Virus record (IMG/VR): IMGVR_UViG_3300043449_002292
Location: 64,001 to 128,000 of that record
DNA length: 64,000 nucleotides
Strand: one strand, 5' to 3'
Source: a virus
The notes beneath the pieces are model-generated. The model was not told the DNA's origin and ran no database searches. It saw only the letters and a list, made by a program, of their open reading frames with translations. The position numbers were made by a program, and so were the translations under genes. This document shows, piece by piece, positions 1-64,000 of this stretch. The stretch's first letter is position 1, and every line of letters begins with the position of its first letter.

Positions 1-542
1 ATGAGAGCACCACGTCGCCCGCCCTGCGCAACCTCACGGCAGGAGTTGGAGAAGCGCTCCATGAAGACGCCGATGCCATCTGTCGTCCGGGCAGCGTTGG
101 AGGTCGGCTGGCCCTTCGGGCGGATGGTCGAGATGTCAAACCCGACACCCCCACGCCTCTTCATGATCTGGACCTGCTCCTGATCCGTGAAGAGGATCCC
201 GGCGTAGCTGTCATGCGGCTGGTCAATCACGAAACAGTTCGAGAGCGACTGGAGCTGGTGCGGGTTTCCGATCCCAGACATTGGGGAGCCCTGCGGGACG
301 ACATCAGCAAAATTCTTCAGCAGATCATAGATCTCATCCTCACCCATCGGATTTGGATACTTCGACTCGATTCGAGCAAACTCACGTGCGAGCCGACGGT
401 GCATCATGTCAGGATCTACCTCAAGGATGTTATCATCCTTGTCACGCAGGGCGTATTTCATAAAAACATCTGGGGCCAGATCATCATTCTCGAAATAAGC
501 CGTCGTCCTCTCGAGGACCTCACCCTTGCTGAAAGACATCAT
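1..542 (-). CDS. nrdJ: Ribonucleotide reductase, class II (adenosylcobalamin-dependent) type, N-terminal part, truncated by the window edge
   Basis: Not in the ORF track; hand translation gives MMSFSKGEVLERTTAYFENDDLAPDVFMKYALRDKD...VPQGSPMSGIGNPHQLQSLSNCFVI...QIMKRRGGVGFDISTIRPKG...FMERFSNSCREVAQGGRRGAL, with RNR motifs SNCFV, GGVG and QGGRRGA. SD AAGGAG overlaps the helicase stop; start is 542 or 539. Class II is inferred from N-terminal style and lack of an ATP cone. Confidence 0.85.
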   Translation of the reverse strand, partial: MMSFSKGEVLERTTAYFENDDLAPDVFMKYALRDKDDNILEVDPDMMHRRLAREFARIESKYPNPMGEDEIYDLLKNFADVVPQGSPMSGIGNPHQLQSLSNCFVIDQPHDSYAGILFTDQEQVQIMKRRGGVGFDISTIRPKGQPTSNAARTTDGIGVFMERFSNSCREVAQGGRRGAL

Positions 543-548
543 TACTCC

Positions 549-1940
549 TTACTTGCTGCCGGTCACTTCCTGCCACTTCTTACGCAGGAGTTTCTTGGCG
601 TCGTTGTTGTCTTGCGTCATCGATTCCTGCAGCGTCAAGCTGTTCTCATCAAGAATTTTAATCCTAGACTGCGAGGTGTCGATGTGAATAGGAAAAAGAA
701 TCCCATCCCGCCCGGCTCGGTTCTTTGCCACGAAAAGCCGACCAGAGCCGTCAGCTTTTTCGCTGGGCTTTCTTGAGAGCGAGACGACGACATCGGCGAC
801 CATCGCCTTACCGTAGGCCTCGCTCATGTTCTCAAGCCCAACAACATCAGAAGAGGATGCCTCTCGATTTGCCTGGGATGCAGTCCAGATTGGGATGTTT
901 AGCTCCATCGCGAGATTACGTAGCTCCTCGTAAACGAGCTTCAGCTCGTGACGGAGCGAGTCGAACGTTCTGGAAGATCGCATGATGTCTGCATAATCGA
1001 TCACAACGAGGCTCGGGACGAAACCCTTCAGGTTGAGCTTCTCGATGTGATTCCTGATCGTCTGCACCGTCGCGGTGCCCGTCGGATACTCCTTGATGAT
1101 GAGACGACCAAGGTCCATGTTCTTGTAGGTCGCGAGAACGTCCTCCTTCATATCAGGAACATCGTTCGACGGAATGCCGCAGAGGTTCGAGTCGTAGCGG
1201 AGGCCGACAGCCGTCTCGGTGAGTTCGAAGGTGTAATGGACGACGTTCTTTCCCATCTTGAGGGCATGCGCGCCCATCGCCGTGAGCCAGTGTGACTTAC
1301 CAACACCCGTCGGAGCGACAACAACGCCGAGCTCTCCACGCCCAAGCCCTCCACGCAGGATGTCCTTACCATCTAAAACCTCGAGACCCGTTGGACATGG
1401 ATTACGATTGATCTTCACGAAGCGCGCCTCGGCATCCTCGAAGAAATCGTGGCCCGTGGTGTTGGCCATACCGACGGAGACTGCCTTCTTCATGAGATCG
1501 ACGACAGACTCGAACTTGTCGGTTGCGACCATCTCGACCGCCTTCTCGAGAGCCTCACGGAAAGCCTGACGCTTGCAGAAATCGAGAGATTTCTCCTTCA
1601 CGTAGCCGAGGTCACCGGGATCGGGATTAGCCCGCATACGATGCAGGAAATCGATGATCTGATCCTTGAGGATCGCATCGGGCCCCTGCTGCAGGTCCTC
1701 CTTGATGATGGAGACGAGCAGCTGCATCGTTGGGAAGCACTTGAACTTCTCAAAATGCTTGAAGTAGCGATCCGTTAGGAACGCGAGGTACTTCAGGTCG
1801 AAGTAATCAGGTCGCATAACCTCAACCATCTGGGCAGCCCAGACGTGATCGGTCAGTAGACCCTGAAAAATCTTCTCCTGAAACGACTTACCGTACTGGC
1901 GAAATAGTGCCTCGCCAGCGTTAATCTCGTTGGACGTCAT
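549..1940 (-). CDS. Replicative DNA helicase (DnaB/T4 gp41-like, SF4)
   Basis: Walker A APTGVGKS, H1a YTFE, H2 VVIDYAD, H3 WTASQANR, H4 VAKNRAG. Confidence 0.93.
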   Translation of the reverse strand: MTSNEINAGEALFRQYGKSFQEKIFQGLLTDHVWAAQMVEVMRPDYFDLKYLAFLTDRYFKHFEKFKCFPTMQLLVSIIKEDLQQGPDAILKDQIIDFLHRMRANPDPGDLGYVKEKSLDFCKRQAFREALEKAVEMVATDKFESVVDLMKKAVSVGMANTTGHDFFEDAEARFVKINRNPCPTGLEVLDGKDILRGGLGRGELGVVVAPTGVGKSHWLTAMGAHALKMGKNVVHYTFELTETAVGLRYDSNLCGIPSNDVPDMKEDVLATYKNMDLGRLIIKEYPTGTATVQTIRNHIEKLNLKGFVPSLVVIDYADIMRSSRTFDSLRHELKLVYEELRNLAMELNIPIWTASQANREASSSDVVGLENMSEAYGKAMVADVVVSLSRKPSEKADGSGRLFVAKNRAGRDGILFPIHIDTSQSRIKILDENSLTLQESMTQDNNDAKKLLRKKWQEVTGSK

Positions 1941-1948
1941 GAGCTCTC

Positions 1949-2914
1949 TTAAATATGAAGAAGTTGATTCGTCAGCTGGAAGAAAGTTCGTTCGCGGTCG
2001 AAGTTATTGATTCCGGACTTGACCAGCAACCGAAGATAGTCCATTTTATTGGCCTCTGGCCTAAATGATTCGAGCCCGGAGTCGATTTTCCCAACTTGAT
2101 TTCCGGACAATGACGTAACATCGAGGTACATCAACTGCCAGTTGAGTCGTGCCTCAGCAGCTCCTTCAACGATATTCCTGAAGAGCTGCGGACCTTTCGG
2201 CGTCGCTCGTCCCTCCGCGAGCTTCACGATATCATCCGGGTGTAACGTATCATCCCCCGCGATCTCGGGAAATCTCTTCGCCATCGTCTTCCAGCCAGCG
2301 CCGTCTATACCGGGAATTCCATCCGAGCCGTCACCTACGAAGCAACGAGTCGCGATGAAGTTAGCCGCCGTGCACCCGAACCGCTCGACCACGTCAGGTG
2401 AGGATACGAACATCTTCGAGGTTGGGCTCCAGATCCTGACGCGATCATCAAGAAGCTGGTAATAGTCCTTGTCGGATGAGATGATGACACATGGATCCTC
2501 CTTCATCCGGTATCGAGCGATGTAACCGATAACGTCGTCCGCCTCACAGTCGGTGACATAACTCTGTTGGACTGGTAAGAGCTTCAGGATCTGCACAAGT
2601 GTGGCAACCTGCCAGTTCCTGTTCTGGACCGTATCGGGTATATCACCCTCATAGTAGCGATTAAGCTTTTGCGGCTTCCGTTTAGCCTTGTACTCTGAGA
2701 ATAGAGCTCGCCGCCTGGGAGAACCTCCGCCCTCCCAGACGACGATGATTCGCTTCGGCCCCAATGCCTCCGCTTTCGCACCGAGATCATTCAGGAATCC
2801 GACGATACCACCGACTGCCTGCCCATTTGCACCCAAAGTTGGATTTGCGCAGAAATGGCGCGTAAACAAATTGAGCCCGTCCGCCAGGACAATCGGCCTA
2901 CCCTTCAACATCAT
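1949..2914 (-). CDS. 5'-3' exonuclease / flap endonuclease (T4 RNase H / Pol I N-terminal domain-like)
   Basis: LADGLNL, RRALFSEYKAKR, CEADDVIG, SSDKDYYQL and H3TH motif GDGSDGIPGIDGAGWKT. Confidence 0.92.
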   Translation of the reverse strand: MMLKGRPIVLADGLNLFTRHFCANPTLGANGQAVGGIVGFLNDLGAKAEALGPKRIIVVWEGGGSPRRRALFSEYKAKRKPQKLNRYYEGDIPDTVQNRNWQVATLVQILKLLPVQQSYVTDCEADDVIGYIARYRMKEDPCVIISSDKDYYQLLDDRVRIWSPTSKMFVSSPDVVERFGCTAANFIATRCFVGDGSDGIPGIDGAGWKTMAKRFPEIAGDDTLHPDDIVKLAEGRATPKGPQLFRNIVEGAAEARLNWQLMYLDVTSLSGNQVGKIDSGLESFRPEANKMDYLRLLVKSGINNFDRERTFFQLTNQLLHI

Positions 2915-4110
2915 GCCTCCGGGTCGATGTCAGCGCCGACCATCTGGTCCTTCAGCGCGCGCATCTCCTCGTATGACTCTGGATCGATATCAAGATCCGC
3001 CGTGCTCACCGAGGTGCGAATGAGTGCCTTCTCGAGGAGCCCATCGATCCATGGCTTGTACTGCGGATCCGCCCACATCTCACCGAAGTCGGACTTGTGG
3101 AACTTCTTCTCGATGATGTTCTCATTCTTCTCATTAACGACCCGCATCGTCTTCCAGGCGCCAGCGCCCTCAATCTCGACCTGATGGTCGTTCACCATGT
3201 CGGGACCGTGCTCGCGAAGGACATCGAAGACCTCCTCATGCTCCTCGATGCCCTTACCGAAGATGATCCGGAAATGGACCTTTCGGAAAGGAGGGGCGAC
3301 TTTGTTCTTGATCGTCTTCGCCCAGACGTTGATGCCAATCGCCTCACCCTGCTTGTTCTCGATGGGAGCGCCGGCACCGAGCTTGAGACGGACCGAGGCA
3401 TGGAACGGGATCGCCATGCCGCCGGGGGTCGTCGTTGGATCGCCATGCATGACGCCGATCTTCGTGCGGATCTGGTTTAGGATGACGAAGAGGACGTTCT
3501 GATCGCCGATGACGCCGGTGATCTTGCGCATGCCCTTCGAGATCGCTCGAGCCTGGAGACCGATCGTGTCCTTATCGTAGGCACCCTCGAGCTCAGCCTT
3601 CGGGGAGCTCGCTGCGACCGAGTCCCAAATGATCGTGATCGGAACATCCTTCGCCATCGCCTTTGCCTTCAGGATCGTCTTCTCGGCGATGTCAAGCACC
3701 TCCTCGGTGCAGTGAGTGTCGACGTAGACGAATCGCTTCGAGACGTCGACGCCGAGCGCCGCGAGATTCTCGACCGAGGTGCCGTTCTCGGTGTCGATGT
3801 AGACCACGATACCACCCATCGACTGGGTGGAACGGGCGATCTGCGTTGCGATGTGGCTCTTACCGATCGAGGGCGGACCGAAGATCTCAACAATTCGACC
3901 CTCCGGTAGTCCACCGTTCGCACGATTGGCGACGATTAGATCGAGCTGCTTCGAGCCGCTTGAGATCCAGCGCTTCACGTGAGTCGGTGACGTATCGACC
4001 GCCAAGTTGTAGGCGATCCGTGATCCATGATCCTTGTTGAGGGACGAGATGAGCTCACTGGTAAAATCATCAGCAGCCGTCTTCGCTGCTGCAGCATCCT
4101 TCTTTGCCAT
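2911..4110 (-). CDS. recA: RecA/UvsX-family recombinase
   Basis: GGLPEGRIVEIFGPPSIGKS, YIDTEN, IWDSVAA, IGLQAR, NQIRTKIG, TTPGG, KNKVAPPF. Confidence 0.95.
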   Translation of the reverse strand: MAKKDAAAAKTAADDFTSELISSLNKDHGSRIAYNLAVDTSPTHVKRWISSGSKQLDLIVANRANGGLPEGRIVEIFGPPSIGKSHIATQIARSTQSMGGIVVYIDTENGTSVENLAALGVDVSKRFVYVDTHCTEEVLDIAEKTILKAKAMAKDVPITIIWDSVAASSPKAELEGAYDKDTIGLQARAISKGMRKITGVIGDQNVLFVILNQIRTKIGVMHGDPTTTPGGMAIPFHASVRLKLGAGAPIENKQGEAIGINVWAKTIKNKVAPPFRKVHFRIIFGKGIEEHEEVFDVLREHGPDMVNDHQVEIEGAGAWKTMRVVNEKNENIIEKKFHKSDFGEMWADPQYKPWIDGLLEKALIRTSVSTADLDIDPESYEEMRALKDQMVGADIDPEA

Positions 4111-4125
4111 GTTGACTCCTTCGAT

Positions 4126-4154
4126 ATTCTAAATTGCTTACCTGAAATGTGCAA
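4126..4154 (-). promoter_or_regulatory. Sigma70-like promoter for recA
   Basis: TTGCAC (4154-4149), 17 nt spacer, TAGAAT (4131-4126), followed by SD AAGGAG and ATG at 4110. Confidence 0.7.
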
Positions 4155-4182
4155 AGGGCGGAGAGGTTTAACCCTTCCGCCC
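4146..4182 (-). terminator. Probable intrinsic terminator downstream of the SSB gene
   Basis: GGGCGGAAGGG-TTAAA-CCTCTCCGCCC hairpin (one mismatch, one G-U) followed by TTTGCACATT. Confidence 0.6.
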
Positions 4183-4207
4183 CCGCATCAATCACCGGAC
4201 CCTGGAA

Positions 4208-5038
4208 TCAGAACCCGCTGTCCTCGAGATCAGCGAACGCGTCATCGAGATCACGGGCTGCTGCCTTCGGACCGCCGCCCGACTTCTTCGCCGGCTTCGG
4301 ATCATCGTCATCGAACGATGCGAGCTTGCTGTCGGTCTCACTCTTTGCAGGACCACCACGGCTCGTGCCGGAGTCGCTCGAGGCACCACCGTTGATCCAA
4401 TCATTGACGATCTTCTCGATCTCCTCGTAAGGCTTGAGGTTCACCGCCTCATCGACCTCGGGGATCGAATCAAGCCACTTCTTCGCCTGGGCGGAATCAC
4501 GGCTGAGGGGCTCAACCTTCGCACGGGGAGAAACCTTCGTATCGGCAAACTGCTTACCGGGCAGCTTCGAGACCGTCACGCGGATGTCACGACCCTCGAG
4601 CGGATCGGTGATATCGCCGTAGTCCTCATCGAGCATGAGGTTGAGGATGTCCTGGTAGACCATCTTACCGAAGGACCAGATACGGACGCCCTTGTCCTCC
4701 TCACCGCGGACGATGACCGGAGCGAAGGTGCGCATCTTCGGGGCGACCTTCTTCGCGAGCTCACGGCTCGTGTCGCTGCCCTCATCGTAGAGCTTACCAC
4801 GAAGCTCCTTGATTGGATCGGGCTTGCCAAACTGGAACGGAGCGAGGATACCCGGACTGTTGCCGATGTTGTAGTAGTACCAGCGATCCTTGAAGGGCTG
4901 ACCGTCGTTGTTCGGGAACGCCAGGAGTCGAACCGTGTACTCCTTGCCCTCCTCAGGCTTCCACTGCTGGTCACGCTTGTTGTTCTTACCGGAGAGTTCG
5001 CCGAGCTTGCGGCGGATTGCGTCTAGATCGATTGCCAT
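4208..5038 (-). CDS. Single-stranded DNA-binding protein (T4 gp32-like)
   Basis: WKP..G..YTVRLL, IVRGEEDKGVRIWSFGK, YGDITDPLEGRDI, acidic/aromatic C-tail DLDDAFADLEDSGF; adjacent to recA. Confidence 0.85.
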   Translation of the reverse strand: MAIDLDAIRRKLGELSGKNNKRDQQWKPEEGKEYTVRLLAFPNNDGQPFKDRWYYYNIGNSPGILAPFQFGKPDPIKELRGKLYDEGSDTSRELAKKVAPKMRTFAPVIVRGEEDKGVRIWSFGKMVYQDILNLMLDEDYGDITDPLEGRDIRVTVSKLPGKQFADTKVSPRAKVEPLSRDSAQAKKWLDSIPEVDEAVNLKPYEEIEKIVNDWINGGASSDSGTSRGGPAKSETDSKLASFDDDDPKPAKKSGGGPKAAARDLDDAFADLEDSGF

Positions 5039-5178
5039 GATGTTTTAGTTTTCCTTGATTGATTGTTGTTGATAGACAGGGAGTTTCGGCTTTCGCTTCC
5101 CCTCCCCGGGGTTACCCGATGTCCCGCCTTTAGGGCCAAGACATAGGGAGATTGTAATGGGTTCTTTTGATGTTTTCA
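5039..5178 (-). promoter_or_regulatory. Promoter (CTGAAA-17-TACAAT) and structured 5' leader of the SSB gene
   Basis: TACAAT at 5156-5151, then about 75 nt of GC-rich stem-loops, then an unstructured A/C-rich run with AAGGA before ATG 5038. Confidence 0.55.
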
Positions 5179-5451
5179 GCGCTTCTTGCGCTTTCCCTTA
5201 CCGAGACCGCCGAACGAACGCCTTGCAACGTTGGTGATATCACGACGTGGACCGGGAGGGCGCATGCCGAGCGGCAGCGTGTAACCAGCGACCGCACCAG
5301 CACCGGAGAACTCATCGAGCTCCGCCTCTTCCATGCTGCAGCTGTGCCCCTCACCTTCCTCATACATCACTCCGCACTCAGAGCAGCGACGCATGCCCTC
5401 AAGAGCTTCCATGATCATAAGGCGAAGAGATGAGCGATCTAGCGTGTCCAT
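5176..5451 (-). CDS. Small hypothetical protein with CxxC..HxC motif; probable late/internal head protein
   Basis: N-terminal LDRSSLRLMIMEAL helix, CSEC...HSC, LDEFSGAGAVAGYTLPLG, basic tail; ATAATTAA motif 4 nt upstream of ATG. Confidence 0.7.
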   Translation of the reverse strand: MDTLDRSSLRLMIMEALEGMRRCSECGVMYEEGEGHSCSMEEAELDEFSGAGAVAGYTLPLGMRPPGPRRDITNVARRSFGGLGKGKRKKR

Positions 5452-5459
5452 ACTCTTAA

Positions 5460-6044
5460 TTATTCAGTTCCGACCTTTCTGACAAGGATATCACGCGCAG
5501 AACGCAGGAGAATTGTGAGCGTCGGCTCGGCAGTAGGAGCAAGTCGACTCTCGACCCAATCAGGCGGGCGACTCGGTCCACGGATCGCCATGAACTCCTC
5601 CTCGGTGAGCTTCACGTCGTAGTGTTGAAGCAGGAAGAGCGAACGCTCGGGGATCGTCATCCGCGACATTCCCTCGTTCGGCTTGTAGAAAGCTCCGAGC
5701 TTCTCACGACGCCAGCCCTCCTCCTCAGGAACGAAGTAGGGCTCCTCGAGGTTGCCGACCTTACCGACCTCATGCAGGAGGCCGACGATGAGGATCGACT
5801 CCGTCGTTGCTCCCATCTCGAAGGTATCGTTGATTCGTTTCATACCCTTCGCAACAGTGATCGCCTGCTGGACGAGCCCACCCGGTTCGCAGCCGGGACT
5901 GTCGTTACGCGGCTCAGCCGGGCACATGAGAAGACGCTCACCGAGCTCATCCATCATGCGGGTGAGACCCTCACCGCGGTTGATCTTATCAACGAGCTTG
6001 GCGTAGCTCGTCCAGAGGTCAGTCAGCTCTCGTTCGTTCATCAT
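5460..6044 (-). CDS. HD-domain-fold protein with degenerate metal ligands
   Basis: Scaffold CPA......PGGLVQQAITV...GLLHEVGKVG...PERSLFLLQHY.VKLTEEEFMAIR resembles phage/YhaM-like HD proteins, but the His/Asp ligands are replaced. Confidence 0.7.
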   Translation of the reverse strand: MMNERELTDLWTSYAKLVDKINRGEGLTRMMDELGERLLMCPAEPRNDSPGCEPGGLVQQAITVAKGMKRINDTFEMGATTESILIVGLLHEVGKVGNLEEPYFVPEEEGWRREKLGAFYKPNEGMSRMTIPERSLFLLQHYDVKLTEEEFMAIRGPSRPPDWVESRLAPTAEPTLTILLRSARDILVRKVGTE

Positions 6045-6049
6045 GGGTT

Positions 6050-6078
6050 ATTATTACATGACGCCGCGAGATTTGCAA
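6050..6078 (-). promoter_or_regulatory. Sigma70-like promoter, leaderless geometry
   Basis: TTGCAA-17-AATAAT, then 5 nt to ATG 6044; no SD. Confidence 0.55.
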
Positions 6079-6085
6079 ACTTGAA

Positions 6086-6499
6086 TTAGCCCCAGTGAAT
6101 CCAGAGGCCGTTCGACAAGGCGTCGACCTTCAACCGTGTTGGAAGGGCGATCCTATCCGTCTTCTCAGCAGCCCATAACGTTGATTTGATCATTCTGATC
6201 GCGACAGCTGGGCTATAATCCATCAGATCCGATGAGACACTGATCGAGATGCCATTTCTAGACACGTATTTCTGCGGCTCTCCGAAGATTCCACGCAGCA
6301 CCTCTGACTTTGCTGCTATCCTGATTACGTCATAGATGTCCTGCAGCCAATCCTCTCCGCCGCCCATGAATCTCGATAGATCGAGTCCGTTGATTATCTG
6401 CTCGGGATCTCTCTCCACCAAGCCCAGATCGTTCCACCCAGGCGGAGCGTCACCGAACCCCTTGTACTTACCCTGCAGCTTGCGTCTGATCGCTGACAT
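6086..6499 (-). CDS. Hypothetical protein
   Basis: 137 aa ORF filling the gap, strong SD GAGGAGGAG, near-consensus late motif ATACATAG at 6519-6512. Confidence 0.7.
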   Translation of the reverse strand: MSAIRRKLQGKYKGFGDAPPGWNDLGLVERDPEQIINGLDLSRFMGGGEDWLQDIYDVIRIAAKSEVLRGIFGEPQKYVSRNGISISVSSDLMDYSPAVAIRMIKSTLWAAEKTDRIALPTRLKVDALSNGLWIHWG

Positions 6500-7670
6500 G
6501 TTGCTCCTCCTCTATGTATGCAGGAGAGAGGGAAAGCTCAAAGTGACCCAGGCCCTCAACATCGAGGCCACGACGTGTGAGTGCCGCGAGTCGATCCACG
6601 CTTCCGGGATGTACGTCAACCAGCAGGGCATCGTGGAGAACATAGCAGGGGATGACGTCGAGATCCTCTGCCTCGATGCTCTCCAGCAGGTCGCCGAATC
6701 CACCGAGAGCGACATCCACCGCGGTCGACTGCGTGAAGTGTGAGATGAGCAGGTGCTGCTCGGTCGCCTCCGGGAGGGGGCGTCCCCAGTGACTCCTGAT
6801 CGCCCCCTCCCGCGCGAGCTCGGACGACAGGCGCCCCCGCAGGCCTGAGAGTCCAAAGTAATCCTCGATCTGCTTGATCACCCGCGTGTTAATGGACCCA
6901 AGCTCCTCTGTGATACCAGCGCGTGATGAGCCGTAAAGCATCTTCAACGTGGCAAGCTTCACCTGCCTGCGATTCGCAGCCCCTCCGAGCCTCTCTGCGA
7001 CATCAGAATAGATGTCAACAGGTGCAGACCCATTGGCGAGTAGACGTAGGACTCGGGGCTCGAGGGACACAAAATCGATCTGCGTCATCCGTCCACCATC
7101 GAATCGGCTCGCGAGGATCCTCCGGTGATCCTTCTGCAGCGTGAGAATTCGCGGGCCCTCCCTCACGGTAAGGCGACCCGTCGCCGTCGCATGGGAGTAG
7201 ATAGGTGGCTGGCACATGAAATCCGGACCTGGCTCGAAGCTGTCAAGCACGCTCGTCGATGATCGTCCCTGCTCGATGCGGAGGGAGGAAAGGTCAACCC
7301 GGCAGGGCTGCAGCTTCGAAAGAACCCGGCGGGAGCCTGCAAGACAATCCGCGTAATCGCCCAGTGCCTCAAGGGTGTCCAGGACCGTGCCCTCGATCCC
7401 TCGCAGGTGCTCACCGAGGATGCGCTGCGGGATCACGAGCGGCCATGGAATGGGACCGCGAGCGAGACCCTCCATCGAGAGACGATACTCTGCCGGAATG
7501 AAGTCCGGAACCTCATGCCCGATCGTTTCCATGAGCGCGCCCAGGGACCTTATCTGGGTGTGATCACCCAGGATCCACGACGAATCAGGGGCACGACCCC
7601 ACGAGACCTGCGCTTCATCGATAACAAGATCGCGAGCTGAGTTGAGCGCTCGACCTGAGATTGCAAGCAT
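6468..7670 (-). CDS. Minimal family A DNA polymerase-like protein (palm/fingers, no exonuclease domains)
   Basis: TATGRLT, motif A QIDFVSLEPRVL, motif B RRQVKLATLKMLYG, FTQSTAVD, motif C VLHDALLVD. Confidence 0.85.
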   Translation of the reverse strand: MLAISGRALNSARDLVIDEAQVSWGRAPDSSWILGDHTQIRSLGALMETIGHEVPDFIPAEYRLSMEGLARGPIPWPLVIPQRILGEHLRGIEGTVLDTLEALGDYADCLAGSRRVLSKLQPCRVDLSSLRIEQGRSSTSVLDSFEPGPDFMCQPPIYSHATATGRLTVREGPRILTLQKDHRRILASRFDGGRMTQIDFVSLEPRVLRLLANGSAPVDIYSDVAERLGGAANRRQVKLATLKMLYGSSRAGITEELGSINTRVIKQIEDYFGLSGLRGRLSSELAREGAIRSHWGRPLPEATEQHLLISHFTQSTAVDVALGGFGDLLESIEAEDLDVIPCYVLHDALLVDVHPGSVDRLAALTRRGLDVEGLGHFELSLSPAYIEEEQHVSDQTQAAG

Positions 7671-7675
7671 GCTGA

Positions 7676-7704
7676 ATAGTAACCTGGGTCAGGATCAATT
7701 TCAC
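7676..7704 (-). promoter_or_regulatory. Sigma70-like promoter, leaderless geometry
   Basis: GTGAAA-17-TACTAT, then 5 nt to ATG 7670; no SD. Confidence 0.55.
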
Positions 7705-10700
7705 CCTGCCGCATCAGCAAGGCACTCCTCGATCTTCGCCTGCAGGAGAGCCGCAGCCTCCTCACCGAGCAGCGGTAGAAGGGCGGGCAGGTTCTGAAGA
7801 ACAGCGATGAGAGCGGCGAGCTTCTGGGCCGCGGCGGCGACCTGAGCGGCCTTCGCAGCAGCCTCCTCAGCGGCGGCGGCGGCAGCAGCGACATCTATCC
7901 GCGTCTGCTCAGGGATCGCGGCGAGCAGGGCGTCCGCGGCCTGCTCGGCCTTTTCATTAATCTCGGCCTCGACTTCGGCAGCAAGCCTTGTCAGTTCCTT
8001 TTTCGCTTGAACCTCGAGATCATGGATGAATTCGTGCAGATCATCGCAGGCGTTATTAACCTGGCTAGTGACCGCCGTCGTTACGTCCTCTGTTGAGGGT
8101 GTGGGAGCGGCTGGCTCCAGTATTCCGACCGCTGGGGACGTTTTCGTTGTGTCAGAGAAATCCACCACAGCTTTCGCGAGCTGCTGATTGATGCTCGAGT
8201 ATGTCGGAAACCCAGCGCTGTATGCCATCTGAAGCTCTGTCTTGAACCCATCCTTACCGATGGTCGAGTCGACGGAGACCACGAAGTAGCAGCTATCGAT
8301 GGAAGTTCCCGTTCCAAAATCAACGAAAAATCGTTGCATCGGGTGGAAAAGAGGGCATCCGATTGTGGTCATTCCGAGCTTCGCCGGAAGCACCTGCATC
8401 GGCACACCGGAATCGACATTCTCATCCGCCCTTTCACCGTCAGAGTTGAAAGCACGGCCGAGGAGCATGTTCGCCATTGCGGCGTTTCCACCTGTCGTGA
8501 GAGATGCATTCACAACCGCCGACGTTGATGAGCCGTAGATGATAGTTGGCATACCGGCCGCGACGACTCGCTTTATTTCATCGTAGCTGCCCGCCACACG
8601 CAGAAGGACAGTGCCGTTTTCGACGTTTCTGATGACACTTTCGACAGTTTGTTCAGCCGAGGAGATCCTTTGCAAGCTCGCCTTATCGACAGTCTCGAGA
8701 ATACCAGCGTCCAGTCCAGCTTTCACCGCAGCGAGGGCAGCGTTCTCCTTCTGATCGTTATTACCCGATCTAACGTACTCTGATACGGGAATCTGGATCA
8801 TGCTCAGCTCGTTGTCCTTTGCCGCTGTGATGATCTCCGATAGCGTTGAGCTCGGCTCCATGGCGCTATCGTAGACATGCAGCTTGATCAAGGTCTTGGG
8901 CCTACCAGTTTCTTGATTGATGAGCGGTTCGCCTGCCTCGTCCAGGAGCTGACAGCCCTCGACGTGAACCTGCACGCGCCCAAATTTGATCTTCCTCTCG
9001 GGTATTCCAACCTCGCTAAGACGCTCCTCGAGGGTGAGCGCGGAGTTGGGTCTGAACGTTCCCTTGTACGGCTTGCCGTCGCGGCCTGTCAGGGTCACTG
9101 GTTTAAACTCTAAAGACTCTGCCTTGCCCTCATTTCCTGCCTTCTGGTTGTAAAAACCCGCCATTAGGTAAGCTCGTGCTGGCGCGAATGAGACGAATCG
9201 ATCATTGAGGAGACGGATGAATGACCTCGAGGAGAGCTCAGGGGTCTCCTTCACCTCCTTCAGGACCGCCGCCTTGAGACGACCCGCCTCTATCGGAAAG
9301 CAGCTGATCGGCAGGTCATGGACCGCTCCCGCGAGCTTGTTGAACGGGTAGAAGATGACCTGAACCTCCTCGTATTGCTTGGTGTTCAGGATAGGCTCCG
9401 CGACCATCTTCATGAAGACCGACCCGAATGAGTAGTATTCTGTTAGTTTCGAGAATGCTCCGCTATCGTAAACTGCCGTGCCCTTTTTCGCCTCCCCCGT
9501 CTGCGTTTTGGTCAAGTTCCCGTTTGCGTCTTTCGTCTCACCAACGATGAGGTTAGACGCCAGCGCGGCGCAGCGGTTTGGGTCTGCCACGAAAGGTGCT
9601 GCCAACTCATCGGACTCAAATTTGGGAAGTGAACTGAAGATGCTCTCGTAGGTTTGCGTGACCTCCTTCGCAAATTTTTCGGCCTCCCCGGAGACGTTGC
9701 TGGCGTTCGTTAGCACGGTCCTCCCGTAAAGTTCGAGCAGCTTGGAGCTGATCTCGGCGTCGGCGCCTTTGCTTTGCAGCAGATCCTTGATCTCGCCCAT
9801 CCTCTCCTTGTTACCAGCAGCTTTCAGGGCACCCGCGGCGTCCTTCAAGGTGTCAAGCACGTCGTACTGGGCCATCGAGGGTGTGGTCCCCCGACCTCGC
9901 AACTCAGCAAGACGATCGTTGATGGCCTCGACCAGCTTCTCCAGTGCAGGTAGCACGTTTGAATTTCCGCGCGGACCCGTGTTGAGCAGATCCATGCTTC
10001 CCACCGTCTGGATGGACAGGGTAACCTTAATCTGCCCGCCCTCCTCAAAGGAGTACGTGGAATTCGAGACCCTGTATCGTGCCTGGTGCTTCAAGGAATC
10101 GAGGAACTTGCCTATTGGATTTTTGGAGTCGATTCCGCCCTCAGGATGCGACCAACCGTAGGTGATATCGAGGAATGTCGTGCCGTAGAGATCAGGTCGA
10201 ACGAAGGCAGCCATCTCGCGAAGCCGCGAGCGATCGTGAATTACGAGCTCAAGCCTGCCTGTCGTGAAATCAGAGATGCTGCCCTGCATTTTCGTTGTCA
10301 GCTGCAGGTTCCCAAGGCTCGCGATGGGACGTAACCTGTCAATAACAGGCACGAACTCGAACCCCACCTCCCCCATGTTCACCAGCGTCTGTGGGGAAGT
10401 GAACAGCTCGATCCCGGAACGGGTCCCCAGCCCGAGGTCCAAAACTTCGCTTTTAACGTTCTCCGCCTGACTGGCGAGGATGGAGCTGTCGGCTGACCCG
10501 AGGCTCGGGGGATTGAGGAAGCCGTGGAGGGTCAACGCGGGGGCGACGGTTCCGACCGCGCGGCGTGTGCTCACAAGCTCCAGGTTGATGTATGGGACGC
10601 ACTTGCTGAACTCCAACGTCGGGATCGCGTTCATGAAAATCTCGATCGCACCTGTGTCCTTCACCATTGGACTCATGAACGGATTGAACACGGAGATAGC

Positions 10701-11216
10701 GTAAAAATTCTGATCCTTGATCGTCGGTTCAACTTTGAATTCTTTTTCTTGGGAGAGAGCTTGGGGGTTTGATATTATACCCGTCGGCTCCTTCACCTCG
10801 AATTTGTCGGTGGTACGTGTTGGAACAGCATAAAACTTAAGCTGTCCCTCGTTGGAAAGATCGTCATTTATGATGTATTTTTTAAGCTCATCAGGTGACT
10901 TTGACGCAGCCTGCACGAACTTGCCTATGCACACCGAGCCGTAGACGAGCTCTGCCACGAGATCCGACAGCGTATTTCCAGTGTCGTATGAGACGGAGCG
11001 TGTGATCTTCGCCGACTTCTTCAGAATATCCGCAAGCTGCGTCGCGTCTATGGCGTTGCGGGTCCTGTCCTGCTGCGCTTGAGCAAGGCCTGCCCGCACA
11101 TCTTCGAACTGCTCGGAAAGGCTCCAAGATTGCTCGATAAAAGCACCATCGGTGACAGCCTGGAAGTAGGTGGCAAGATCCTTGACAGCCTGCGAGACGA
11201 GGGGTGAGCGTGGCAC
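7701..11216 (-). CDS. Large baseplate hub-like protein (gp27/Mu gp44/P2 gpD-like), putative
   Basis: Directly after the LysM/gp53-like gene; late segment TTIGCPLFHPMQRFFVDFGT...YFVVSVDSTIGKDGFKTEL fits hub-type barrel ends; Ala-rich helical tail. Confidence 0.55.
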   Translation of the reverse strand: MPRSPLVSQAVKDLATYFQAVTDGAFIEQSWSLSEQFEDVRAGLAQAQQDRTRNAIDATQLADILKKSAKITRSVSYDTGNTLSDLVAELVYGSVCIGKFVQAASKSPDELKKYIINDDLSNEGQLKFYAVPTRTTDKFEVKEPTGIISNPQALSQEKEFKVEPTIKDQNFYAISVFNPFMSPMVKDTGAIEIFMNAIPTLEFSKCVPYINLELVSTRRAVGTVAPALTLHGFLNPPSLGSADSSILASQAENVKSEVLDLGLGTRSGIELFTSPQTLVNMGEVGFEFVPVIDRLRPIASLGNLQLTTKMQGSISDFTTGRLELVIHDRSRLREMAAFVRPDLYGTTFLDITYGWSHPEGGIDSKNPIGKFLDSLKHQARYRVSNSTYSFEEGGQIKVTLSIQTVGSMDLLNTGPRGNSNVLPALEKLVEAINDRLAELRGRGTTPSMAQYDVLDTLKDAAGALKAAGNKERMGEIKDLLQSKGADAEISSKLLELYGRTVLTNASNVSGEAEKFAKEVTQTYESIFSSLPKFESDELAAPFVADPNRCAALASNLIVGETKDANGNLTKTQTGEAKKGTAVYDSGAFSKLTEYYSFGSVFMKMVAEPILNTKQYEEVQVIFYPFNKLAGAVHDLPISCFPIEAGRLKAAVLKEVKETPELSSRSFIRLLNDRFVSFAPARAYLMAGFYNQKAGNEGKAESLEFKPVTLTGRDGKPYKGTFRPNSALTLEERLSEVGIPERKIKFGRVQVHVEGCQLLDEAGEPLINQETGRPKTLIKLHVYDSAMEPSSTLSEIITAAKDNELSMIQIPVSEYVRSGNNDQKENAALAAVKAGLDAGILETVDKASLQRISSAEQTVESVIRNVENGTVLLRVAGSYDEIKRVVAAGMPTIIYGSSTSAVVNASLTTGGNAAMANMLLGRAFNSDGERADENVDSGVPMQVLPAKLGMTTIGCPLFHPMQRFFVDFGTGTSIDSCYFVVSVDSTIGKDGFKTELQMAYSAGFPTYSSINQQLAKAVVDFSDTTKTSPAVGILEPAAPTPSTEDVTTAVTSQVNNACDDLHEFIHDLEVQAKKELTRLAAEVEAEINEKAEQAADALLAAIPEQTRIDVAAAAAAAEEAAAKAAQVAAAAQKLAALIAVLQNLPALLPLLGEEAAALLQAKIEECLADAAG

Positions 11217-11510
11217 TTAGGTGGACCTCAGGGCTTCCGACAGGTCCGTCGGAATGAGAACGCGCGTGCCCGGTGGCACCTGCAACCACCAACCTATCTC
11301 GGAGGCTGCCGCGATCACCCACCAGTACTTACCGTCACCGTAATACTGCCCAGCGAGCTGATCGAGTCGCTGGCCCTCGGCGAGAGTGATCTCGCTGACC
11401 TGCAACCGACCTGCACGAACCGCATCGCGGAGCTTCAGGAACGAATTTGCCGTGGAGAGACGTTGCGGTGTTCCAACGATAATATCTTTCTGGTATCTGC
11501 TGACTGCCAT
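11217..11510 (-). CDS. LysM-like baseplate wedge protein (T4 gp53 / P2 gpX-like)
   Basis: EGQRLDQLAGQYYGDGKYWWVIAAAS...VPPGTRVLIP. Confidence 0.85.
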   Translation of the reverse strand: MAVSRYQKDIIVGTPQRLSTANSFLKLRDAVRAGRLQVSEITLAEGQRLDQLAGQYYGDGKYWWVIAAASEIGWWLQVPPGTRVLIPTDLSEALRST

Positions 11511-11528
11511 CTCTGGTATCCTTGGGTA

Positions 11529-14500
11529 TTAGAATAACTTCTGAAGCACGCTTTGTTTATAAGCCTCTTCATATGCTACCTTGGAGCCTGCGTTGTCTCC
11601 CCGCTCGAGAGTGCGAGTTTGAGTTCCGGCCCCATACGGCTCGCTATCCCCGCCCTCGACCACGGAGTTGATGAGATTTCCGATGGGATAGATCGGCGCC
11701 CTGTTGAAGCCCTCATGATCGAGGCCCGGCGCGATGTCATGGATGGGCTCAAGGGATACCTGCACCTTGCAGGCGCGGGGAGCACGGTTACCGGGTCCAT
11801 CCTCACCAGCGCCCCAGACGATGCCCTGATCCATCCAGGTGAACTGCAGCTGCGTAACAACGCCGGCAAGTCCAAGCCCACGTGTGGTCTCGAAAGATCT
11901 GACGATCGCATTATTCTCGGGATCATAGAATGACGTCACATCTGCGCTTGCGTCGAACCCCGCGGCGGCGGCTTTGGAATATTTTTCAGGGTCTACTATT
12001 ATCGATTTTCCGATAGGCAAACCCAATCCCTCACCGCTGATGATTCTGAAAATGTTGTCGTAATATTCACCAGATAGAGCCGGGTCTTTTATAGCAGTCC
12101 CCTCCGACTCAAGCTCAACTAAATGCTTGCCGTCAAAAGTCGCGTAAACTCCGGGTGAGATCGTATAGAGCGTGCTCGCCGCGAAACCAGCCGTAGCCGT
12201 GCTCTGCTTTTTTTCCTTGTCCTGATACCCAAATATTCTCTTGAGATTGAATCTTGAGTAATTGGATCGTATGAGATCCCCAATTCGAACCCTCACCACC
12301 GGGGTCGCTGTGGGTATTTGAGAAAATGGTTGCGTGAATTTAAAGTCCGAAGTAGTTCCTACTTTCGCTGTTAGATCACGACCCTTCGACCACTGAGGAT
12401 ATACCATCGTGGTGAGCTTGTTAATCTGCCACCACATGTAATCAAAATCATCAGGGTTCATGGCCACTATGTTAAACGAGAACCCGACCGAACGCTTGGT
12501 GTCCTTGTATGTCTTAACCTCCTCGATTCGACCGTAACCACCCGCGCTGTTGTAGTTTGCTGTGTAGCTGTCGCTGAGGTCCTCGAGGAACGCGTGAAAC
12601 GCTATGATCTCGTTTGTCCTTAGGTCCTGAAAGTAGAAGGGCATGTACTCGGCATCGAGCGTCGACTCAATCGCAGATACCTGCTCGGGAGAGAATCTCA
12701 ACCGCCCGTTGACATCGCCTTGCGTTGTTACAGACTTAATTCGATAGGAAATTCTGCTGTTACTTTCATCTAGCAGGGAACGATAGGATTGTGTGATATC
12801 AGAGGGAACAAGATGATACGAGGGTAGATCGTATAACGCGTAGCTTGTGCCACGTCGATTTTTGATCTTGTCACCGTAAACTCGTCTTGCTCCGAACCCC
12901 TGCATTAGAACCTTCTGACCGCCCGTATTTGACAAGGGATCAAAGTTCGCATACACGACATCGGGGTCGGACTCGAGGTCCGTCTTACGGTAATCTATCG
13001 CAGCAGCTTGCGTGTAAGCTAGATCTCCGATCTGGGCCAGCGTGTTAACGAACTTGAAGAGCTTCGAATCGAATATGCTCGGACCGCTGCCGATTCCGAC
13101 GATGTCCAGGGCTGCCGCGCCGACTGCGGATCCGAAATTTTCGATCGAGCTTCCAAGTGCAGCGGTATCCCGATTGAGCTCACGAATGATACCCATGTAG
13201 TACTGTCGTGATGTGGAATCAGCGTAGATGACAAGGATCCGAGCCGTGATCTCTCCGAGGAGTACAGCCGTGTTACCGTTGAGAATGATGCCAAGATCAA
13301 GGATAAGGGACGGATCGATACCGTAAGAGACACCCAGGAACGACGCGAGACCCGCAACGACGCAATCGCCGTATCCAACGAGCTTGTTGGTCGGCATGTA
13401 GATGGGATTCTGCAACGAGAGACCCGTTAGATCACTGAGAGCATTCAAACCCTGCGTGAGCGTGCCGAGCAGCGAATCCGCAGGCTCATACTTGAATTTC
13501 CCGGACTTTAACTTCCTTGGATTTCTCAAGCCAGAGTTTACCTCGGCTGGAACATCACCCTTTTCGCCCCCGGGTATTAGACCGATCACGGCAGCGGCAA
13601 GGACGGCAGCGACGAACGTGCCGCCCGTGACGAAAGCTGCGAACGCGGCTTGACTTGTGGTGGCACCTGTGAAGGTAGCATCGGGACTGAAAGGAACGGG
13701 CCACACACGACTGGCGTATCTTCCGTCCGTGTTGCCCAAACCATCATCACTCGTGATCGCGTCCTGACCACCGTTCGCCATCGTTCGATTGAGATCGTCC
13801 AGGGACGTTCCCTGCGCGGCGACAGCGACCCTGATGGGCTCCTCAAGCTGCGAGATCCCACCCGGTCCCGCTAGCCACTGATTAAAATCTTCATACTTGG
13901 CGGGTTCCACGCCCATCGCCGAGACCATCAGGTTGCGACCGATCTCACCGAGATCTTTAACATCCGTGAGCTTCACGTCCGAGACATCGTAAGATGATCC
14001 CAGGGACCCAACCCCGAGCCTGACCCTCTTGCTCGTTGCCGCCCCATCATCGACCGTGAAGCTTCTATCATCGAAAGTATCACCGCCATCGACGGTGAGA
14101 TTTCCTGAGTAGAGATTCTTGTTTGAGAGTGCCTGGCCGATCGAGCTCACGTAAGCTTTGGCACCAGCCGTCGTTGTCTTTACGGCACCGTCCGCTGCGT
14201 CCGAGCCGACGACACCGGATAGCAGCTCGTGACCGCTGAGCTCGACGGAATCGTTCGCCTCGCCGAGCGGTCCTGTTTTTACGATATCCTCGATCAAGGC
14301 ACCGTCGAGGGGCGAGCCCGGCAACCCATCACGGTAAGCGGCGTCACGCAACCCGGACTGATCCGAGAACCCACGCTCCTCTATCGAAAGGTCATTAAGG
14401 GGAAAGGGGTTCGCATGTGGAGGAGGGTTCGGTCCGTTGTACTCGACGATGTCCTCGGTCGGAACGACCCCCTTCGTCAAGCTGCTGATGTAGCTCCGCA

Positions 14501-14636
14501 AGGTCTGTCGGTTAGCTGTCGAGTAGTCGTTGTCACCCGGCTCGATGATCCCATCACCATCCGGTGTGGTCGTGTCACCGAGCCCAGTTCGAGCTTCGAA
14601 CTTTGGAACTGGTGGGGTAAATCTCGTGCTTGACAT
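11529..14636 (-). CDS. Baseplate/tail-tube initiator-like protein (gp48/gp54/P2 gpU-like C-terminal domain) with long N-terminal extension
   Basis: FHAFLEDLSDSYTANYNSAGGYGRIEEVKTYKDTKRSVGFSF...YP...PVVRVRIGDL...GVVTQLQFTW...APRACKVQVSLEPIH; between tape measure and LysM genes. Confidence 0.6.
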   Translation of the reverse strand: MSSTRFTPPVPKFEARTGLGDTTTPDGDGIIEPGDNDYSTANRQTLRSYISSLTKGVVPTEDIVEYNGPNPPPHANPFPLNDLSIEERGFSDQSGLRDAAYRDGLPGSPLDGALIEDIVKTGPLGEANDSVELSGHELLSGVVGSDAADGAVKTTTAGAKAYVSSIGQALSNKNLYSGNLTVDGGDTFDDRSFTVDDGAATSKRVRLGVGSLGSSYDVSDVKLTDVKDLGEIGRNLMVSAMGVEPAKYEDFNQWLAGPGGISQLEEPIRVAVAAQGTSLDDLNRTMANGGQDAITSDDGLGNTDGRYASRVWPVPFSPDATFTGATTSQAAFAAFVTGGTFVAAVLAAAVIGLIPGGEKGDVPAEVNSGLRNPRKLKSGKFKYEPADSLLGTLTQGLNALSDLTGLSLQNPIYMPTNKLVGYGDCVVAGLASFLGVSYGIDPSLILDLGIILNGNTAVLLGEITARILVIYADSTSRQYYMGIIRELNRDTAALGSSIENFGSAVGAAALDIVGIGSGPSIFDSKLFKFVNTLAQIGDLAYTQAAAIDYRKTDLESDPDVVYANFDPLSNTGGQKVLMQGFGARRVYGDKIKNRRGTSYALYDLPSYHLVPSDITQSYRSLLDESNSRISYRIKSVTTQGDVNGRLRFSPEQVSAIESTLDAEYMPFYFQDLRTNEIIAFHAFLEDLSDSYTANYNSAGGYGRIEEVKTYKDTKRSVGFSFNIVAMNPDDFDYMWWQINKLTTMVYPQWSKGRDLTAKVGTTSDFKFTQPFSQIPTATPVVRVRIGDLIRSNYSRFNLKRIFGYQDKEKKQSTATAGFAASTLYTISPGVYATFDGKHLVELESEGTAIKDPALSGEYYDNIFRIISGEGLGLPIGKSIIVDPEKYSKAAAAGFDASADVTSFYDPENNAIVRSFETTRGLGLAGVVTQLQFTWMDQGIVWGAGEDGPGNRAPRACKVQVSLEPIHDIAPGLDHEGFNRAPIYPIGNLINSVVEGGDSEPYGAGTQTRTLERGDNAGSKVAYEEAYKQSVLQKLF

Positions 14637-14872
14637 CAGAATCTCCTGGGCTGCCGACGACCGGGCTGCTTGGGGGTCGTATCGACCCCAGCTTTATTTA
14701 GTGAGGAGGCGAACTTACCCATCGCGTCTCCAGGTAGTCCAGCGCAGAGGTGCTCATAGGGTTTAAGCTGCTCCGCAAGTGCTGCGATCGCAGCTGGACG
14801 ATCGGCCTCAGGCACCTGCTCGAGAAGCGATTGATAGATGGGAGTCATCTTAAGGAGTTCTATGAGGGTCAT
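14636..14872 (-). CDS. Hypothetical protein
   Basis: 78 aa, stop overlaps next start (TGATG), fills the gap. Confidence 0.7.
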   Translation of the reverse strand: MTLIELLKMTPIYQSLLEQVPEADRPAAIAALAEQLKPYEHLCAGLPGDAMGKFASSLNKAGVDTTPKQPGRRQPRRF

Positions 14873-14879
14873 GTTCTAT

Positions 14880-17800
14880 TCACTTCGGTTTCGGTGGGTT
14901 CCAAGTGTCGCCATCTTTGGTTTTGTTATATCCAATTGAGGTGTCATTCTCGAAGATGTCGTTGATTCCGTCGTTGTTCTGCATGAACTTCTTGAAATTG
15001 TCCGTCGCTGCGACGTAACCGCCCATGATCAGTGATTCGGAGATCTTCTGGGCGTTCATTGTCACGTTGAGCTGCACGTTGACATTCACGGTCCCTCCAG
15101 CCACGCTCAGGGAGGTCTTCGCGACCCTCATGTTCTTCTCAAGGCGATCGATCGTCGCGTCGAGTCGAACGGTCTCAAGGTCGGCGAGGATCTCATTGAT
15201 ATTCATGGTGTGACCGACGAGGGCTGTGAGCCGCTCCTCGAACTGCGTCATACGATCCTCGCTGAGACCTTTAACGACATCCTCGATGTTGTAAGCGAGA
15301 TCTGTGATGCCCTTGATAGCCTCGTTGAGGGGCTGGATCTCCTTCACGGCATCTTTCATATTCTTGATGTTGTTGATCATCTCGCTTGAGATTCCGAAAT
15401 CCGCGCCGAAGGACTGGCCCACCCAGAATCCGAACTGCCCGAGCAATGCGATGAATCCACCCGGCATATCAGCCAGGGTTTGGGCTGACGTCAGGGACGT
15501 CAGATTTGGGATAACGGTATTCACGTCGGTCAGACCTTCAAGCGAGGTGATGATCGTCTTCAGCGCGTCAATGGCCTTCGACATGTTCTGCACGGTGTCT
15601 TTCGTTTCATCGGTGATGGAGTTATCTTTGAATTTTTCATTAAACTGTGTTGCGAAGACGCCGAGCTGAGCCACCATGCCGGTTCCACCGGTAAGATCCA
15701 GCATTTTTTTATTGGCATCATCGACGTCTCCTATTCCGATCAACGTGGTGATCGTTGTTCCGATCGACGTGAGAGCAACGTTCAGACCCCCGATAGACTT
15801 TGCGGAATCACCTGCAACCCCATAGTTCAGGTAGTCTGCAAACCATCCGGAAAGGGCTAGGACCCTGCTCAGAAATCCCGTCGTCCCTTCCTCACCTGTC
15901 GTTCCGGTTAGGTCCTGCAACCTCCTCGTCGCTTCTTTGGTGTCACCCAGACCCGCCAGCGTCGTGATGATGGCGCCAATTCCCGTGACGGCCGCACCCA
16001 GCTTGCCGATCTGCTCGCCCTTGCCCGCGGCCGCGGAGGCGTCGCCCATCAAGTTGAGCTGGCCGATCAGGCCCATCCTCTTGCCGTCGCCCTTCAGGAG
16101 CGTGAAGGCGGTCGCGATGGCATCAAACATTCCCTCTGTATCGATCGTTCCGGCCCAGTCCTTCGGAATCGCAGCATCGATCGCTGAGACTGAGTTGATC
16201 ACGCCCTGCAATGTGGTCGCTATCTGCTGCAGGGATCCGATCTGGCTGGTCATCCCCGCGGCATACGTCAGATTCGTCTTGAACGTCTCATCGCTGAACG
16301 GTTCCACAAGCTGCTTGATCACGTCCCCGATACCCTCCAGGACGCTCGTCAGAACCCCTTTCGTGCCCTCGGCGACACCGAGCTTGCTGGCGACCCAGGT
16401 GGCAGCCGCAGCACCGACAAGTCCCATCGTGCCCATCTTCTCGTGCATCTTGCTGATGCCGAACATGGCACCCGCGACCGCGATGCCGAACACGGCAAGG
16501 ATACCTCCCAAGGCAAGGAGGTCCCCTATGCCGACATTCTCGAGTTTCTTCGCTGACTCAGCTATAAGGTCAACGAAGCTGTAGGTCTTATCAGGCAGCG
16601 GCTCCATGAGCGAGGCCATGAGCTCGGCGATGGCGCCTCCGATCGTCTTGATCGCCACGCCGACGGCAGCGGCCATCGTTGCGATCCTGAGCGGATCCTC
16701 TATGATATCGAAGAGCCTCTCCATCATGCCCTTACCGGTGGTAAGCGTGTCAGCTATCGGTGACTCGATCCCGCTCGAAAGACCTGAGGCGACATCTGCC
16801 GCGGCCCCCGAGGCAGCCCCGACAGCGCCCCCGGTGGATACCGCCTCCCCGACCGCATCGAATATCTTTCCAGTCTCCCCGAAGAACATGTTCGCGATCT
16901 CGGTGATCGTCGACATGATCGGACCACCCCCGACGAAGATTCCAGCGATCGCGGTTGCCCAGGGATACTGCTCGAACATCCTCATGATCGCGTCAATGAT
17001 TGCGCCACCGAGATCCGGCAGCTGATCCAGCAGCTTCGGAAGCGCGACCTTCAGGCGATCGACGGATTTTTTGAAGGCTGATTGGATCCCGCCCGTGACG
17101 CCTGATTCTCCATCATCCGTGAACATCTTCGTCAGGTTGTCGATCCACCTTGGGATGCTATCGACGAGCCACTCAACGCCGCCGACAAGAACGTCAAGCA
17201 TGAACTGTCCGAACCTCGCGGCCATATCCATGAAGCTAAAGTTTCCAACCCCCTCTGTGAAAGCTTTGGAAATGGATGTGAAGACGCCACCGAGGAGCTC
17301 CTTAACGCCCCCGACCACATCGCCCTCCTTCACCTTGGTTATGAAACTCTCAACGCTTGTTGCGATCTCCTCGAACATCGTGCCGATCTTGGTGAACAGC
17401 CCAAGAAATGCTTGACCATCATCATTCTTGAACAGGACCGCCGAGAATATCCTACCCACCCTCTGACCGATTACAGCCACGTCAATCATCTTCTTAGCAA
17501 GGTCCCCGATAGTTTTTAGGACACCTTTTGAGCCAAAGAACCCCCGACCGAATCCCTCGAAGAATGCTGACATGAAACCCGTGAATTCCTTAAACGGCGT
17601 GATGACGTTCTCAATGTTGTCCGCAAGATCCTTGAATGTCTCCTCGGTCGACTTCTGCTTCTTGTTCGCCGCGTCAGCGCCCGCGACGATCTCATCGTAG
17701 GACATCGCCAGACCCTGTGAGGAGAACGCAAGACTCACCTGCTTCTCGGTGAGACCCGCAGTGTCAGCGAGCAGCTTGCGATCCACGCGTGACATCTCGT

Positions 17801-18956
17801 CGATCGATCTGCCCGTCGCCGCGAACGCGCGCTGGAGCTCCTGCAGACGATCGGCTGCGCCTTCCATGTTCCTCAGCTTCAGGGGATCGAGAACCATGCC
17901 GAAACCCTGCGCGAGGCTGGCGGCCGCCTCCGCACCCTGCTCGAAGTCATCGAACTTGTCAACGAGCCCGGTGAGCTCGGTGATCTCTATGCCTAGCTTT
18001 CGTGTGAAGACGGCGGCCTGAGTCATCTCCTTCACGTAATTGCCAGTCATCTTTCCCAGGAGCTTGAAATTGTTCAACGCAGCGCCGACGTCCTTTCCGA
18101 GAACCTTCGTGGAGATACCGAAATTTCTTCCGATCTTGTCGACCGATGACAATATCTCCTGAGAGAGTGACTTGGTGCTTCTGCCAGTCGCAATGGCAAG
18201 GGTCGCGGTTTGCTGCATCGCCTCGGAGGAGAAACCGAGACCTTCCTTCAGGAGGTAGAGCTCGTCCGAGGCTTCGTTGAACTCCGAACCCAGCGCGTCG
18301 GTGATCGCCCCCATATCCTCGAAGACTTCCATGGCCTTCTCAACACGGTCGATGGATCCATCGATTCCAGGGGCGAACTTGGAGGCGAAGACGTTCGCTC
18401 CTCCTGCAGCCTCCTTCAGGCTGCTCCCCATCGTTGTCGCCATTGTCTTGACACGAGCCGCTGATGTCTCAGTGAAGCTGCCAACTTTCGCGCGCACCTT
18501 CTCGTAGGCTTCGGCGAGCTCGTACAACTTCTGCGCCATCTCGACCGCTTTCTTAATGAGAGTGTCGTACATTGTCGAGAGAACTCCGAAGGCAGCCTGC
18601 ACCGGGTTCATGATGATATCATGAAGTGAGGTGAAGTTCGTTCCCAGGAGCGCAAGACCCTCACTGAAGGGCGTGGTGAACTTCTCCCACACTCCCTCAC
18701 CGACGAAATCTTTTATCTTTCCGGTGAACGTGCTCCACATGCCGCTGGTCTTCTCGAGCTCCTCACCGGCGGACGACATGCTGCCCGCCATGTCATTGAC
18801 CGCTGGCACTGCATCCTGCGCAGCTTCCGTCACGTTTCGGAACGCGGCGGCCTGGGATCCAGCACCCTCCGAGATCGCAGTCAGCAGCTCACGCTGCTGC
18901 TTGAGGGACGCGTTAATCTCCTGAAGTATCTGTAGTTGCTCAGCTTGGATGTCCAC
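14880..18956 (-). CDS. Tail tape measure protein
   Basis: 1358 aa helical Ala/Gly/Leu-rich protein with hydrophobic segments and internal repeats, downstream of tube and chaperone genes. Confidence 0.85.
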   Translation of the reverse strand: MDIQAEQLQILQEINASLKQQRELLTAISEGAGSQAAAFRNVTEAAQDAVPAVNDMAGSMSSAGEELEKTSGMWSTFTGKIKDFVGEGVWEKFTTPFSEGLALLGTNFTSLHDIIMNPVQAAFGVLSTMYDTLIKKAVEMAQKLYELAEAYEKVRAKVGSFTETSAARVKTMATTMGSSLKEAAGGANVFASKFAPGIDGSIDRVEKAMEVFEDMGAITDALGSEFNEASDELYLLKEGLGFSSEAMQQTATLAIATGRSTKSLSQEILSSVDKIGRNFGISTKVLGKDVGAALNNFKLLGKMTGNYVKEMTQAAVFTRKLGIEITELTGLVDKFDDFEQGAEAAASLAQGFGMVLDPLKLRNMEGAADRLQELQRAFAATGRSIDEMSRVDRKLLADTAGLTEKQVSLAFSSQGLAMSYDEIVAGADAANKKQKSTEETFKDLADNIENVITPFKEFTGFMSAFFEGFGRGFFGSKGVLKTIGDLAKKMIDVAVIGQRVGRIFSAVLFKNDDGQAFLGLFTKIGTMFEEIATSVESFITKVKEGDVVGGVKELLGGVFTSISKAFTEGVGNFSFMDMAARFGQFMLDVLVGGVEWLVDSIPRWIDNLTKMFTDDGESGVTGGIQSAFKKSVDRLKVALPKLLDQLPDLGGAIIDAIMRMFEQYPWATAIAGIFVGGGPIMSTITEIANMFFGETGKIFDAVGEAVSTGGAVGAASGAAADVASGLSSGIESPIADTLTTGKGMMERLFDIIEDPLRIATMAAAVGVAIKTIGGAIAELMASLMEPLPDKTYSFVDLIAESAKKLENVGIGDLLALGGILAVFGIAVAGAMFGISKMHEKMGTMGLVGAAAATWVASKLGVAEGTKGVLTSVLEGIGDVIKQLVEPFSDETFKTNLTYAAGMTSQIGSLQQIATTLQGVINSVSAIDAAIPKDWAGTIDTEGMFDAIATAFTLLKGDGKRMGLIGQLNLMGDASAAAGKGEQIGKLGAAVTGIGAIITTLAGLGDTKEATRRLQDLTGTTGEEGTTGFLSRVLALSGWFADYLNYGVAGDSAKSIGGLNVALTSIGTTITTLIGIGDVDDANKKMLDLTGGTGMVAQLGVFATQFNEKFKDNSITDETKDTVQNMSKAIDALKTIITSLEGLTDVNTVIPNLTSLTSAQTLADMPGGFIALLGQFGFWVGQSFGADFGISSEMINNIKNMKDAVKEIQPLNEAIKGITDLAYNIEDVVKGLSEDRMTQFEERLTALVGHTMNINEILADLETVRLDATIDRLEKNMRVAKTSLSVAGGTVNVNVQLNVTMNAQKISESLIMGGYVAATDNFKKFMQNNDGINDIFENDTSIGYNKTKDGDTWNPPKPK

Positions 18957-19001
18957 GCTATCTCACCGATGCTATTCCCTAACTATGCGGGAGAGCTTTT
19001 T

Positions 19002-19262
19002 TCAGTAACGCCATTCCCTTCCGATAACGCGTCTGAACTCGGCCGCAGCAACCTGACGTGTCCTTATCATCTCGGTGACAGCGTCAAGGTTCGTGCTATT
19101 GTCGCAGAGCGCCTCGTAGAGCCGCCGTGAGGCGTTCATCGCATTGCGGATCGCCTCCACTTGCTTCTTATCACCGGAGAAGCTCGGGACGTTTCCGCCC
19201 TCGAGGATGTAACGACCTGCTGACCTGAAGATCTCCGTGAGAACTTTTTCCTGTTTTTCCAT
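19002..19262 (-). CDS. Hypothetical protein (late)
   Basis: 86 aa, SD AGGAG, ATACTTAA motif at 19288-19281. Confidence 0.75.
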   Translation of the reverse strand: MEKQEKVLTEIFRSAGRYILEGGNVPSFSGDKKQVEAIRNAMNASRRLYEALCDNSTNLDAVTEMIRTRQVAAAEFRRVIGREWRY

Positions 19263-19287
19263 CTTGCAAAACTCCTGCGATTAAGTA

Positions 19288-19551
19288 TTACGTGAATCGA
19301 CGAAGCCGCGCAGGAGTCTCCCCCCGATGCATCCCCATCAGCGCACGTGTCTGGGCGTCGTTCTGATGGGCAGCTCGGGTCGGTGTGTTCTGCTTCTCAC
19401 TGTTACGTGAGAGCTCCTTGTTGAGCCGTGTGATGAACCAGGCACGATACTGGATGGGAATGTTGTAGCACTCCCAGTAGCTGAAGCCCATGTAATACAT
19501 GAGCAGGAAGCTCTGCTCGAGGTAGATCTCACGATCCTCAGGCGTCAGGCC
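19288..19551 (-). CDS. Tail assembly chaperone C-terminal extension (T4 gp51 / lambda T-like), probably reached by frameshift
   Basis: Open frame GLTPEDREIYLEQSFLLMYYMGFSYWECYNIPIQYRAWFITRLNKEL overlaps the upstream stop at a T7 run and has no SD-supported start. Confidence 0.7.
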   Translation of the reverse strand, partial: GLTPEDREIYLEQSFLLMYYMGFSYWECYNIPIQYRAWFITRLNKELSRNSEKQNTPTRAAHQNDAQTRALMGMHRGETPARLRRFT

Positions 19552-20380
19552 AAAAAAAGCTGGCGCCGAGCGGCACCCGCACCTCGCTCTGCTCACCGCA
19601 GGATGCGCAGTCGAACTCTCCCTTCAGCTCGATGCCGGGCTCATTCGCGTCGATGTGCTTACGAAGCGCCATCGAGTCACGGGCAGGCATGTTGCGGATG
19701 AAGCCGTTGATCGAGGAGCGGTCGGTCTTACCATCGATCGAGACGATGGAATACTGGAGACGGGTGGTCACCGCGCTGTCAGCGATCGCACCCTGCTTCT
19801 TCGCGCGTTCCGTGATGGTGTTGATCTCCTCCTCATCACGACCCGTCAGGAACTTGAAGTGCACGGCCTTCTTCGTGATCGGAAGCTTGAACTCGAAGAC
19901 GTTCTGACCCACGGTGACAGGGTCAGCCTGGAGACGCTTGATCGGCATGTCGGCAAGGTTGAACTCCTGCTTCGAGCGAGTGTTGCACTTCGGGCAGTCA
20001 GCCTCAACACGATACTCCGCACCGTAACCGGTGATGCGAAGGGCGACCATGATCGCGTTACGATCACCAGCGAGCATGTCCTGCACCTGGATCCGCTTGT
20101 CCGTCAGGCAGCTCCTGATAAGTTCGGTGATGACGGTGCCCTTCTTGATGAGAGCGCGTGAGGTCAGGATGTCCTCCTCACGGGCGGTCATCGCACGAAT
20201 ATCAACGGTCTCCCTCTTGTGAAGCGGACTCTCCGTTGGATAGACGACACCGTTCGAGGGAAGCGGAACGGACTCCACCGGAACCTCGAAACCGAAATCA
20301 TCGCGCATGACATCCTTCGTCTGGATGCCCGCTGGAACCGCCCCACCGAAAAGTGCACTACGATCTGTCTCACCTGCCAC
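19538..20380 (-). CDS. Baseplate hub / tail assembly chaperone (T4 gp26-like)
   Basis: VPLPSNG, IRAMTAREEDIL, DRNAIMVALRITGYG, CPKC and CASC zinc motifs, FKLP...FKFLTGRDE, ends FFWP; follows the tail tube gene. Confidence 0.8.
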   Translation of the reverse strand: MAGETDRSALFGGAVPAGIQTKDVMRDDFGFEVPVESVPLPSNGVVYPTESPLHKRETVDIRAMTAREEDILTSRALIKKGTVITELIRSCLTDKRIQVQDMLAGDRNAIMVALRITGYGAEYRVEADCPKCNTRSKQEFNLADMPIKRLQADPVTVGQNVFEFKLPITKKAVHFKFLTGRDEEEINTITERAKKQGAIADSAVTTRLQYSIVSIDGKTDRSSINGFIRNMPARDSMALRKHIDANEPGIELKGEFDCASCGEQSEVRVPLGASFFWPDA

Positions 20381-20434
20381 GTTGTTGACTCCTAAAATTT
20401 GCTATAGCAATTGTTAGCAATCATATGAGCAAGT

Positions 20435-20465
20435 AAAAAAATGGCCACGCAAAATGCGTGGCCAT
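20435..20465 (-). terminator. Intrinsic terminator after the tail tube gene
   Basis: ATGGCCACGC-ATTTT-GCGTGGCCAT followed by TTTTTT. Confidence 0.9.
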
Positions 20466-20487
20466 CCTTCTTTTAGTGTTATTCCGA

Positions 20488-20976
20488 TCAGTACTGTAGG
20501 ACGCAGTTGTCGAAGCGGAGTGTGAGGGCAATTTCCATGATGTCATCGCCATCATACTTGAGCTCACCGAAGCCCGCCGAGGTGATGAAGGCTCCCTTAA
20601 TATCCCAGAGCTCGATAACGGTGCCGACCGGATCGAGGAGCTTCAGCTGGCAGTCGCGCTTGTAGAAGTCAGCGTAGCCTGCGCGTCCTGATACCGACTC
20701 AAAGTGGGTGCGAATCCATTCCATCACCTGCTGGGCGCCTGAGGGGGCGATCGCATCGTAGAGGGTCACGTCGATCGTCTCGAAGGTCGTCTTGCCGGCG
20801 ATGTAACGACGCGAGTTGATCCAAGGGATCTCCTTCTCCTCAGTCTTCACGCTTGGGCGCTTCGTTGACTTGATGAGGTAAGCATCGATTCCCTCGATGG
20901 CAAAAACCCATCGGTTCGACCTCTTCGGTTCAAACTTGTTGGGTAGCATATCGGTGACTGAGAGTGTCTCGGCCAT
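20488..20976 (-). CDS. gp19: Tail tube protein (T4 gp19-like)
   Basis: FEPKRSNRW, KRPSV, YIAGKTTFETIDVTLYD, VMEW, YKRDCQLKLLDPVG..IELWDIKGAF; directly after the sheath. Confidence 0.9.
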   Translation of the reverse strand: MAETLSVTDMLPNKFEPKRSNRWVFAIEGIDAYLIKSTKRPSVKTEEKEIPWINSRRYIAGKTTFETIDVTLYDAIAPSGAQQVMEWIRTHFESVSGRAGYADFYKRDCQLKLLDPVGTVIELWDIKGAFITSAGFGELKYDGDDIMEIALTLRFDNCVLQY

Positions 20977-20991
20977 TGTGTCTCCTGTTCC

Positions 20992-20999
20992 TTAACTAT
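20992..20999 (-). promoter_or_regulatory. Putative late promoter ATANTTAR (tail tube); representative of 13 exact copies seen
   Basis: ATAGTTAA here; exact copies also at 1949, 5456, 18979, 19281, 24057, 27219, 35573, 38738, 39425, 40593, 40944 and 46829 (leftmost coordinate of each 8-mer). Confidence 0.75.
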
Positions 21000-21017
21000 T
21001 GTTGTTATTCTAAATTC

Positions 21018-24000
21018 TTAGAAATTAGCCGCGTTTCTTGCCTCAAAGTCGATCGAGATGAACTCGGCCGCCTTCGTGGGCTGCAGGTAAATCTTACCGC
21101 GGATGGTGTTGTTCTCGATGTCAGCCTGCGTTGTCGTTGTCGTATCGATCTGGACACGGTAACGCTCGACACCACGCTGCGCCTGCACCTGCTTCATGAT
21201 GGGGGTCACGAGGGAGTTGAAGCGGGCGATGGTTGCCTCACGGTTCGGCTCGAAGAGAAGGGTGTAAGCGACGGCCTTCACTCGACGACGAACCTCGATG
21301 AGGAGTCGACGGACGTTGACGCGATCGAGGGCCGAACCTTCAGCAAGCGTTGTTCGTTGTCCGTTGATAATGATCCCAGCGCCCAGTGAGGCGACGATCG
21401 GGTTGATACCGGCGTCATACACGGTGTCGACATTCTCCGCTAGGAACTTCGTGCTGAGCTCCTCTGCAGGGATAATCGCGCGGACGTAACCTGCGGGAGC
21501 ATTCCACGCGTAACCGATACGATCGTTCTGACCGAAGGCACCGAGGACCATCGCGGAAGCCGGAACTCTCATGGACACCGGGATCCCGTTTCCTGGATCG
21601 ATCGAGGCGAAGAGATCCGGGAAGTATGCAGCACCGAAGGAGTTGTTAAGACCGCGGTTACGGAAGCGTGTCGTTGTGTAGTTGACGTTGACACTCGGAT
21701 ACGTGTCGGAGGAGATCGACGCGGTGATGTAGCTGTTGGTCTCGTCCTTCAACTCAACGTCCATGATGTAGAGCGCATCAAACTTCGTCTGCATGGACGA
21801 CAGGGCATAATCCGTGACTGCGGGATGACGAACATCCGGGATCGCCAGGAGGCTAACGTCGGAGTAGGTCTTGTTCGACATGATATCGACCGCCTTGCGG
21901 TAAGCAGCGACCGTCGGTCCGTTGAGCTCTCCCTGGTTGGTGTTATCGAGCTCACGACGGATAGCAGAGTCACGCATGTAGAACTTGTCAGCGTCGAAGA
22001 CGTTCAGACCATCGAATCCGCCCTGCATGAAGGTTACGAACTTCAGGTAGCTCCTGTTTGAAGCGTATGAGAAGTCGACGTTAACGTCCAGGAACCTTCC
22101 ACCCAGGGTGCTATCAAGAACTCCGTCACGCTGGTATACAGCCTCATCCCAGCGGGTCGTATCAATCGTGGTGTCGGAGCTTGTCATCACCTGGACCCTC
22201 TCCAGCGTGAAGAGGTTCTTGTTGAAGAGATCCGCGTCAACCACGGAGCCATTGACGTTCTGAGCACCCTCGTTTCCACCCGCCCAGGGGTTCTGGTATG
22301 TCGTGTGGAACTTGGGGAAATACTTCGTGTATGCAGAGAACGCGCCAGCGCCCAGGAGCGTGGTAGGAGCCGTGGTTCCATCGTTCGGCTGCGTTGTTGA
22401 GTTGCAGACATTGAACTGTGGTCCCCAGTAATACTTGCTCTCACCAGTCGCATTCGGATCGGCAGCGGCGGCGCCGATATTGATGCTGTGCCTGAAGAAG
22501 ATCGGCAGCTCACGAGCATTCGTCGTTGGAACGGTGAGGTGTGGGCTGTTACCGTAAGATCCTGTGGTGAGGAACCCAGAACCTGATGTCACAAGGTGGT
22601 AGTATCCACGTGAACCGACCGGCAGTGTGTTGGTCGGAACAATCTTGTTGATGACATCGTCTGAGAGTTCGATCCTGATACGACGTGAGGCCTTACCGTA
22701 GAGACCGTCCTCGATAACTTTCTGCGCGTCAGCCGTGCGATCGAAATCAAAGTAGGTGTTGAGATCACCGATCTTCTTTCCAACGAAGTTGGAGCTGTCA
22801 GGATCGAGATCACAATCAACGTAACTCTCTAGGACGACGGGTGAATCATCGCTGTCATCGAAGCTCCGCAGCTTGACGGTGAACCTACCGTAGGAGTCAG
22901 CCGTGGTAGGATACTTGATGTTCTCGATTGTTATCTTGTAGAGCTCGTTTGAATCGGCGCCGTCGGAACGTGCGTGGAACTTGAAGAGGTTGTACCTTGT
23001 TCCACCGAAGTTCTGGGAGACGATGAACGGGGTCGCTGGGTGCTGATAACGATCCTCGAAACCCTCGTAGTTGGGGAACGTGGCAGTTCCGTTATTTGCC
23101 GTCTGCGTTCCACTCAGGCAGAAGACGATCTCCTCGATCGATGTGTTCACGTCGACGCGACGAACGAGATCCTGTGCGGCGATTCCGGATCCTGTTGGAA
23201 CCGCGAAGGCATCGAGAACATCGTAATGGTTGTAGAGAACGTATCCATACTCCTCGACAAGACGGGGATTTGTGTTTAACGTTCTCGCGAAGTAGCTGAG
23301 ATCGCTTGGGTTAAGCGAGGCGCTGATAACGCTCGGATACGCATCCGAGTCGGTGTGGCCGTTCAGGAACAGGGTGAAGTTCTGCTTGCCGCTGCGAAGA
23401 TCGAGCGACCCAGTGAACCATCCCTTAGCCGGAATCGCGGTCGTAGCAGCGGAAGAGTAGGTATCCGAAGTGGCTCCGGGAGCGGAGCTCGAAACGGTGA
23501 TCTGAACGCCTGACGCGGCGAAGAGAACGCCGCGGATGATCGGCTGCGCCGCGGTCGACGTCTGAACTCCTGAATCAGAGAGTAACCAGGAACCAGCAGA
23601 TTCCGACATGTAGCAGCCGAGGAAGTATGTCCTTCCGTTGATTCCGCTCGTGGTGGCGTATGGATTGTTTCCAAGCTGACCCGTCGCAGTCTGCACCTTC
23701 TGCGACCCTACCACGAAGCCAGCGTTAGTAACCTTGCCAGCGTTCGGGGAAGCTGTCGTGCGTTTATTTCCATCACCGACGCCAAGAACCCTGACATACG
23801 TTCCCGCCGATGCGTTGTTCAGCCACTGATTCAGGGCCACCGGCGCCGGACGATCAGCGCTTGGGTATCCAAACTCAGTCCTGAACTGCTGAGCGTTGGC
23901 GAAAGTCAGGGGAACGAAAGCAGTTCCCTGATCGGCTGTTCCGATCACTCCCGCGGCGCGACCCGATGGTTGAACCTCGGTCACCCCACCGGTGCTATCG

Positions 24001-24032
24001 ATCTCATTTAACGTGATATTTGGCGCAGCCAT
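21018..24032 (-). CDS. gp18: Tail sheath protein, copy 2 (gp18-like)
   Basis: N-terminal GVIGTADQGTAFVP; C-terminal AAYFP, WNAPAG, INPI, GQRT, SALDRVNVRRLL, LFEPN, GKIYLQPTKAAEFISIDF. Confidence 0.92.
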   Translation of the reverse strand: MAAPNITLNEIDSTGGVTEVQPSGRAAGVIGTADQGTAFVPLTFANAQQFRTEFGYPSADRPAPVALNQWLNNASAGTYVRVLGVGDGNKRTTASPNAGKVTNAGFVVGSQKVQTATGQLGNNPYATTSGINGRTYFLGCYMSESAGSWLLSDSGVQTSTAAQPIIRGVLFAASGVQITVSSSAPGATSDTYSSAATTAIPAKGWFTGSLDLRSGKQNFTLFLNGHTDSDAYPSVISASLNPSDLSYFARTLNTNPRLVEEYGYVLYNHYDVLDAFAVPTGSGIAAQDLVRRVDVNTSIEEIVFCLSGTQTANNGTATFPNYEGFEDRYQHPATPFIVSQNFGGTRYNLFKFHARSDGADSNELYKITIENIKYPTTADSYGRFTVKLRSFDDSDDSPVVLESYVDCDLDPDSSNFVGKKIGDLNTYFDFDRTADAQKVIEDGLYGKASRRIRIELSDDVINKIVPTNTLPVGSRGYYHLVTSGSGFLTTGSYGNSPHLTVPTTNARELPIFFRHSINIGAAAADPNATGESKYYWGPQFNVCNSTTQPNDGTTAPTTLLGAGAFSAYTKYFPKFHTTYQNPWAGGNEGAQNVNGSVVDADLFNKNLFTLERVQVMTSSDTTIDTTRWDEAVYQRDGVLDSTLGGRFLDVNVDFSYASNRSYLKFVTFMQGGFDGLNVFDADKFYMRDSAIRRELDNTNQGELNGPTVAAYRKAVDIMSNKTYSDVSLLAIPDVRHPAVTDYALSSMQTKFDALYIMDVELKDETNSYITASISSDTYPSVNVNYTTTRFRNRGLNNSFGAAYFPDLFASIDPGNGIPVSMRVPASAMVLGAFGQNDRIGYAWNAPAGYVRAIIPAEELSTKFLAENVDTVYDAGINPIVASLGAGIIINGQRTTLAEGSALDRVNVRRLLIEVRRRVKAVAYTLLFEPNREATIARFNSLVTPIMKQVQAQRGVERYRVQIDTTTTTQADIENNTIRGKIYLQPTKAAEFISIDFEARNAANF

Positions 24033-24070
24033 TCGTTGAACTCCTTAATCTCTCGCTTAACTATTGCTGA

Positions 24071-27000
24071 TTATACGAACTCAACACCCGCGGGGGTGAT
24101 GATAAAGTCGACAGCGATGAACTCAACCGCGCGGGTTGGGACCACGATAATCCTACCGTTGAGCCTGCTGGCCTCTACGTCAGCCTGGGTGTTGTTGGTA
24201 TCATCGCAGATGATCCTGAACTGCTCAACTCCCGCCTGTGCCTTCACAAGGGAAAGCAGCGGGGTCGCACGATCGACGAATGTCTTCCTTGTCGTTGCAT
24301 CGTTGGGCTCGAAGAGAAGACCACGCGCGACGCCGAGAATGATCCTCTTGAGCTCCAGGAAGAGACGACGGACATTGACGCGATCGAAAGCTGACTTCGA
24401 GAGCTGCAGGGTCTTCTGTCCGAAGATGACGAACCCGCTACCCGGGAAGGTTGCGATCGGGTTGATCGAATTCTCGTAGAGGTAATCACGATCAGCTGCC
24501 GAGAGTCGAACCTCAACGTTGCCTACGAAATCGAGAGCAGCGCGGTTGAAGCCTGCGGGAGCATACCACGGGTAGGAGACCCTGTCACCGTATCCGATCG
24601 CTCCGAGCGCCGCCACCGATGCGGGCACCTTGACCTTACGGTTCGTCGTCGTATCATTCACAAAGACGTCCGGGAAGTAAGTCGCGACGTAGTTGCTGTT
24701 GATCGCGCGGGCGGTGAGAGCATCCGTCGTCTTCGTCACATTGGGCTTCGTTCCTGAATCCTCAAAGATTCGAACGTTCGCATCAGTGTAGGACGGCATG
24801 TCGAGGACATACATTCCAAGAGCGTAGCTTGGAAGTCGACGGGTGATGTAATCGGTAATCAGCGGCTCCTTGATTCCCGGCGTAGCGATCACGTTGACGT
24901 TGACCGTCAGCTTGTCTGTCATGAGCTTCGAGGCGACACGATATGAATTGATCGCGTTGTTGCTGAGGTTGTCACCCGCAGGATCGTATCCCAGACCCGA
25001 TCGAGCAAGCGGTTCGGATCCACCGACAGCCAGACCGCCCGTATCCGTCGACGTTGCGCGATCACCGAGGCGAGCCGCTGCAGCGTCGAGGACGTTGAGA
25101 CCGTCGAATCCACCGTAGAAGATCGTGGAGAACTTCGCATACTCGGAGAATTTGTTGAATGTGTTGACGGAGCCCGACAGAAGCGAGGCGAAAGTAAGCC
25201 TGCTCAGGGAGCTGTCGGTGATCCTATAGTCCACAGCATCCGGAACCCCGTTACGTATGTAAGCAGCCTCCTTCATGTGGGCCTCGATGGTTCCCGTTAC
25301 ATCGGAGAGCGTCTGATTGGAAAGGGCGACACGTGCCAGCGTGAACTTGTTGGCGTTGAAAGCATCAGCATCCGAGCCGGTCAGCAGCGCGTCGAGCTTC
25401 TGAATCCCCTGGAACTTTGAGTAAGCGAGAACCAGAGGGTTGAAGGCGTAACCAGCGTTCGCGTCCATGACCGAGTTCTCAATTTTACCCGAGACGGTTC
25501 CGGACGGGACGAGCTTCTCAAACTTCACACCCCAGTGCAGGCGGGAGTCTGGGATCTCGAGGATTCCCGGCGACCCGATGTATGATGAGCCGTCAACAGT
25601 TCCCCTCGTTGCCTTGAAGCGGAACGGAAGCGGTGGGACAATAGAGCCGGTCAGGCCCGTTGCGATCGAGCTGCTGCAGGCGAGGCGTGGTAGCACCCCT
25701 CCGCCAGAGCCGTAGGTCCTCGTTCCGATGATGAGGGCGCTCTGCGTATCCGTAAGGGTCTGGGTCGTGCGAACGACAGGAACACCGCGGAAACCGAAGG
25801 GCAGGGCGTTCGTTGGAACCGCGCCGGAATCAAGCTGGCTGGAAATCCGCACTCGAATTCGACGGCTCGCGTTCGGGAACTTACCGCTGATCAGCAGCCT
25901 CTGCTCCGACTCATCCGCAGCATCGAAGTTGAAGGTTACCTTACGATCTCCGATCTTCTTGGCAACGTAGTTCGTGCTGTTCGGATTGAGATCGCAGCCA
26001 GTGAAGCTCTCGAGAACCTTCGTCGATGTGTCGGTGTCGAAGAGATCACGAACCAGGACGTCGAACGTTCCGTATGGGTTCTTCGGATCCGTGGAGGCCT
26101 TCATGTTGACGATCGAGATCTTGAAGAGATCGTTGCCTGAGGAACCATCCGTGAGGGTCTCGAAGTGGAAGAGGTCATACTCAAAACCACCATACGGCTG
26201 CGAGATGATCGCTGGGGTCCGCGGGGTCGTGTAGCGGGTATCGTAACGTCCGAACTTCTGCAGGAAGAGGTCGTTTGAGCCTGAGGCGATCGCGATGCAG
26301 CTGTCACCGGTCGTATCGATGGGAGCAAGCTCGTCCTCAACCGGAAAATCGACGTAGAGCAGGTGCTGCTCGTCCTGGAACTTGCGGGGGTCCGTGTTGA
26401 GAACCTTTCCGAAGTAGTCCGTAGCGTTGGGGTCGAAGGACGCGGTCAGTATCCTGACGCCAGAGACCGAATCGGTCGTTCCGAACGTGGCACCCTGTGA
26501 TGAGGAGATTACGAACTTGAACTTCTTGTATGTTGTGGAGTTTGAATCGAGATCCGTCGAGGCGATGTCATCGAAAGCTGCTCCCGTCCCGCTCCACTGC
26601 GATGCCGCCCCGGTCATGTCAAGGACCATACCGCGGGCGCCGGTTGGGAAGAACAGCATACCACGAACGACGTTTATCGTGTCGTTCGAGGTTGGGTTGA
26701 AGCTCGGGTTATCGCTGAAAACCGGGAATCCACGCCACTCGGAGGGAGTTGACGTATCGGATGGCAGCTTGTGACGAGCAACGAGGAACTGCACCGCGCC
26801 AGTCTTACGAAGGTCGGTTGGGGGCTGGGCGACTGTTGAGCCGAGGACCTTGAAACCAGCGTTACGAACGGTTCCCTGTCCAGCTGTCGTGGAGAAATCA
26901 GAGGTGGTGGCATTCGCACCCGCGCCGAGGACGCGGATGAATGTGAGGGCACCCTTGTTCTTCAGCCACTCGTTCGCGGCGTAAGAGGCTGGACGATCCG

Positions 27001-27184
27001 GGTCGAGGCCACCGAAGCGTGCCTCGAAGTCCGAGAACGACGCGACGATGGTGGGCACGAAGGCAGGACCGGATGCGGCTGCACCGATGAGACCGCCAGG
27101 AACCCCAGTGGGCTGGGCTCCGGGTGCGGTGAGCTCAATCTCCTGCTCGAAAAATCCAGGAGAGCGAAATACCTGTTCCGACAT
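24071..27184 (-). CDS. gp18: Tail sheath protein, copy 1 (gp18-like)
   Basis: SPGFFEQEIE, GPAFVP, PWYAPAGFNR, INPIATFPG, FGQKTL, SAFDRVNVRRL, FEPND, PTRAVEFIAVDF. Confidence 0.93.
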   Translation of the reverse strand: MSEQVFRSPGFFEQEIELTAPGAQPTGVPGGLIGAAASGPAFVPTIVASFSDFEARFGGLDPDRPASYAANEWLKNKGALTFIRVLGAGANATTSDFSTTAGQGTVRNAGFKVLGSTVAQPPTDLRKTGAVQFLVARHKLPSDTSTPSEWRGFPVFSDNPSFNPTSNDTINVVRGMLFFPTGARGMVLDMTGAASQWSGTGAAFDDIASTDLDSNSTTYKKFKFVISSSQGATFGTTDSVSGVRILTASFDPNATDYFGKVLNTDPRKFQDEQHLLYVDFPVEDELAPIDTTGDSCIAIASGSNDLFLQKFGRYDTRYTTPRTPAIISQPYGGFEYDLFHFETLTDGSSGNDLFKISIVNMKASTDPKNPYGTFDVLVRDLFDTDTSTKVLESFTGCDLNPNSTNYVAKKIGDRKVTFNFDAADESEQRLLISGKFPNASRRIRVRISSQLDSGAVPTNALPFGFRGVPVVRTTQTLTDTQSALIIGTRTYGSGGGVLPRLACSSSIATGLTGSIVPPLPFRFKATRGTVDGSSYIGSPGILEIPDSRLHWGVKFEKLVPSGTVSGKIENSVMDANAGYAFNPLVLAYSKFQGIQKLDALLTGSDADAFNANKFTLARVALSNQTLSDVTGTIEAHMKEAAYIRNGVPDAVDYRITDSSLSRLTFASLLSGSVNTFNKFSEYAKFSTIFYGGFDGLNVLDAAAARLGDRATSTDTGGLAVGGSEPLARSGLGYDPAGDNLSNNAINSYRVASKLMTDKLTVNVNVIATPGIKEPLITDYITRRLPSYALGMYVLDMPSYTDANVRIFEDSGTKPNVTKTTDALTARAINSNYVATYFPDVFVNDTTTNRKVKVPASVAALGAIGYGDRVSYPWYAPAGFNRAALDFVGNVEVRLSAADRDYLYENSINPIATFPGSGFVIFGQKTLQLSKSAFDRVNVRRLFLELKRIILGVARGLLFEPNDATTRKTFVDRATPLLSLVKAQAGVEQFRIICDDTNNTQADVEASRLNGRIIVVPTRAVEFIAVDFIITPAGVEFV

Positions 27185-27250
27185 CAGTTGCTCCTAATCT
27201 TAATGGGCTAATCAAAAGCTAAGTATGTCATAGGAGCGGAAACGACGCAG

Positions 27251-28516
27251 TCATTTTAAGTCCTTGTCGGACTTTGCGATTCTCCTGACGGTCGTGAGAA
27301 CTTCCTCTCCGTGGGCCGCAGAAACCCTCCTGACCCTCACGGTCACGTCCATGGGTTTACCCGTTATGGGATCCTCGGTGAGTCTCCTGGTGGTGCTGCG
27401 GGTTCGCAGCGAGGTAGATTCCATGCCTCCCACAGCCGTCGTCGGATTCTCCCGAATCCCGCTTCCGACCCGCTGGTTTCCACCCGCTGCGCGCTCAGCC
27501 TGACGATCCGTGCTTGTGCCGATGGAACCTTGAATCTCCGGCCCGTCGACGGTCGCGATGGGATCGAGGATCCTAGAATCGATCCGCATGTCGGCGAAGT
27601 TGCCCGGGGGCTCCGGATCGACCATGCCGTTGATTATTCCGAACGAGAACTGGGTCGCTGAGACTGTCCTCCTGATGCCGTTCGGAATTCCAGGTGATGA
27701 TGGCAGGACGATGAAGGCTGGGATGGAGGCCTTCAGGGTGTGCTTGATCGCGCGTTCATCATCGCTCATGTTGTCGAACGTGGTCTCGGACGAGACATCG
27801 GGGTCGAATGTGGCGTTGAACCAGTAACCCGAATCCGTCTCAAGGCGGTAAGATCTCGCGCGGACGTTGTGGTAACCGCTCAGTATCGTGGTCAGGATCT
27901 CGTTGCTATGCTGCATGAACTGCGTCCATAGGGTGATCTCGTAGCTTGCTGTGAAGAATTTCGGAACTGGGATGGAGATTGTCTCGTAAATTCCAGCACC
28001 GAGATTAGGCTCGAGAAGGCGACCACCTGCCATCCGCCCTGGTCGATCCAGACTGTCACGTCTGGAGCCGGTGGTTGGTGCTCCCACAGATTCCAGGCCG
28101 AGCGAGTTGATCACACGCTGGTAGATGGGATCGTCCTCGGACAGTCGACGCTTCACATCGATCGTGCCGATGTCACCCATCTCAATGATCTTCTGCGCTT
28201 CCTGCGCAACACCTGACCTCTGTATCGTGATCAGCGGAAGTATCAATGCGCCGTTCTTGTCCCGCAGCGGTTGCTTCCTGCGGGTGATCGCGAAACGCTC
28301 ACCTGTCGCGAAGATGATGGGAACCTTCTTCGTGGATCCATCCTTCTGCCTGTAGATGAGGGGCAGGTCCTTGTCGAAGAGGTTGAAGAGCGCGCGGTCG
28401 ACGTCCTCCAACCCGACGCTCGGGATGACCAGATCCTCGGGAACTGCCGAACCCTCGTAACCAAGATCGATCTTGTCGCGTCCGTAGCGCTTCCCAACAG
28501 CATACCTTGTGCTCAT
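27251..28516 (-). CDS. Tail terminator / sheath stabiliser (T4 gp15-like), putative
   Basis: VPIIFATGERF, ILPLITIQR, PVP....SYEITLWTQFMQHSNEILTTI; between neck and sheath genes. Confidence 0.65.
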   Translation of the reverse strand: MSTRYAVGKRYGRDKIDLGYEGSAVPEDLVIPSVGLEDVDRALFNLFDKDLPLIYRQKDGSTKKVPIIFATGERFAITRRKQPLRDKNGALILPLITIQRSGVAQEAQKIIEMGDIGTIDVKRRLSEDDPIYQRVINSLGLESVGAPTTGSRRDSLDRPGRMAGGRLLEPNLGAGIYETISIPVPKFFTASYEITLWTQFMQHSNEILTTILSGYHNVRARSYRLETDSGYWFNATFDPDVSSETTFDNMSDDERAIKHTLKASIPAFIVLPSSPGIPNGIRRTVSATQFSFGIINGMVDPEPPGNFADMRIDSRILDPIATVDGPEIQGSIGTSTDRQAERAAGGNQRVGSGIRENPTTAVGGMESTSLRTRSTTRRLTEDPITGKPMDVTVRVRRVSAAHGEEVLTTVRRIAKSDKDLK

Positions 28517-29166
28517 TCGTCACCGTAGAATGATGAGTTGATCCCATCAGGAGAGACCTTCTTGGGTCCGGTGATGGGAGCATCGAGCTTACCGTCCGCC
28601 TGCAACTCGCGCCGGTCCGCCGTTGTGCCGAGCTCGTTCGTAGCCGCCCCTCGTTGCTGGACGAAGGTGTCCTGGGAAACCCGCTCCGTCTCGTATGTTG
28701 CCGCGGCGGGGCCCTGGAACGCCTTGTCGATGAGACCCTCGCGAGCCTGCTTACCCATCAACTTGTAACCCGTCACGTGCTCCACCTGCCCGAAGATCTT
28801 GCTGATCGTGATGACCTGGGTAATCTCGAAGAAAACTGCACCGTATGAGAAGAAATCTCCCATTTTTAAGCGAAGCCCCTTATCGACGAGGTCCTGAGAG
28901 TGTATCCTCACCTCAATCGCGTGGAACTTCTCACTGCCGAACTTGTTCGTCTTTACCTCGCCCGCCGACCACTCAACGAGAGCATCGATCTCGAGCGGCG
29001 CATCGAACACCTTCTCGGTCGACTCCTCGTAAACATCGTGAACCTGCGTGACATCGACACGGATCGGATAATAGAAGATCTTCTGGCCGATAACGTCCTT
29101 GATGATCTCCTTTGTGAGGTCGCTGATTAGATCAAGCTCACGGGGTGTGATGAAGAGCCGCGCCAT
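28513..29166 (-). CDS. Neck / head-closure protein (T4 gp14-like), putative
   Basis: IGQKIFYYPI...VYEE...KFG...GDFF..G..FFEI; follows the gp13-like gene. Confidence 0.65.
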   Translation of the reverse strand: MARLFITPRELDLISDLTKEIIKDVIGQKIFYYPIRVDVTQVHDVYEESTEKVFDAPLEIDALVEWSAGEVKTNKFGSEKFHAIEVRIHSQDLVDKGLRLKMGDFFSYGAVFFEITQVITISKIFGQVEHVTGYKLMGKQAREGLIDKAFQGPAAATYETERVSQDTFVQQRGAATNELGTTADRRELQADGKLDAPITGPKKVSPDGINSSFYGDE

Positions 29167-29169
29167 GCA

Positions 29170-30342
29170 TCACCCGATGGTGATCACGCGGCCCATAGGA
29201 ACCGGGATCGCCTTGAGTATCTTCTGTTGATTATCAATCTCGGAAGCTTTCGTCTCGATGAGCTTGTTGTATGTCATCGAGTCGAGCATCTCCTTCAGGT
29301 CCGTCCTCAGCTTTTCCTTCTCCTCCTTCCCGGCTGATTTCAGGTCGCCTCCATCAAGCTGGAGCTCGCCGCCCGGGATCGGAACCGATCCAAATTTTGA
29401 CCTGATCATACCGAGCAGCTCCTTGCAGAGCGCGAGGGTGTACTGCCTCACCCACTGACGTGCCATGGAGTTGACCCGTGAATACTGGAAATTACCGTAG
29501 GGAACGTTGGAGAGGTTCGAGACGCCGTTGATGGAGTTGTCGGTAAAAGCTGGTGTCAATGGGTTGGACTCAAAGCCCACGCGAACCCAAAGCTTCAACG
29601 GGTTCTCGGCGGTGGGGGTCGGAAAGATCCTAATCTTCGTGCCTGTCACCCTGTAGCTGTAGTTTGAGCGACGGACGCGGTTGGAGATGTTCATCTGCCC
29701 GCCGCGGAGGATATCCTCGAAGACTGGTAGGACGTAGAAGACGGTCTCCGGTGTGAACGACTCGAACGAGAACTCGTTGTTGAGGTAGTTGATCGCCGAA
29801 GTGGTATCGAAGAACCTGTATGCAGCCGAGGGATTGAAGTGCATGATCTCGAAGACACGCATCTTCCGATGCTCAGGGTTGAGGGATGAGCTGACGATAG
29901 GGGTGTTCGTTGCTGGATCCACGAGATCGGTGTAGAGATCGTAGTCCTGGACATTCTGGCGGAGCTGTATCGACCCAGAGACCGAGTTGTACGTTCCTCC
30001 GAGGCCTGCCTCCACAGCGTAGGGCTCCGCGAGACGTATGATGTAGTTCAGCGTGTCGCGTGGAAACTTCTGGGTCGCGCTATCGAGGCTGCTCGTCTGC
30101 ATTCCAAGCAGCGAGAGCAGCTGGCTCTTCGCCTGGTACTGGTTGACGATCGAGCCGTACTCAAGGAATGCCTCCTCGAAGCAAGCCCAGATCTGCTTCC
30201 TGGTGAGCTCGACCGAGAGTATATCATCCCCGAGCCGTCGCTTCACGAAGGTGATCATCGCGTCCGCCTCGGTCTGAAAGTTCGAGTCGGAATCGAAGAA
30301 GCCGAATGGTGTCGGACTTAGTGTGCTGGTAAACGATGACAT
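29170..30342 (-). CDS. Neck protein (T4 gp13-like adaptor)
   Basis: VKRRLG..ILSVELT..QI..C.EEA; WVRQYTLALCKELLGMIRSKFGSVPIPGGELQLDG. Confidence 0.85.
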   Translation of the reverse strand: MSSFTSTLSPTPFGFFDSDSNFQTEADAMITFVKRRLGDDILSVELTRKQIWACFEEAFLEYGSIVNQYQAKSQLLSLLGMQTSSLDSATQKFPRDTLNYIIRLAEPYAVEAGLGGTYNSVSGSIQLRQNVQDYDLYTDLVDPATNTPIVSSSLNPEHRKMRVFEIMHFNPSAAYRFFDTTSAINYLNNEFSFESFTPETVFYVLPVFEDILRGGQMNISNRVRRSNYSYRVTGTKIRIFPTPTAENPLKLWVRVGFESNPLTPAFTDNSINGVSNLSNVPYGNFQYSRVNSMARQWVRQYTLALCKELLGMIRSKFGSVPIPGGELQLDGGDLKSAGKEEKEKLRTDLKEMLDSMTYNKLIETKASEIDNQQKILKAIPVPMGRVITIG

Positions 30343-30359
30343 CGCTCTTCCCCAGCCCT

Positions 30360-30392
30360 AAATAGGAACGAGCAGGGAACACCTGCTCGTTC
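30360..30392 (-). terminator. Hairpin (terminator-like) closing the 30415-34946 cassette
   Basis: GAACGAGCAGG-TGTTC-CCTGCTCGTTC, 11 bp perfect stem, followed by CTATTT that also forms a late-promoter-like CTATTTAG. Confidence 0.6.
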
Positions 30393-30414
30393 TCTAATCA
30401 ATTGTTTTTCGATC

Positions 30415-31623
30415 TCAGACGAAGGAGGAAATCAGCATCCGACGACCACCACGATTCATACTGTCCATCAGGTGATGGGCTGCCGAGAACTGATACATCT
30501 CAACGGCGAGCTTACGCATCTCGCTCTCATACAGGGCGGCCCTTCGAGCACGTATCCTGGACTCCGACATCGTCTTCGCACCTGCTGGCGCAGCAGGACG
30601 AATCGCAGCTGCCGCCCCAGCGGTCGCTGCCGACGCTTTAGCAAGGCCACGGGAGGCTGCGTCCAGGGCGTTCGCGATCATGGTGCGAACAGCATTAGCG
30701 GCTTTACCTGCAAGACCGATAAGAAAATCTATGAAGGATATGAAAGCCATTCCCGTCATGATAGCGCCCACACCGACCGCAGTCAAGAGAGTTTCCACTG
30801 CAGCCACAGCACTTTTGAGCGTGTTCTTTATGAAGTTTAGAACCTCCTGAAGACCTGCTTTCATGGCACTTTGAACGTTGGTTACAAAGTTTGCCCATGC
30901 CGTGCCCATGGCGTCCTTAAAAATTTTCAGGTTGCAGTCTGTCGCAAACTTCTGTTTCGCCCGAAGCTGATCATTTATCAATGTGCTAAGAGCAGAGAAC
31001 GTTCCTGCGAGGGCCTCAATCGCTCCCTCGGACAATCCTGCGGTGAACGCGGCGCCCGCCATGCGAGCGGCAGTCTGGAGAGCGCCCGTGAGTCCACCCT
31101 GTCCGCCAGCCGTGCGTAAACTGCTCGCCATCTTGGAGAAGGTGCTGGCAGTCGCTTCCTGTATTCTCTCGGTTGCGATCAGCTCTGCTGTCACAGCTCC
31201 CACCCTTCCTGCCAGTCCGACCGCGGCGAGGGCGTCGGGTAGACTCTTCACAAAAACTTCGATTCTACAGGCGTCGTCCACACCTGGACGGCCCGGGACG
31301 TCAGGGCTCGGAGGGGCACCGCCACCGCCAGCCGCAGCGGGCTTATTCTTCAGCTGGGCAGCGACAGCCATGATGGCCGTGGCAGCCTTCGATCCGGCGG
31401 CAACGGGCTTCAGCGGCTGACCTAGCTTCGCTGTCTGAACCGCGTTGGTGCTGATATCGGCGCTGTAGCTGTAGGTGGCATCCTGCCACGTGACCACGTT
31501 ACCGGCGACCTTCACATTCTTTGCCTCCGCAGCTTGAGCAGCAGTGGAAGCCTGCTCCATGAGGTATGATCTCCTCATCTCCTGGTTGACGATGGCACGA
31601 AGCTGTGACTCAGTTATCCTCAT
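30415..31623 (-). CDS. Ala-rich protein with hydrophobic helix; putative internal head/ejection protein
   Basis: N-terminal MRITESQLRAIVNQEM, SD AGGAG, hydrophobic LLTAVGVGAIMTGMAFISFIDFLIGLAG. Confidence 0.65.
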   Translation of the reverse strand: MRITESQLRAIVNQEMRRSYLMEQASTAAQAAEAKNVKVAGNVVTWQDATYSYSADISTNAVQTAKLGQPLKPVAAGSKAATAIMAVAAQLKNKPAAAGGGGAPPSPDVPGRPGVDDACRIEVFVKSLPDALAAVGLAGRVGAVTAELIATERIQEATASTFSKMASSLRTAGGQGGLTGALQTAARMAGAAFTAGLSEGAIEALAGTFSALSTLINDQLRAKQKFATDCNLKIFKDAMGTAWANFVTNVQSAMKAGLQEVLNFIKNTLKSAVAAVETLLTAVGVGAIMTGMAFISFIDFLIGLAGKAANAVRTMIANALDAASRGLAKASAATAGAAAAIRPAAPAGAKTMSESRIRARRAALYESEMRKLAVEMYQFSAAHHLMDSMNRGGRRMLISSFV

Positions 31624-31639
31624 TTTATCTCCTAAAATC

Positions 31640-33412
31640 TTATCTATCTACGAGAATATGCTCAAGCAGCGATTTTAGCAGGATTCTCCTGCCATCTTGG
31701 ATATCACCGCGTTCCCCTTTAACTATTCCCCAGTACATGTTTTTCATCTCCTGGTTCAGGTTTTTTGGAACGTAGCTATCGAATGATGACTTATCACCAG
31801 CCGCGATGAATCCACGCATCATGGTTCCTGAGATCTGCGTGGTTTCCGACCTTGGAACTGCGACCTGCTGGAACTTCTCCAGCACGGCAGGATCTTTGAT
31901 CGTGCTCCTCATCTTGGCAGGGGAGTACTTGACTTTCGCATCCTCAACATCGGAGTAGAAGATGAAGCGACTGACGATGCCCTTCAGGTCTCGCATCTTG
32001 TTCACCGCAATATCGAGCGGTGACTCCTGGCTGATGATGAGCGTCGCGTTTGGAAAGTCCTTGTGAAACTGTGGCTCCAGCACCGACTTCCAGGCATCGA
32101 TCATGACACCGGCTGGCAGCTCATCCCTTCCTGCGATCGATGTGATGATGAGAGCCTCGTCGCACTCACTCGCGACCCGACCGATCATCTTCCAGTGACC
32201 GTCATGAACCGGTTTACCCGCGAGGACGAAGATACCGACAGTGATCCCATTCCTGTCACCGATCTCGACTCGCTTCATGATCCTCGTCTTCGTTGTCAGG
32301 AACAGGTCCTCCTGCCGCTGTATCAGCTCCTTCTTCCGGTGGAAGAGACGACCCAGCCTGTTCGAGATCGCCGCATCGAAGTAGCACTCGTTATGGATCC
32401 GCTCCAGCAAATCGTTCATCTCGGACTCCTTGATGTTACGATTCTGGGCTGGAGCAAACTCAGCGACAATCTCATCCGCGATGGTGATGATCGAACTCCA
32501 GTAGGCCTGCTCGATCGGAGGCGTTTCCCGGAACTTATCTTTCACAGCTCCGCGGGTGGTCTCATCATGTTGGTCGGGGTTTAGGGCCTTGTAAAGAGCC
32601 CTCGTGGTCGATGTCCTCATCACGACGCCCTCGGCTGGGGACAGATCCGTCTCCGTCGAGAGAGAGGTCTTGAACTCCGAGAACACCTTGTAGATCACAT
32701 CGATGATACGAAGGGGACGATCCGGTGAGCGATCGTTGTATGCATCGTTGAGTGAGCTGAACACTTCATTGAAACGACGCTCGATCGCCTTGTTCCTGAT
32801 GCCCGCCCTGAAATCATTGATGCTGGAGAGCTTCCCGTCGAACATCACTGGATACGTTTTCACCCCTAGCAGCCGAGCGTATCGCTCCAGCATGTCATCA
32901 TCATCGACAGGTGTCATGTTGCTGACGAGATGGGTTCCAGTGAGCTTGTAGTGGCATGGTCCGAAGAGCGTCAGGAAGATCCCATGCTTCTGGGGGTAAT
33001 CACGGGTGATTGTCGCCTTGCGTTGCACGAACTCGAGGAAGAACTCGGTTCCCTGTGGAATCTCCGCGGTCTGATGATGCATCCGCTCAAGCAGGGAATG
33101 AACGAGAGCATACTGCGCCGTTCCCGCCGAGTGCGCTCGGATCTCCTCCTCACGCTTTCCGAGTCCACGAATCTCACTTGGAAAGATCAGGTTACCCCTG
33201 TAGGCAACGTGCCAGTTCTTCGCGTAATCGTTCGGATCGAACTCGTTGTTGCGACGGATGAGGGTAAGCTTCGTTCCGTCGATCTTCTCAACTATCCTGA
33301 CGTTATCATCGAGAAACTGCCTTGCCTTGCGACGATCATTCTCACGCTCGCGTGGGGTAGCATCATCGCGGATCATGACCTTCCTAAGGTCCTTGATGGA
33401 GATGTCGGCCAT
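31640..33412 (-). CDS. Fusion: ATP-dependent ligase-type nucleotidyltransferase (RNA ligase-like) plus HIGH-family cytidylyl/adenylyltransferase
   Basis: Ligase motifs I EKIDGT, III EFFLEFV, IV AEGVVMR, V LYKA; C-terminal GIFVLAGKPVHDGHWKMI (HxGH) and QISGTMMR...FDSYVP. Confidence 0.8.
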   Translation of the reverse strand: MADISIKDLRKVMIRDDATPRERENDRRKARQFLDDNVRIVEKIDGTKLTLIRRNNEFDPNDYAKNWHVAYRGNLIFPSEIRGLGKREEEIRAHSAGTAQYALVHSLLERMHHQTAEIPQGTEFFLEFVQRKATITRDYPQKHGIFLTLFGPCHYKLTGTHLVSNMTPVDDDDMLERYARLLGVKTYPVMFDGKLSSINDFRAGIRNKAIERRFNEVFSSLNDAYNDRSPDRPLRIIDVIYKVFSEFKTSLSTETDLSPAEGVVMRTSTTRALYKALNPDQHDETTRGAVKDKFRETPPIEQAYWSSIITIADEIVAEFAPAQNRNIKESEMNDLLERIHNECYFDAAISNRLGRLFHRKKELIQRQEDLFLTTKTRIMKRVEIGDRNGITVGIFVLAGKPVHDGHWKMIGRVASECDEALIITSIAGRDELPAGVMIDAWKSVLEPQFHKDFPNATLIISQESPLDIAVNKMRDLKGIVSRFIFYSDVEDAKVKYSPAKMRSTIKDPAVLEKFQQVAVPRSETTQISGTMMRGFIAAGDKSSFDSYVPKNLNQEMKNMYWGIVKGERGDIQDGRRILLKSLLEHILVDR

Positions 33413-33416
33413 CAGA

Positions 33417-34946
33417 TCACCCCAGCATCATGTTAACAAGACGATTGATCCGACGGCGAGTCGACTCATCGACCCCAACGTCTTCTGTGTCCTCGATGAA
33501 CCCCTTCTGTCCGCGCACCGTGTACTTATCATAGAACTCTTTCTTCATCGCCTCCACATCCATCGTTGATGCATCAGCGTCAGGCAGGGCATTCTTGAAA
33601 GTTTCGATGATAGCTTCCTTCACACTCTTATCCTCTTGTGGGTCGGTGGCTGATATCTTCTGGGCACGGCGTCCGTAGAGCCTGATCACCAGCTCCTCGT
33701 ATACTTTGACGATCTCAGGAGGTGAGAACCTCTCCTTCATCAGGTCAAGAATACCAACGAAGGACTGGAAGTCCTCCAATTCCCTCTCTGTGGGCTCCGA
33801 CTCGCTCCCGAACAGTGACTTAAAGATCTGCTTGACGATCCGAATCGCACCAGAGCGCTCGGATCGTTTGAGGTACTTGTACACCTCATCACCATTATAA
33901 GTCCAGTCAAGCTTTTTGTATCGTTCCCCTAGTCCAGTTACAAGATCCACTGACAGCAGGGAACGTAAGCGGACAGGTCTCATTGAAGCGGCCTTGATCT
34001 CACGCTTCACCTGCGTGAGAGCCTGTGCGTATGCAGACTCAGGTTTCTTCTTGGGGAAGTCCCTGAGGATCTTTTTCATCTCCTCCTGCGCGCGGGCCTC
34101 GATCTCCTCATCGGTCGGGGACACAAAATCAGGATCCTTCGTCATGCTGATCCCAGGATCCTCAGCGGTCGCTGACGGTGTCGCAAGACGCGCGTTGATC
34201 GGCATGGGCGACCTGATGGTGGCGATCGACATCAGGATCATCTTGTGGGCGAGTCCCTTGACGCCAGCCTCGATATCACGCCATGATGATGAGTGCGAGA
34301 ATCGTGCCCACTCGGAGGGCTTCCCACCTTCATACTCCGATGATTCGAAATCGATCTGGAAGAAGGTATCACCCTCACCCGGAGAAGCCGCAGGATCCCA
34401 GGTGTAGGCGAAGAGAGCATTCATCTGATCCGTGCCGGGAGAGTGCTTATTATGCCCGATGTACGCGATGCGATCCGTGAGCGACTGATCCTCAAGGCGT
34501 GTGAGGGTTGCGAAGAGCTCCTCCGCCCTCTCCTCCGGGATCGTGAGGTCGATATCGCCCACCGTGGGCTTGAACTTGATGAACCTCTCATCGGGCATCT
34601 TCTCGCGTGGAGCGAAGAGGTGGGCGGAGGAGCCGTTGAACGCGAAGCCCGTCCCGAGGATCTCATCGCGGGTTTCAGGATCCCAGAGCGGATGACCATG
34701 ATCACGTTTGAAACGATCGTCGAGCGCCACGAGCGCCTTGATCACCTCACGTCGGAAGTCCTCCCTCGTGATGCGACCGCCCTTCAGATCGATCTTCTCG
34801 GCATAAGCTTCCTTACCACGAAAGGTCTTCACCCGCTCTGGGCTGATGACTCGACCTGTCTCCGGATCACGAACGAGAGCTCGGGTGTTGCCACCCTCGA
34901 CAAGCCCATCATACGATCCAAAGATAAAATTGGCGATGCTGAACAT
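33417..34946 (-). CDS. DNA polymerase beta-superfamily nucleotidyltransferase, putative
   Basis: FNGSS...VGDIDLTI (GS plus DxD) and third acidic strand FFQIDF; downstream GVKGLAHK helix. Confidence 0.7.
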   Translation of the reverse strand: MFSIANFIFGSYDGLVEGGNTRALVRDPETGRVISPERVKTFRGKEAYAEKIDLKGGRITREDFRREVIKALVALDDRFKRDHGHPLWDPETRDEILGTGFAFNGSSAHLFAPREKMPDERFIKFKPTVGDIDLTIPEERAEELFATLTRLEDQSLTDRIAYIGHNKHSPGTDQMNALFAYTWDPAASPGEGDTFFQIDFESSEYEGGKPSEWARFSHSSSWRDIEAGVKGLAHKMILMSIATIRSPMPINARLATPSATAEDPGISMTKDPDFVSPTDEEIEARAQEEMKKILRDFPKKKPESAYAQALTQVKREIKAASMRPVRLRSLLSVDLVTGLGERYKKLDWTYNGDEVYKYLKRSERSGAIRIVKQIFKSLFGSESEPTERELEDFQSFVGILDLMKERFSPPEIVKVYEELVIRLYGRRAQKISATDPQEDKSVKEAIIETFKNALPDADASTMDVEAMKKEFYDKYTVRGQKGFIEDTEDVGVDESTRRRINRLVNMMLG

Positions 34947-34981
34947 TTAGCCTTCGCTTCTCCGTATGAATACATATAGCG

Positions 34982-35028
34982 CTCAACGGCAAGCAGGTCA
35001 TCATCTACTGAGCCCGCTTACCGTTGAG
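34982..35028 (-). other. Long RNA hairpin between the decoration-like gene and the nucleotidyltransferase cassette
   Basis: CUCAACGGUAAGCGGG pairs with CCUGCUUGCCGUUGAG (16 bp, two G-U) plus UCA/UGA; no U-tract. Confidence 0.7.
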
Positions 35029-35051
35029 TTGTATCTCTGAGCCGAGCTGTA

Positions 35052-35522
35052 TCAGTTGCCTGCGAAGACTAGTGATCCGCTGCTCGTGAGAACGCAGAAG
35101 TTCAGACCATCAGAGATGAGGGAGACAGAGCTGCCTACCACAGTCTCAAGGCTTACCTTGCTGCCCTTGCTGTTGGGACTTGCGACTATGAACTTTCCAA
35201 GATTCGCAGCGGCAGTTCCCGTGAGAAAGTGCTGCTGACCTGCAGATCCTGCAGTTCTGAAGACGATCACACCGCCTGGGATCGTGGACGGTGCGGGTAG
35301 ATACACGCCGGCCGCGGTAGCGTTATTGATGGTGTAAACCCCTGGATAGGTTATCGAACCTGACGCGGCGACCACCTGCGCTGTCGAATACGGCGTGTTC
35401 GTCATTGAAACATCGCTGTTGAAAGTTGCTGTTGAGTTGAAGCTTGACGACACCTGAACCGTTAGTCCAGTTCCTGAGGATGAATCGACAGTGCCACGTC
35501 CATCTATTGTTGTGCTTGCCAT
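35052..35522 (-). CDS. Small beta-rich virion protein (head decoration/fibre-like), putative
   Basis: Ser/Thr/Gly-rich, VYLPAP...G.VIVFR...SVSLISDGLNF pattern; right after the capsid gene; SD AAGGAG; ATATTTAG motif. Confidence 0.6.
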   Translation of the reverse strand: MASTTIDGRGTVDSSSGTGLTVQVSSSFNSTATFNSDVSMTNTPYSTAQVVAASGSITYPGVYTINNATAAGVYLPAPSTIPGGVIVFRTAGSAGQQHFLTGTAAANLGKFIVASPNSKGSKVSLETVVGSSVSLISDGLNFCVLTSSGSLVFAGN

Positions 35523-35587
35523 TTTGAAAATCTCCTTTATTTGGACCTAACGCCGTCGATCGACGACACATTCTAAATATACTTCGA

Positions 35588-35620
35588 AAACTAAAATGGC
35601 CACCTCTTTCGAGGTGGCCA
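35588..35620 (-). terminator. Intrinsic terminator after the major capsid gene
   Basis: TGGCCACCTC-GAAA-GAGGTGGCCA followed by TTTTAGTTT. Confidence 0.9.
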
Positions 35621-35647
35621 CCCTAGTTCACCCTATCGGCTAGAACA

Positions 35648-37567
35648 TCAGATGATGTTCATGTCGAGGCAGGTGACCGTTCCGTAGAAGTCGGAGCGGA
35701 CCATCTTCTTGCCGTAGCGGGTCATGACACCCTTACGCGGCGTGAAGTCCTCGGGAGCGAAGATCGTCGGGGTGACGATGAGCGGGACGTAAGGAGCGTA
35801 GACGTAGCCAGTCTCCAGGTAGCTGCCGCCCTTGAAGCCGACGAGAATCTTGTTCCTGGGGAAGTAAGGATCCTTGTAGACCGTGAAGCGGTTGCTGAGG
35901 GTGCCGACCTTCTCCGCGCCGATCGAGAACGGGGCGCCGACCTGACCGGAACCGTCGATGCTGTAGCTCGGGCGGTAGTAGGTCGAGGCCTCGAGGATCG
36001 TCGCGACGTCCGGGCCGACAACGATGAAGTTGGCGGAGCCGCGGAGGGTCTTGCGGTGGATCTCGTTACCGACGTCGATGATCGTCTCGGTGAGGGTCTC
36101 ATACCACTCACGGACCGTGCCGGTGAAGTTCGGGCCCGGAGCGGTGGTGGAGGCGCGGCTGATCTCAGCGCCGGTGGTCTTGTTGACGAACCTGCCCGGG
36201 GCGCGTGACCAGAAGTAGTTCGCACCCGACGCCTGCGTGAGCAGGTCGTTCAGGATCTCACGATCGAGCTCGAGGGCGATCTGCTCGGAGAGGATCTGGG
36301 TGAGCTCAACCTCAGCGTCGATGCTGTGGTAAGCGTTCAGGTCCTGCGCGAGCTCCGGAGACCAGCGAGCGCGGAGCTTGCGGGTCGTCGCGGTGACGGC
36401 GATGGACTCGATCTTGATGTCGATCTCGGGGATGACCGGGGAGGGGGTCGTGCCGAAGTTCGACTCGAAGACCGGGATGGTCACGGTGGAGCCAGTGGTG
36501 CTCTCAACGTCGAGCGCCGAGTTCAGCGGGTAGCTGATCTTGAGCGAGCTCGCGTAGCCACCATCGGTGTCGAGCTTCGGAAGAAGGTTCGAGGCCGAGA
36601 TGACGCAGAGCATGTGGGTTCCGGACAGCGGGGTCGCGGTGAACACCTTCGAGCTGTTGTTCCAAGTTCCAACCTGGTTGAGACGACGGATGTTGAGGAC
36701 GCTGTTACCACCCTGGAAGGTCTCGCCCGGGATCAGGAGACCCGGGACGGTGCCAGTCGTGAAGATCGCGAAGTCCTTAACGAGCGACTGGTCGGAACCA
36801 GTGAGCTGTCCGAGATCGACAACGAGGAACTTGAAGAAGGCATCGCCGTCGGCAAGACCAGCGGGCTTCGGTGAGCTCTCGATGAGGCTGGTGACCTGCG
36901 GATCGAATCCGAGGAGGCGACCATCGGTTCCTGTGGCGTGGAGGTTCGCACGGGCCGTGAAGGCACCGGCGCCGCTGTAACCACCGGAGGCAACGATCTG
37001 AGCGGCGTTCAGCACGAAGTCGGCGTGAACGCGGCTGTAACCGGCGCCGGCGAGATCATACATACCACCGGTCGCAAGAGAGCCGCTCTGGACGCCCTTA
37101 CCAACAGGGTTGTTGTAGATCGACTGACCGACGGTGTAGGTCGACTTGGTGGAAGCCGTTCCAGCTCCGTCAACGCCAGCATCACCACCGCGGTTGGTGC
37201 CGTAGGTGTAATCCAGGTAGAAGAGGAGACCGGAGGGGAGGCTCATCGGCTGGATCGAGACGAGCTCGTTCGCCACGAGGCCGCCGAAGACGCGGCGGAC
37301 GATGGGGAACGCGATGTTCGAGAAGCCGCGGATGTCGCTGCCGCCTGAGGAGAGAGAGCCACCGCCGCTGGAGAGAGCGTTGCTCTCGCGGAGGAGGTTG
37401 GCGGTCTGGTTCTCGAGGAGGCGAGCCATGTTCTCGCGATTGACTCCATCGAGGCCACGAAGCAGGCCGGTGCGGCCCCACTTCTCGACGAGGCGGCTGT
37501 TCTCCGCCCCGACGTCACGCCCGCGGATGCCTTCCGAGAGCTGCTCTAGTGTAAAAGACTTAGACAT
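35648..37567 (-). CDS. gp23: Major capsid protein (T4 gp23-like)
   Basis: MARLLENQ, PIVRRVF..LVANELVSIQPMSLPSGLLF, TRKLRARWSPELAQDLNAYH.IDAE.EL, YAPYVPL, FTPRKGVMTRYG. Confidence 0.97.
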   Translation of the reverse strand: MSKSFTLEQLSEGIRGRDVGAENSRLVEKWGRTGLLRGLDGVNRENMARLLENQTANLLRESNALSSGGGSLSSGGSDIRGFSNIAFPIVRRVFGGLVANELVSIQPMSLPSGLLFYLDYTYGTNRGGDAGVDGAGTASTKSTYTVGQSIYNNPVGKGVQSGSLATGGMYDLAGAGYSRVHADFVLNAAQIVASGGYSGAGAFTARANLHATGTDGRLLGFDPQVTSLIESSPKPAGLADGDAFFKFLVVDLGQLTGSDQSLVKDFAIFTTGTVPGLLIPGETFQGGNSVLNIRRLNQVGTWNNSSKVFTATPLSGTHMLCVISASNLLPKLDTDGGYASSLKISYPLNSALDVESTTGSTVTIPVFESNFGTTPSPVIPEIDIKIESIAVTATTRKLRARWSPELAQDLNAYHSIDAEVELTQILSEQIALELDREILNDLLTQASGANYFWSRAPGRFVNKTTGAEISRASTTAPGPNFTGTVREWYETLTETIIDVGNEIHRKTLRGSANFIVVGPDVATILEASTYYRPSYSIDGSGQVGAPFSIGAEKVGTLSNRFTVYKDPYFPRNKILVGFKGGSYLETGYVYAPYVPLIVTPTIFAPEDFTPRKGVMTRYGKKMVRSDFYGTVTCLDMNII

Positions 37568-37623
37568 TTTGTTTACTCCAATTTGGAAAATTTGTTAGAA
37601 AAACCGATTAAACCAACGGGCAA

Positions 37624-39405
37624 TCACTTACCCGACTTGATACCTGCGAGGATTGCCCAGCGATCCACCTCGACGGATTCATTCAGGCTAGCAGCGGGGC
37701 TAGCTGACCGCGTCGATCTGGAGGACGAACCAAGGATCCGACCCTCAGTCATCGTGCCTGACTTCGACTTGAGGGACTCAGTCAGGCTGGTGTAGAGAAG
37801 CTTCGCCTCCCGCACCGACTTCGCAGCATCGAGCGACTCAACGATCGCCCTCTGCTGACGTGGGGTGAGGTCCCGGTTCTGCATCAGCTTATTGACATAG
37901 AGAAGCTTCGCATTGAACAGGTTGACCTCCTCGAGCTGCTCGCGTAGTGTGGAAACAGCGCGCTCAGACTCAGCGAGCTTAGCCTTGAGAGCACGATTCG
38001 TGCGTGCCTCCTCGACCCTGGCCTCTCGCTCTTCCTTCGCGGCGTCGGTTGCCTTCTTGGCAACTTCGAGCGCCTTGCGGGCGGTCTTCTCGGCCTCACC
38101 GAGCTGATTCAGCTCGTCGGGAAGGCCTTCGACGGAACCACCACCAAAATTACCGGGCATCGCGTCCTTGATGCCCTTCGCGTTCTTGCCCTTGGAGCTC
38201 TTCGCCTCACGAAGGCGACGGAGCTCACGGCGGAGCATGGACTCATCGACGTGGAAGACGTTCTCGTTCTGCTCGGCAGCATCGACATCAGCGATCTCCT
38301 CGAGCTCATCCTCATCCTCGTCGTACATCTCTTCGAGATCGGTGTCGTCATCCTCCTCGAGCTCGTCGTACTCCTCCTCGAGGTCGTCATCATACTCGTC
38401 CATGTCGTACTCCTCAAGGTCGTCATCATACTCGTCCATGTCGTACTCTGACGGAGCGGGCGGCTCCGGAGCGGGTTCAGGAGCTGCAGGAGCACCAGCA
38501 CCGGTGTCAGCAACGTCAACTGGCATCTCTTCGCCAGCAGCAGCGGCATCCTCCTCACCGAGATCAACGCTGAAGCTCATCGCCTTCAGCTTCTCCTTCA
38601 CCGTATCATCGAGACCCTCGAGATCCATGGGCTCGAAAACAAGCTTCGCCTCACGACGAAGACCACGATTGGATCTTCCCTCCATTTCCTCCAGGAGGCG
38701 ACGGAACCTCGCGTTTGTTGACATATGCTTCATCTCCTTAACTATGTTGTTGAACTTTTGCCTGGTCTCAGGACTACCACCATTAGATATCACCTGATCC
38801 CTGAAATCATGCATGTTTTTCAGCAGAATTGAATAGGCTGCGCGGAAGTTTGATCCCTCCGTCAGCGGTAACGTTCTCGAGACTCTCTTGAGAGCCTCAA
38901 ACTGACGACGAATCTGGCCGATCGATACCCTGTCACGACGACGCTCACCGAGTATCATGTCGGCAAGAGCTCCGAGGCTCTCCTTGTTGAGAGACACCTC
39001 AACGTCGTCACCTTCAGCAGCGTCAGCTTCCGTGGAGGCCGATGCCTCGCCGTGCTTGTCAACGCGAACGTTGATCTTCACCTCGGTTCCTGAGGCGGTC
39101 TTCGTTGTGACAGTGTGCGTGACCTCCTCGTCGGGATCAGGAGCCGGTGCGCCAGCAGACGTGTCCATACCCGTCATAGGTGCAGCTGACGTTGCATCCA
39201 TCGTTCCGTCGTCTGGTAGCGGCTCAAGATCGAGGTTCGGAGCTTCCTCACCGGTCTCCTCGTCCTGTTCAGCAAGCATCTGGCGTTCGACCATCCGACG
39301 GATCTGCGGTGAGATCGACTCAATGATCTTATTTCTCGCGTTTCTCTCAGCCATCTCCTTCAGAGCTTTGGCATCAGAAATCGCTTCGTCATACAGGTTC
39401 GGCAT
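37624..39405 (-). CDS. Prohead core scaffold protein (gp22-like position) with highly acidic central region
   Basis: Directly upstream of the capsid gene; coiled coils, LEEVNLFNAKLLYVNKL, many hydrophobic-X-E sites, ends RWAILAGIK. Confidence 0.75.
   Translation of the reverse strand: MPNLYDEAISDAKALKEMAERNARNKIIESISPQIRRMVERQMLAEQDEETGEEAPNLDLEPLPDDGTMDATSAAPMTGMDTSAGAPAPDPDEEVTHTVTTKTASGTEVKINVRVDKHGEASASTEADAAEGDDVEVSLNKESLGALADMILGERRRDRVSIGQIRRQFEALKRVSRTLPLTEGSNFRAAYSILLKNMHDFRDQVISNGGSPETRQKFNNIVKEMKHMSTNARFRRLLEEMEGRSNRGLRREAKLVFEPMDLEGLDDTVKEKLKAMSFSVDLGEEDAAAAGEEMPVDVADTGAGAPAAPEPAPEPPAPSEYDMDEYDDDLEEYDMDEYDDDLEEEYDELEEDDDTDLEEMYDEDEDELEEIADVDAAEQNENVFHVDESMLRRELRRLREAKSSKGKNAKGIKDAMPGNFGGGSVEGLPDELNQLGEAEKTARKALEVAKKATDAAKEEREARVEEARTNRALKAKLAESERAVSTLREQLEEVNLFNAKLLYVNKLMQNRDLTPRQQRAIVESLDAAKSVREAKLLYTSLTESLKSKSGTMTEGRILGSSSRSTRSASPAASLNESVEVDRWAILAGIKSGK
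38374..38448. repeat. 36 bp tandem repeat, two copies (35/36 identical), encoding YDMDEYDDDLEE
   Basis: ctcctc(g/a)aggtcgtcatcatactcgtccatgtcgta at 38374-38409 and 38410-38445. Confidence 0.95.
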
Positions 39406-39424
39406 GTTGTATCCCTACGCTCAA

Positions 39425-39432
39425 TTAACTAT
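39425..39432 (-). promoter_or_regulatory. Putative late promoter for the scaffold-capsid operon
   Basis: ATAGTTAA 19 nt upstream of scaffold ATG 39405. Confidence 0.7.
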
Positions 39433-39439
39433 ATCGTTC

Positions 39440-40021
39440 TCAGTCTTTTTCGAGGTCCTGCTGCAAATGAATTGCTCTGATCAGCCGACGAAGTCTTGAC
39501 ATCGTGAGCTCATCAGGACCAGGTATCTCCTCGAGAGTGTATGCCGGCTCCATCGAACCTGCATCTCGCAGGGGCAATGAGCTGGAGTATCCTGCTTTCG
39601 ATCCGGCAAGAGATATTCTAGCCGGGGCAGGACGGATCGAGGGTCCATCAGCTCCAACTCCGAGGACCCCCTGCTTGTTCTTATAGAGGTCTGGGATTGG
39701 TGACATTCCACGACCCGTCGTCTGCTCATGCATCCAGAAATCAGCTCCGACGAATCGACGGTTATCCGCAGCACGATCAGCATACGAGTCCCAGCGAATG
39801 TGACCCTGTCCCGCCTTATTACCTATCGCGACCTGCTGTAGGAGATCGTCCTCATCCTCTAGCTCGTCCTCGTCATCTACATCGCAGGCAGGCTCTTCAA
39901 TGTAAGGCCATGATGATTGACCCATACGTGGTAAATCACGACGCCCGTCCGTGCCGTATCCCAGGCCGGTGCGGGCGTCGTAGTTTGGATTGTTAGCTTC
40001 TCTGATCCGTCGACGTGACAT
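39440..40021 (-). CDS. Hypothetical head-cluster protein
   Basis: 193 aa, acidic patch, C-terminal MSRLRRLIRAI helix. Confidence 0.7.
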   Translation of the reverse strand: MSRRRIREANNPNYDARTGLGYGTDGRRDLPRMGQSSWPYIEEPACDVDDEDELEDEDDLLQQVAIGNKAGQGHIRWDSYADRAADNRRFVGADFWMHEQTTGRGMSPIPDLYKNKQGVLGVGADGPSIRPAPARISLAGSKAGYSSSLPLRDAGSMEPAYTLEEIPGPDELTMSRLRRLIRAIHLQQDLEKD

Positions 40022-40026
40022 GATGA

Positions 40027-40572
40027 TTACGTCGTGGGATCGCCGTCAGCGCCTGGGTTGGTGGCCCACGCCTCGCTCTGCCCCAGCGTTCCGATCGGTC
40101 CTGAGACGTCGATCGTTGTGGTCGCGATCTGAGCCGCTGTTGCACTCGGCGTGACTGTATCGACCGTGCCCCCCGTTCCGAAGTTATCGTTCGCGGCGAC
40201 TGCAGTTCCACCAGCAGCAACGACAGAAGACCCCTCACCACCGGTAGGGTCGCTGTTGACAATGAGGTTCGGGTAGTAGGGAGAGTCGATCGCAACGCCG
40301 TTGATATCAGTGATAGAGCTAACATCAGGTGCGCCTGTGTAATCCATATCGACGGACGGAAACTGCACAGCATCACCCTCCTGCACGGCGGGCTGAAGCA
40401 GATCCCGAGCAGTGGTGAGATAATCACTGGCTAACGTCGTGTAGATCGGGGAGTTCGGAAACATCGCATTCAGAGTCATAGTATCAGAGTTTGATAGTCC
40501 GACCGTACCGCCCGCAGTCAAGGTCGTGCGGGCGGTAATCGGCGAGTTGATTGTTGGATACTTTCCTGGCAT
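40027..40572 (-). CDS. Hypothetical head-cluster virion protein
   Basis: 181 aa Thr/Gly/Pro-rich, SD GAGGGG, ATAGTTAG motif. Confidence 0.75.
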   Translation of the reverse strand: MPGKYPTINSPITARTTLTAGGTVGLSNSDTMTLNAMFPNSPIYTTLASDYLTTARDLLQPAVQEGDAVQFPSVDMDYTGAPDVSSITDINGVAIDSPYYPNLIVNSDPTGGEGSSVVAAGGTAVAANDNFGTGGTVDTVTPSATAAQIATTTIDVSGPIGTLGQSEAWATNPGADGDPTT

Positions 40573-40607
40573 GATATTCCCCTCTTTGCTCTCTAACTAT
40601 TGTCCTA

Positions 40608-40916
40608 CTAAATTTCCTCGAGGATATCAGCGCGGAGCTCCTGACGAGCCTCGTTAACCTCGGACAGACGACGTGCAAGCTCGACTGCCTCGCGCTGCAG
40701 GTTCTCGTAGTGCTTCACCTTCTTGGCCAGCGTGCCAGCAAGCTCGGAGGGCTGCACCTCACGGGTCTTCTTGACCGCGTCCTTCATGTCCTTGGGCATG
40801 TCCGTGGAGGTAGACTTCGCCTTCTTTCCCTTCTTCTTCTCCTTCATAACCCTGGACTTCTCCTCCATGATGATTCTGCGGAGAATGCTGGGTGTGAGAT
40901 TCACGATTCTTGACAT
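40608..40916 (-). CDS. Small basic/coiled-coil head-cluster protein (prohead core-like)
   Basis: LTPSILRRIIMEEK, Lys-rich patch, coiled coil; SD AGGAG; ATAATTAA motif. Confidence 0.75.
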   Translation of the reverse strand: MSRIVNLTPSILRRIIMEEKSRVMKEKKKGKKAKSTSTDMPKDMKDAVKKTREVQPSELAGTLAKKVKHYENLQREAVELARRLSEVNEARQELRADILEEI

Positions 40917-40965
40917 CTTCGTAGCTCCTATAAGGCTCAGATGTTAATTATCCCTAACAAACAGT

Positions 40966-41451
40966 CTACATCGACTTTTTTGAAGGAGCAAACGCAAGAT
41001 CAGCCCAACTCGACGCTCCATCGAAAAGTGACATTGGATCAACGTCAGCCACGGGAGACATTGAATCAGCACGAACAGCCATCGCAGCGCCTGGGGAACG
41101 TTCAGCCTGCATCTGGCTGGGTAGTGTATTCCTCGCGGTGTCCTCGAATATCTGCTGCATCACACCCTGCTGCTCACGGGGAAACTCAGCCGCCAGGTTC
41201 GCAATAGCTGGCATCGGCGCGCGGCGACCTTGCGCCTGCTCAGCTATCTTGGAAGCTCCAGCCGAGAATGTGACGCTGTCCAGATGCTTTTTCCCGACAG
41301 GTAAAGGAGAGGGTGCCCGTTCAGGCCTACGTGCCGGTGTTTCCCTGCTAGAACGTGAGCTCTCGTTGATAGTTGGTTTCAAACCCTCTATCATGACCTC
41401 AAGGATACACTCCTTGATTATGTCCTTCAGCTCTGATCTCGAAAGCGCCAT
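40966..41451 (-). CDS. Hypothetical head-cluster protein
   Basis: MALSRSELKDIIKECILEV...INE; immediately after the protease gene. Confidence 0.75.
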   Translation of the reverse strand: MALSRSELKDIIKECILEVMIEGLKPTINESSRSSRETPARRPERAPSPLPVGKKHLDSVTFSAGASKIAEQAQGRRAPMPAIANLAAEFPREQQGVMQQIFEDTARNTLPSQMQAERSPGAAMAVRADSMSPVADVDPMSLFDGASSWADLAFAPSKKSM

Positions 41452-41452
41452 C

Positions 41453-42067
41453 TTACTTCTTCCATGTTAGAATATCGTTGAATATTCTATCGATCCGATC
41501 GCTTCGATTAAATGTTCTTGAGAGTTCGTTCTGCTTTACCTGACGACCTTCACGCATCATGAAAGCGCCGGGGGTTGAAGGTTCGGACACGAAATCCCAG
41601 CAGATGAGCTGAAAGTCGTCCTGAACGATCTGATGCTCGCCTGACTTCCGGGTTGAACCGACGCCTCGTGAGGAGATACCGAGCGTGACCCCAGCCTCGA
41701 CGAGGCTCTGAAGTATCTTGCCGCAGGGGGTGTCGAGTATCTCGACGGTCCCGTAGCAGACGTTGCCCTCCATGTAGGCTTCACGGACGATGTGGCTCAC
41801 CTTCTTCAGCTCAACGACAGAGGAGTCCGGATGATCACATTCACCCAACGCGCGACTCTCACGAATGAACTTCTGGTAGTTGCGAACCTCTCGCTCCAGG
41901 ATATCCTTTGGATAAACGCGACCGTTCTGGTTCAGGGTCTCCGCCTTCTGGAGGATACCTTTCATGATGAGTTTACCACCGTTCTGATCGCGGCTCTCCT
42001 TGACCATCTTGGAATCATAGGAGAACGGAGCCCACTCGGTGAGCAGCATTAGGGATCTATCACTCAT
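41453..42067 (-). CDS. gp21: Prohead core protease (T4 gp21-like)
   Basis: NQNGRVYP, GECDHP, VSH, TPCG.IL, GISSRGVGS, DFVSEPSTPGA. Confidence 0.95.
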   Translation of the reverse strand: MSDRSLMLLTEWAPFSYDSKMVKESRDQNGGKLIMKGILQKAETLNQNGRVYPKDILEREVRNYQKFIRESRALGECDHPDSSVVELKKVSHIVREAYMEGNVCYGTVEILDTPCGKILQSLVEAGVTLGISSRGVGSTRKSGEHQIVQDDFQLICWDFVSEPSTPGAFMMREGRQVKQNELSRTFNRSDRIDRIFNDILTWKK

Positions 42068-42896
42068 CTTTAGTCTCCATCTCCTGATACAGTTGCGTCA
42101 GCTGCATGAACTTAACAATCCCGGCGTCGTCCAGTGAACGTGGGTCGGCGGATTCGACCATCGTTTTTACCCCGTCGAGCTTCTCCAGCAGAACTCCGTT
42201 GTCGGTGGATTCCTTTAACCTGCTCAGGCCACGCAGTGCCCGCCTCTTGATGCTCTCGAGCATATTCTCATCGACTCTACCGTGAACGTAATCACGTATC
42301 AGGGCTTTCTGAGTTTCATTCAGCTTGTCACCCCACTTCTTCTCGAACTTCTCGTTCATGACCCTCACGGTGAGAGAATTTACGTCCTTCGTGGTGAGGT
42401 CATCAATAACAACTGGTTCGGACTTCTCACGTCGCATCCACTCGAGAAGCTTGCCCTCATATTCAACGACTCGAGTGAGGTCAGATTCATCCTCACGACG
42501 CCAGTCGTTTAAAAGGGTCTGTAGGGTCGCGTATAGACGATACTCTCTCACCGGTTGATTGAAGAAGCTATCATCGTTTAGCGTCTTATTAATTTCTCGA
42601 ATCAGAGCCGACTTTTCAACCTCAAGCTGCCTTGGAGAGAATATATGAACTCCACGACGAGCCTCCTGTATCAACCGAAGTCCAAGGCTTTCAGACCTCA
42701 CTGTCGTGTTGAGGAGAGCTTGAAAGAGACGAAATTCCTTAAAAATTTCAGTCCCAGGCTTGAAGTGCTTCTTGATTATTGAGGTGCACTTATTAGCAGT
42801 GGCAAGATCATTGTCAATCAACGCAGCAGAAGCCCTAAGGAGCAGCTGCTCGTAAATGATTCCTACGTTTCTTTTCTTGTTATGCTGGTTACTCAT
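42060..42896 (-). CDS. Hypothetical head assembly protein between portal and protease
   Basis: 278 aa helical protein, HNKKRNVGIIYEQL N-terminus, overlaps both neighbours. Confidence 0.75.
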   Translation of the reverse strand: MSNQHNKKRNVGIIYEQLLLRASAALIDNDLATANKCTSIIKKHFKPGTEIFKEFRLFQALLNTTVRSESLGLRLIQEARRGVHIFSPRQLEVEKSALIREINKTLNDDSFFNQPVREYRLYATLQTLLNDWRREDESDLTRVVEYEGKLLEWMRREKSEPVVIDDLTTKDVNSLTVRVMNEKFEKKWGDKLNETQKALIRDYVHGRVDENMLESIKRRALRGLSRLKESTDNGVLLEKLDGVKTMVESADPRSLDDAGIVKFMQLTQLYQEMETKDE

Positions 42897-44802
42897 CTGC
42901 GCTTCCCGAATTATTTGAAATGTCGGTCTTCTCAGCGATGATCTCGCTATTCCCTATACCTATCTTCGTCCGCATGTCTTTCAACGATAATCCGAGCTGC
43001 GGCGTCATCTTCGGTCTTGGAAAAGCTGGTTCATCGTAGAGCTCCTGCATCAAGCTCATCTGCTTACGAGATTCGACAGCCACTGAGTAAAGCTCGTCCT
43101 CATCAAAGACTCGATTGCTGGTGTCCTGATCGCGCGCCCAGCTTCCAACGCCCGCCATCTTGAACATGTCAGGCATATCGACCGACGCAGCGGTGCTGCG
43201 ATCTCGGGTGGTCTCTACGTCCTTACCGAAGACATTTCGTATCTTCTTCTCAGCCTTGAGAGGAAGATCCTCATTCTCGATCGATAGTATCGCCGGACGC
43301 TCAACGCCGGAAGAGACGATCTCGCCCTCTCTCTCATAACCAGCTGTCAGCGCGCCGCCGCCGGCTGCAGCGCCACCACCGCCAACTCCACCAGCGCCCT
43401 CAGGTCCAGGAACCGCCTCAAGATCAGCGTCCTCGGTCTTATCAGCCTTCCTACCCTCTTTGATATTCTCGATGTCCTCATCGGAGAGACCCATGATATT
43501 CTTGCGAACCCAACGACGATCAACGATACCCTCAGGAGCCTTTCCGGCGATGTCGAAACGTGAGGAGATGAGCTCAAGTTTCTGCTGCTGGGCGATCGTG
43601 GAAGGATTGGAAAGCTTAAGCGTAAAGTCAAGCAGATCCTCTCCTGTGTAGCCGTGGGAGTAGAGATGAATCATCGCCATCTTGTTGAGTTCTGATATCA
43701 CAACCTTCTGGATCCTTGAGATAGTTCTGGAGAACCTGATGTCCTCCTGCGCTAGGGTAGCCTTCGCACCGATTTCCTCGTCGTAACCGAGGTAAGCTTT
43801 CGGAATCTTCAAGGCAGCGAAGAGCTTCTTCTGGATGTATTGCACGTCCTCTATCGCCGCGGCGTTAGATCCACCCGCCAGTGAATCGATCTTGGTTCCC
43901 GTCTCACCGCCGCGAACTGGAATGAAGTAGTCCTCATCAACTGCGAGAGGATTGTAACGAAGGTCCATCTTTCCGTTTGCTTTATCAGCGACCTTGTTCC
44001 TCTTCAGGCTCGTCTGCGCCTGCTCCATGAAGTTTGCAATCTCCTCGGGTGGGATGTTGCCGACATCAATGTAAAACACACGACGCTCAGGAGCACGAAC
44101 GATGCGATAGACGAGCATCGCATCCTCCATGAGAATCAGCTGGCGCCAGATACGCCGAGCAGACTCTAGAACTGACGATCCGTATGGAAGGAAAGCGTCA
44201 TTACCGAGGAGTCTGAAGTGTGAAATCTGCCAATTCTCAAGGACCTGATTCCCGCGGGTGATCCAACGGAAGCGAACCGCCATGGGATCCTTCGGATCGT
44301 AACCTTCCTCACGCTCCATCTCGGAGATTGGAATCGGGTAGGCATTGATGATTCCGTAGTTCGGGTGCACGTCGTTGAAGAGGAAGAAGTCGCCATACTT
44401 GCAGAGATTCCTCGTCCACATCGGTAAGTTGAACTCGATGTTCAGCGTATCAGTGAAAAGTGTCTCGAGCAGCTCCCTGATCCTTCGATTCTCGGAGTGA
44501 ATGTGAAGGACCTGACCCTTCTCATCCTGTGAAACGGTCTCCTCCGCATAAATGTCAAGAGCGGAGGCAATCTCTGGTGTTGCTTCCATCTCAGAGAAGT
44601 CTGAGTATCTTGACATGCGATCAAAAGCACCGTAAGCAGACACGGTGCTTGAGTAGATGTCGGACTGATTCCTTCTAAACATCTCATAGGCTGAGGATGC
44701 AGTAGGTTCAGAGAAATTTTTCACCTTTCGACGGATAACTGGCCCGGACCTAAAGAGCTGGGTCAGCCGCTGAAAAAGATTCTTGTTTGTTTTTTCTGCC
44801 AT
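42889..44802 (-). CDS. gp20: Portal protein (T4 gp20-like)
   Basis: PEIASALD, QLILMEDAMLVYRIVRAPERRVFYIDVGN, EDYFIPVRGG, IEDVQYIQKKLFAALKIP. Confidence 0.96.
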   Translation of the reverse strand: MAEKTNKNLFQRLTQLFRSGPVIRRKVKNFSEPTASSAYEMFRRNQSDIYSSTVSAYGAFDRMSRYSDFSEMEATPEIASALDIYAEETVSQDEKGQVLHIHSENRRIRELLETLFTDTLNIEFNLPMWTRNLCKYGDFFLFNDVHPNYGIINAYPIPISEMEREEGYDPKDPMAVRFRWITRGNQVLENWQISHFRLLGNDAFLPYGSSVLESARRIWRQLILMEDAMLVYRIVRAPERRVFYIDVGNIPPEEIANFMEQAQTSLKRNKVADKANGKMDLRYNPLAVDEDYFIPVRGGETGTKIDSLAGGSNAAAIEDVQYIQKKLFAALKIPKAYLGYDEEIGAKATLAQEDIRFSRTISRIQKVVISELNKMAMIHLYSHGYTGEDLLDFTLKLSNPSTIAQQQKLELISSRFDIAGKAPEGIVDRRWVRKNIMGLSDEDIENIKEGRKADKTEDADLEAVPGPEGAGGVGGGGAAAGGGALTAGYEREGEIVSSGVERPAILSIENEDLPLKAEKKIRNVFGKDVETTRDRSTAASVDMPDMFKMAGVGSWARDQDTSNRVFDEDELYSVAVESRKQMSLMQELYDEPAFPRPKMTPQLGLSLKDMRTKIGIGNSEIIAEKTDISNNSGSADE

Positions 44803-44840
44803 TTTGATCCTAATTCTACTCGTTAATCTAACAGCTTAAA

Positions 44841-46436
44841 TTATCCCCTGATCAACCAACCGAATCGAGAGTATGCATTGGCACCAATCGCCGTGTTACC
44901 AGGAATCGCATCGACCATTATTGGTGACAAAGGACGTCCCATGTGCGGCACCAGCGGATCCTCATTGTGATCTCTCTTATTCACTGCGAATGCTGATAGC
45001 ATCGCTTTCGTGACTTCCTGACTCTGACGTGAATAGTCTATGTTCGTGTCAAAAAGCCAGATCCCTATCGCTAGCGCCATGACGAGATCGTCGTTGTAGC
45101 CTTTCATAGCTTTTGCAGTCTGCCCGATCCACGTGAACGTCTTCAGTTCCTCAACCATACGGGTGGAACGAATCTTGATCTGCTTGTTTCTGATGACTTC
45201 TTCAAGCTTCGTGAGGATCTTGGTCCTGTTCGACGGCCCGGTCGTGAAACCAATGTTTGCCACATCCTCGGAGCCCGCTGAGGCTCCCATGAACATGTAT
45301 TTTTTATCCTTGTAGTAGAGGTTAGGATAACCGAGTTCCTTCAGCTTCATACAAACCGCATACCCATAGCTGTTGTTCTCTGGGCAGACGAGCGCCTTGT
45401 TGTACCTCAGTCCTGCCTCGTTTAAGAGGACGGCAAACTGATCGGGCGGAACTTTACCTTTGAACTCCGACACCTGCTCACCGAAAGTTGTATCGATGAC
45501 GTGGAAGCTTGAGTAATCGGCTCCATCGCCTCTGGCCACATCGGCGCTGATAATGTACTTGTGCTCTGGTAACGCGTAACGCCAGATCCACACCCCCATC
45601 TCAGGGCCCCAACGCTCGATCGGTGTCTGGGTCTGGGAGATGATGTATTCAAGTTCATTCGCTCCAAGAAACGTATCACCTGATGCAGCAAAGTCGCAGA
45701 GGAGCTCTTGCGCGACCTGCTTGCGGGTCATGTTCCTCGACTCGTTATCGAACCAAGCCTGATCGCGTTCTGGATGCACGTCCCAAGGAAGCTTTATCGC
45801 GTTGAATTCGTTGAGTCCTGCCTCACCCTCGACGTACAGCTTGTGATACTGTCCACCGACGCCGTTAGGGGTAGAGAGGACGATAGCGCGACCACCTGTC
45901 GATAGCGTGGGATACAGACCAGTCCAGAGCTCATCGAAGTTACCGATGAACGCTGCCTCATCGACTATCAGAAGTGTTAGGGCCTCGGATCGACCAGCGT
46001 CATCGGACGTTGGGATCGCCTTGATCGATGAACCGTTACTGAACTCTATCACCTGCTTCGTATCAGATCTGACAGTTGGCATGACAAGCCATGTCGGTAG
46101 GTTCTGCAGCATGACCTTCACCTTCTTGATGAAGTTCTGCGCAACGGCGAGCTTTGTGGCGATGATGAGGATCGCCTTATCCTTGTAGAAGAGGGCGAGC
46201 CAGAGCGCGTAGGCAGCAGCGAGTGTCGAGATTCCAAGCTGCCGTGATTTCAGGATAACATTGAATCGATGCTCTTCAAACTGCTCGAGGCACTCATCCT
46301 GGAACTTGTACGTGTCAAACCCAACTAGACCCCTCGTCGGGTGCTGGATCTTAACATACTTGTTAATGAAATAAGAAGAGTTCTTACCGCAGCTGATAAT
46401 TTCTGCGACCTGTTTATCTTTGGAAAGGACGGCCAC
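44841..46436 (-). CDS. terL: Terminase large subunit (T4 gp17-like)
   Basis: KSRQLGIST (Walker A), LIVDEAAF (Walker B), LSTPNG, nuclease ADVARG and NDDLVMALA. Start moved to GTG 46436 (1 nt after the upstream stop, preceded by GGTGGTG) instead of 46478. Confidence 0.95.
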   Translation of the reverse strand: MAVLSKDKQVAEIISCGKNSSYFINKYVKIQHPTRGLVGFDTYKFQDECLEQFEEHRFNVILKSRQLGISTLAAAYALWLALFYKDKAILIIATKLAVAQNFIKKVKVMLQNLPTWLVMPTVRSDTKQVIEFSNGSSIKAIPTSDDAGRSEALTLLIVDEAAFIGNFDELWTGLYPTLSTGGRAIVLSTPNGVGGQYHKLYVEGEAGLNEFNAIKLPWDVHPERDQAWFDNESRNMTRKQVAQELLCDFAASGDTFLGANELEYIISQTQTPIERWGPEMGVWIWRYALPEHKYIISADVARGDGADYSSFHVIDTTFGEQVSEFKGKVPPDQFAVLLNEAGLRYNKALVCPENNSYGYAVCMKLKELGYPNLYYKDKKYMFMGASAGSEDVANIGFTTGPSNRTKILTKLEEVIRNKQIKIRSTRMVEELKTFTWIGQTAKAMKGYNDDLVMALAIGIWLFDTNIDYSRQSQEVTKAMLSAFAVNKRDHNEDPLVPHMGRPLSPIMVDAIPGNTAIGANAYSRFGWLIRG

Positions 46437-46437
46437 T

Positions 46438-46809
46438 TCACACCACCTGCAGCGTGACCTGTCTCCTGTAGTACGCAACTCGACGAGCCGAGTTATTCGT
46501 GGCTACAATTACCTCCAGCGAGTCCTTATTTGAAACTTCCTTGAGTTTGATCGCGGAGCCTGTAGCTTCCTTGAACTTACTCTTAAGATCAGCGACGCAC
46601 TTTCCAAGAATTTCGATGGATTCATGAGACACCCGATCAGCCTGCGCACGAAGGGCGCTCTCGGCCGCGAAGTGAACCACTGTCATGTACTTGAGCGTTA
46701 ACGTGTCACCGTTTGTGGAGCATGTAACGGAATTCGGCATGGAAGATACGCCCCAACCCTTTTGCGTTATCTGTGCCAGGGTGTTGAGGTCTTTTGTTGA
46801 TAGATGCAT
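46438..46809 (-). CDS. Hypothetical protein co-transcribed with terminase
   Basis: 123 aa, SD GGGAG, ATATTTAG motif at 46836-46829. Confidence 0.75.
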   Translation of the reverse strand: MHLSTKDLNTLAQITQKGWGVSSMPNSVTCSTNGDTLTLKYMTVVHFAAESALRAQADRVSHESIEILGKCVADLKSKFKEATGSAIKLKEVSNKDSLEVIVATNNSARRVAYYRRQVTLQVV

Positions 46810-46828
46810 TTCGTATAACTCTCCCAGT

Positions 46829-47110
46829 CTAAATATGCACCCTCGAGTGAGGCGACGCTAGTCTCTTCGCGACGACCTCAGAAATCTTAGCTGGATCTGG
46901 TCTCCATCCTTCTAACCACGACTTCCTGTTAGTATCTACGATTTCATTTTCACAATCGAAGCAAGCACCGCATCTCGACAGAGAAATCGTATCTATCTCA
47001 TCTATTGAAACACATCCGCAAATCAAGCACGAGATTGGAACTGATTCTCCCTTGGCATCTCCCCTCTTAACGATACGATACCCATTTTTCAGCTCAACTT
47101 CCTTCTTCAT
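46829..47110 (-). CDS. Small zinc-finger-like protein
   Basis: CLIC...CFDC, ends GWRP; translationally coupled to the Mre11-Rad50 gene (TAATG). Confidence 0.7.
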   Translation of the reverse strand: MKKEVELKNGYRIVKRGDAKGESVPISCLICGCVSIDEIDTISLSRCGACFDCENEIVDTNRKSWLEGWRPDPAKISEVVAKRLASPHSRVHI

Positions 47111-50100
47111 TAATACCTCACCCTTGCGTCGATACCATCGTGAGAGATCTCGATCACGTTATCTACAATGTCCTTTATGCTGTCGACGTGGGAGATGACA
47201 AGCATGTTCTTGAAGTTACGCTTGAGTGACGTCAGCAATCTAGCGCATGCCTCGAGGTTGGTGTCATCCAGGGCGCCAAAGCCCTCGTCTATGATGAAAA
47301 GATCAGGCTTAGGAATCGCGGAAACTTCGATCAGGGCGGTTCTGATCGCAAGTGAGGAGATCATCTTCTCCATTCCCGACGCAAGCTCGATCGGTCGTTT
47401 GGAGTCCCCGTAGTCAATGAAGATCTCGAGATCGCCGTCCTCCTCATTAGCCAGGAGCTCAACGTTGAAATTGGCCACGCCGGTTAGGACCTTGGCAATC
47501 TCCTGATTGATCCGCGGGAGCTGGGAAGCGATGATCTGCAGTGGGATGCCATCCTTACCCGTAGCGGACAGGATGGTCTCATAGATCTTCCAGTCAGCCT
47601 GCAGCTTCTCGATCCGAGCTATGTCCTGCTTAAGACGAGTGATTTCAGATCCGATGGCACCGATACGCTGGTTATCCTTCAGGATTCTCTTCGAAATCTC
47701 GGTTGCCTTTCTCTCCTGCTCGTCAACCTCGAGCTGCATCGTCTTTACCTGCTCAAGGGCTGATACCGAAATCGCAGCGCGAATCTCCTGTAACAATTTG
47801 TTCACTCTCTGCGACTCCTGCTCATGAGACTCTACGAGAGACTCCAAAGTCTTCACCCGACTCTCATGGGCCGCGTGGGATGTCTTCATGGATGGCAGCT
47901 TCGACTGTAGGGAGCTTAGCTTCTCGAACCGCTCCTTCATCTCCCTCAGGTTCTCAGAATCAAAGCTCTGCTTCAGCTCATCGATTGTCGTGGCTATCTC
48001 GTCAAGGACTGCCTTGTGAGCAGGTATCAGCAGCTTGTCAGCGTGTGAATCCTTGATGTATTTGCAGGTTGGGAACTTGTCGCCGCAGGGAACATCCGAC
48101 AGCTTGCTCACTGATCGTTCCAAGCGCTGTAACGCGTCAGACTCATTTTTAAGCTTCGTCTGAGCCTCTCCAATCTTGCTAGAGACACGCTCCGATCGAT
48201 CGATGTCAGCTTTCAATGACGAGATGTCTGACTTTTCGAAAACCTCATCAACCTTCTGGATCTTTCGCTGCAGCTCGTCACGCTCCTCAATCGCCTGCGC
48301 CAGCTCATTCTTGGCTCGCTTGATCTTAGACTCGAGAGTTACAAGTTCTGACTCGTAATTCTTGATATCGTCAAGCGTATGTGAGGATCCGGGAGATTCA
48401 CGTTCCAGTATCGCTCGAAGCTTCTTCACATGGGATTCTATGGAGAGCTTCTCATTCTCGAGGATTGCCACCTCATCGTGAAGGTTCTTCTCCTCGATTT
48501 CCTTCGACTCGATGGAAGCGCGTAGATCCAAGGCAGGGGTGCGCTTCAACTCGGACTTGATGGAGCTTGACGCTTCCTTGGCGAGCAGGTTCAGGGAATC
48601 AAAAACCTGCAGGTTCAGGAACTTCGAGAGTATGTTCTTGCGTGCGGTGGCACGCTCCTTCAGGAAGGTGTTCATCTCCCCCTGCGCCGCGAATGACGTG
48701 AGCAGGAAATCGTCCGAGGTTCCGATGAGGGAACGGAGCACCTTATCGGAATCCTTGCGCTGCTCTCCCGAGATATCCTCAACTGGCTTACCGTCCGCGT
48801 CGATCTTGAAAAGGTTGAGGTGGGTGACGGCGTGCTGTAGACCTGCTTTCGTCTGGTGCTTCACAGATTGGCGCTCTGACATGTAGGTGTCATTTCCAGC
48901 TTGAAATTCCACAGCCGCCTTACAGTAGTCCTTCCTTGTATTGATGATGTGAAGGTTCTTGATCGGCCCACGATCGGTCGTATTGAATAGGGAATACATG
49001 ATCGTACCAGGGATCGATGACTTACCTTGAGCATTTCGACCGAAGATGCCTGTGATACCGCTCAGGTTCTCGAAATCGATCTCATTCTCCGTCCCGTAGG
49101 AGTAGGTGTTATCCCACTTGATCTTCTTGATCGACCACTTGACATCGCCCAACCTCTCATCGGCTGGTAGGGATTCGATGAGCTTCGACACGGTGGATTC
49201 CAGCTTCATGAGAGAGTCACCTGATACTCCTTTGGATTCAGCGTAACTCCTGAACAATCCCTTGATGGTTGTGGGGTCACGAAGGTTCTCACGTGAGAGT
49301 GTGGTTGAACCCGCCCGCATCTCCTCCTTCACCTGCTCACCAACGAACTTCCAGACGACCTCTGTCGCTGACATCTTTTTACGAAGCTCGCCAGCAAGCT
49401 GTCTGGACTCGGATATAACGATGTCCTCGCTGTTCAGAACCCTGAACCTGGACCCTCTGGGTAGCTTCTCGCAAACCTGCATCGTGGACGAGACGTCACC
49501 CTGCCATTCAACGGTCTGGAATGGGCGTGGATTCTTCAGCTTAATGAAGTTGACCCGATAATCTTCCCGACCCTTGATCTGCCAGAAGAGAAACCCCTTC
49601 TCGGTGTCCTCACCGTAGTTCTGCTGCACGGTGGAGCCCGGATAGGCGATCCTGGTGTCTCCATCGAGGAACTGCCGACGGTGGATATCTCCGAGGAGAG
49701 TGAAATCGTAAGGTCGAAACATGTCGACCGTCACCTCACCCTCGATGGGCATGCCAGTATCGAGGAGGGAACCTCCTACCGCTCCGTGGTAGAGGGCGAT
49801 GTTGATCAGGTTGGGATCATCGCTCGGGTTGCACTTACCCCAGTTCTCCTCATCGAAGCATGAAAAGTTAGCGAAGTTGATTCCATTGATCTCGTAGTTT
49901 CCCGAGTCCTTCAGGAAGTGGATATTATGATGATCAAGTGCAGAGATAATGGGAGAGATCGCATCAAGACGGGACTTATTATGGATGAGGCCGTCATGAT
50001 TGCCGAGAATAACAACGGTGGGCCAGTTCGAAAGCTTCTGAAACCACCAACGGAGACGATCCACGAGCTCCGGGGTGATGCCTTGCGTCTTCGAGTGGAC

Positions 50101-50238
50101 GATGTCGCCACCGACGACGATCATGTCTGGATGGAGCTCATCGAGCTTCCTGAAGAAATCCTCGAACACCTCGGTGTATTCATCATGACGCTGCAGGCCG
50201 CGCCAGTGGATGTCGGCAATATGTGCGATCTTGATCAA
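47110..50238 (-). CDS. Fused Mre11/SbcD (gp47) nuclease and Rad50/SbcC (gp46) ATPase
   Basis: HIADIH, GGDIVH, GNHD, YHG, GDIH phosphoesterase motifs; Walker A GRNAQGKS, coiled coil, signature ASGMEK, Walker B/D-loop IIDEGFGALD, ISH. Confidence 0.93.
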   Translation of the reverse strand: MIKIAHIADIHWRGLQRHDEYTEVFEDFFRKLDELHPDMIVVGGDIVHSKTQGITPELVDRLRWWFQKLSNWPTVVILGNHDGLIHNKSRLDAISPIISALDHHNIHFLKDSGNYEINGINFANFSCFDEENWGKCNPSDDPNLINIALYHGAVGGSLLDTGMPIEGEVTVDMFRPYDFTLLGDIHRRQFLDGDTRIAYPGSTVQQNYGEDTEKGFLFWQIKGREDYRVNFIKLKNPRPFQTVEWQGDVSSTMQVCEKLPRGSRFRVLNSEDIVISESRQLAGELRKKMSATEVVWKFVGEQVKEEMRAGSTTLSRENLRDPTTIKGLFRSYAESKGVSGDSLMKLESTVSKLIESLPADERLGDVKWSIKKIKWDNTYSYGTENEIDFENLSGITGIFGRNAQGKSSIPGTIMYSLFNTTDRGPIKNLHIINTRKDYCKAAVEFQAGNDTYMSERQSVKHQTKAGLQHAVTHLNLFKIDADGKPVEDISGEQRKDSDKVLRSLIGTSDDFLLTSFAAQGEMNTFLKERATARKNILSKFLNLQVFDSLNLLAKEASSSIKSELKRTPALDLRASIESKEIEEKNLHDEVAILENEKLSIESHVKKLRAILERESPGSSHTLDDIKNYESELVTLESKIKRAKNELAQAIEERDELQRKIQKVDEVFEKSDISSLKADIDRSERVSSKIGEAQTKLKNESDALQRLERSVSKLSDVPCGDKFPTCKYIKDSHADKLLIPAHKAVLDEIATTIDELKQSFDSENLREMKERFEKLSSLQSKLPSMKTSHAAHESRVKTLESLVESHEQESQRVNKLLQEIRAAISVSALEQVKTMQLEVDEQERKATEISKRILKDNQRIGAIGSEITRLKQDIARIEKLQADWKIYETILSATGKDGIPLQIIASQLPRINQEIAKVLTGVANFNVELLANEEDGDLEIFIDYGDSKRPIELASGMEKMISSLAIRTALIEVSAIPKPDLFIIDEGFGALDDTNLEACARLLTSLKRNFKNMLVISHVDSIKDIVDNVIEISHDGIDARVRY

Positions 50239-51191
50239 AGGATGCTCCCGCTTCTCATGATTTTAGAGAGGTTAATAATACCCTGAAACTTGTCCCAAGT
50301 TCTAGCCTGCGATTTCGCTTCTAGAAATTCCTGACGTGTCATCTCACCAACGTCCTTGTAATCACCGAGATTCAGTATCCTCACAGGGACGTCAAATTCC
50401 GACAGGGCTTTCGCCCACTTATGCTGCTTCTCTGGCATGTCACTGTCAAGTGCAAGGACAACAGGTGTTCTGTTTCTAGCGATCGCCTGGAACAGCGCTG
50501 ACTTCCTGGACATGTTGGAACCGAGGATCGCCGTCGCGTTACTGTCACACTTCGTCAGATCGAATGGACCCTCAACAAGCGTCAGCTCCTGACGCCAATC
50601 GAGATTCAGCTCGTTGAAGATGAATTCACCGCGTGGTATCGAGGGATTCACATACTTCCCAACAGCTTTCTTATCTATCGCGCGGGCGGTCCAGTAGTTC
50701 AGCTTTCCGTCGGAGTCGAATGACGGCATGATCACACGACGAGCGAGTCGACCACGTCGAACGAATCCGAGTCGGAAATACCACATCTCACGCAGTCCGA
50801 GCCCACGCTCATGGACATAATCAAGGCAAGCCCGCGTGTCAGGATCACGAGCATCGGTGCACTCAGCCAGCAACCTGAACCCCAACGGCAGCTCGACCTT
50901 CGGAGCTTCGACAACCTCATCCATGAACCGACGCTGGTGTGAACCAGTGACCCCCTCCCACCTCGCGGCGACCTCGGGTGATAGCTTACGCAGCACCTTC
51001 GCGATCGAGGCTCCACGGGCATCGCAGACCCAGCAGTGATACTGTCCTGTGTCGATGCGAACGATAAACTTTTGCTTCTTGGACTCCTTACAATCAGGAC
51101 AGCGAAAGGCAGCGTTGATGCCTTTTCGGTCCAACGTGCATGCTCCAAGAGCGCGCGTCAGGATCTCGACTCTTTCCTTGGCGTCTATCAC
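50235..51191 (-). CDS. DNA primase (zinc ribbon plus TOPRIM)
   Basis: CPDC...HCWVC, RVIMPSFD..G.LNYWTAR, KYVNP, LVEGPFD, ALDSD, KDVGEM. Confidence 0.92.
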   Translation of the reverse strand: MIDAKERVEILTRALGACTLDRKGINAAFRCPDCKESKKQKFIVRIDTGQYHCWVCDARGASIAKVLRKLSPEVAARWEGVTGSHQRRFMDEVVEAPKVELPLGFRLLAECTDARDPDTRACLDYVHERGLGLREMWYFRLGFVRRGRLARRVIMPSFDSDGKLNYWTARAIDKKAVGKYVNPSIPRGEFIFNELNLDWRQELTLVEGPFDLTKCDSNATAILGSNMSRKSALFQAIARNRTPVVLALDSDMPEKQHKWAKALSEFDVPVRILNLGDYKDVGEMTRQEFLEAKSQARTWDKFQGIINLSKIMRSGSIL

Positions 51192-51208
51192 ATTAGAATA
51201 GTAAAAGG

Positions 51209-51748
51209 TTACTGAGCTTTTAACAGATACGCAGCCCGAGCCATCACGTAGGCGTCGGCAGCGTCATTGACCCCGGAGGCGAAGAGCGTCATACCCTTCC
51301 TCTTGCCCGTCGTCGCGACACGACGCGGGAGCTGAGTCCCGGTCACGACCTCAACCCACTCCATGATCTGATCCTTCGTGTCACGAGCCTTATCGATCTT
51401 GATCCCCAGACCGCGACGGGCTGATGTCGAATCGAAAAAGATCGGTTTCACGTTGAACACGTCATAGGCGAGCCAGGAGACGATGCCGTTGAATCGAGCG
51501 AGCGTCAGCAGTGTGTGGGCCGAGCTCATCCCACGGCGGAATCCCTGCAGGGGCTCCTCAATGGAGATCTTGGACACGAAGTATTTCGATTGCAGATCCA
51601 GCAGACCATTTCGAACCGCCTGCGCCTTGTCGAACAGGTTATCGTGTTTGATGAGCTTGAAGCTACCCATCTCAACCAAGCTGCCGTCATCATTCAGGAT
51701 CGCCCAACCCGTCGAAGATGTTGAGACATCGAGACCGAGTATCATCAC
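51209..51748 (-). CDS. ruvC: RuvC-like Holliday junction resolvase
   Basis: ILGLDVSTSSTGW, ISIEE, LARFNGIV, NDAADA. Confidence 0.85.
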   Translation of the reverse strand: MMILGLDVSTSSTGWAILNDDGSLVEMGSFKLIKHDNLFDKAQAVRNGLLDLQSKYFVSKISIEEPLQGFRRGMSSAHTLLTLARFNGIVSWLAYDVFNVKPIFFDSTSARRGLGIKIDKARDTKDQIMEWVEVVTGTQLPRRVATTGKRKGMTLFASGVNDAADAYVMARAAYLLKAQ

Positions 51749-54048
51749 CAGTCCATCTTGATCCTGAAGAGGTAACGATCCTCGTCACGCTTCACGATCG
51801 GTTGGGCGAGGGTCGCACGCGCGACAACATTCAGGTTATCGTCGTGTAGGTTCACGCCGGTGATGATGACAGCGCCCATGTTGACATCATCCGGATCGTC
51901 CGATGCTCTCAACGGAATAAATGTTGGATTAGAGCTGGAGTTTATCTGGCCCGCAGCGCATGGGACGGTGATCTCCATCACGTGAACCTGACGCTCGCCC
52001 CGTAAAGAAAGCTCAAACTGCTCCTTTCCGAATGGGTAGAGGGTCGGGTTCTTAACAACTGCGATTCCCTCATCGTAAAGTATCGTTCCGACTCCTGCCC
52101 ACTTCGCGTGTGGGGTCAGAGCATCAGCGCGGTATAGACCTCCAAGACCGTTATCCTTCAGCTTGATCTGGATCTGACCTCCAGAACCCGTGATGCTGGT
52201 GTCTGTGATCTCGAAGCTTCCTGGATGTATCCTACCTCCATAAAAAAGGTTGCTTGTATCGAAGAAAACAACCTCGTTGGAAGAAGGATCACGTTGACGC
52301 TGAAATATGGTCAGAACTGATCCGATCTCGCTTCCGCTGGCGAGGTTATCAGGACCGACACCCTCAATCGCGCTTGAGATAGAGGACGGTAAGCTGTCAT
52401 CGGAGGCTATCAGTCCTTTAAAGAGAGAAGAAGTTGGAAGTAGATCGTTTAAGCTGACGGCAGAAATCTCGAGGTTTCCAAAGTCATTGACGTATTTTGA
52501 TAGTGAGGACGTCAGGCTGGGTTTAAAATCTAAGGATCCAGAGGACAGGATCTGGTAGTTTGGTCGAGTGAGACCGTTGTCGCAAGGTAGGACAGTTAGG
52601 TTACGCTTTACGAAAGACCCGGTTGCATACAGCAGGTTGTTAGCTTCCTGAAAGTCTGTCACGTTCCACGTAATCTCGGAGCCTGTCAGGTTGAAGAGAG
52701 TCGGATATATCCCTTGCACGAACTCCCTAACGAAATTGTCAACATTGATCTCATGCCCGCCGACCCCAAATGACATCGAGACGTTGAAAGCGTCCTGTGT
52801 GCTCTGCTGCGTTGTCTGGAACGGTGTAACAAAAACATCTCGCGTAGGAGATTCCTTGGTGAAGAGCACAGGAACGAAGAAGAGGAGATCTTCAGGAATG
52901 GTGCTTCCGACGCTATTGGACTGATAGTATGTTATCCCTTCGTCATCCAGGAATTTCTGCCAGATTCTAAATTCATGCGCTTCGGCCCTTAATGGGAAAT
53001 TGAGAGTTCCGCTAGGGGTGAACCCGATGGGATCCGTTATAAATGTTGAAGTTCCGCCGAGGACTGGGTTCGGACCATCGTAAAAATTACCGATGAATAG
53101 CGCATCCTGATCCATCAGGGGTGAATTGTAGATCGGCGCAATCGAGCTGCTGCCGACGTTAAAGTATCCTCTCTCCACACCGTCAACCACGAATGAGCCC
53201 GTTCCGTTGTCATACTCGGGTGACCACCTCACAACAACGTGGTGCCAGCTGTTCAGGCTCAGGCAGTTATCATCAGAGAAAAATGTGTAATTTCCGGCGA
53301 CCGCGTGATCAGGTCTAACTTCAGCAGATGCTGACAGCTGCAGCAGCAACCTGAACTTGTTCACCAGTCCCTCCTCATCGACAGATGAGCCAGAGCAAAG
53401 TGATAATGCGAACGTGGAGGAGAGGTGGTAGATGGTTCCAGGTTTGTAACCATCACTCGCGCTCGCGTTCTGGTACTTGGGATTTAGATAGCACTCCAGC
53501 GAGAACGCGGAATCAGGAGTGTAGGGACCGCGATCCCCAGACGTGATCTGATTATCGTAAACGATAACAGAGTCGCTGGGTAACCCGGAAGCGGTGAAAA
53601 AGTTCAAGCAGTTATAATTTGTGAAGTTCCAGTGGGCGTATGGGTTTTTGATTCGATAGTACGGAAATAGAATCTGCTTGATATTTGACTTTCGAAGGAA
53701 ATCAGAGTTGAGGGAGAACGGTGGTTCGAAACGAAGAGATTCGACCTGTTTGTTCCGCGCTGATGATCTGGAAAGAGAATTTACGCCTGATAGGTAGCTC
53801 TCAAGCCCTGCCGTGAGATCAGAGCCCGTTGACATGACAAGCTCTGACCTAATAGATTCAGGATCATCGGTTGAAAATTCAGAGTCTACAAAAGCTGGTT
53901 TGTCGACTTCTTTCTCGATGTGCGATGATCTTGCAAAGACAGGGACTGATCCAGTCACACCCTCCGAGGAGGACGAGAATGTTCTCCTCGGACGGGCTAT
54001 GACGGAAAATTTCTCGAAGTTATCGCTGCTGAGAGCTACGATGGACAA
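51745..54048 (-). CDS. Baseplate/tail-fibre-associated protein with LamG/concanavalin A-like domain
   Basis: FSLECYLNP...WHHVVVRW...FVVDG...LFIGN...HEFRIW (LamG-like); C-terminal ITGVNLHDDNLNVVARATLAQPIVK. Confidence 0.7.
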   Translation of the reverse strand: MSIVALSSDNFEKFSVIARPRRTFSSSSEGVTGSVPVFARSSHIEKEVDKPAFVDSEFSTDDPESIRSELVMSTGSDLTAGLESYLSGVNSLSRSSARNKQVESLRFEPPFSLNSDFLRKSNIKQILFPYYRIKNPYAHWNFTNYNCLNFFTASGLPSDSVIVYDNQITSGDRGPYTPDSAFSLECYLNPKYQNASASDGYKPGTIYHLSSTFALSLCSGSSVDEEGLVNKFRLLLQLSASAEVRPDHAVAGNYTFFSDDNCLSLNSWHHVVVRWSPEYDNGTGSFVVDGVERGYFNVGSSSIAPIYNSPLMDQDALFIGNFYDGPNPVLGGTSTFITDPIGFTPSGTLNFPLRAEAHEFRIWQKFLDDEGITYYQSNSVGSTIPEDLLFFVPVLFTKESPTRDVFVTPFQTTQQSTQDAFNVSMSFGVGGHEINVDNFVREFVQGIYPTLFNLTGSEITWNVTDFQEANNLLYATGSFVKRNLTVLPCDNGLTRPNYQILSSGSLDFKPSLTSSLSKYVNDFGNLEISAVSLNDLLPTSSLFKGLIASDDSLPSSISSAIEGVGPDNLASGSEIGSVLTIFQRQRDPSSNEVVFFDTSNLFYGGRIHPGSFEITDTSITGSGGQIQIKLKDNGLGGLYRADALTPHAKWAGVGTILYDEGIAVVKNPTLYPFGKEQFELSLRGERQVHVMEITVPCAAGQINSSSNPTFIPLRASDDPDDVNMGAVIITGVNLHDDNLNVVARATLAQPIVKRDEDRYLFRIKMDW

Positions 54049-54059
54049 CCACCACCTCC

Positions 54060-55364
54060 TTAGAAATCGAGGCGGACGCGCACTGTCAGATCTTTCTCGT
54101 CGTTCTTCTCTATCGGTCTCGACATCTTGGCGACTGCGAGCAGATTGTCATTCGCATCGTAAAGTCCGACCGTCGTGACGAATGAGAACGCCTTCTGCTG
54201 GTCCTGTCCCTCATCGATAACAGTGATTCTGCCGTCAGACTCGATGTATGTTGGGTTTGAAGAGTAGTTAAACTCGTCAGCGGTCGCGCGGCAGAAGAGC
54301 AGCGTGCTGTTGATGTTAGTGACATTCTGGAAGGTGATCGCGGTATTCGACCCTGAGCTGAAGCGACAGGATGCAATATGATCAACGATATCATCGATGC
54401 TGCCCGACGTGAGGAAGTCAGGGATGAATCTTGCCGCCGGATTTGATCCGTAGGCAGTCTGCAGAGAGCTACCAGATCCGATGATCGTCTCGTTTGTCGC
54501 AAGTCCTGAAACACTTGGATTACCAACAACCGATGAGATCGCGCCGGACACATGCTGATCACCCCACATGATCTTGGATAGATCAAGAACCGCAGTTCCT
54601 GCATCGTAGAACATTAGTCCGACCTTCGATGCAGTGTTCGAAGCGTCCACGATTTCACCGACCTCACCGCCGTATGTTGAACGCTTGCTGCTCGCAGAGC
54701 CAACATCGGTGAATATTGCAGATCCAGACGTCGAGGTGCGAAACAGATTGCTTCCTGTGTAAGTTGTCAGGGCTGCCGTGATAGCATTCTCTTGCGTCGA
54801 TCTATCAGCAGCGGGGGCTCCATCAACGACGCCTGTGGTGTAGAACCTCATCGCAAAAGTCTCACGCTTGATCGAGTCACGAGCGAAGAGTCGCTTAAAA
54901 TTTAGGAACAGGGCGTTATCAATACGATCGGTCGACGTGCTGGCCGGATCCGTATCGATGACAAATGGACTGTAGAAAGCCTGGTTCGCATCTCCGAGAA
55001 GCTTCGCAGCGTGCTGACGGTAGACGTCTATCTTCTCGCGCATCTGCAGCGATGAGCTTGGAAAGAGGAGCTTTCCCGCAGTGTCCTCACCGAGTTTGAT
55101 ATTCTGAACCGTTGACCCGCTGTACCACAACCCAACGCTCATATCGAACATTGGGTTCGCGGTCTGAAGGGTGTAATCCTGGTCGTACACGGTCTGGAAG
55201 AGTGAGGCTGTCACGGACGTTGCACCCGATCCGGTGACGAATACCTGGTATGATCGTCGTGTAGTTGATCCTGACACGTCCTCTTGTATCATGTCAACGA
55301 GCTGATTTAACGCAGACCTGCTGGATTTGATGTCTGCTGGTGAGATGTCCTTGTAAGTTGCCAT
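54060..55364 (-). CDS. Baseplate/tail-collar-like structural protein
   Basis: EFNYSSNPTY...FVTTVGLYDANDNLLAVAKMSRPIEK...VRVRLDF; C-terminus paralogous to that of 51745-54048. Confidence 0.65.
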   Translation of the reverse strand: MATYKDISPADIKSSRSALNQLVDMIQEDVSGSTTRRSYQVFVTGSGATSVTASLFQTVYDQDYTLQTANPMFDMSVGLWYSGSTVQNIKLGEDTAGKLLFPSSSLQMREKIDVYRQHAAKLLGDANQAFYSPFVIDTDPASTSTDRIDNALFLNFKRLFARDSIKRETFAMRFYTTGVVDGAPAADRSTQENAITAALTTYTGSNLFRTSTSGSAIFTDVGSASSKRSTYGGEVGEIVDASNTASKVGLMFYDAGTAVLDLSKIMWGDQHVSGAISSVVGNPSVSGLATNETIIGSGSSLQTAYGSNPAARFIPDFLTSGSIDDIVDHIASCRFSSGSNTAITFQNVTNINSTLLFCRATADEFNYSSNPTYIESDGRITVIDEGQDQQKAFSFVTTVGLYDANDNLLAVAKMSRPIEKNDEKDLTVRVRLDF

Positions 55365-55410
55365 TTTATTCCTTGCCTGAGATTTTCTCAGGAGATATCA
55401 ACTAACTTGT

Positions 55411-56115
55411 TTAGGTCTTAGCGATCCTGACCTCGAACTCTGCAACAGTTCCAGATTGCATTCCCGTGATGCTCACGTTCGTCCCAATATAGGAATCGGA
55501 ACTGTCGTTATAGATCTCAAACTGCGTGGTTGATATGGTCCTAACGGACAGCGAGAAGGAGAGGTTCGATCCGCCTGTCGTTGATGACGTTCCGGTGGCT
55601 GCGAGCACGTATGTTGCGATACCATCGCGATCGACAGAATCAGGTGTGAATCCTGAAATAGCCAGGAATTGATTCTTCACCTTAACCGTGAAAGCTTGAT
55701 CACGAAGCTCAGGATCAACCAACGTGAGGCCGCCTGAAGTCTGCGTCAAAGTTACAGTAGTAGATCCAGTTCTCGATAGATTTAGCAGCTTGCTAGTTGT
55801 AAGTGGTGCAGGTGTTGAAACTAACGTTGAGCTGGGAAGATACCTAAGATACGGGTTCGAGACAGACACGGATCTATACTTTAACGCTAGGTTCGCGCTC
55901 GTCTGAGCCTCGAAAACAGGTGTGTTCTTCTCGATCTTCTCCTTTCCGACAGTTCTTCCGAACTTGGGAATCATCGTGTAGTCGACCTCATCGTCCCCCA
56001 GCGCAAACTTCACGATAGAGAAGCTTCCGTCATTTCTTGAAAGGAACTGCCTGCCGATGTCGGTGAGAACAGCGTCCACGATGATGTTATTGGTTGAATG
56101 ATCCAGATATCCCAT
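55411..56115 (-). CDS. Baseplate/tail-collar-like structural protein
   Basis: DAVLTDIGRQFLS...IVKFALGDDEVDY N-terminus, then a Ser/Thr-rich beta domain. Confidence 0.6.
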   Translation of the reverse strand: MGYLDHSTNNIIVDAVLTDIGRQFLSRNDGSFSIVKFALGDDEVDYTMIPKFGRTVGKEKIEKNTPVFEAQTSANLALKYRSVSVSNPYLRYLPSSTLVSTPAPLTTSKLLNLSRTGSTTVTLTQTSGGLTLVDPELRDQAFTVKVKNQFLAISGFTPDSVDRDGIATYVLAATGTSSTTGGSNLSFSLSVRTISTTQFEIYNDSSDSYIGTNVSITGMQSGTVAEFEVRIAKT

Positions 56116-56187
56116 GTTTTACCCTAAGTTAGATATTAATTTTTCAAGTCGATTCTTAAAATTTTCTCCAAGATCTCGAGCTTGAAA

Positions 56188-57909
56188 TTACGTCGTCGTT
56201 ACGTTCCTCAAATCCTCTATCTTCACGTCAACATTGGACTGCTGCTGAAGATCAGTATTAAGTAGGACGAAACGGTAAAGTCCGTTTCTGTTTGTTGTCT
56301 TAATCAGTTGCAAATCTGTTCCCTTGCTATCTTTAACGGTTAAGTATTCGGGGTCGAAATACACTCTCATCGCTCGGGCTTCAGAAGATTTTACGCTGTC
56401 GAGACTCAGCTCGGCTTCCAGAAAATTATTAGGATATTGCTTTGGAGCGTTTCCCGGTGAGATCCTCTTCCTTATTAGCTTATTCTGCACTCTGTCGAAA
56501 GATATGAGAAATTGCGCGCTGTAGTTCGACGTGAGAGCATGAGCATCGACGGAAACGATCGAGTAGATGTATTTTGAGTCCTTGTCAAACTCAGAGTCAA
56601 CGTATGAATTTCTCGGACCATCGAGCGTCGTGATAAGATCGGGATCGACCGTCTCAGTTGAAGGAGTCTTAATGACGGAATCATCAAAAGTGATCTGGGA
56701 TATTAGGCTGAATGGTTCATCTATCGATGATCTTCTGAAAATCTGCCATCCCTTTATGTCAAGTTGAGTGTTGGTTGGATAGGCCCAGCTAATCTGGAGC
56801 AAGAGGTTCTCATAGTCCCAATGAAAATTGATATCGAAGGGAGGGTCTGGAGGTATGTACTCCTCGGTTATAACAGCTGCGAATGTTGATGGCCTTGATG
56901 AGAATAAAAAGCGCGACAGCTGCATCTGACCTGTATCTGCGCTGATCGTGGTGTTGTATGTCGATATCAATGTTCTAATGCTGTAGGCATACTGTATTCC
57001 GTATCGAACCTCAGTATCAACGTATGTGCAGATGCTAGGGTTGTTGATGTAGAATGTTCTCTTATTTTTGACAGCATCATCAACGACCTCGTATCTTTCG
57101 ATGATGTATCCGTGATGCTCAACATTTCGAAGATCGTATGTGGTGATAATCGAGAAATCCCCAACAGATGGAAGCTCAGGATCCAACTCATCGACTGTTG
57201 GTCCCCGGTTGCTCCTCCTTCTTGATCTTGCCGTGATCGCTTTCGAGTTTCTCTTAACGATCAGCGCTGCCGAAGAAACTGGTGACAGCGACGCTTCCCG
57301 TGATGAATCTGACAAATAGTAGTTGTCTATCATCATCGCGAGCTGCTCCTCAGCAGCAGCGTCTGTCGGTTCTATCTCAACACCGTTCTTAAAGAAAACT
57401 TTCCTGCTCTGGGATGCTAGGCTCAAATAGCGTTGTATGATGTCACCGTCGCTTGTGATCGAGGTGACAGCGTTCAAACGGGCTGCCGTGTCGGTGGCTG
57501 ATCCCGATGGCAGGCCCCTGACCCGCGCCGAGGCCTCGAACCTCTCACCGACCCTATTCCTAAAGTCAATGTCCTGAAAGTAGAGAATGGTCGCATCCGA
57601 TGTGATGCTTGACTCATTCGAGATATTTTCGACATTTTGTCTGATGAACTCATCGCTGACAGGAACGTTGGTCGAACGAACAGGATCAAACTGGATCCCG
57701 GTCCAGCTCAGCCTCACATATCTAGGAATCCTTTCTAGGGTATCGTTGGGTGTCAGCCCAGTAATCGGACGTTTAGATTTCGGAGCGTCATCGTTGATTC
57801 TCTCATCAGGAACGAAAAAGTTGTACACGAACCTAACGTCAGGTTTATCAGGAACAGGAATGTCCAGCAGCTGAAAAGCTCGGCTGATGTATGTCGAATC
57901 ATAACTCAT
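56188..57909 (-). CDS. Virion protein with FN3/Ig-like domains, putative
   Basis: GYIIERY...YVDTEVRYG.QYAYSIR; PDPP...ISW...GWQIFRR...YVD......KYIYSIVSVD...SNYS. Confidence 0.65.
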   Translation of the reverse strand: MSYDSTYISRAFQLLDIPVPDKPDVRFVYNFFVPDERINDDAPKSKRPITGLTPNDTLERIPRYVRLSWTGIQFDPVRSTNVPVSDEFIRQNVENISNESSITSDATILYFQDIDFRNRVGERFEASARVRGLPSGSATDTAARLNAVTSITSDGDIIQRYLSLASQSRKVFFKNGVEIEPTDAAAEEQLAMMIDNYYLSDSSREASLSPVSSAALIVKRNSKAITARSRRRSNRGPTVDELDPELPSVGDFSIITTYDLRNVEHHGYIIERYEVVDDAVKNKRTFYINNPSICTYVDTEVRYGIQYAYSIRTLISTYNTTISADTGQMQLSRFLFSSRPSTFAAVITEEYIPPDPPFDINFHWDYENLLLQISWAYPTNTQLDIKGWQIFRRSSIDEPFSLISQITFDDSVIKTPSTETVDPDLITTLDGPRNSYVDSEFDKDSKYIYSIVSVDAHALTSNYSAQFLISFDRVQNKLIRKRISPGNAPKQYPNNFLEAELSLDSVKSSEARAMRVYFDPEYLTVKDSKGTDLQLIKTTNRNGLYRFVLLNTDLQQQSNVDVKIEDLRNVTTT

Positions 57910-57958
57910 AATAACACCCTACTAGTTTCCACGAACGGCAGTTTCATTATGGTAGCAA

Positions 57959-60900
57959 CTAATACATGCTAGCTAGGTGAAGTGAAGCTTGGCAGCAGAC
58001 ATTTCCGATAGATACACCGCCATTTATCGGGTCGCGATTGATGACGATAGAAATTTCACCAGAATCAGACACTTCCACCCAACCCTTTTCGATCAGGGAT
58101 GTAACCATATCTGTAGCGAGACCCCCACTGTCTGTTTCACTACGCCCCAGATCGATCTTGAATTCGTCCAGGTCGAAAGGGATCAGGAAGACCCTATCAA
58201 AATTTGACGGGAGTATCGCTCTATTGAGAACTGTGTCGTTTCTCATTAAGAACGAAGACGAAATTGCGTCGATAAGCTCCTTGTCTCCTGTCGTTATGCC
58301 CTCAACCTTTTTTAGATGATCAACCTCTCCGTTGCTGTTGAATATCTGATCCAACTGATCCGAGTTTGGAAGAACCAAACCTGCTAGTCCTAACGCGGAC
58401 GAAGTTTTCAGAGCAGCTCGTCCGGCATCGGAAGTAGAATCGTTAAATCTGATCGTCAGTGTTTCATCGAAAATCTTTCCACTCAGCTTGTAGAGGTAAG
58501 TCTCCATCATGTAGCTTAAAAACGTGTTTCTCACGATCTGGTCAAACTCAGTGTCAGTGATTGAGGAGTATCTCGAATCAGATTTCAAAGCGTCATATCT
58601 AAGCACCTGCTTCACGTCCCGTGAGTAAAGAACGAAGTTAGCTTTACGCGCTAGAGACGTGATGTAATCATCGGCGACAAAAGACAAACGCTCTAAATTA
58701 TTTGAGAACCCACCCGGTTGTATGAATAGTCTTGGATCAAAGATATATGTCTTCGGTGAGAAAGAAATGTCACTGAGCTCGTAATCCTTACGATGTAGAT
58801 CTATTTTAACCATACCGGAAGTTCCTGGTCGTAATGAGCTCGGCAAAAAACCTGCAGGAATTCCAACGGCAGCGATCCTGATGTTCTCTGCCTCTCTAGT
58901 CGCGAATGTTGATGACTGAAGGAGCAAATCAAAAACAGATGATTCGCTCGAATAGTAAGATGCTCTAGCTGGTACGTATCCCTTCGATGTCTGCGGCCTA
59001 TACTTATCAAGCATTGAACGACGTCGGATGATCTGCTGCGTCGTCAGATCGGACAGCATCTTGTAACCGTCCTCCGTCTTTATAACATCGCTCCTTGTTG
59101 AAGAAGAGACAAGATCGTTGGTGATGGTTACAAGCTCGTCCTTCGATTTCGAAAGCAGGCTTAAATAAGATGACATGTAGGCCGCGCTGTTTCGAACCTT
59201 TTCGTGCCTACCCATCAACGTGACAAAAGCGCTATAGGGTTCTGCATATGATGAGGGGGCAATATCACTCGTAGCGTAGTTGTCTCCAATAACATATTCT
59301 AAACCGCTTTGTAAACTTCCAATATCTGCAAGCGAATAGCTATCGAGAGAAATACCATCCGCCATGACGTTATCTTCAACTGTTATCGGGATGTTCGTTC
59401 CTTCCGCATTTGTCTCGACGACTGTCCGTGCTTCTGTAGTTGAGACGGTTCCAGACGTTAGGAAGGGAGTTCCAAGAAGACCAGCGAGCCTCACGAAGCA
59501 TTCGACAATTAACGAGAGCAGAGCAAATTCATCCAGACCGATGTATTTTGTGTATCCTGCGCTGTTTGTAATCGTCGCATCAGCTGGTAATCTTTCAGTG
59601 GCTGCGCTCAGGATCTGGTCATATGCATTTAAGATGTAATTAAACACATTGTCGGAAGAGCTAGTCTGCACAGTTTCAAATATGCTCTTAATCGTGTTAG
59701 GGTCTGTGACAACGTTATTAGACACCGTCTGCAAAAGATCATCGATAGCTTGCTTACCTCGTAGAACAGCTTCAAACGCTTGTTTAGCGCGCTTAAATTT
59801 ATCTTTTGTAAATCTACCTTGCTGAACTGTGTCATACTCGTTTACTATTTTCTCAATGTCCGACGTCGAAGCGTTGATGATGCTATTTTTTATGCTTTCT
59901 ATGTTGCTTTCTCTAAATTTGCTCTTATCAAGATTGTGGTTGTTCGGAGTATCAACGTCAATATAAAGATCGATAAACGCTGTAAGATCATTAACGTCAA
60001 GGTCTACGATCTCTTCCGCAGCAACTTCTGCGTATTCAGCAATTGTTTGTTCAAGATCTGCGACTTGATCATAGTAAGCTGTCGCGGCACCAGAATCTCC
60101 CGTTGTGTTGAAAAATAAAAGTGCAAAAAATCCAGCTGCAACGTTCGTTTCAGTTGGTGAGTTTGATGCTCTGCGTCCAACCACACGCTCCACGACAGCA
60201 GCCGATTTATCCTCGATCTGAATCGTGGTTGGAGATGCGCTGGCTTGTAATACTGAACTGTTCTCCGAGGTTCTGGTGGTCAGTAACGTCACTTTCCCAG
60301 TCTCGCTACCTGAGGCGCCGAGGACTCCTAAGGTTTCATACCACTTTAACCTACCAACAGTTTGTAGAATGAGTTGACGTAGATTAGCGCCGTTATTTTC
60401 AAATCCTTCACCGACGTATTCAGCATCGTTATATGCTGCAAGTGTTAACGCCGCGAATTGAAATTTTGTGCTATCGGAAGCGGTCGCTGTTTTTGTCGCA
60501 TTTATGAACTGATTAACTATAATTCGAAGTATCTCAGGAGGTGAGACCTGACTGCTGGTATCGAAACGACCAGTTATATGAGTTAAGAACTTAGTTATTG
60601 TTCCAAAATTTTTTACTGTCGTTTGGCAGTATGAATCCAGGTCCGTGAAGTTGAGATCTCCCTCGGAAATTGGTTTTCTTACAAGACCTCTGGGTCCCGA
60701 AAGACATATTCGACCCGCGCCGTCGCGCACGGTTGGATCATCTGTTTCAAGTGGAAGAACGGTCTTATCGCTAAGATGATACTGCAGAAATGGAAGCGAG
60801 ATTGCTCTAGAAGCTGAAAGATCGGAGATCTTCTTATAGAATGGAAAGCCATCAGACAATTTGGTTCCGTAAAAGATCGTCACAGGGTTCGAGATATCGA

Positions 60901-61720
60901 AAGCAACTTCATCGTTGATATCATCCTGCTCGACAAGAGCAGCACCTGATGAAACAGCCATGATCCTCGATATTATCTCCGAGCATGCCACCAGCTTTTC
61001 ATTGACGGTGGACCCAAGCTTATCAATTTCGGACCATGGGTGATTCGTGTTAAGGTCGGTCTTTAAGTAATTGACCAAGCTTTCGTAATCATCAGAAAAA
61101 AGTATGTTCGATCGAAACGATTCAATAAAAGTCTGGACAATCTCTGTGTTGCTAAACGATGATGTGTCTTCATTGTAAATTGATGAGACGGTGAAGCTAG
61201 CCTGCGATGGATCCCTCTCATACGATCTTGTGCCAATCTCCTGGAGGAACTCAACTGCCGCGCTTGCGATATTTTCGTCGTCCCTCTTAAAATTCATTGA
61301 AGACTCTACGGCTTCAACAGCATTGAGAAACGATGCAAGATCGAGCATGAGATCGTCCGCATCTGCCACGCTAGCATCGACGGAATCCTTCAGGCTGGTC
61401 CACTCTCCCGTCGAATCATTGTCGATACACTTCTGGATCACATACGCTGCATCCTCCGTGTTAAGTGAATGGCACGTCTCGAGAACTTCAAAGTAATTTC
61501 CGTATTCGGTCTTATTGGTCCCGCTACCATCACCGTTAGAATCGTACAATCTATTGAAATCAATCACGGCCACCAGCTCAGTGCTAGGGGAACCATCGGT
61601 GGCTGTGAAAGCCTCCGAACTATCAGTGCCAGTGCCCTCACCCGTCGCTGCCAAAAGAGCTGCGGTTGATGTTTCATTTGAAACACTTCTTACCGAAAAG
61701 CTGGATTGAATAACTGCCAT
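57959..61720 (-). CDS. Large hypothetical protein (probable virion/baseplate)
   Basis: 1253 aa uninterrupted ORF between FN3-like genes; no recognised motif. Confidence 0.7.
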   Translation of the reverse strand: MAVIQSSFSVRSVSNETSTAALLAATGEGTGTDSSEAFTATDGSPSTELVAVIDFNRLYDSNGDGSGTNKTEYGNYFEVLETCHSLNTEDAAYVIQKCIDNDSTGEWTSLKDSVDASVADADDLMLDLASFLNAVEAVESSMNFKRDDENIASAAVEFLQEIGTRSYERDPSQASFTVSSIYNEDTSSFSNTEIVQTFIESFRSNILFSDDYESLVNYLKTDLNTNHPWSEIDKLGSTVNEKLVACSEIISRIMAVSSGAALVEQDDINDEVAFDISNPVTIFYGTKLSDGFPFYKKISDLSASRAISLPFLQYHLSDKTVLPLETDDPTVRDGAGRICLSGPRGLVRKPISEGDLNFTDLDSYCQTTVKNFGTITKFLTHITGRFDTSSQVSPPEILRIIVNQFINATKTATASDSTKFQFAALTLAAYNDAEYVGEGFENNGANLRQLILQTVGRLKWYETLGVLGASGSETGKVTLLTTRTSENSSVLQASASPTTIQIEDKSAAVVERVVGRRASNSPTETNVAAGFFALLFFNTTGDSGAATAYYDQVADLEQTIAEYAEVAAEEIVDLDVNDLTAFIDLYIDVDTPNNHNLDKSKFRESNIESIKNSIINASTSDIEKIVNEYDTVQQGRFTKDKFKRAKQAFEAVLRGKQAIDDLLQTVSNNVVTDPNTIKSIFETVQTSSSDNVFNYILNAYDQILSAATERLPADATITNSAGYTKYIGLDEFALLSLIVECFVRLAGLLGTPFLTSGTVSTTEARTVVETNAEGTNIPITVEDNVMADGISLDSYSLADIGSLQSGLEYVIGDNYATSDIAPSSYAEPYSAFVTLMGRHEKVRNSAAYMSSYLSLLSKSKDELVTITNDLVSSSTRSDVIKTEDGYKMLSDLTTQQIIRRRSMLDKYRPQTSKGYVPARASYYSSESSVFDLLLQSSTFATREAENIRIAAVGIPAGFLPSSLRPGTSGMVKIDLHRKDYELSDISFSPKTYIFDPRLFIQPGGFSNNLERLSFVADDYITSLARKANFVLYSRDVKQVLRYDALKSDSRYSSITDTEFDQIVRNTFLSYMMETYLYKLSGKIFDETLTIRFNDSTSDAGRAALKTSSALGLAGLVLPNSDQLDQIFNSNGEVDHLKKVEGITTGDKELIDAISSSFLMRNDTVLNRAILPSNFDRVFLIPFDLDEFKIDLGRSETDSGGLATDMVTSLIEKGWVEVSDSGEISIVINRDPINGGVSIGNVCCQASLHLASMY

Positions 61721-63979
61721 TTACACCATCCTCGCGGGTCCGAAAAGCTCCGATTCGCTAAAATCAGAGAATACAGCGGATATGTAATACTTCACGCTGT
61801 CAAGCGGGGCGTCTATCTCATTGTCGACGTATGACATGCTGTTTGTCTCGCAGTATTGCAGCGCTTTCACGGGTGCCATCCTTCCATTGTAATCAGCATA
61901 AAGGATAATGTGATCCAGAGGTTGAATTCCTGCTTTAAGCTGCCACTTGAGAATGTTACCGTTCACTCCAGCCTTAGCTTTGAAATCGTTGACCTGGATA
62001 TTGCTACCCTGACTTTTTACTGTCACGATCGCAGTGATTGATGTGGGCCCCTGGATCATCTCGTCATCGCTGCTGGCGTAGGCAGGAGTTGATGACCCAG
62101 TTTTTGCCCCGAACCTCTGCTGCTTCGACGTTGAATCAAGAGATCCTCTTCTAGAGACTTTAGATGAGGTAAATTTTTTCATATTGGTCTGATATTGCTT
62201 ACCAGTCTGCTGGTCGGTTTGAGTCACAGAAGTTTCTGAAAACACAGAGCTAGCATTTCGAACCAGTAACCTAACATGATAGTAGTACGTTCTTCCAGGT
62301 TGGATAGGAGAAACTCCGTTGCTTTTTCTGGAGCTTTCATCATCTATGAACGTTCCTGCTGGAAATACGCCGAAATATTCGTTAAGTCCGGAAGTCGTGT
62401 CGAACCTGGTAATTTCAAACGCCGTAATTCCGCTTAACAGCTCCCTATTGTTCTTTAACTCTTCTACGTATTGAGTCGAAAGACCCGATTGTTCTATTAT
62501 AGCGTAGATCTTGTCCAACGTTGCGTCATCAGGTGGGACGCTAAGCGTGAATGAAGCTCTTTGTGTCCCTGCGATATTCGTGGAGACATCAGTTACGTTA
62601 ATTCCTCGTTGTCCCATCGAAAGTTTATCATTCAAAAATCTTGCCACACATGAATTTTGAGAGAGCCTCTCGCTTCCAGATTTGTCCGTGAGAATTAGAC
62701 GATACTCGAATGTATGATCAAGGGTTGTGGGTTCATCAGCGAAGCTGGCCGTTTTATCTTCTCTACGTAGATTCAATGAGCTTTTAGTTTTCAATGAATT
62801 GGGATTCGTGAAGACAGTTTCATGTAAAGTTAGATCTTTTCGAACCAACCTTAAAGAGATGACATCATCTGGAATATTAAATACTTTGATGTTAACCGCT
62901 GTGCCCTCTTCATAGGCAAAGATCGCAGTTGTATCAGCTTGGTATTTTTTGTTGTATCCTAGACCAGCCTGAACAAAGCTTGAGAATTGACCTGAGTACA
63001 CGCCAAATTCGTTGAACGGAACAACTCGATAAATACAACTACTCAAAGATTTTGGTCTGTCAACAAATCTAACAGAATCACCGTCTTTGGCTGCAAGATC
63101 AGCAATCTTTAGGAACGTCGCACCGCTTCCCGCGTCCATCGATTTACGGTATATCTTCAAACGATAAGCGTTCGGGTCCATCTGCTTCGCGACGATTACC
63201 CTGTTGGCGCCGTACGATGCGAACTGACACGCTGGTTCTTTGGTCGGTATGACGAAGTCAGAGTAAATCTCTGCTAGATTAACGTTAAAAGCTATCGTCT
63301 GCAATACACTTACGGTTGATTGATTGGCTCCTGAGCTCGAAACAACGTCAACTTCGACCCTAACATTTGCCAACGATTGCTTCGATAGATCAAAGAATAT
63401 TGGAACGTCAATAAATTTTATAGGCTCATCTTCTAGATAAGTCTGTGAGCTTTTTGAACTTGACGTCTTAATTAAAGAATTTCTAAATTGTAGTTCCTTG
63501 TCTTCCGCTCTTGAAAGTAGATTGTCGATTGTCTTAAAACCCGACAACTTGGACTTCTCAGGTGAGAAGAATCTTGCCATATTGACGATGCTGGCCGAAT
63601 CTTTCTTTCTCCTGTATAAAAGATCGACCCTCATTGATTGAGTTGACATACGACCTGCTGGTTTGCTCTGTTGCAAGGAAGAATTATCGTTGATTACCTC
63701 CTTAGTGTTTTGAAAAACGCTAAGGTTATCGTCCTTGAATTTTAGAACCCTTCTCTTCCCGATTGAGTCTCCGCGTAAGATCGCCAAGATCATGTCATTA
63801 GGAATCTGCTTCGTTATATCGACCGAGCCTTCAAAAATCACGTTGTTAGACTGCTCGAGAGCTCTTGCTTTTTCCCTGGATGAGGAGCTCAGAGCAGCGC
63901 TCGACGTCGCTGCGCTGAACTTTTCTTTGATCGTCTTCCTGTTTGCCTGCAACTTGATCCTAAAATTACAGGATATCAC
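61721..63979 (-). CDS. Virion protein with several FN3-like domains, putative
   Basis: LKIYRK...FVD....CIYRVVP; FAD......FEYRL; FID...PGRTYYYHVR; LKW...YVD.....VKYYISAV. GTG start is near the window edge and uncertain. Confidence 0.65.
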   Translation of the reverse strand: MISCNFRIKLQANRKTIKEKFSAATSSAALSSSSREKARALEQSNNVIFEGSVDITKQIPNDMILAILRGDSIGKRRVLKFKDDNLSVFQNTKEVINDNSSLQQSKPAGRMSTQSMRVDLLYRRKKDSASIVNMARFFSPEKSKLSGFKTIDNLLSRAEDKELQFRNSLIKTSSSKSSQTYLEDEPIKFIDVPIFFDLSKQSLANVRVEVDVVSSSGANQSTVSVLQTIAFNVNLAEIYSDFVIPTKEPACQFASYGANRVIVAKQMDPNAYRLKIYRKSMDAGSGATFLKIADLAAKDGDSVRFVDRPKSLSSCIYRVVPFNEFGVYSGQFSSFVQAGLGYNKKYQADTTAIFAYEEGTAVNIKVFNIPDDVISLRLVRKDLTLHETVFTNPNSLKTKSSLNLRREDKTASFADEPTTLDHTFEYRLILTDKSGSERLSQNSCVARFLNDKLSMGQRGINVTDVSTNIAGTQRASFTLSVPPDDATLDKIYAIIEQSGLSTQYVEELKNNRELLSGITAFEITRFDTTSGLNEYFGVFPAGTFIDDESSRKSNGVSPIQPGRTYYYHVRLLVRNASSVFSETSVTQTDQQTGKQYQTNMKKFTSSKVSRRGSLDSTSKQQRFGAKTGSSTPAYASSDDEMIQGPTSITAIVTVKSQGSNIQVNDFKAKAGVNGNILKWQLKAGIQPLDHIILYADYNGRMAPVKALQYCETNSMSYVDNEIDAPLDSVKYYISAVFSDFSESELFGPARMV

Positions 63980-64000
63980 GTTTAGCCTGACGGCCTGATA

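Follow-up and report, generated by a model that had tools for sequence, protein, structure and literature searches.

The repair of RNA and DNA ends is a battleground between phages and their hosts, as seen with anticodon nucleases and nucleotide-removing 'smart' ribotoxins. Several described systems are comparable to the locus presented here. The RlaP nucleotidyltransferases, of the Pol-beta superfamily, are located in RNA-ligase operons; ahead of ligation they extend damaged RNA 3' ends by 1-2 NMPs, which restores tRNA function (PMC12776372; PMC7824862). Rnl2/Rnl5-type ligases seal duplex nicks bearing a 3'-OH ribonucleotide (PMC3884662). Clostridium thermocellum Pnkp comprises a kinase, a metallophosphoesterase and a ligase, and T4 repairs tRNA with Pnkp and Rnl1. 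Bacterial LigD (ligase, polymerase, 3'-phosphoesterase) and the Pol X plus ligase of ASFV follow a common logic of end cleaning, nucleotide addition and sealing. HIGH-type NMNATs fused to other domains are encoded by jumbo phages (PMC7824862). Literature searches on a ligase-cytidylyltransferase fusion, on comparable tRNA-repair modules, on an anti-defence role and on the cyanophage 'cytitidyltransferase' yielded nothing relevant save the RlaP work and the jumbo-phage review, and the RNA-repair survey of Burroughs and Aravind (2016) may mention the architecture.

The gene analysed here belongs to a large T4-like phage and is found in a window of 64,000 nucleotides (positions 64,001 to 128,000 of IMG/VR record IMGVR_UViG_3300043449_002292). 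By fold and motifs its product, P0001, is made of three parts: an RNA-ligase-type domain, an all-helical linker and a PPAT/NMNAT-like HIGH domain. This ligase-HIGH protein most likely belongs to a kit that mends broken RNA or DNA ends; the more specific reading, that it serves as the sealing subunit in a polynucleotide-end repair module conserved among phages, in which the 3' end is extended and then sealed, has in our view about an even chance of being right. The features of the locus, numbered along the window, are the following:

31640..33412, minus strand: ligase-HIGH gene (P0001), 590 aa plus stop, the sole long frame at this position
32543..33412, minus strand: RNA-ligase-type covalent nucleotidyltransferase domain, residues 1-290 (motifs and fold)
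32249..32542, minus strand: all-helical linker, residues 291-388 (secondary structure of the model)
31709..32248, minus strand: HIGH (HxGH) Rossmann-like nucleotidyltransferase domain, residues 389-568 (motifs and fold)
31643..31708, minus strand: C-terminal amphipathic tail RRILLKSLLEHILVDR, residues 569-590 (low confidence, pLDDT 57-63)
33417..34946, minus strand: partner gene P0068, Pol-X-like nucleotidyltransferase of the Pol-beta superfamily, 509 aa, directly upstream
30415..31623, minus strand: P0069, Ala/Gly-rich, 402 aa, a variable downstream neighbour

The frame is a conserved gene and not a chance frame, since it has 67 homologues (identity down to 27%) and relatives in 1144 cluster representatives at E<=0.001. 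At E<=1e-10 the family comprises 537 clusters, viral and annotated only as hypothetical, and the signatures of both the ligase and the HIGH domain are retained across 129 family representatives. A PDB sequence search with P0001 returned only chance-level matches, and a promoter and terminator scan gave no signal above background. The AlphaFold2 model of the protein has a mean pLDDT of 89.3 and a pTM of 0.85. The fusion announced in the earlier note is therefore real: EKIDG, HDGH and ISGTMMR lie in one 590-aa frame, and both folds superpose on known enzymes. Within the data examined, the family is exclusively viral. A protein of cyanophage S-PM2, suggested as a relative by a viral fold library, was discarded, being missed by profiles A2 and A3 and aligning weakly and through the HIGH domain alone.

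By motifs and fold, the N-terminal domain is a member of the covalent nucleotidyltransferase superfamily, in its ATP-dependent RNA ligase branch (PF09414-like; Rnl2/Rnl5). Motifs I, III, IV and V follow one another in the ligase order: EKIDGTK (EKIDG at residues 42-46, Lys43 at nt 33284-33286), a motif III region TEFFLEF (E123/E127), AEGVV (E261) and LYKAL (K275). Lys43 is retained in 124 of the 129 representatives, the remaining ones having gaps save one with Gly, while E261 is kept in 128 and K275 in 127; E123/E127 and E261-G262 are conserved in the alignments, and R287 and K291 are invariant. PHROG 27149 matches the protein at E 2.7e-25. The Pfam model RNA_ligase (PF09414) covers residues 38-275 at E 2.2e-5, with 25.1 bits, slightly short of its cut-off of 27, and matches 8 of 39 family members at E<=0.1. 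Residues 1-287 superpose on NgrRnl (5cot, Z 10.4), T4 Rnl2 (1s68, Z 10.3) and TbREL1 (Z 9.5), with the DNA ligase 6rce ranking lower (Z 7.5), and the best Foldseek match is T4 Rnl2 (E 1e-7). The adenylyltransferase fold and the motif order are thus shared with T4 RNA ligase 2 (gp24.1, rnlB) and with the Rnl5 enzyme NgrRnl. In the comparison with T4 Rnl2 itself, the hhalign match is not significant, the structural alignment with 2hvq spans Rnl2 residues 3-234 only and leaves its C-terminal helical domain unmatched, motif V of the protein holds a single conserved Lys, and a HIGH domain is appended. It is not the replicative ligase, because phages carrying the module own a separate DNA ligase (CP220 gp033; the L003 locus).

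RNA ligases are normally devoid of a C-terminal OB fold; T4 Rnl2 and TbREL1 have none. The same is true of P0001, in whose model residues 279-384 form helices only, with no beta-barrel. The helical region that the earlier note saw leading from motif V into the HIGH domain was thereby recovered, and the protein indeed contains neither an OB fold nor a kinase/phosphatase domain. Nonetheless, the emphasis that had been placed on the missing OB fold loses its weight, as this lack is ordinary for the enzyme class. P0001, P0068 and P0069 all lack a Walker A motif, and no kinase family was matched, so that the P-loop polynucleotide 5'-kinase domain of Pnkp-type enzymes was not found. The linker was reached by the alignments with Trl1 and Rnl3 only (Z about 8). 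At the C-terminus a helix is predicted by the model at residues 577-589, inside the tail RRILLKSLLEHILVDR, which resembles the C-terminal tail of the partner P0068.

The remaining domain combines the (H/T)xGH and ISxTxxR motifs with the Rossmann-like fold of HIGH-motif nucleotidylyltransferases (HUP class; PF01467-like). HDGH occupies residues 403-406 (nt 32195-32206) and ISGTMMR residues 527-533; H406 is retained in 126 of 129 representatives and S528 in 95 of the 97 aligned. A structure prediction had been proposed in the earlier note, and in the resulting model residues 389-567 superpose on PPAT and NadD/NMNAT at Z 11.7-13.0, with 150-160 residues aligned at an rmsd of about 2.8-3.3 A (Z 12-13 for PPAT and NadD, 11-12 for NMNAT/NaMNAT). 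PPAT, NaMNAT and NMNAT fit equally well, and no specific family model matched. Cytidyltransferase PHROGs match residues 520-561. No PPAT model was found among the NCBIfam or Pfam matches, the likeness to CoaD being one of fold only (Z up to 13.0), and the NMN/NaMN adenylyltransferase models (TIGR01526, TIGR01527, NF002243) reach 11.9-14.7 bits against cut-offs of 127-341, with the HxGH stretch alone matching. Compared with PPAT (CoaD) and the NMNAT/NaMNAT enzymes (NadD, NadM, NadR), which it resembles in size, fold and position of the two motifs, the domain has a 2-residue insertion before HxGH, sits behind a ligase and falls under all model cut-offs.

In fold the domain is equally close to NMNAT, to NaMNAT and to the adenylyltransferase domains of NadM/NadR. 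Together with the jumbo-phage fusions mentioned above, this would suit an ordinary cofactor-salvage enzyme, e.g., an NMNAT directed against NAD-depleting defences, that was joined to an RNA ligase unrelated to it, giving a counter-defence multi-tool. This explanation appears highly improbable: the NMNAT models stay far under their cut-offs, a nicotinamide phosphoribosyltransferase (Nampt) partner was found in none of the five genomes carrying the family, and the fusion is kept over deep divergence (25% identity) along with the Pol-X-like partner, which is unexpected for a casual fusion. The misfit to small-molecule family models and the absence of Nampt in those genomes would instead agree with a new chemistry that activates or caps ends, as the earlier note suggested. 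A polynucleotide phosphate end would be adenylylated by the HIGH domain and passed in this pre-activated state to the ligase, a 5'-PO4 becoming AppN (as in NMN + ATP -> NAD) or a 3'-PO4 becoming N(3')pp(5')A. The ligase and the HIGH domain have been fused or closely linked since ancient times, across >100 clusters in which both active sites are kept, and this fits such a chemistry, as do the naturally split form, whose two genes stay in one neighbourhood, and residues D369 and K375, invariant in the alignments and located in the linker helix that abuts and leads into the HIGH domain. We nevertheless regard it as quite unlikely, given that the lysine of motif I, like motifs IV and V, is invariant and the ligase can thus presumably adenylylate ends unaided, that the median pI of the HIGH domain, 5.8, lies on the neutral to acidic side, and that we know of no HIGH-family enzyme taking a polynucleotide end as acceptor. 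The domain charge analysis did not discriminate between substrates. More broadly, the HIGH domain may supply the ligase or activate the end of a polynucleotide, along the lines proposed in the earlier note.

The repair-module reading includes the upstream gene, whose stop codon lies 4 nt ahead of the ligase-HIGH start codon; the two genes are translationally coupled. P0068 displays the hG[GS] and DxD motifs, the third carboxylate and the palm that characterize the Pol-beta superfamily. Its signature consists of G105-S106, G130-D131-I-D133 and Q197-I-D199, with G105-S106, D131-x-D133 and D199 invariant in 32 sequences (alignment A3) and a GS-to-DxD spacing of 24 residues, beyond the usual 9-13. 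PF01909 is present in 33% of the members of one Atlas cluster related to P0068. The model of the protein (pLDDT 86.5) is closest to Pol beta, mu, lambda, TdT, Thermus PolX and ASFV Pol X; the best nine VIA matches are all family-X polymerases (Z 6.2-7.0), and ASFV Pol X aligns over 164/176 residues at Z 6.7. Membership of RlaP was rejected, as PF10127 was matched by neither P0068, nor the 32 family members (E<=1), nor the genome. The partner is similar to RlaP in being a Pol-beta-superfamily nucleotidyltransferase genetically tied to an RNA ligase, but it is larger, has a Pol-X-like fold and belongs to a family often fused to the ligase, and RlaP systems have no HIGH domain.

That the nearest solved folds are those of family X DNA polymerases counts against an RNA substrate and points towards DNA. 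The module might then be a break or gap repair kit for the phage's own DNA, a virus-encoded equivalent of LigD or base-excision repair that acts, for instance, on nicks or ends at injection: the Pol-X-like enzyme would fill short gaps, perhaps with ribonucleotides, a metallophosphoesterase would clean 3'-phosphates, and the Rnl2/Rnl5-like domain would seal nicks carrying a 3'-ribonucleotide, in line with the activity of such ligases quoted above (PMC3884662). The resemblance to the minimal ASFV Pol X favours this idea; 3'-P/5'-P gaps require no kinase; the modules of loci L003 and L005 sit amid genes of DNA metabolism (DNA ligase, Pol III alpha, endonuclease I, dCMP deaminase); and a leader resembling capsid-targeting ones would place the enzymes beside the genome. 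We consider it unlikely all the same. The Pol X scores are modest, with cGAS-like, OAS and TUTase folds no more than about 1 unit away from them, the 8-kDa dRP-lyase and fingers domains are unmatched in the partner, and the ligase fold is nearest to RNA ligases. The folds differ from those of LigD: the module has an RNA-type ligase devoid of an OB domain, a Pol beta instead of a primase-polymerase and a distinct phosphoesterase, its action on DNA being putative.

Returning to the repair module in general, the association of its two main genes is nearly constant. The partner is adjacent to or fused with ligase-HIGH in 70 of the 72 loci examined, and both were present in all five whole or large genomes tested. 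The partner is fused N-terminally in P0249, P0270 and P0199 and C-terminally in P0165, P0065, P0141 and P0142, and these two domain orders imply independent fusion events. A small metallophosphoesterase gene lies directly downstream or nearby in several clades (L003-L008, L030-L036, L060, L064, L065, L072, L079), where a role as 3'-end healing enzyme is plausible. The earlier note was thus correct that no healing domain occurs within P0001, yet helpers exist, namely the Pol-X-like gene upstream and, in those clades, the metallophosphoesterase. Together with the ligase, this dinuclear metallophosphoesterase-type 3' healing in relatives of the locus recalls the Pnkp systems; the difference is that the module contains a polymerase-like nucleotidyltransferase and a HIGH domain instead of a P-loop kinase, and that the phosphoesterase is a separate small gene. 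Genes for metallophosphoesterase, DNA ligase, DUF6267 and tRNA were all absent from the 143-kb fragment of the present phage (~43% of the genome). RNA-related neighbours are found elsewhere in the family, such as a cREC phosphoesterase and a SpoU methylase (L003), SmpB (L007) and a CCA-adding enzyme (pv27). As for P0069, it is fused in frame with ligase-HIGH in P0022 and L016, but it is no conserved part of the module, because many sister contigs (e.g., L010, L017, L021-L024, L026-L029) lack it in the interval from ligase-HIGH to the adaptor gene.

In this phage clade the ligase-HIGH and partner genes are within the head-neck late operon, and P0068 starts with a 17-aa N-terminal leader, MFSIANFIFGSYDGLVE, that precedes an invariant GGN. 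Leaders of 9-45 aa ending in Glu before GGN occur in 49 of 59 partner-family members, and some of them (MKKFRQFIVE, MKIRDIILE) resemble the capsid-targeting leader of T4 IPII and IPIII, MKTYQEFIAE, which was confirmed at the starts of ipII and ipIII. The operon position and the T4-like leader make delivery in the virion plausible for this clade. The leader of the window is, on the other hand, longer and less similar than the T4 one, the ligase-HIGH protein carries none, and both cleavage and packaging of the partner are putative. Adjacency to capsid genes was rejected as proof of packaging, as T4 rnlB, next to genes 23 and 24, occupies the same position. The virion proteome of Campylobacter phage IBB_35 offered no usable mention, and CP220 gp027 ('virion structural protein') was discarded as a partner, having no similarity; the true CP220 partner is 65 kb away. 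A bolder proposal unites the three nucleotidyltransferase folds in one machine, in which the HIGH domain would adenylylate 5'-PO4 (AppN) or 3'-PO4 (N3'pp5'A) ends for kinase- or lysine-independent sealing or capping, and which would be loaded into the head by means of the partner leader and injected with the DNA so as to act before phage gene expression; this we judge very unlikely.

The best reading, by analogy, is that the module most resembles RlaP-plus-RNA-ligase tRNA repair. Where the small metallophosphoesterase is present, a 3'-phosphate or 2',3'-cyclic phosphate would be removed first; the Pol-X-like enzyme would then restore one or few nucleotides on the damaged 3'-OH end, and the ligase domain would close the break by the classical route (Lys43-AMP, AppN-end, phosphodiester). 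The substrate would most likely be RNA, such as a tRNA that host anticodon nucleases have cut and trimmed. The HIGH domain, predicted to be catalytically intact, would contribute an ATP-dependent adenylyl (nucleotidyl) transferase activity to this pathway, and the enzymes may be packed in the head and delivered alongside the DNA. This repair module is favoured because the ligase, HIGH and Pol-beta motifs are conserved, the folds are matched, and the genes are linked almost constantly, spaced by 4 nt and fused in both orders; the metallophosphoesterase of relatives, the RNA-related neighbours and the RlaP precedent add to the argument. Several facts count against it: the partner lies outside RlaP, the PF09414 score is below its cut-off, T4 Rnl2 gives no profile match, the sequenced fragment has no metallophosphoesterase or tRNA gene, and the function of the HIGH domain is left unexplained by this reading. 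As no polynucleotide kinase was found in the module, the 5'-OH ends produced by metal-independent ribotoxins could not be sealed by it unless another enzyme intervened.

The ligase-HIGH family is large and completely uncharacterised, and its ligase is near-obligately linked with nucleotidyl transfer enzymes of two further kinds. Once understood, the HIGH domain could turn out to prepare or mark polynucleotide ends in a new way, and the ligase and the Pol-X-like enzyme could serve as reagents. Should the capsid contain the enzymes, these phages would provide one of the rare instances in which repair enzymes travel with the genome.

The ligase-HIGH protein (P0001) carries the motifs EKIDG at residues 42-46, HDGH at 403-406 and ISGTMMR at 527-533 of its translated ORF, the first two of which had been named in an earlier note on this DNA. 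The Pfam family RNA_ligase (PF09414) aligns to residues 38-275 over nearly the full model, with an E-value of 2.2e-5; its score of 25.1 bits is just below the cut-off of 27 bits. PHROG 27149, of unknown function, matches the protein (2.7e-25), and cytidyltransferase PHROGs match its C-terminus. The HIGH domain fits no family model of NCBIfam or Pfam; the NCBIfam matches near HxGH are weak, far under the cut-offs, and involve generic cytidylyl/adenylyltransferase and NMNAT models. An AlphaFold2 model built with 39 homologues as input is confident (pLDDT 89.3, pTM 0.85). In it, the fold of residues 1-287 matches adenylyltransferase domains, namely those of NgrRnl (Z 10.4), T4 Rnl2 (Z 10.3), TbREL1 (Z 9.5) and Trl1 (Z 8.3), with a lower score for a DNA ligase (Z 7.5), and the best Foldseek match of the protein is T4 Rnl2 (E 1e-7). 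For residues 389-567, the structural matches are PPAT and NadD (Z 12-13, rmsd 2.8-3.0 Å, about 154 residues) and NMNAT/NaMNAT (Z 10-11.8). The structure prediction that the earlier note had proposed and the fold comparison with PPAT and NMNAT confirm the HIGH fold at Z 10-13, and bear out the note's division into a ligase and a Rossmann-like HxGH domain. The note's account of a helical region leading to the HIGH domain, with no OB fold, agrees with the predicted model, in which residues 279-384 form nothing but helices and no OB barrel is found.

The HIGH domain fits the PPAT, NaMNAT and NMNAT folds equally well. No Nampt was found alongside ligase-HIGH in five genomes, which argues against plain NAD salvage by this domain. 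The idea that the domain directly adenylylates a phosphate end of a polynucleotide, by NMNAT chemistry with a 5'-phosphorylated nucleoside as the substrate, is attractive but unsupported, because the ligase domain retains its own lysine and motifs.

A word-index search yielded 67 homologues of P0001, in a full-length tier of 57-75% identity and a second tier of 27-36%. With an exhaustive profile search the family grew to 1144 cluster representatives (E<=0.001), of which 537 remain at 1e-10 and 166 at 1e-30; most are about 480-620 aa long and span both domains. The Atlas neighbours of the family are viral without exception. Among cultured phages, it is carried by the CP220 group of Campylobacter phages (gp026, "note the nucleotidylyl transferase domain") and by the Vibrio phages pv27, phiKT1024 and Va1, of about 191 kb; these members share 25% identity and every one is annotated as hypothetical. 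In Campylobacter phage vB_CcoM-IBB_35 (L074; HM246721.1, 23855-25289) the gene is annotated as two ORFs of 339 and 97 aa, and in this record it is broken or mis-sequenced. Over 129 family representatives, Glu127 and Lys132 are kept in all, Glu261 in 128, Lys275 in 127, His406 in 126 and Lys43 in 124, while Ser528 is kept in 95 of 97 aligned; in distant members HDGH is replaced by TKAH or TKDGH, a PPAT-type variant of the same motif. Judged by these residues, neither domain looks degenerate. A natural split form exists in locus L078, with a 356-aa ligase-only gene (28-1098) and a 190-aa HIGH gene (4155-4727) on the same strand, 3 kb apart; therefore, the fusion is not obligatory, and the association is nonetheless kept. 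Synechococcus phage S-PM2 p142 (L077:6633-7805; "cytidyltransferase", T4-GC 190) aligns weakly with the family in its HIGH domain, including the tail motif after ISxT, and a preceding segment, PEGFVAIVDGKAVKIVDRLEF, resembles ligase motifs IV-V; KxDG is absent from p142. This protein may be a reduced relative, widespread in cyanophages.

The source record is a viral contig of 142,859 bp with an estimated completeness of about 43%, from a large T4-like phage, and all genes of the window lie on the minus strand, among them the following:

44841-46478, minus strand: large terminase
42889-44802, minus strand: portal
41453-42067, minus strand: prohead protease, gp21-type
35648-37567, minus strand: Gp23-type major capsid protein
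33417-34946, minus strand: partner P0068, 509 aa, ending 4 nt before the ligase-HIGH gene
31640-33412, minus strand: ligase-HIGH gene (P0001), 590 aa
30415-31623, minus strand: Ala/Gly-rich 402-aa protein, weak tape-measure PHROG match
29170-30342, minus strand: head-tail adaptor
24071-27184, minus strand: tail sheath

The Ala/Gly-rich gene is found in some sister contigs only, and its product is fused in frame with ligase-HIGH in P0022 and L016 (986-987 aa); it lies outside the conserved core of the module. Elsewhere in the window, a single 1042-aa ORF (47110-50238, minus strand) matches PHROGs of SbcD-like nucleases (1-339) and SbcC-like ATPases (365-1032) and is a fused gp47-gp46-type recombination nuclease, also present in two related contigs (1046-1051 aa). 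Between sister phages (contigs L010-L029), identity is 77-92% for the structural proteins that flank the pair (27251-30342) and just 55-75% for the two enzymes (31640-34946); therefore, evolution is faster in the repair pair than in the genes around it.

No Pfam family matches P0068. In a 32-sequence alignment, GS (105-106), GDxD (130-133) and, as third Asp, that of QIDFE (199) are invariant; together they form the signature of Pol-beta nucleotidyltransferases, here with an unusually long spacer. With its model (pLDDT 86.5), Foldseek gave weak matches with a common theme (TdT, Pol beta/lambda/mu, MenT and RelP). In an independent fold search the nine best chains were all family-X polymerases (Z 6.2-7.0), including the minimal ASFV Pol X, for which the alignment covers 164 of 176 residues at an rmsd of 3.6 Å, and cGAS-like, OAS and TUTase folds followed about one Z unit or less behind. 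Because family-X chains rank top with other nucleotidyltransferase folds close behind, P0068 is assigned, from motifs and predicted fold, to the Pol-beta superfamily as a putative Pol-X-like member, not a proven polymerase. Its identification as RlaP was rejected, as it does not match that family.

Of 72 loci compared, 63 of them taken from IMG/VR and the others from metagenomes and GenBank, 70 encode a P0068-like domain directly upstream of ligase-HIGH, close to it or fused to it in a single ORF. The domain is missing from the locus in a 3-kb contig and in CP220, the latter having a copy elsewhere in its genome. Both proteins occur in all five large genomes tested. Fusions exist in both orders, with the P0068 domain N-terminal in the long representatives P0249, P0270 and P0199, and C-terminal in P0165, P0141, P0142 and the 986-aa P0065. 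A lineage of about 1310 aa (L037-L071, for example L038:9971-13897; P0141) carries four nucleotidyltransferase domains on a single polypeptide: behind ligase and HIGH come a second, divergent domain that is Pol-beta-like (GS...GDVDMQ...QVDL) and then the P0068-like domain. The absence of a healing domain, claimed in the earlier note, holds for P0001 itself, which has no Walker A motif, but less so for the neighbourhood, since in several clades a gene for a small metallophosphoesterase (about 186 aa, Metallophos/Metallophos_2) comes after the ligase-HIGH gene or overlaps with it; none was found within the source fragment. P0001 (31643-31708, minus strand) and P0068 (33420-33480, minus strand) end in similar basic amphipathic tails, ...RRILLKSLLEHILVDR and ...RRRINRLVNMMLG, as do the enzymes of another clade, L003 and L005 (...NENVLRSCVQLIMRS / ...TREMVESMIRQYVKEFL); such tails are absent from the L008, pv27 and CP220 homologues. 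They may represent a shared docking helix or targeting signal.

In all 20 sister contigs of the source clade, the pair lies between the capsid and adaptor genes. This location proves little by itself, because T4 rnlB likewise adjoins genes 23 and 24. More telling for virion delivery is the leader pattern of the partner family: 10 of 59 members start with M-GGN, and the other 49 have a leader of 9-45 aa always ending in Glu directly before the invariant GGN. In P0068 this leader is MFSIANFIFGSYDGLVE, of 17 aa (34896-34946, minus strand). Some leaders, such as MKKFRQFIVE, resemble MKTYQEFIAE, with which the T4 genes ipII and ipIII were both confirmed to begin; in their products it serves for prohead targeting and is cleaved after Glu by the gp21 protease. 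Members of the source clade, with the pair in a head-neck context, carry the leader, and those of the L003/L005 clade, with the pair in a DNA-metabolism context, lack it. Putative packaging of the pair in the source virion is a plausible, if somewhat improbable, proposal.

By analogy, the parts of the module most likely fit known end-repair logic, in which the 3' end would first be cleaned, nucleotides would then be added back to it and sealing would come last. The closest described case is that of RlaP and RNA ligases. RlaP extends damaged RNA 3' ends by one or two NMPs, and tRNAs shortened by ribotoxins such as RloC cannot be restored without it (PMC12776372); in a jumbo-phage survey, RlaP tracks RNA ligases, and 3' healing is sometimes performed by calcineurin-like phosphatases (PMC7824862). 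The main rival is a role in mending gaps or nicks of DNA, comparable to that of LigD or of ASFV Pol X acting with a ligase, since the module has no kinase, P0068 is most similar to DNA gap-filling polymerases and replication genes surround the module in some loci (among them L003 and L005). Nonetheless, RNA is favoured as the substrate because the carriers encode a separate DNA ligase and the P0001 fold is RNA-ligase-like. The combination of an RNA-ligase-type domain, a HIGH domain and a Pol-X-like partner, with an optional metallophosphoesterase, was not found in the literature searched. The ligase and HIGH domains each add a new member to a known superfamily, and the combination as a whole varies the familiar "heal, extend and seal" scheme of repair in a new way without amounting to a new type of system.
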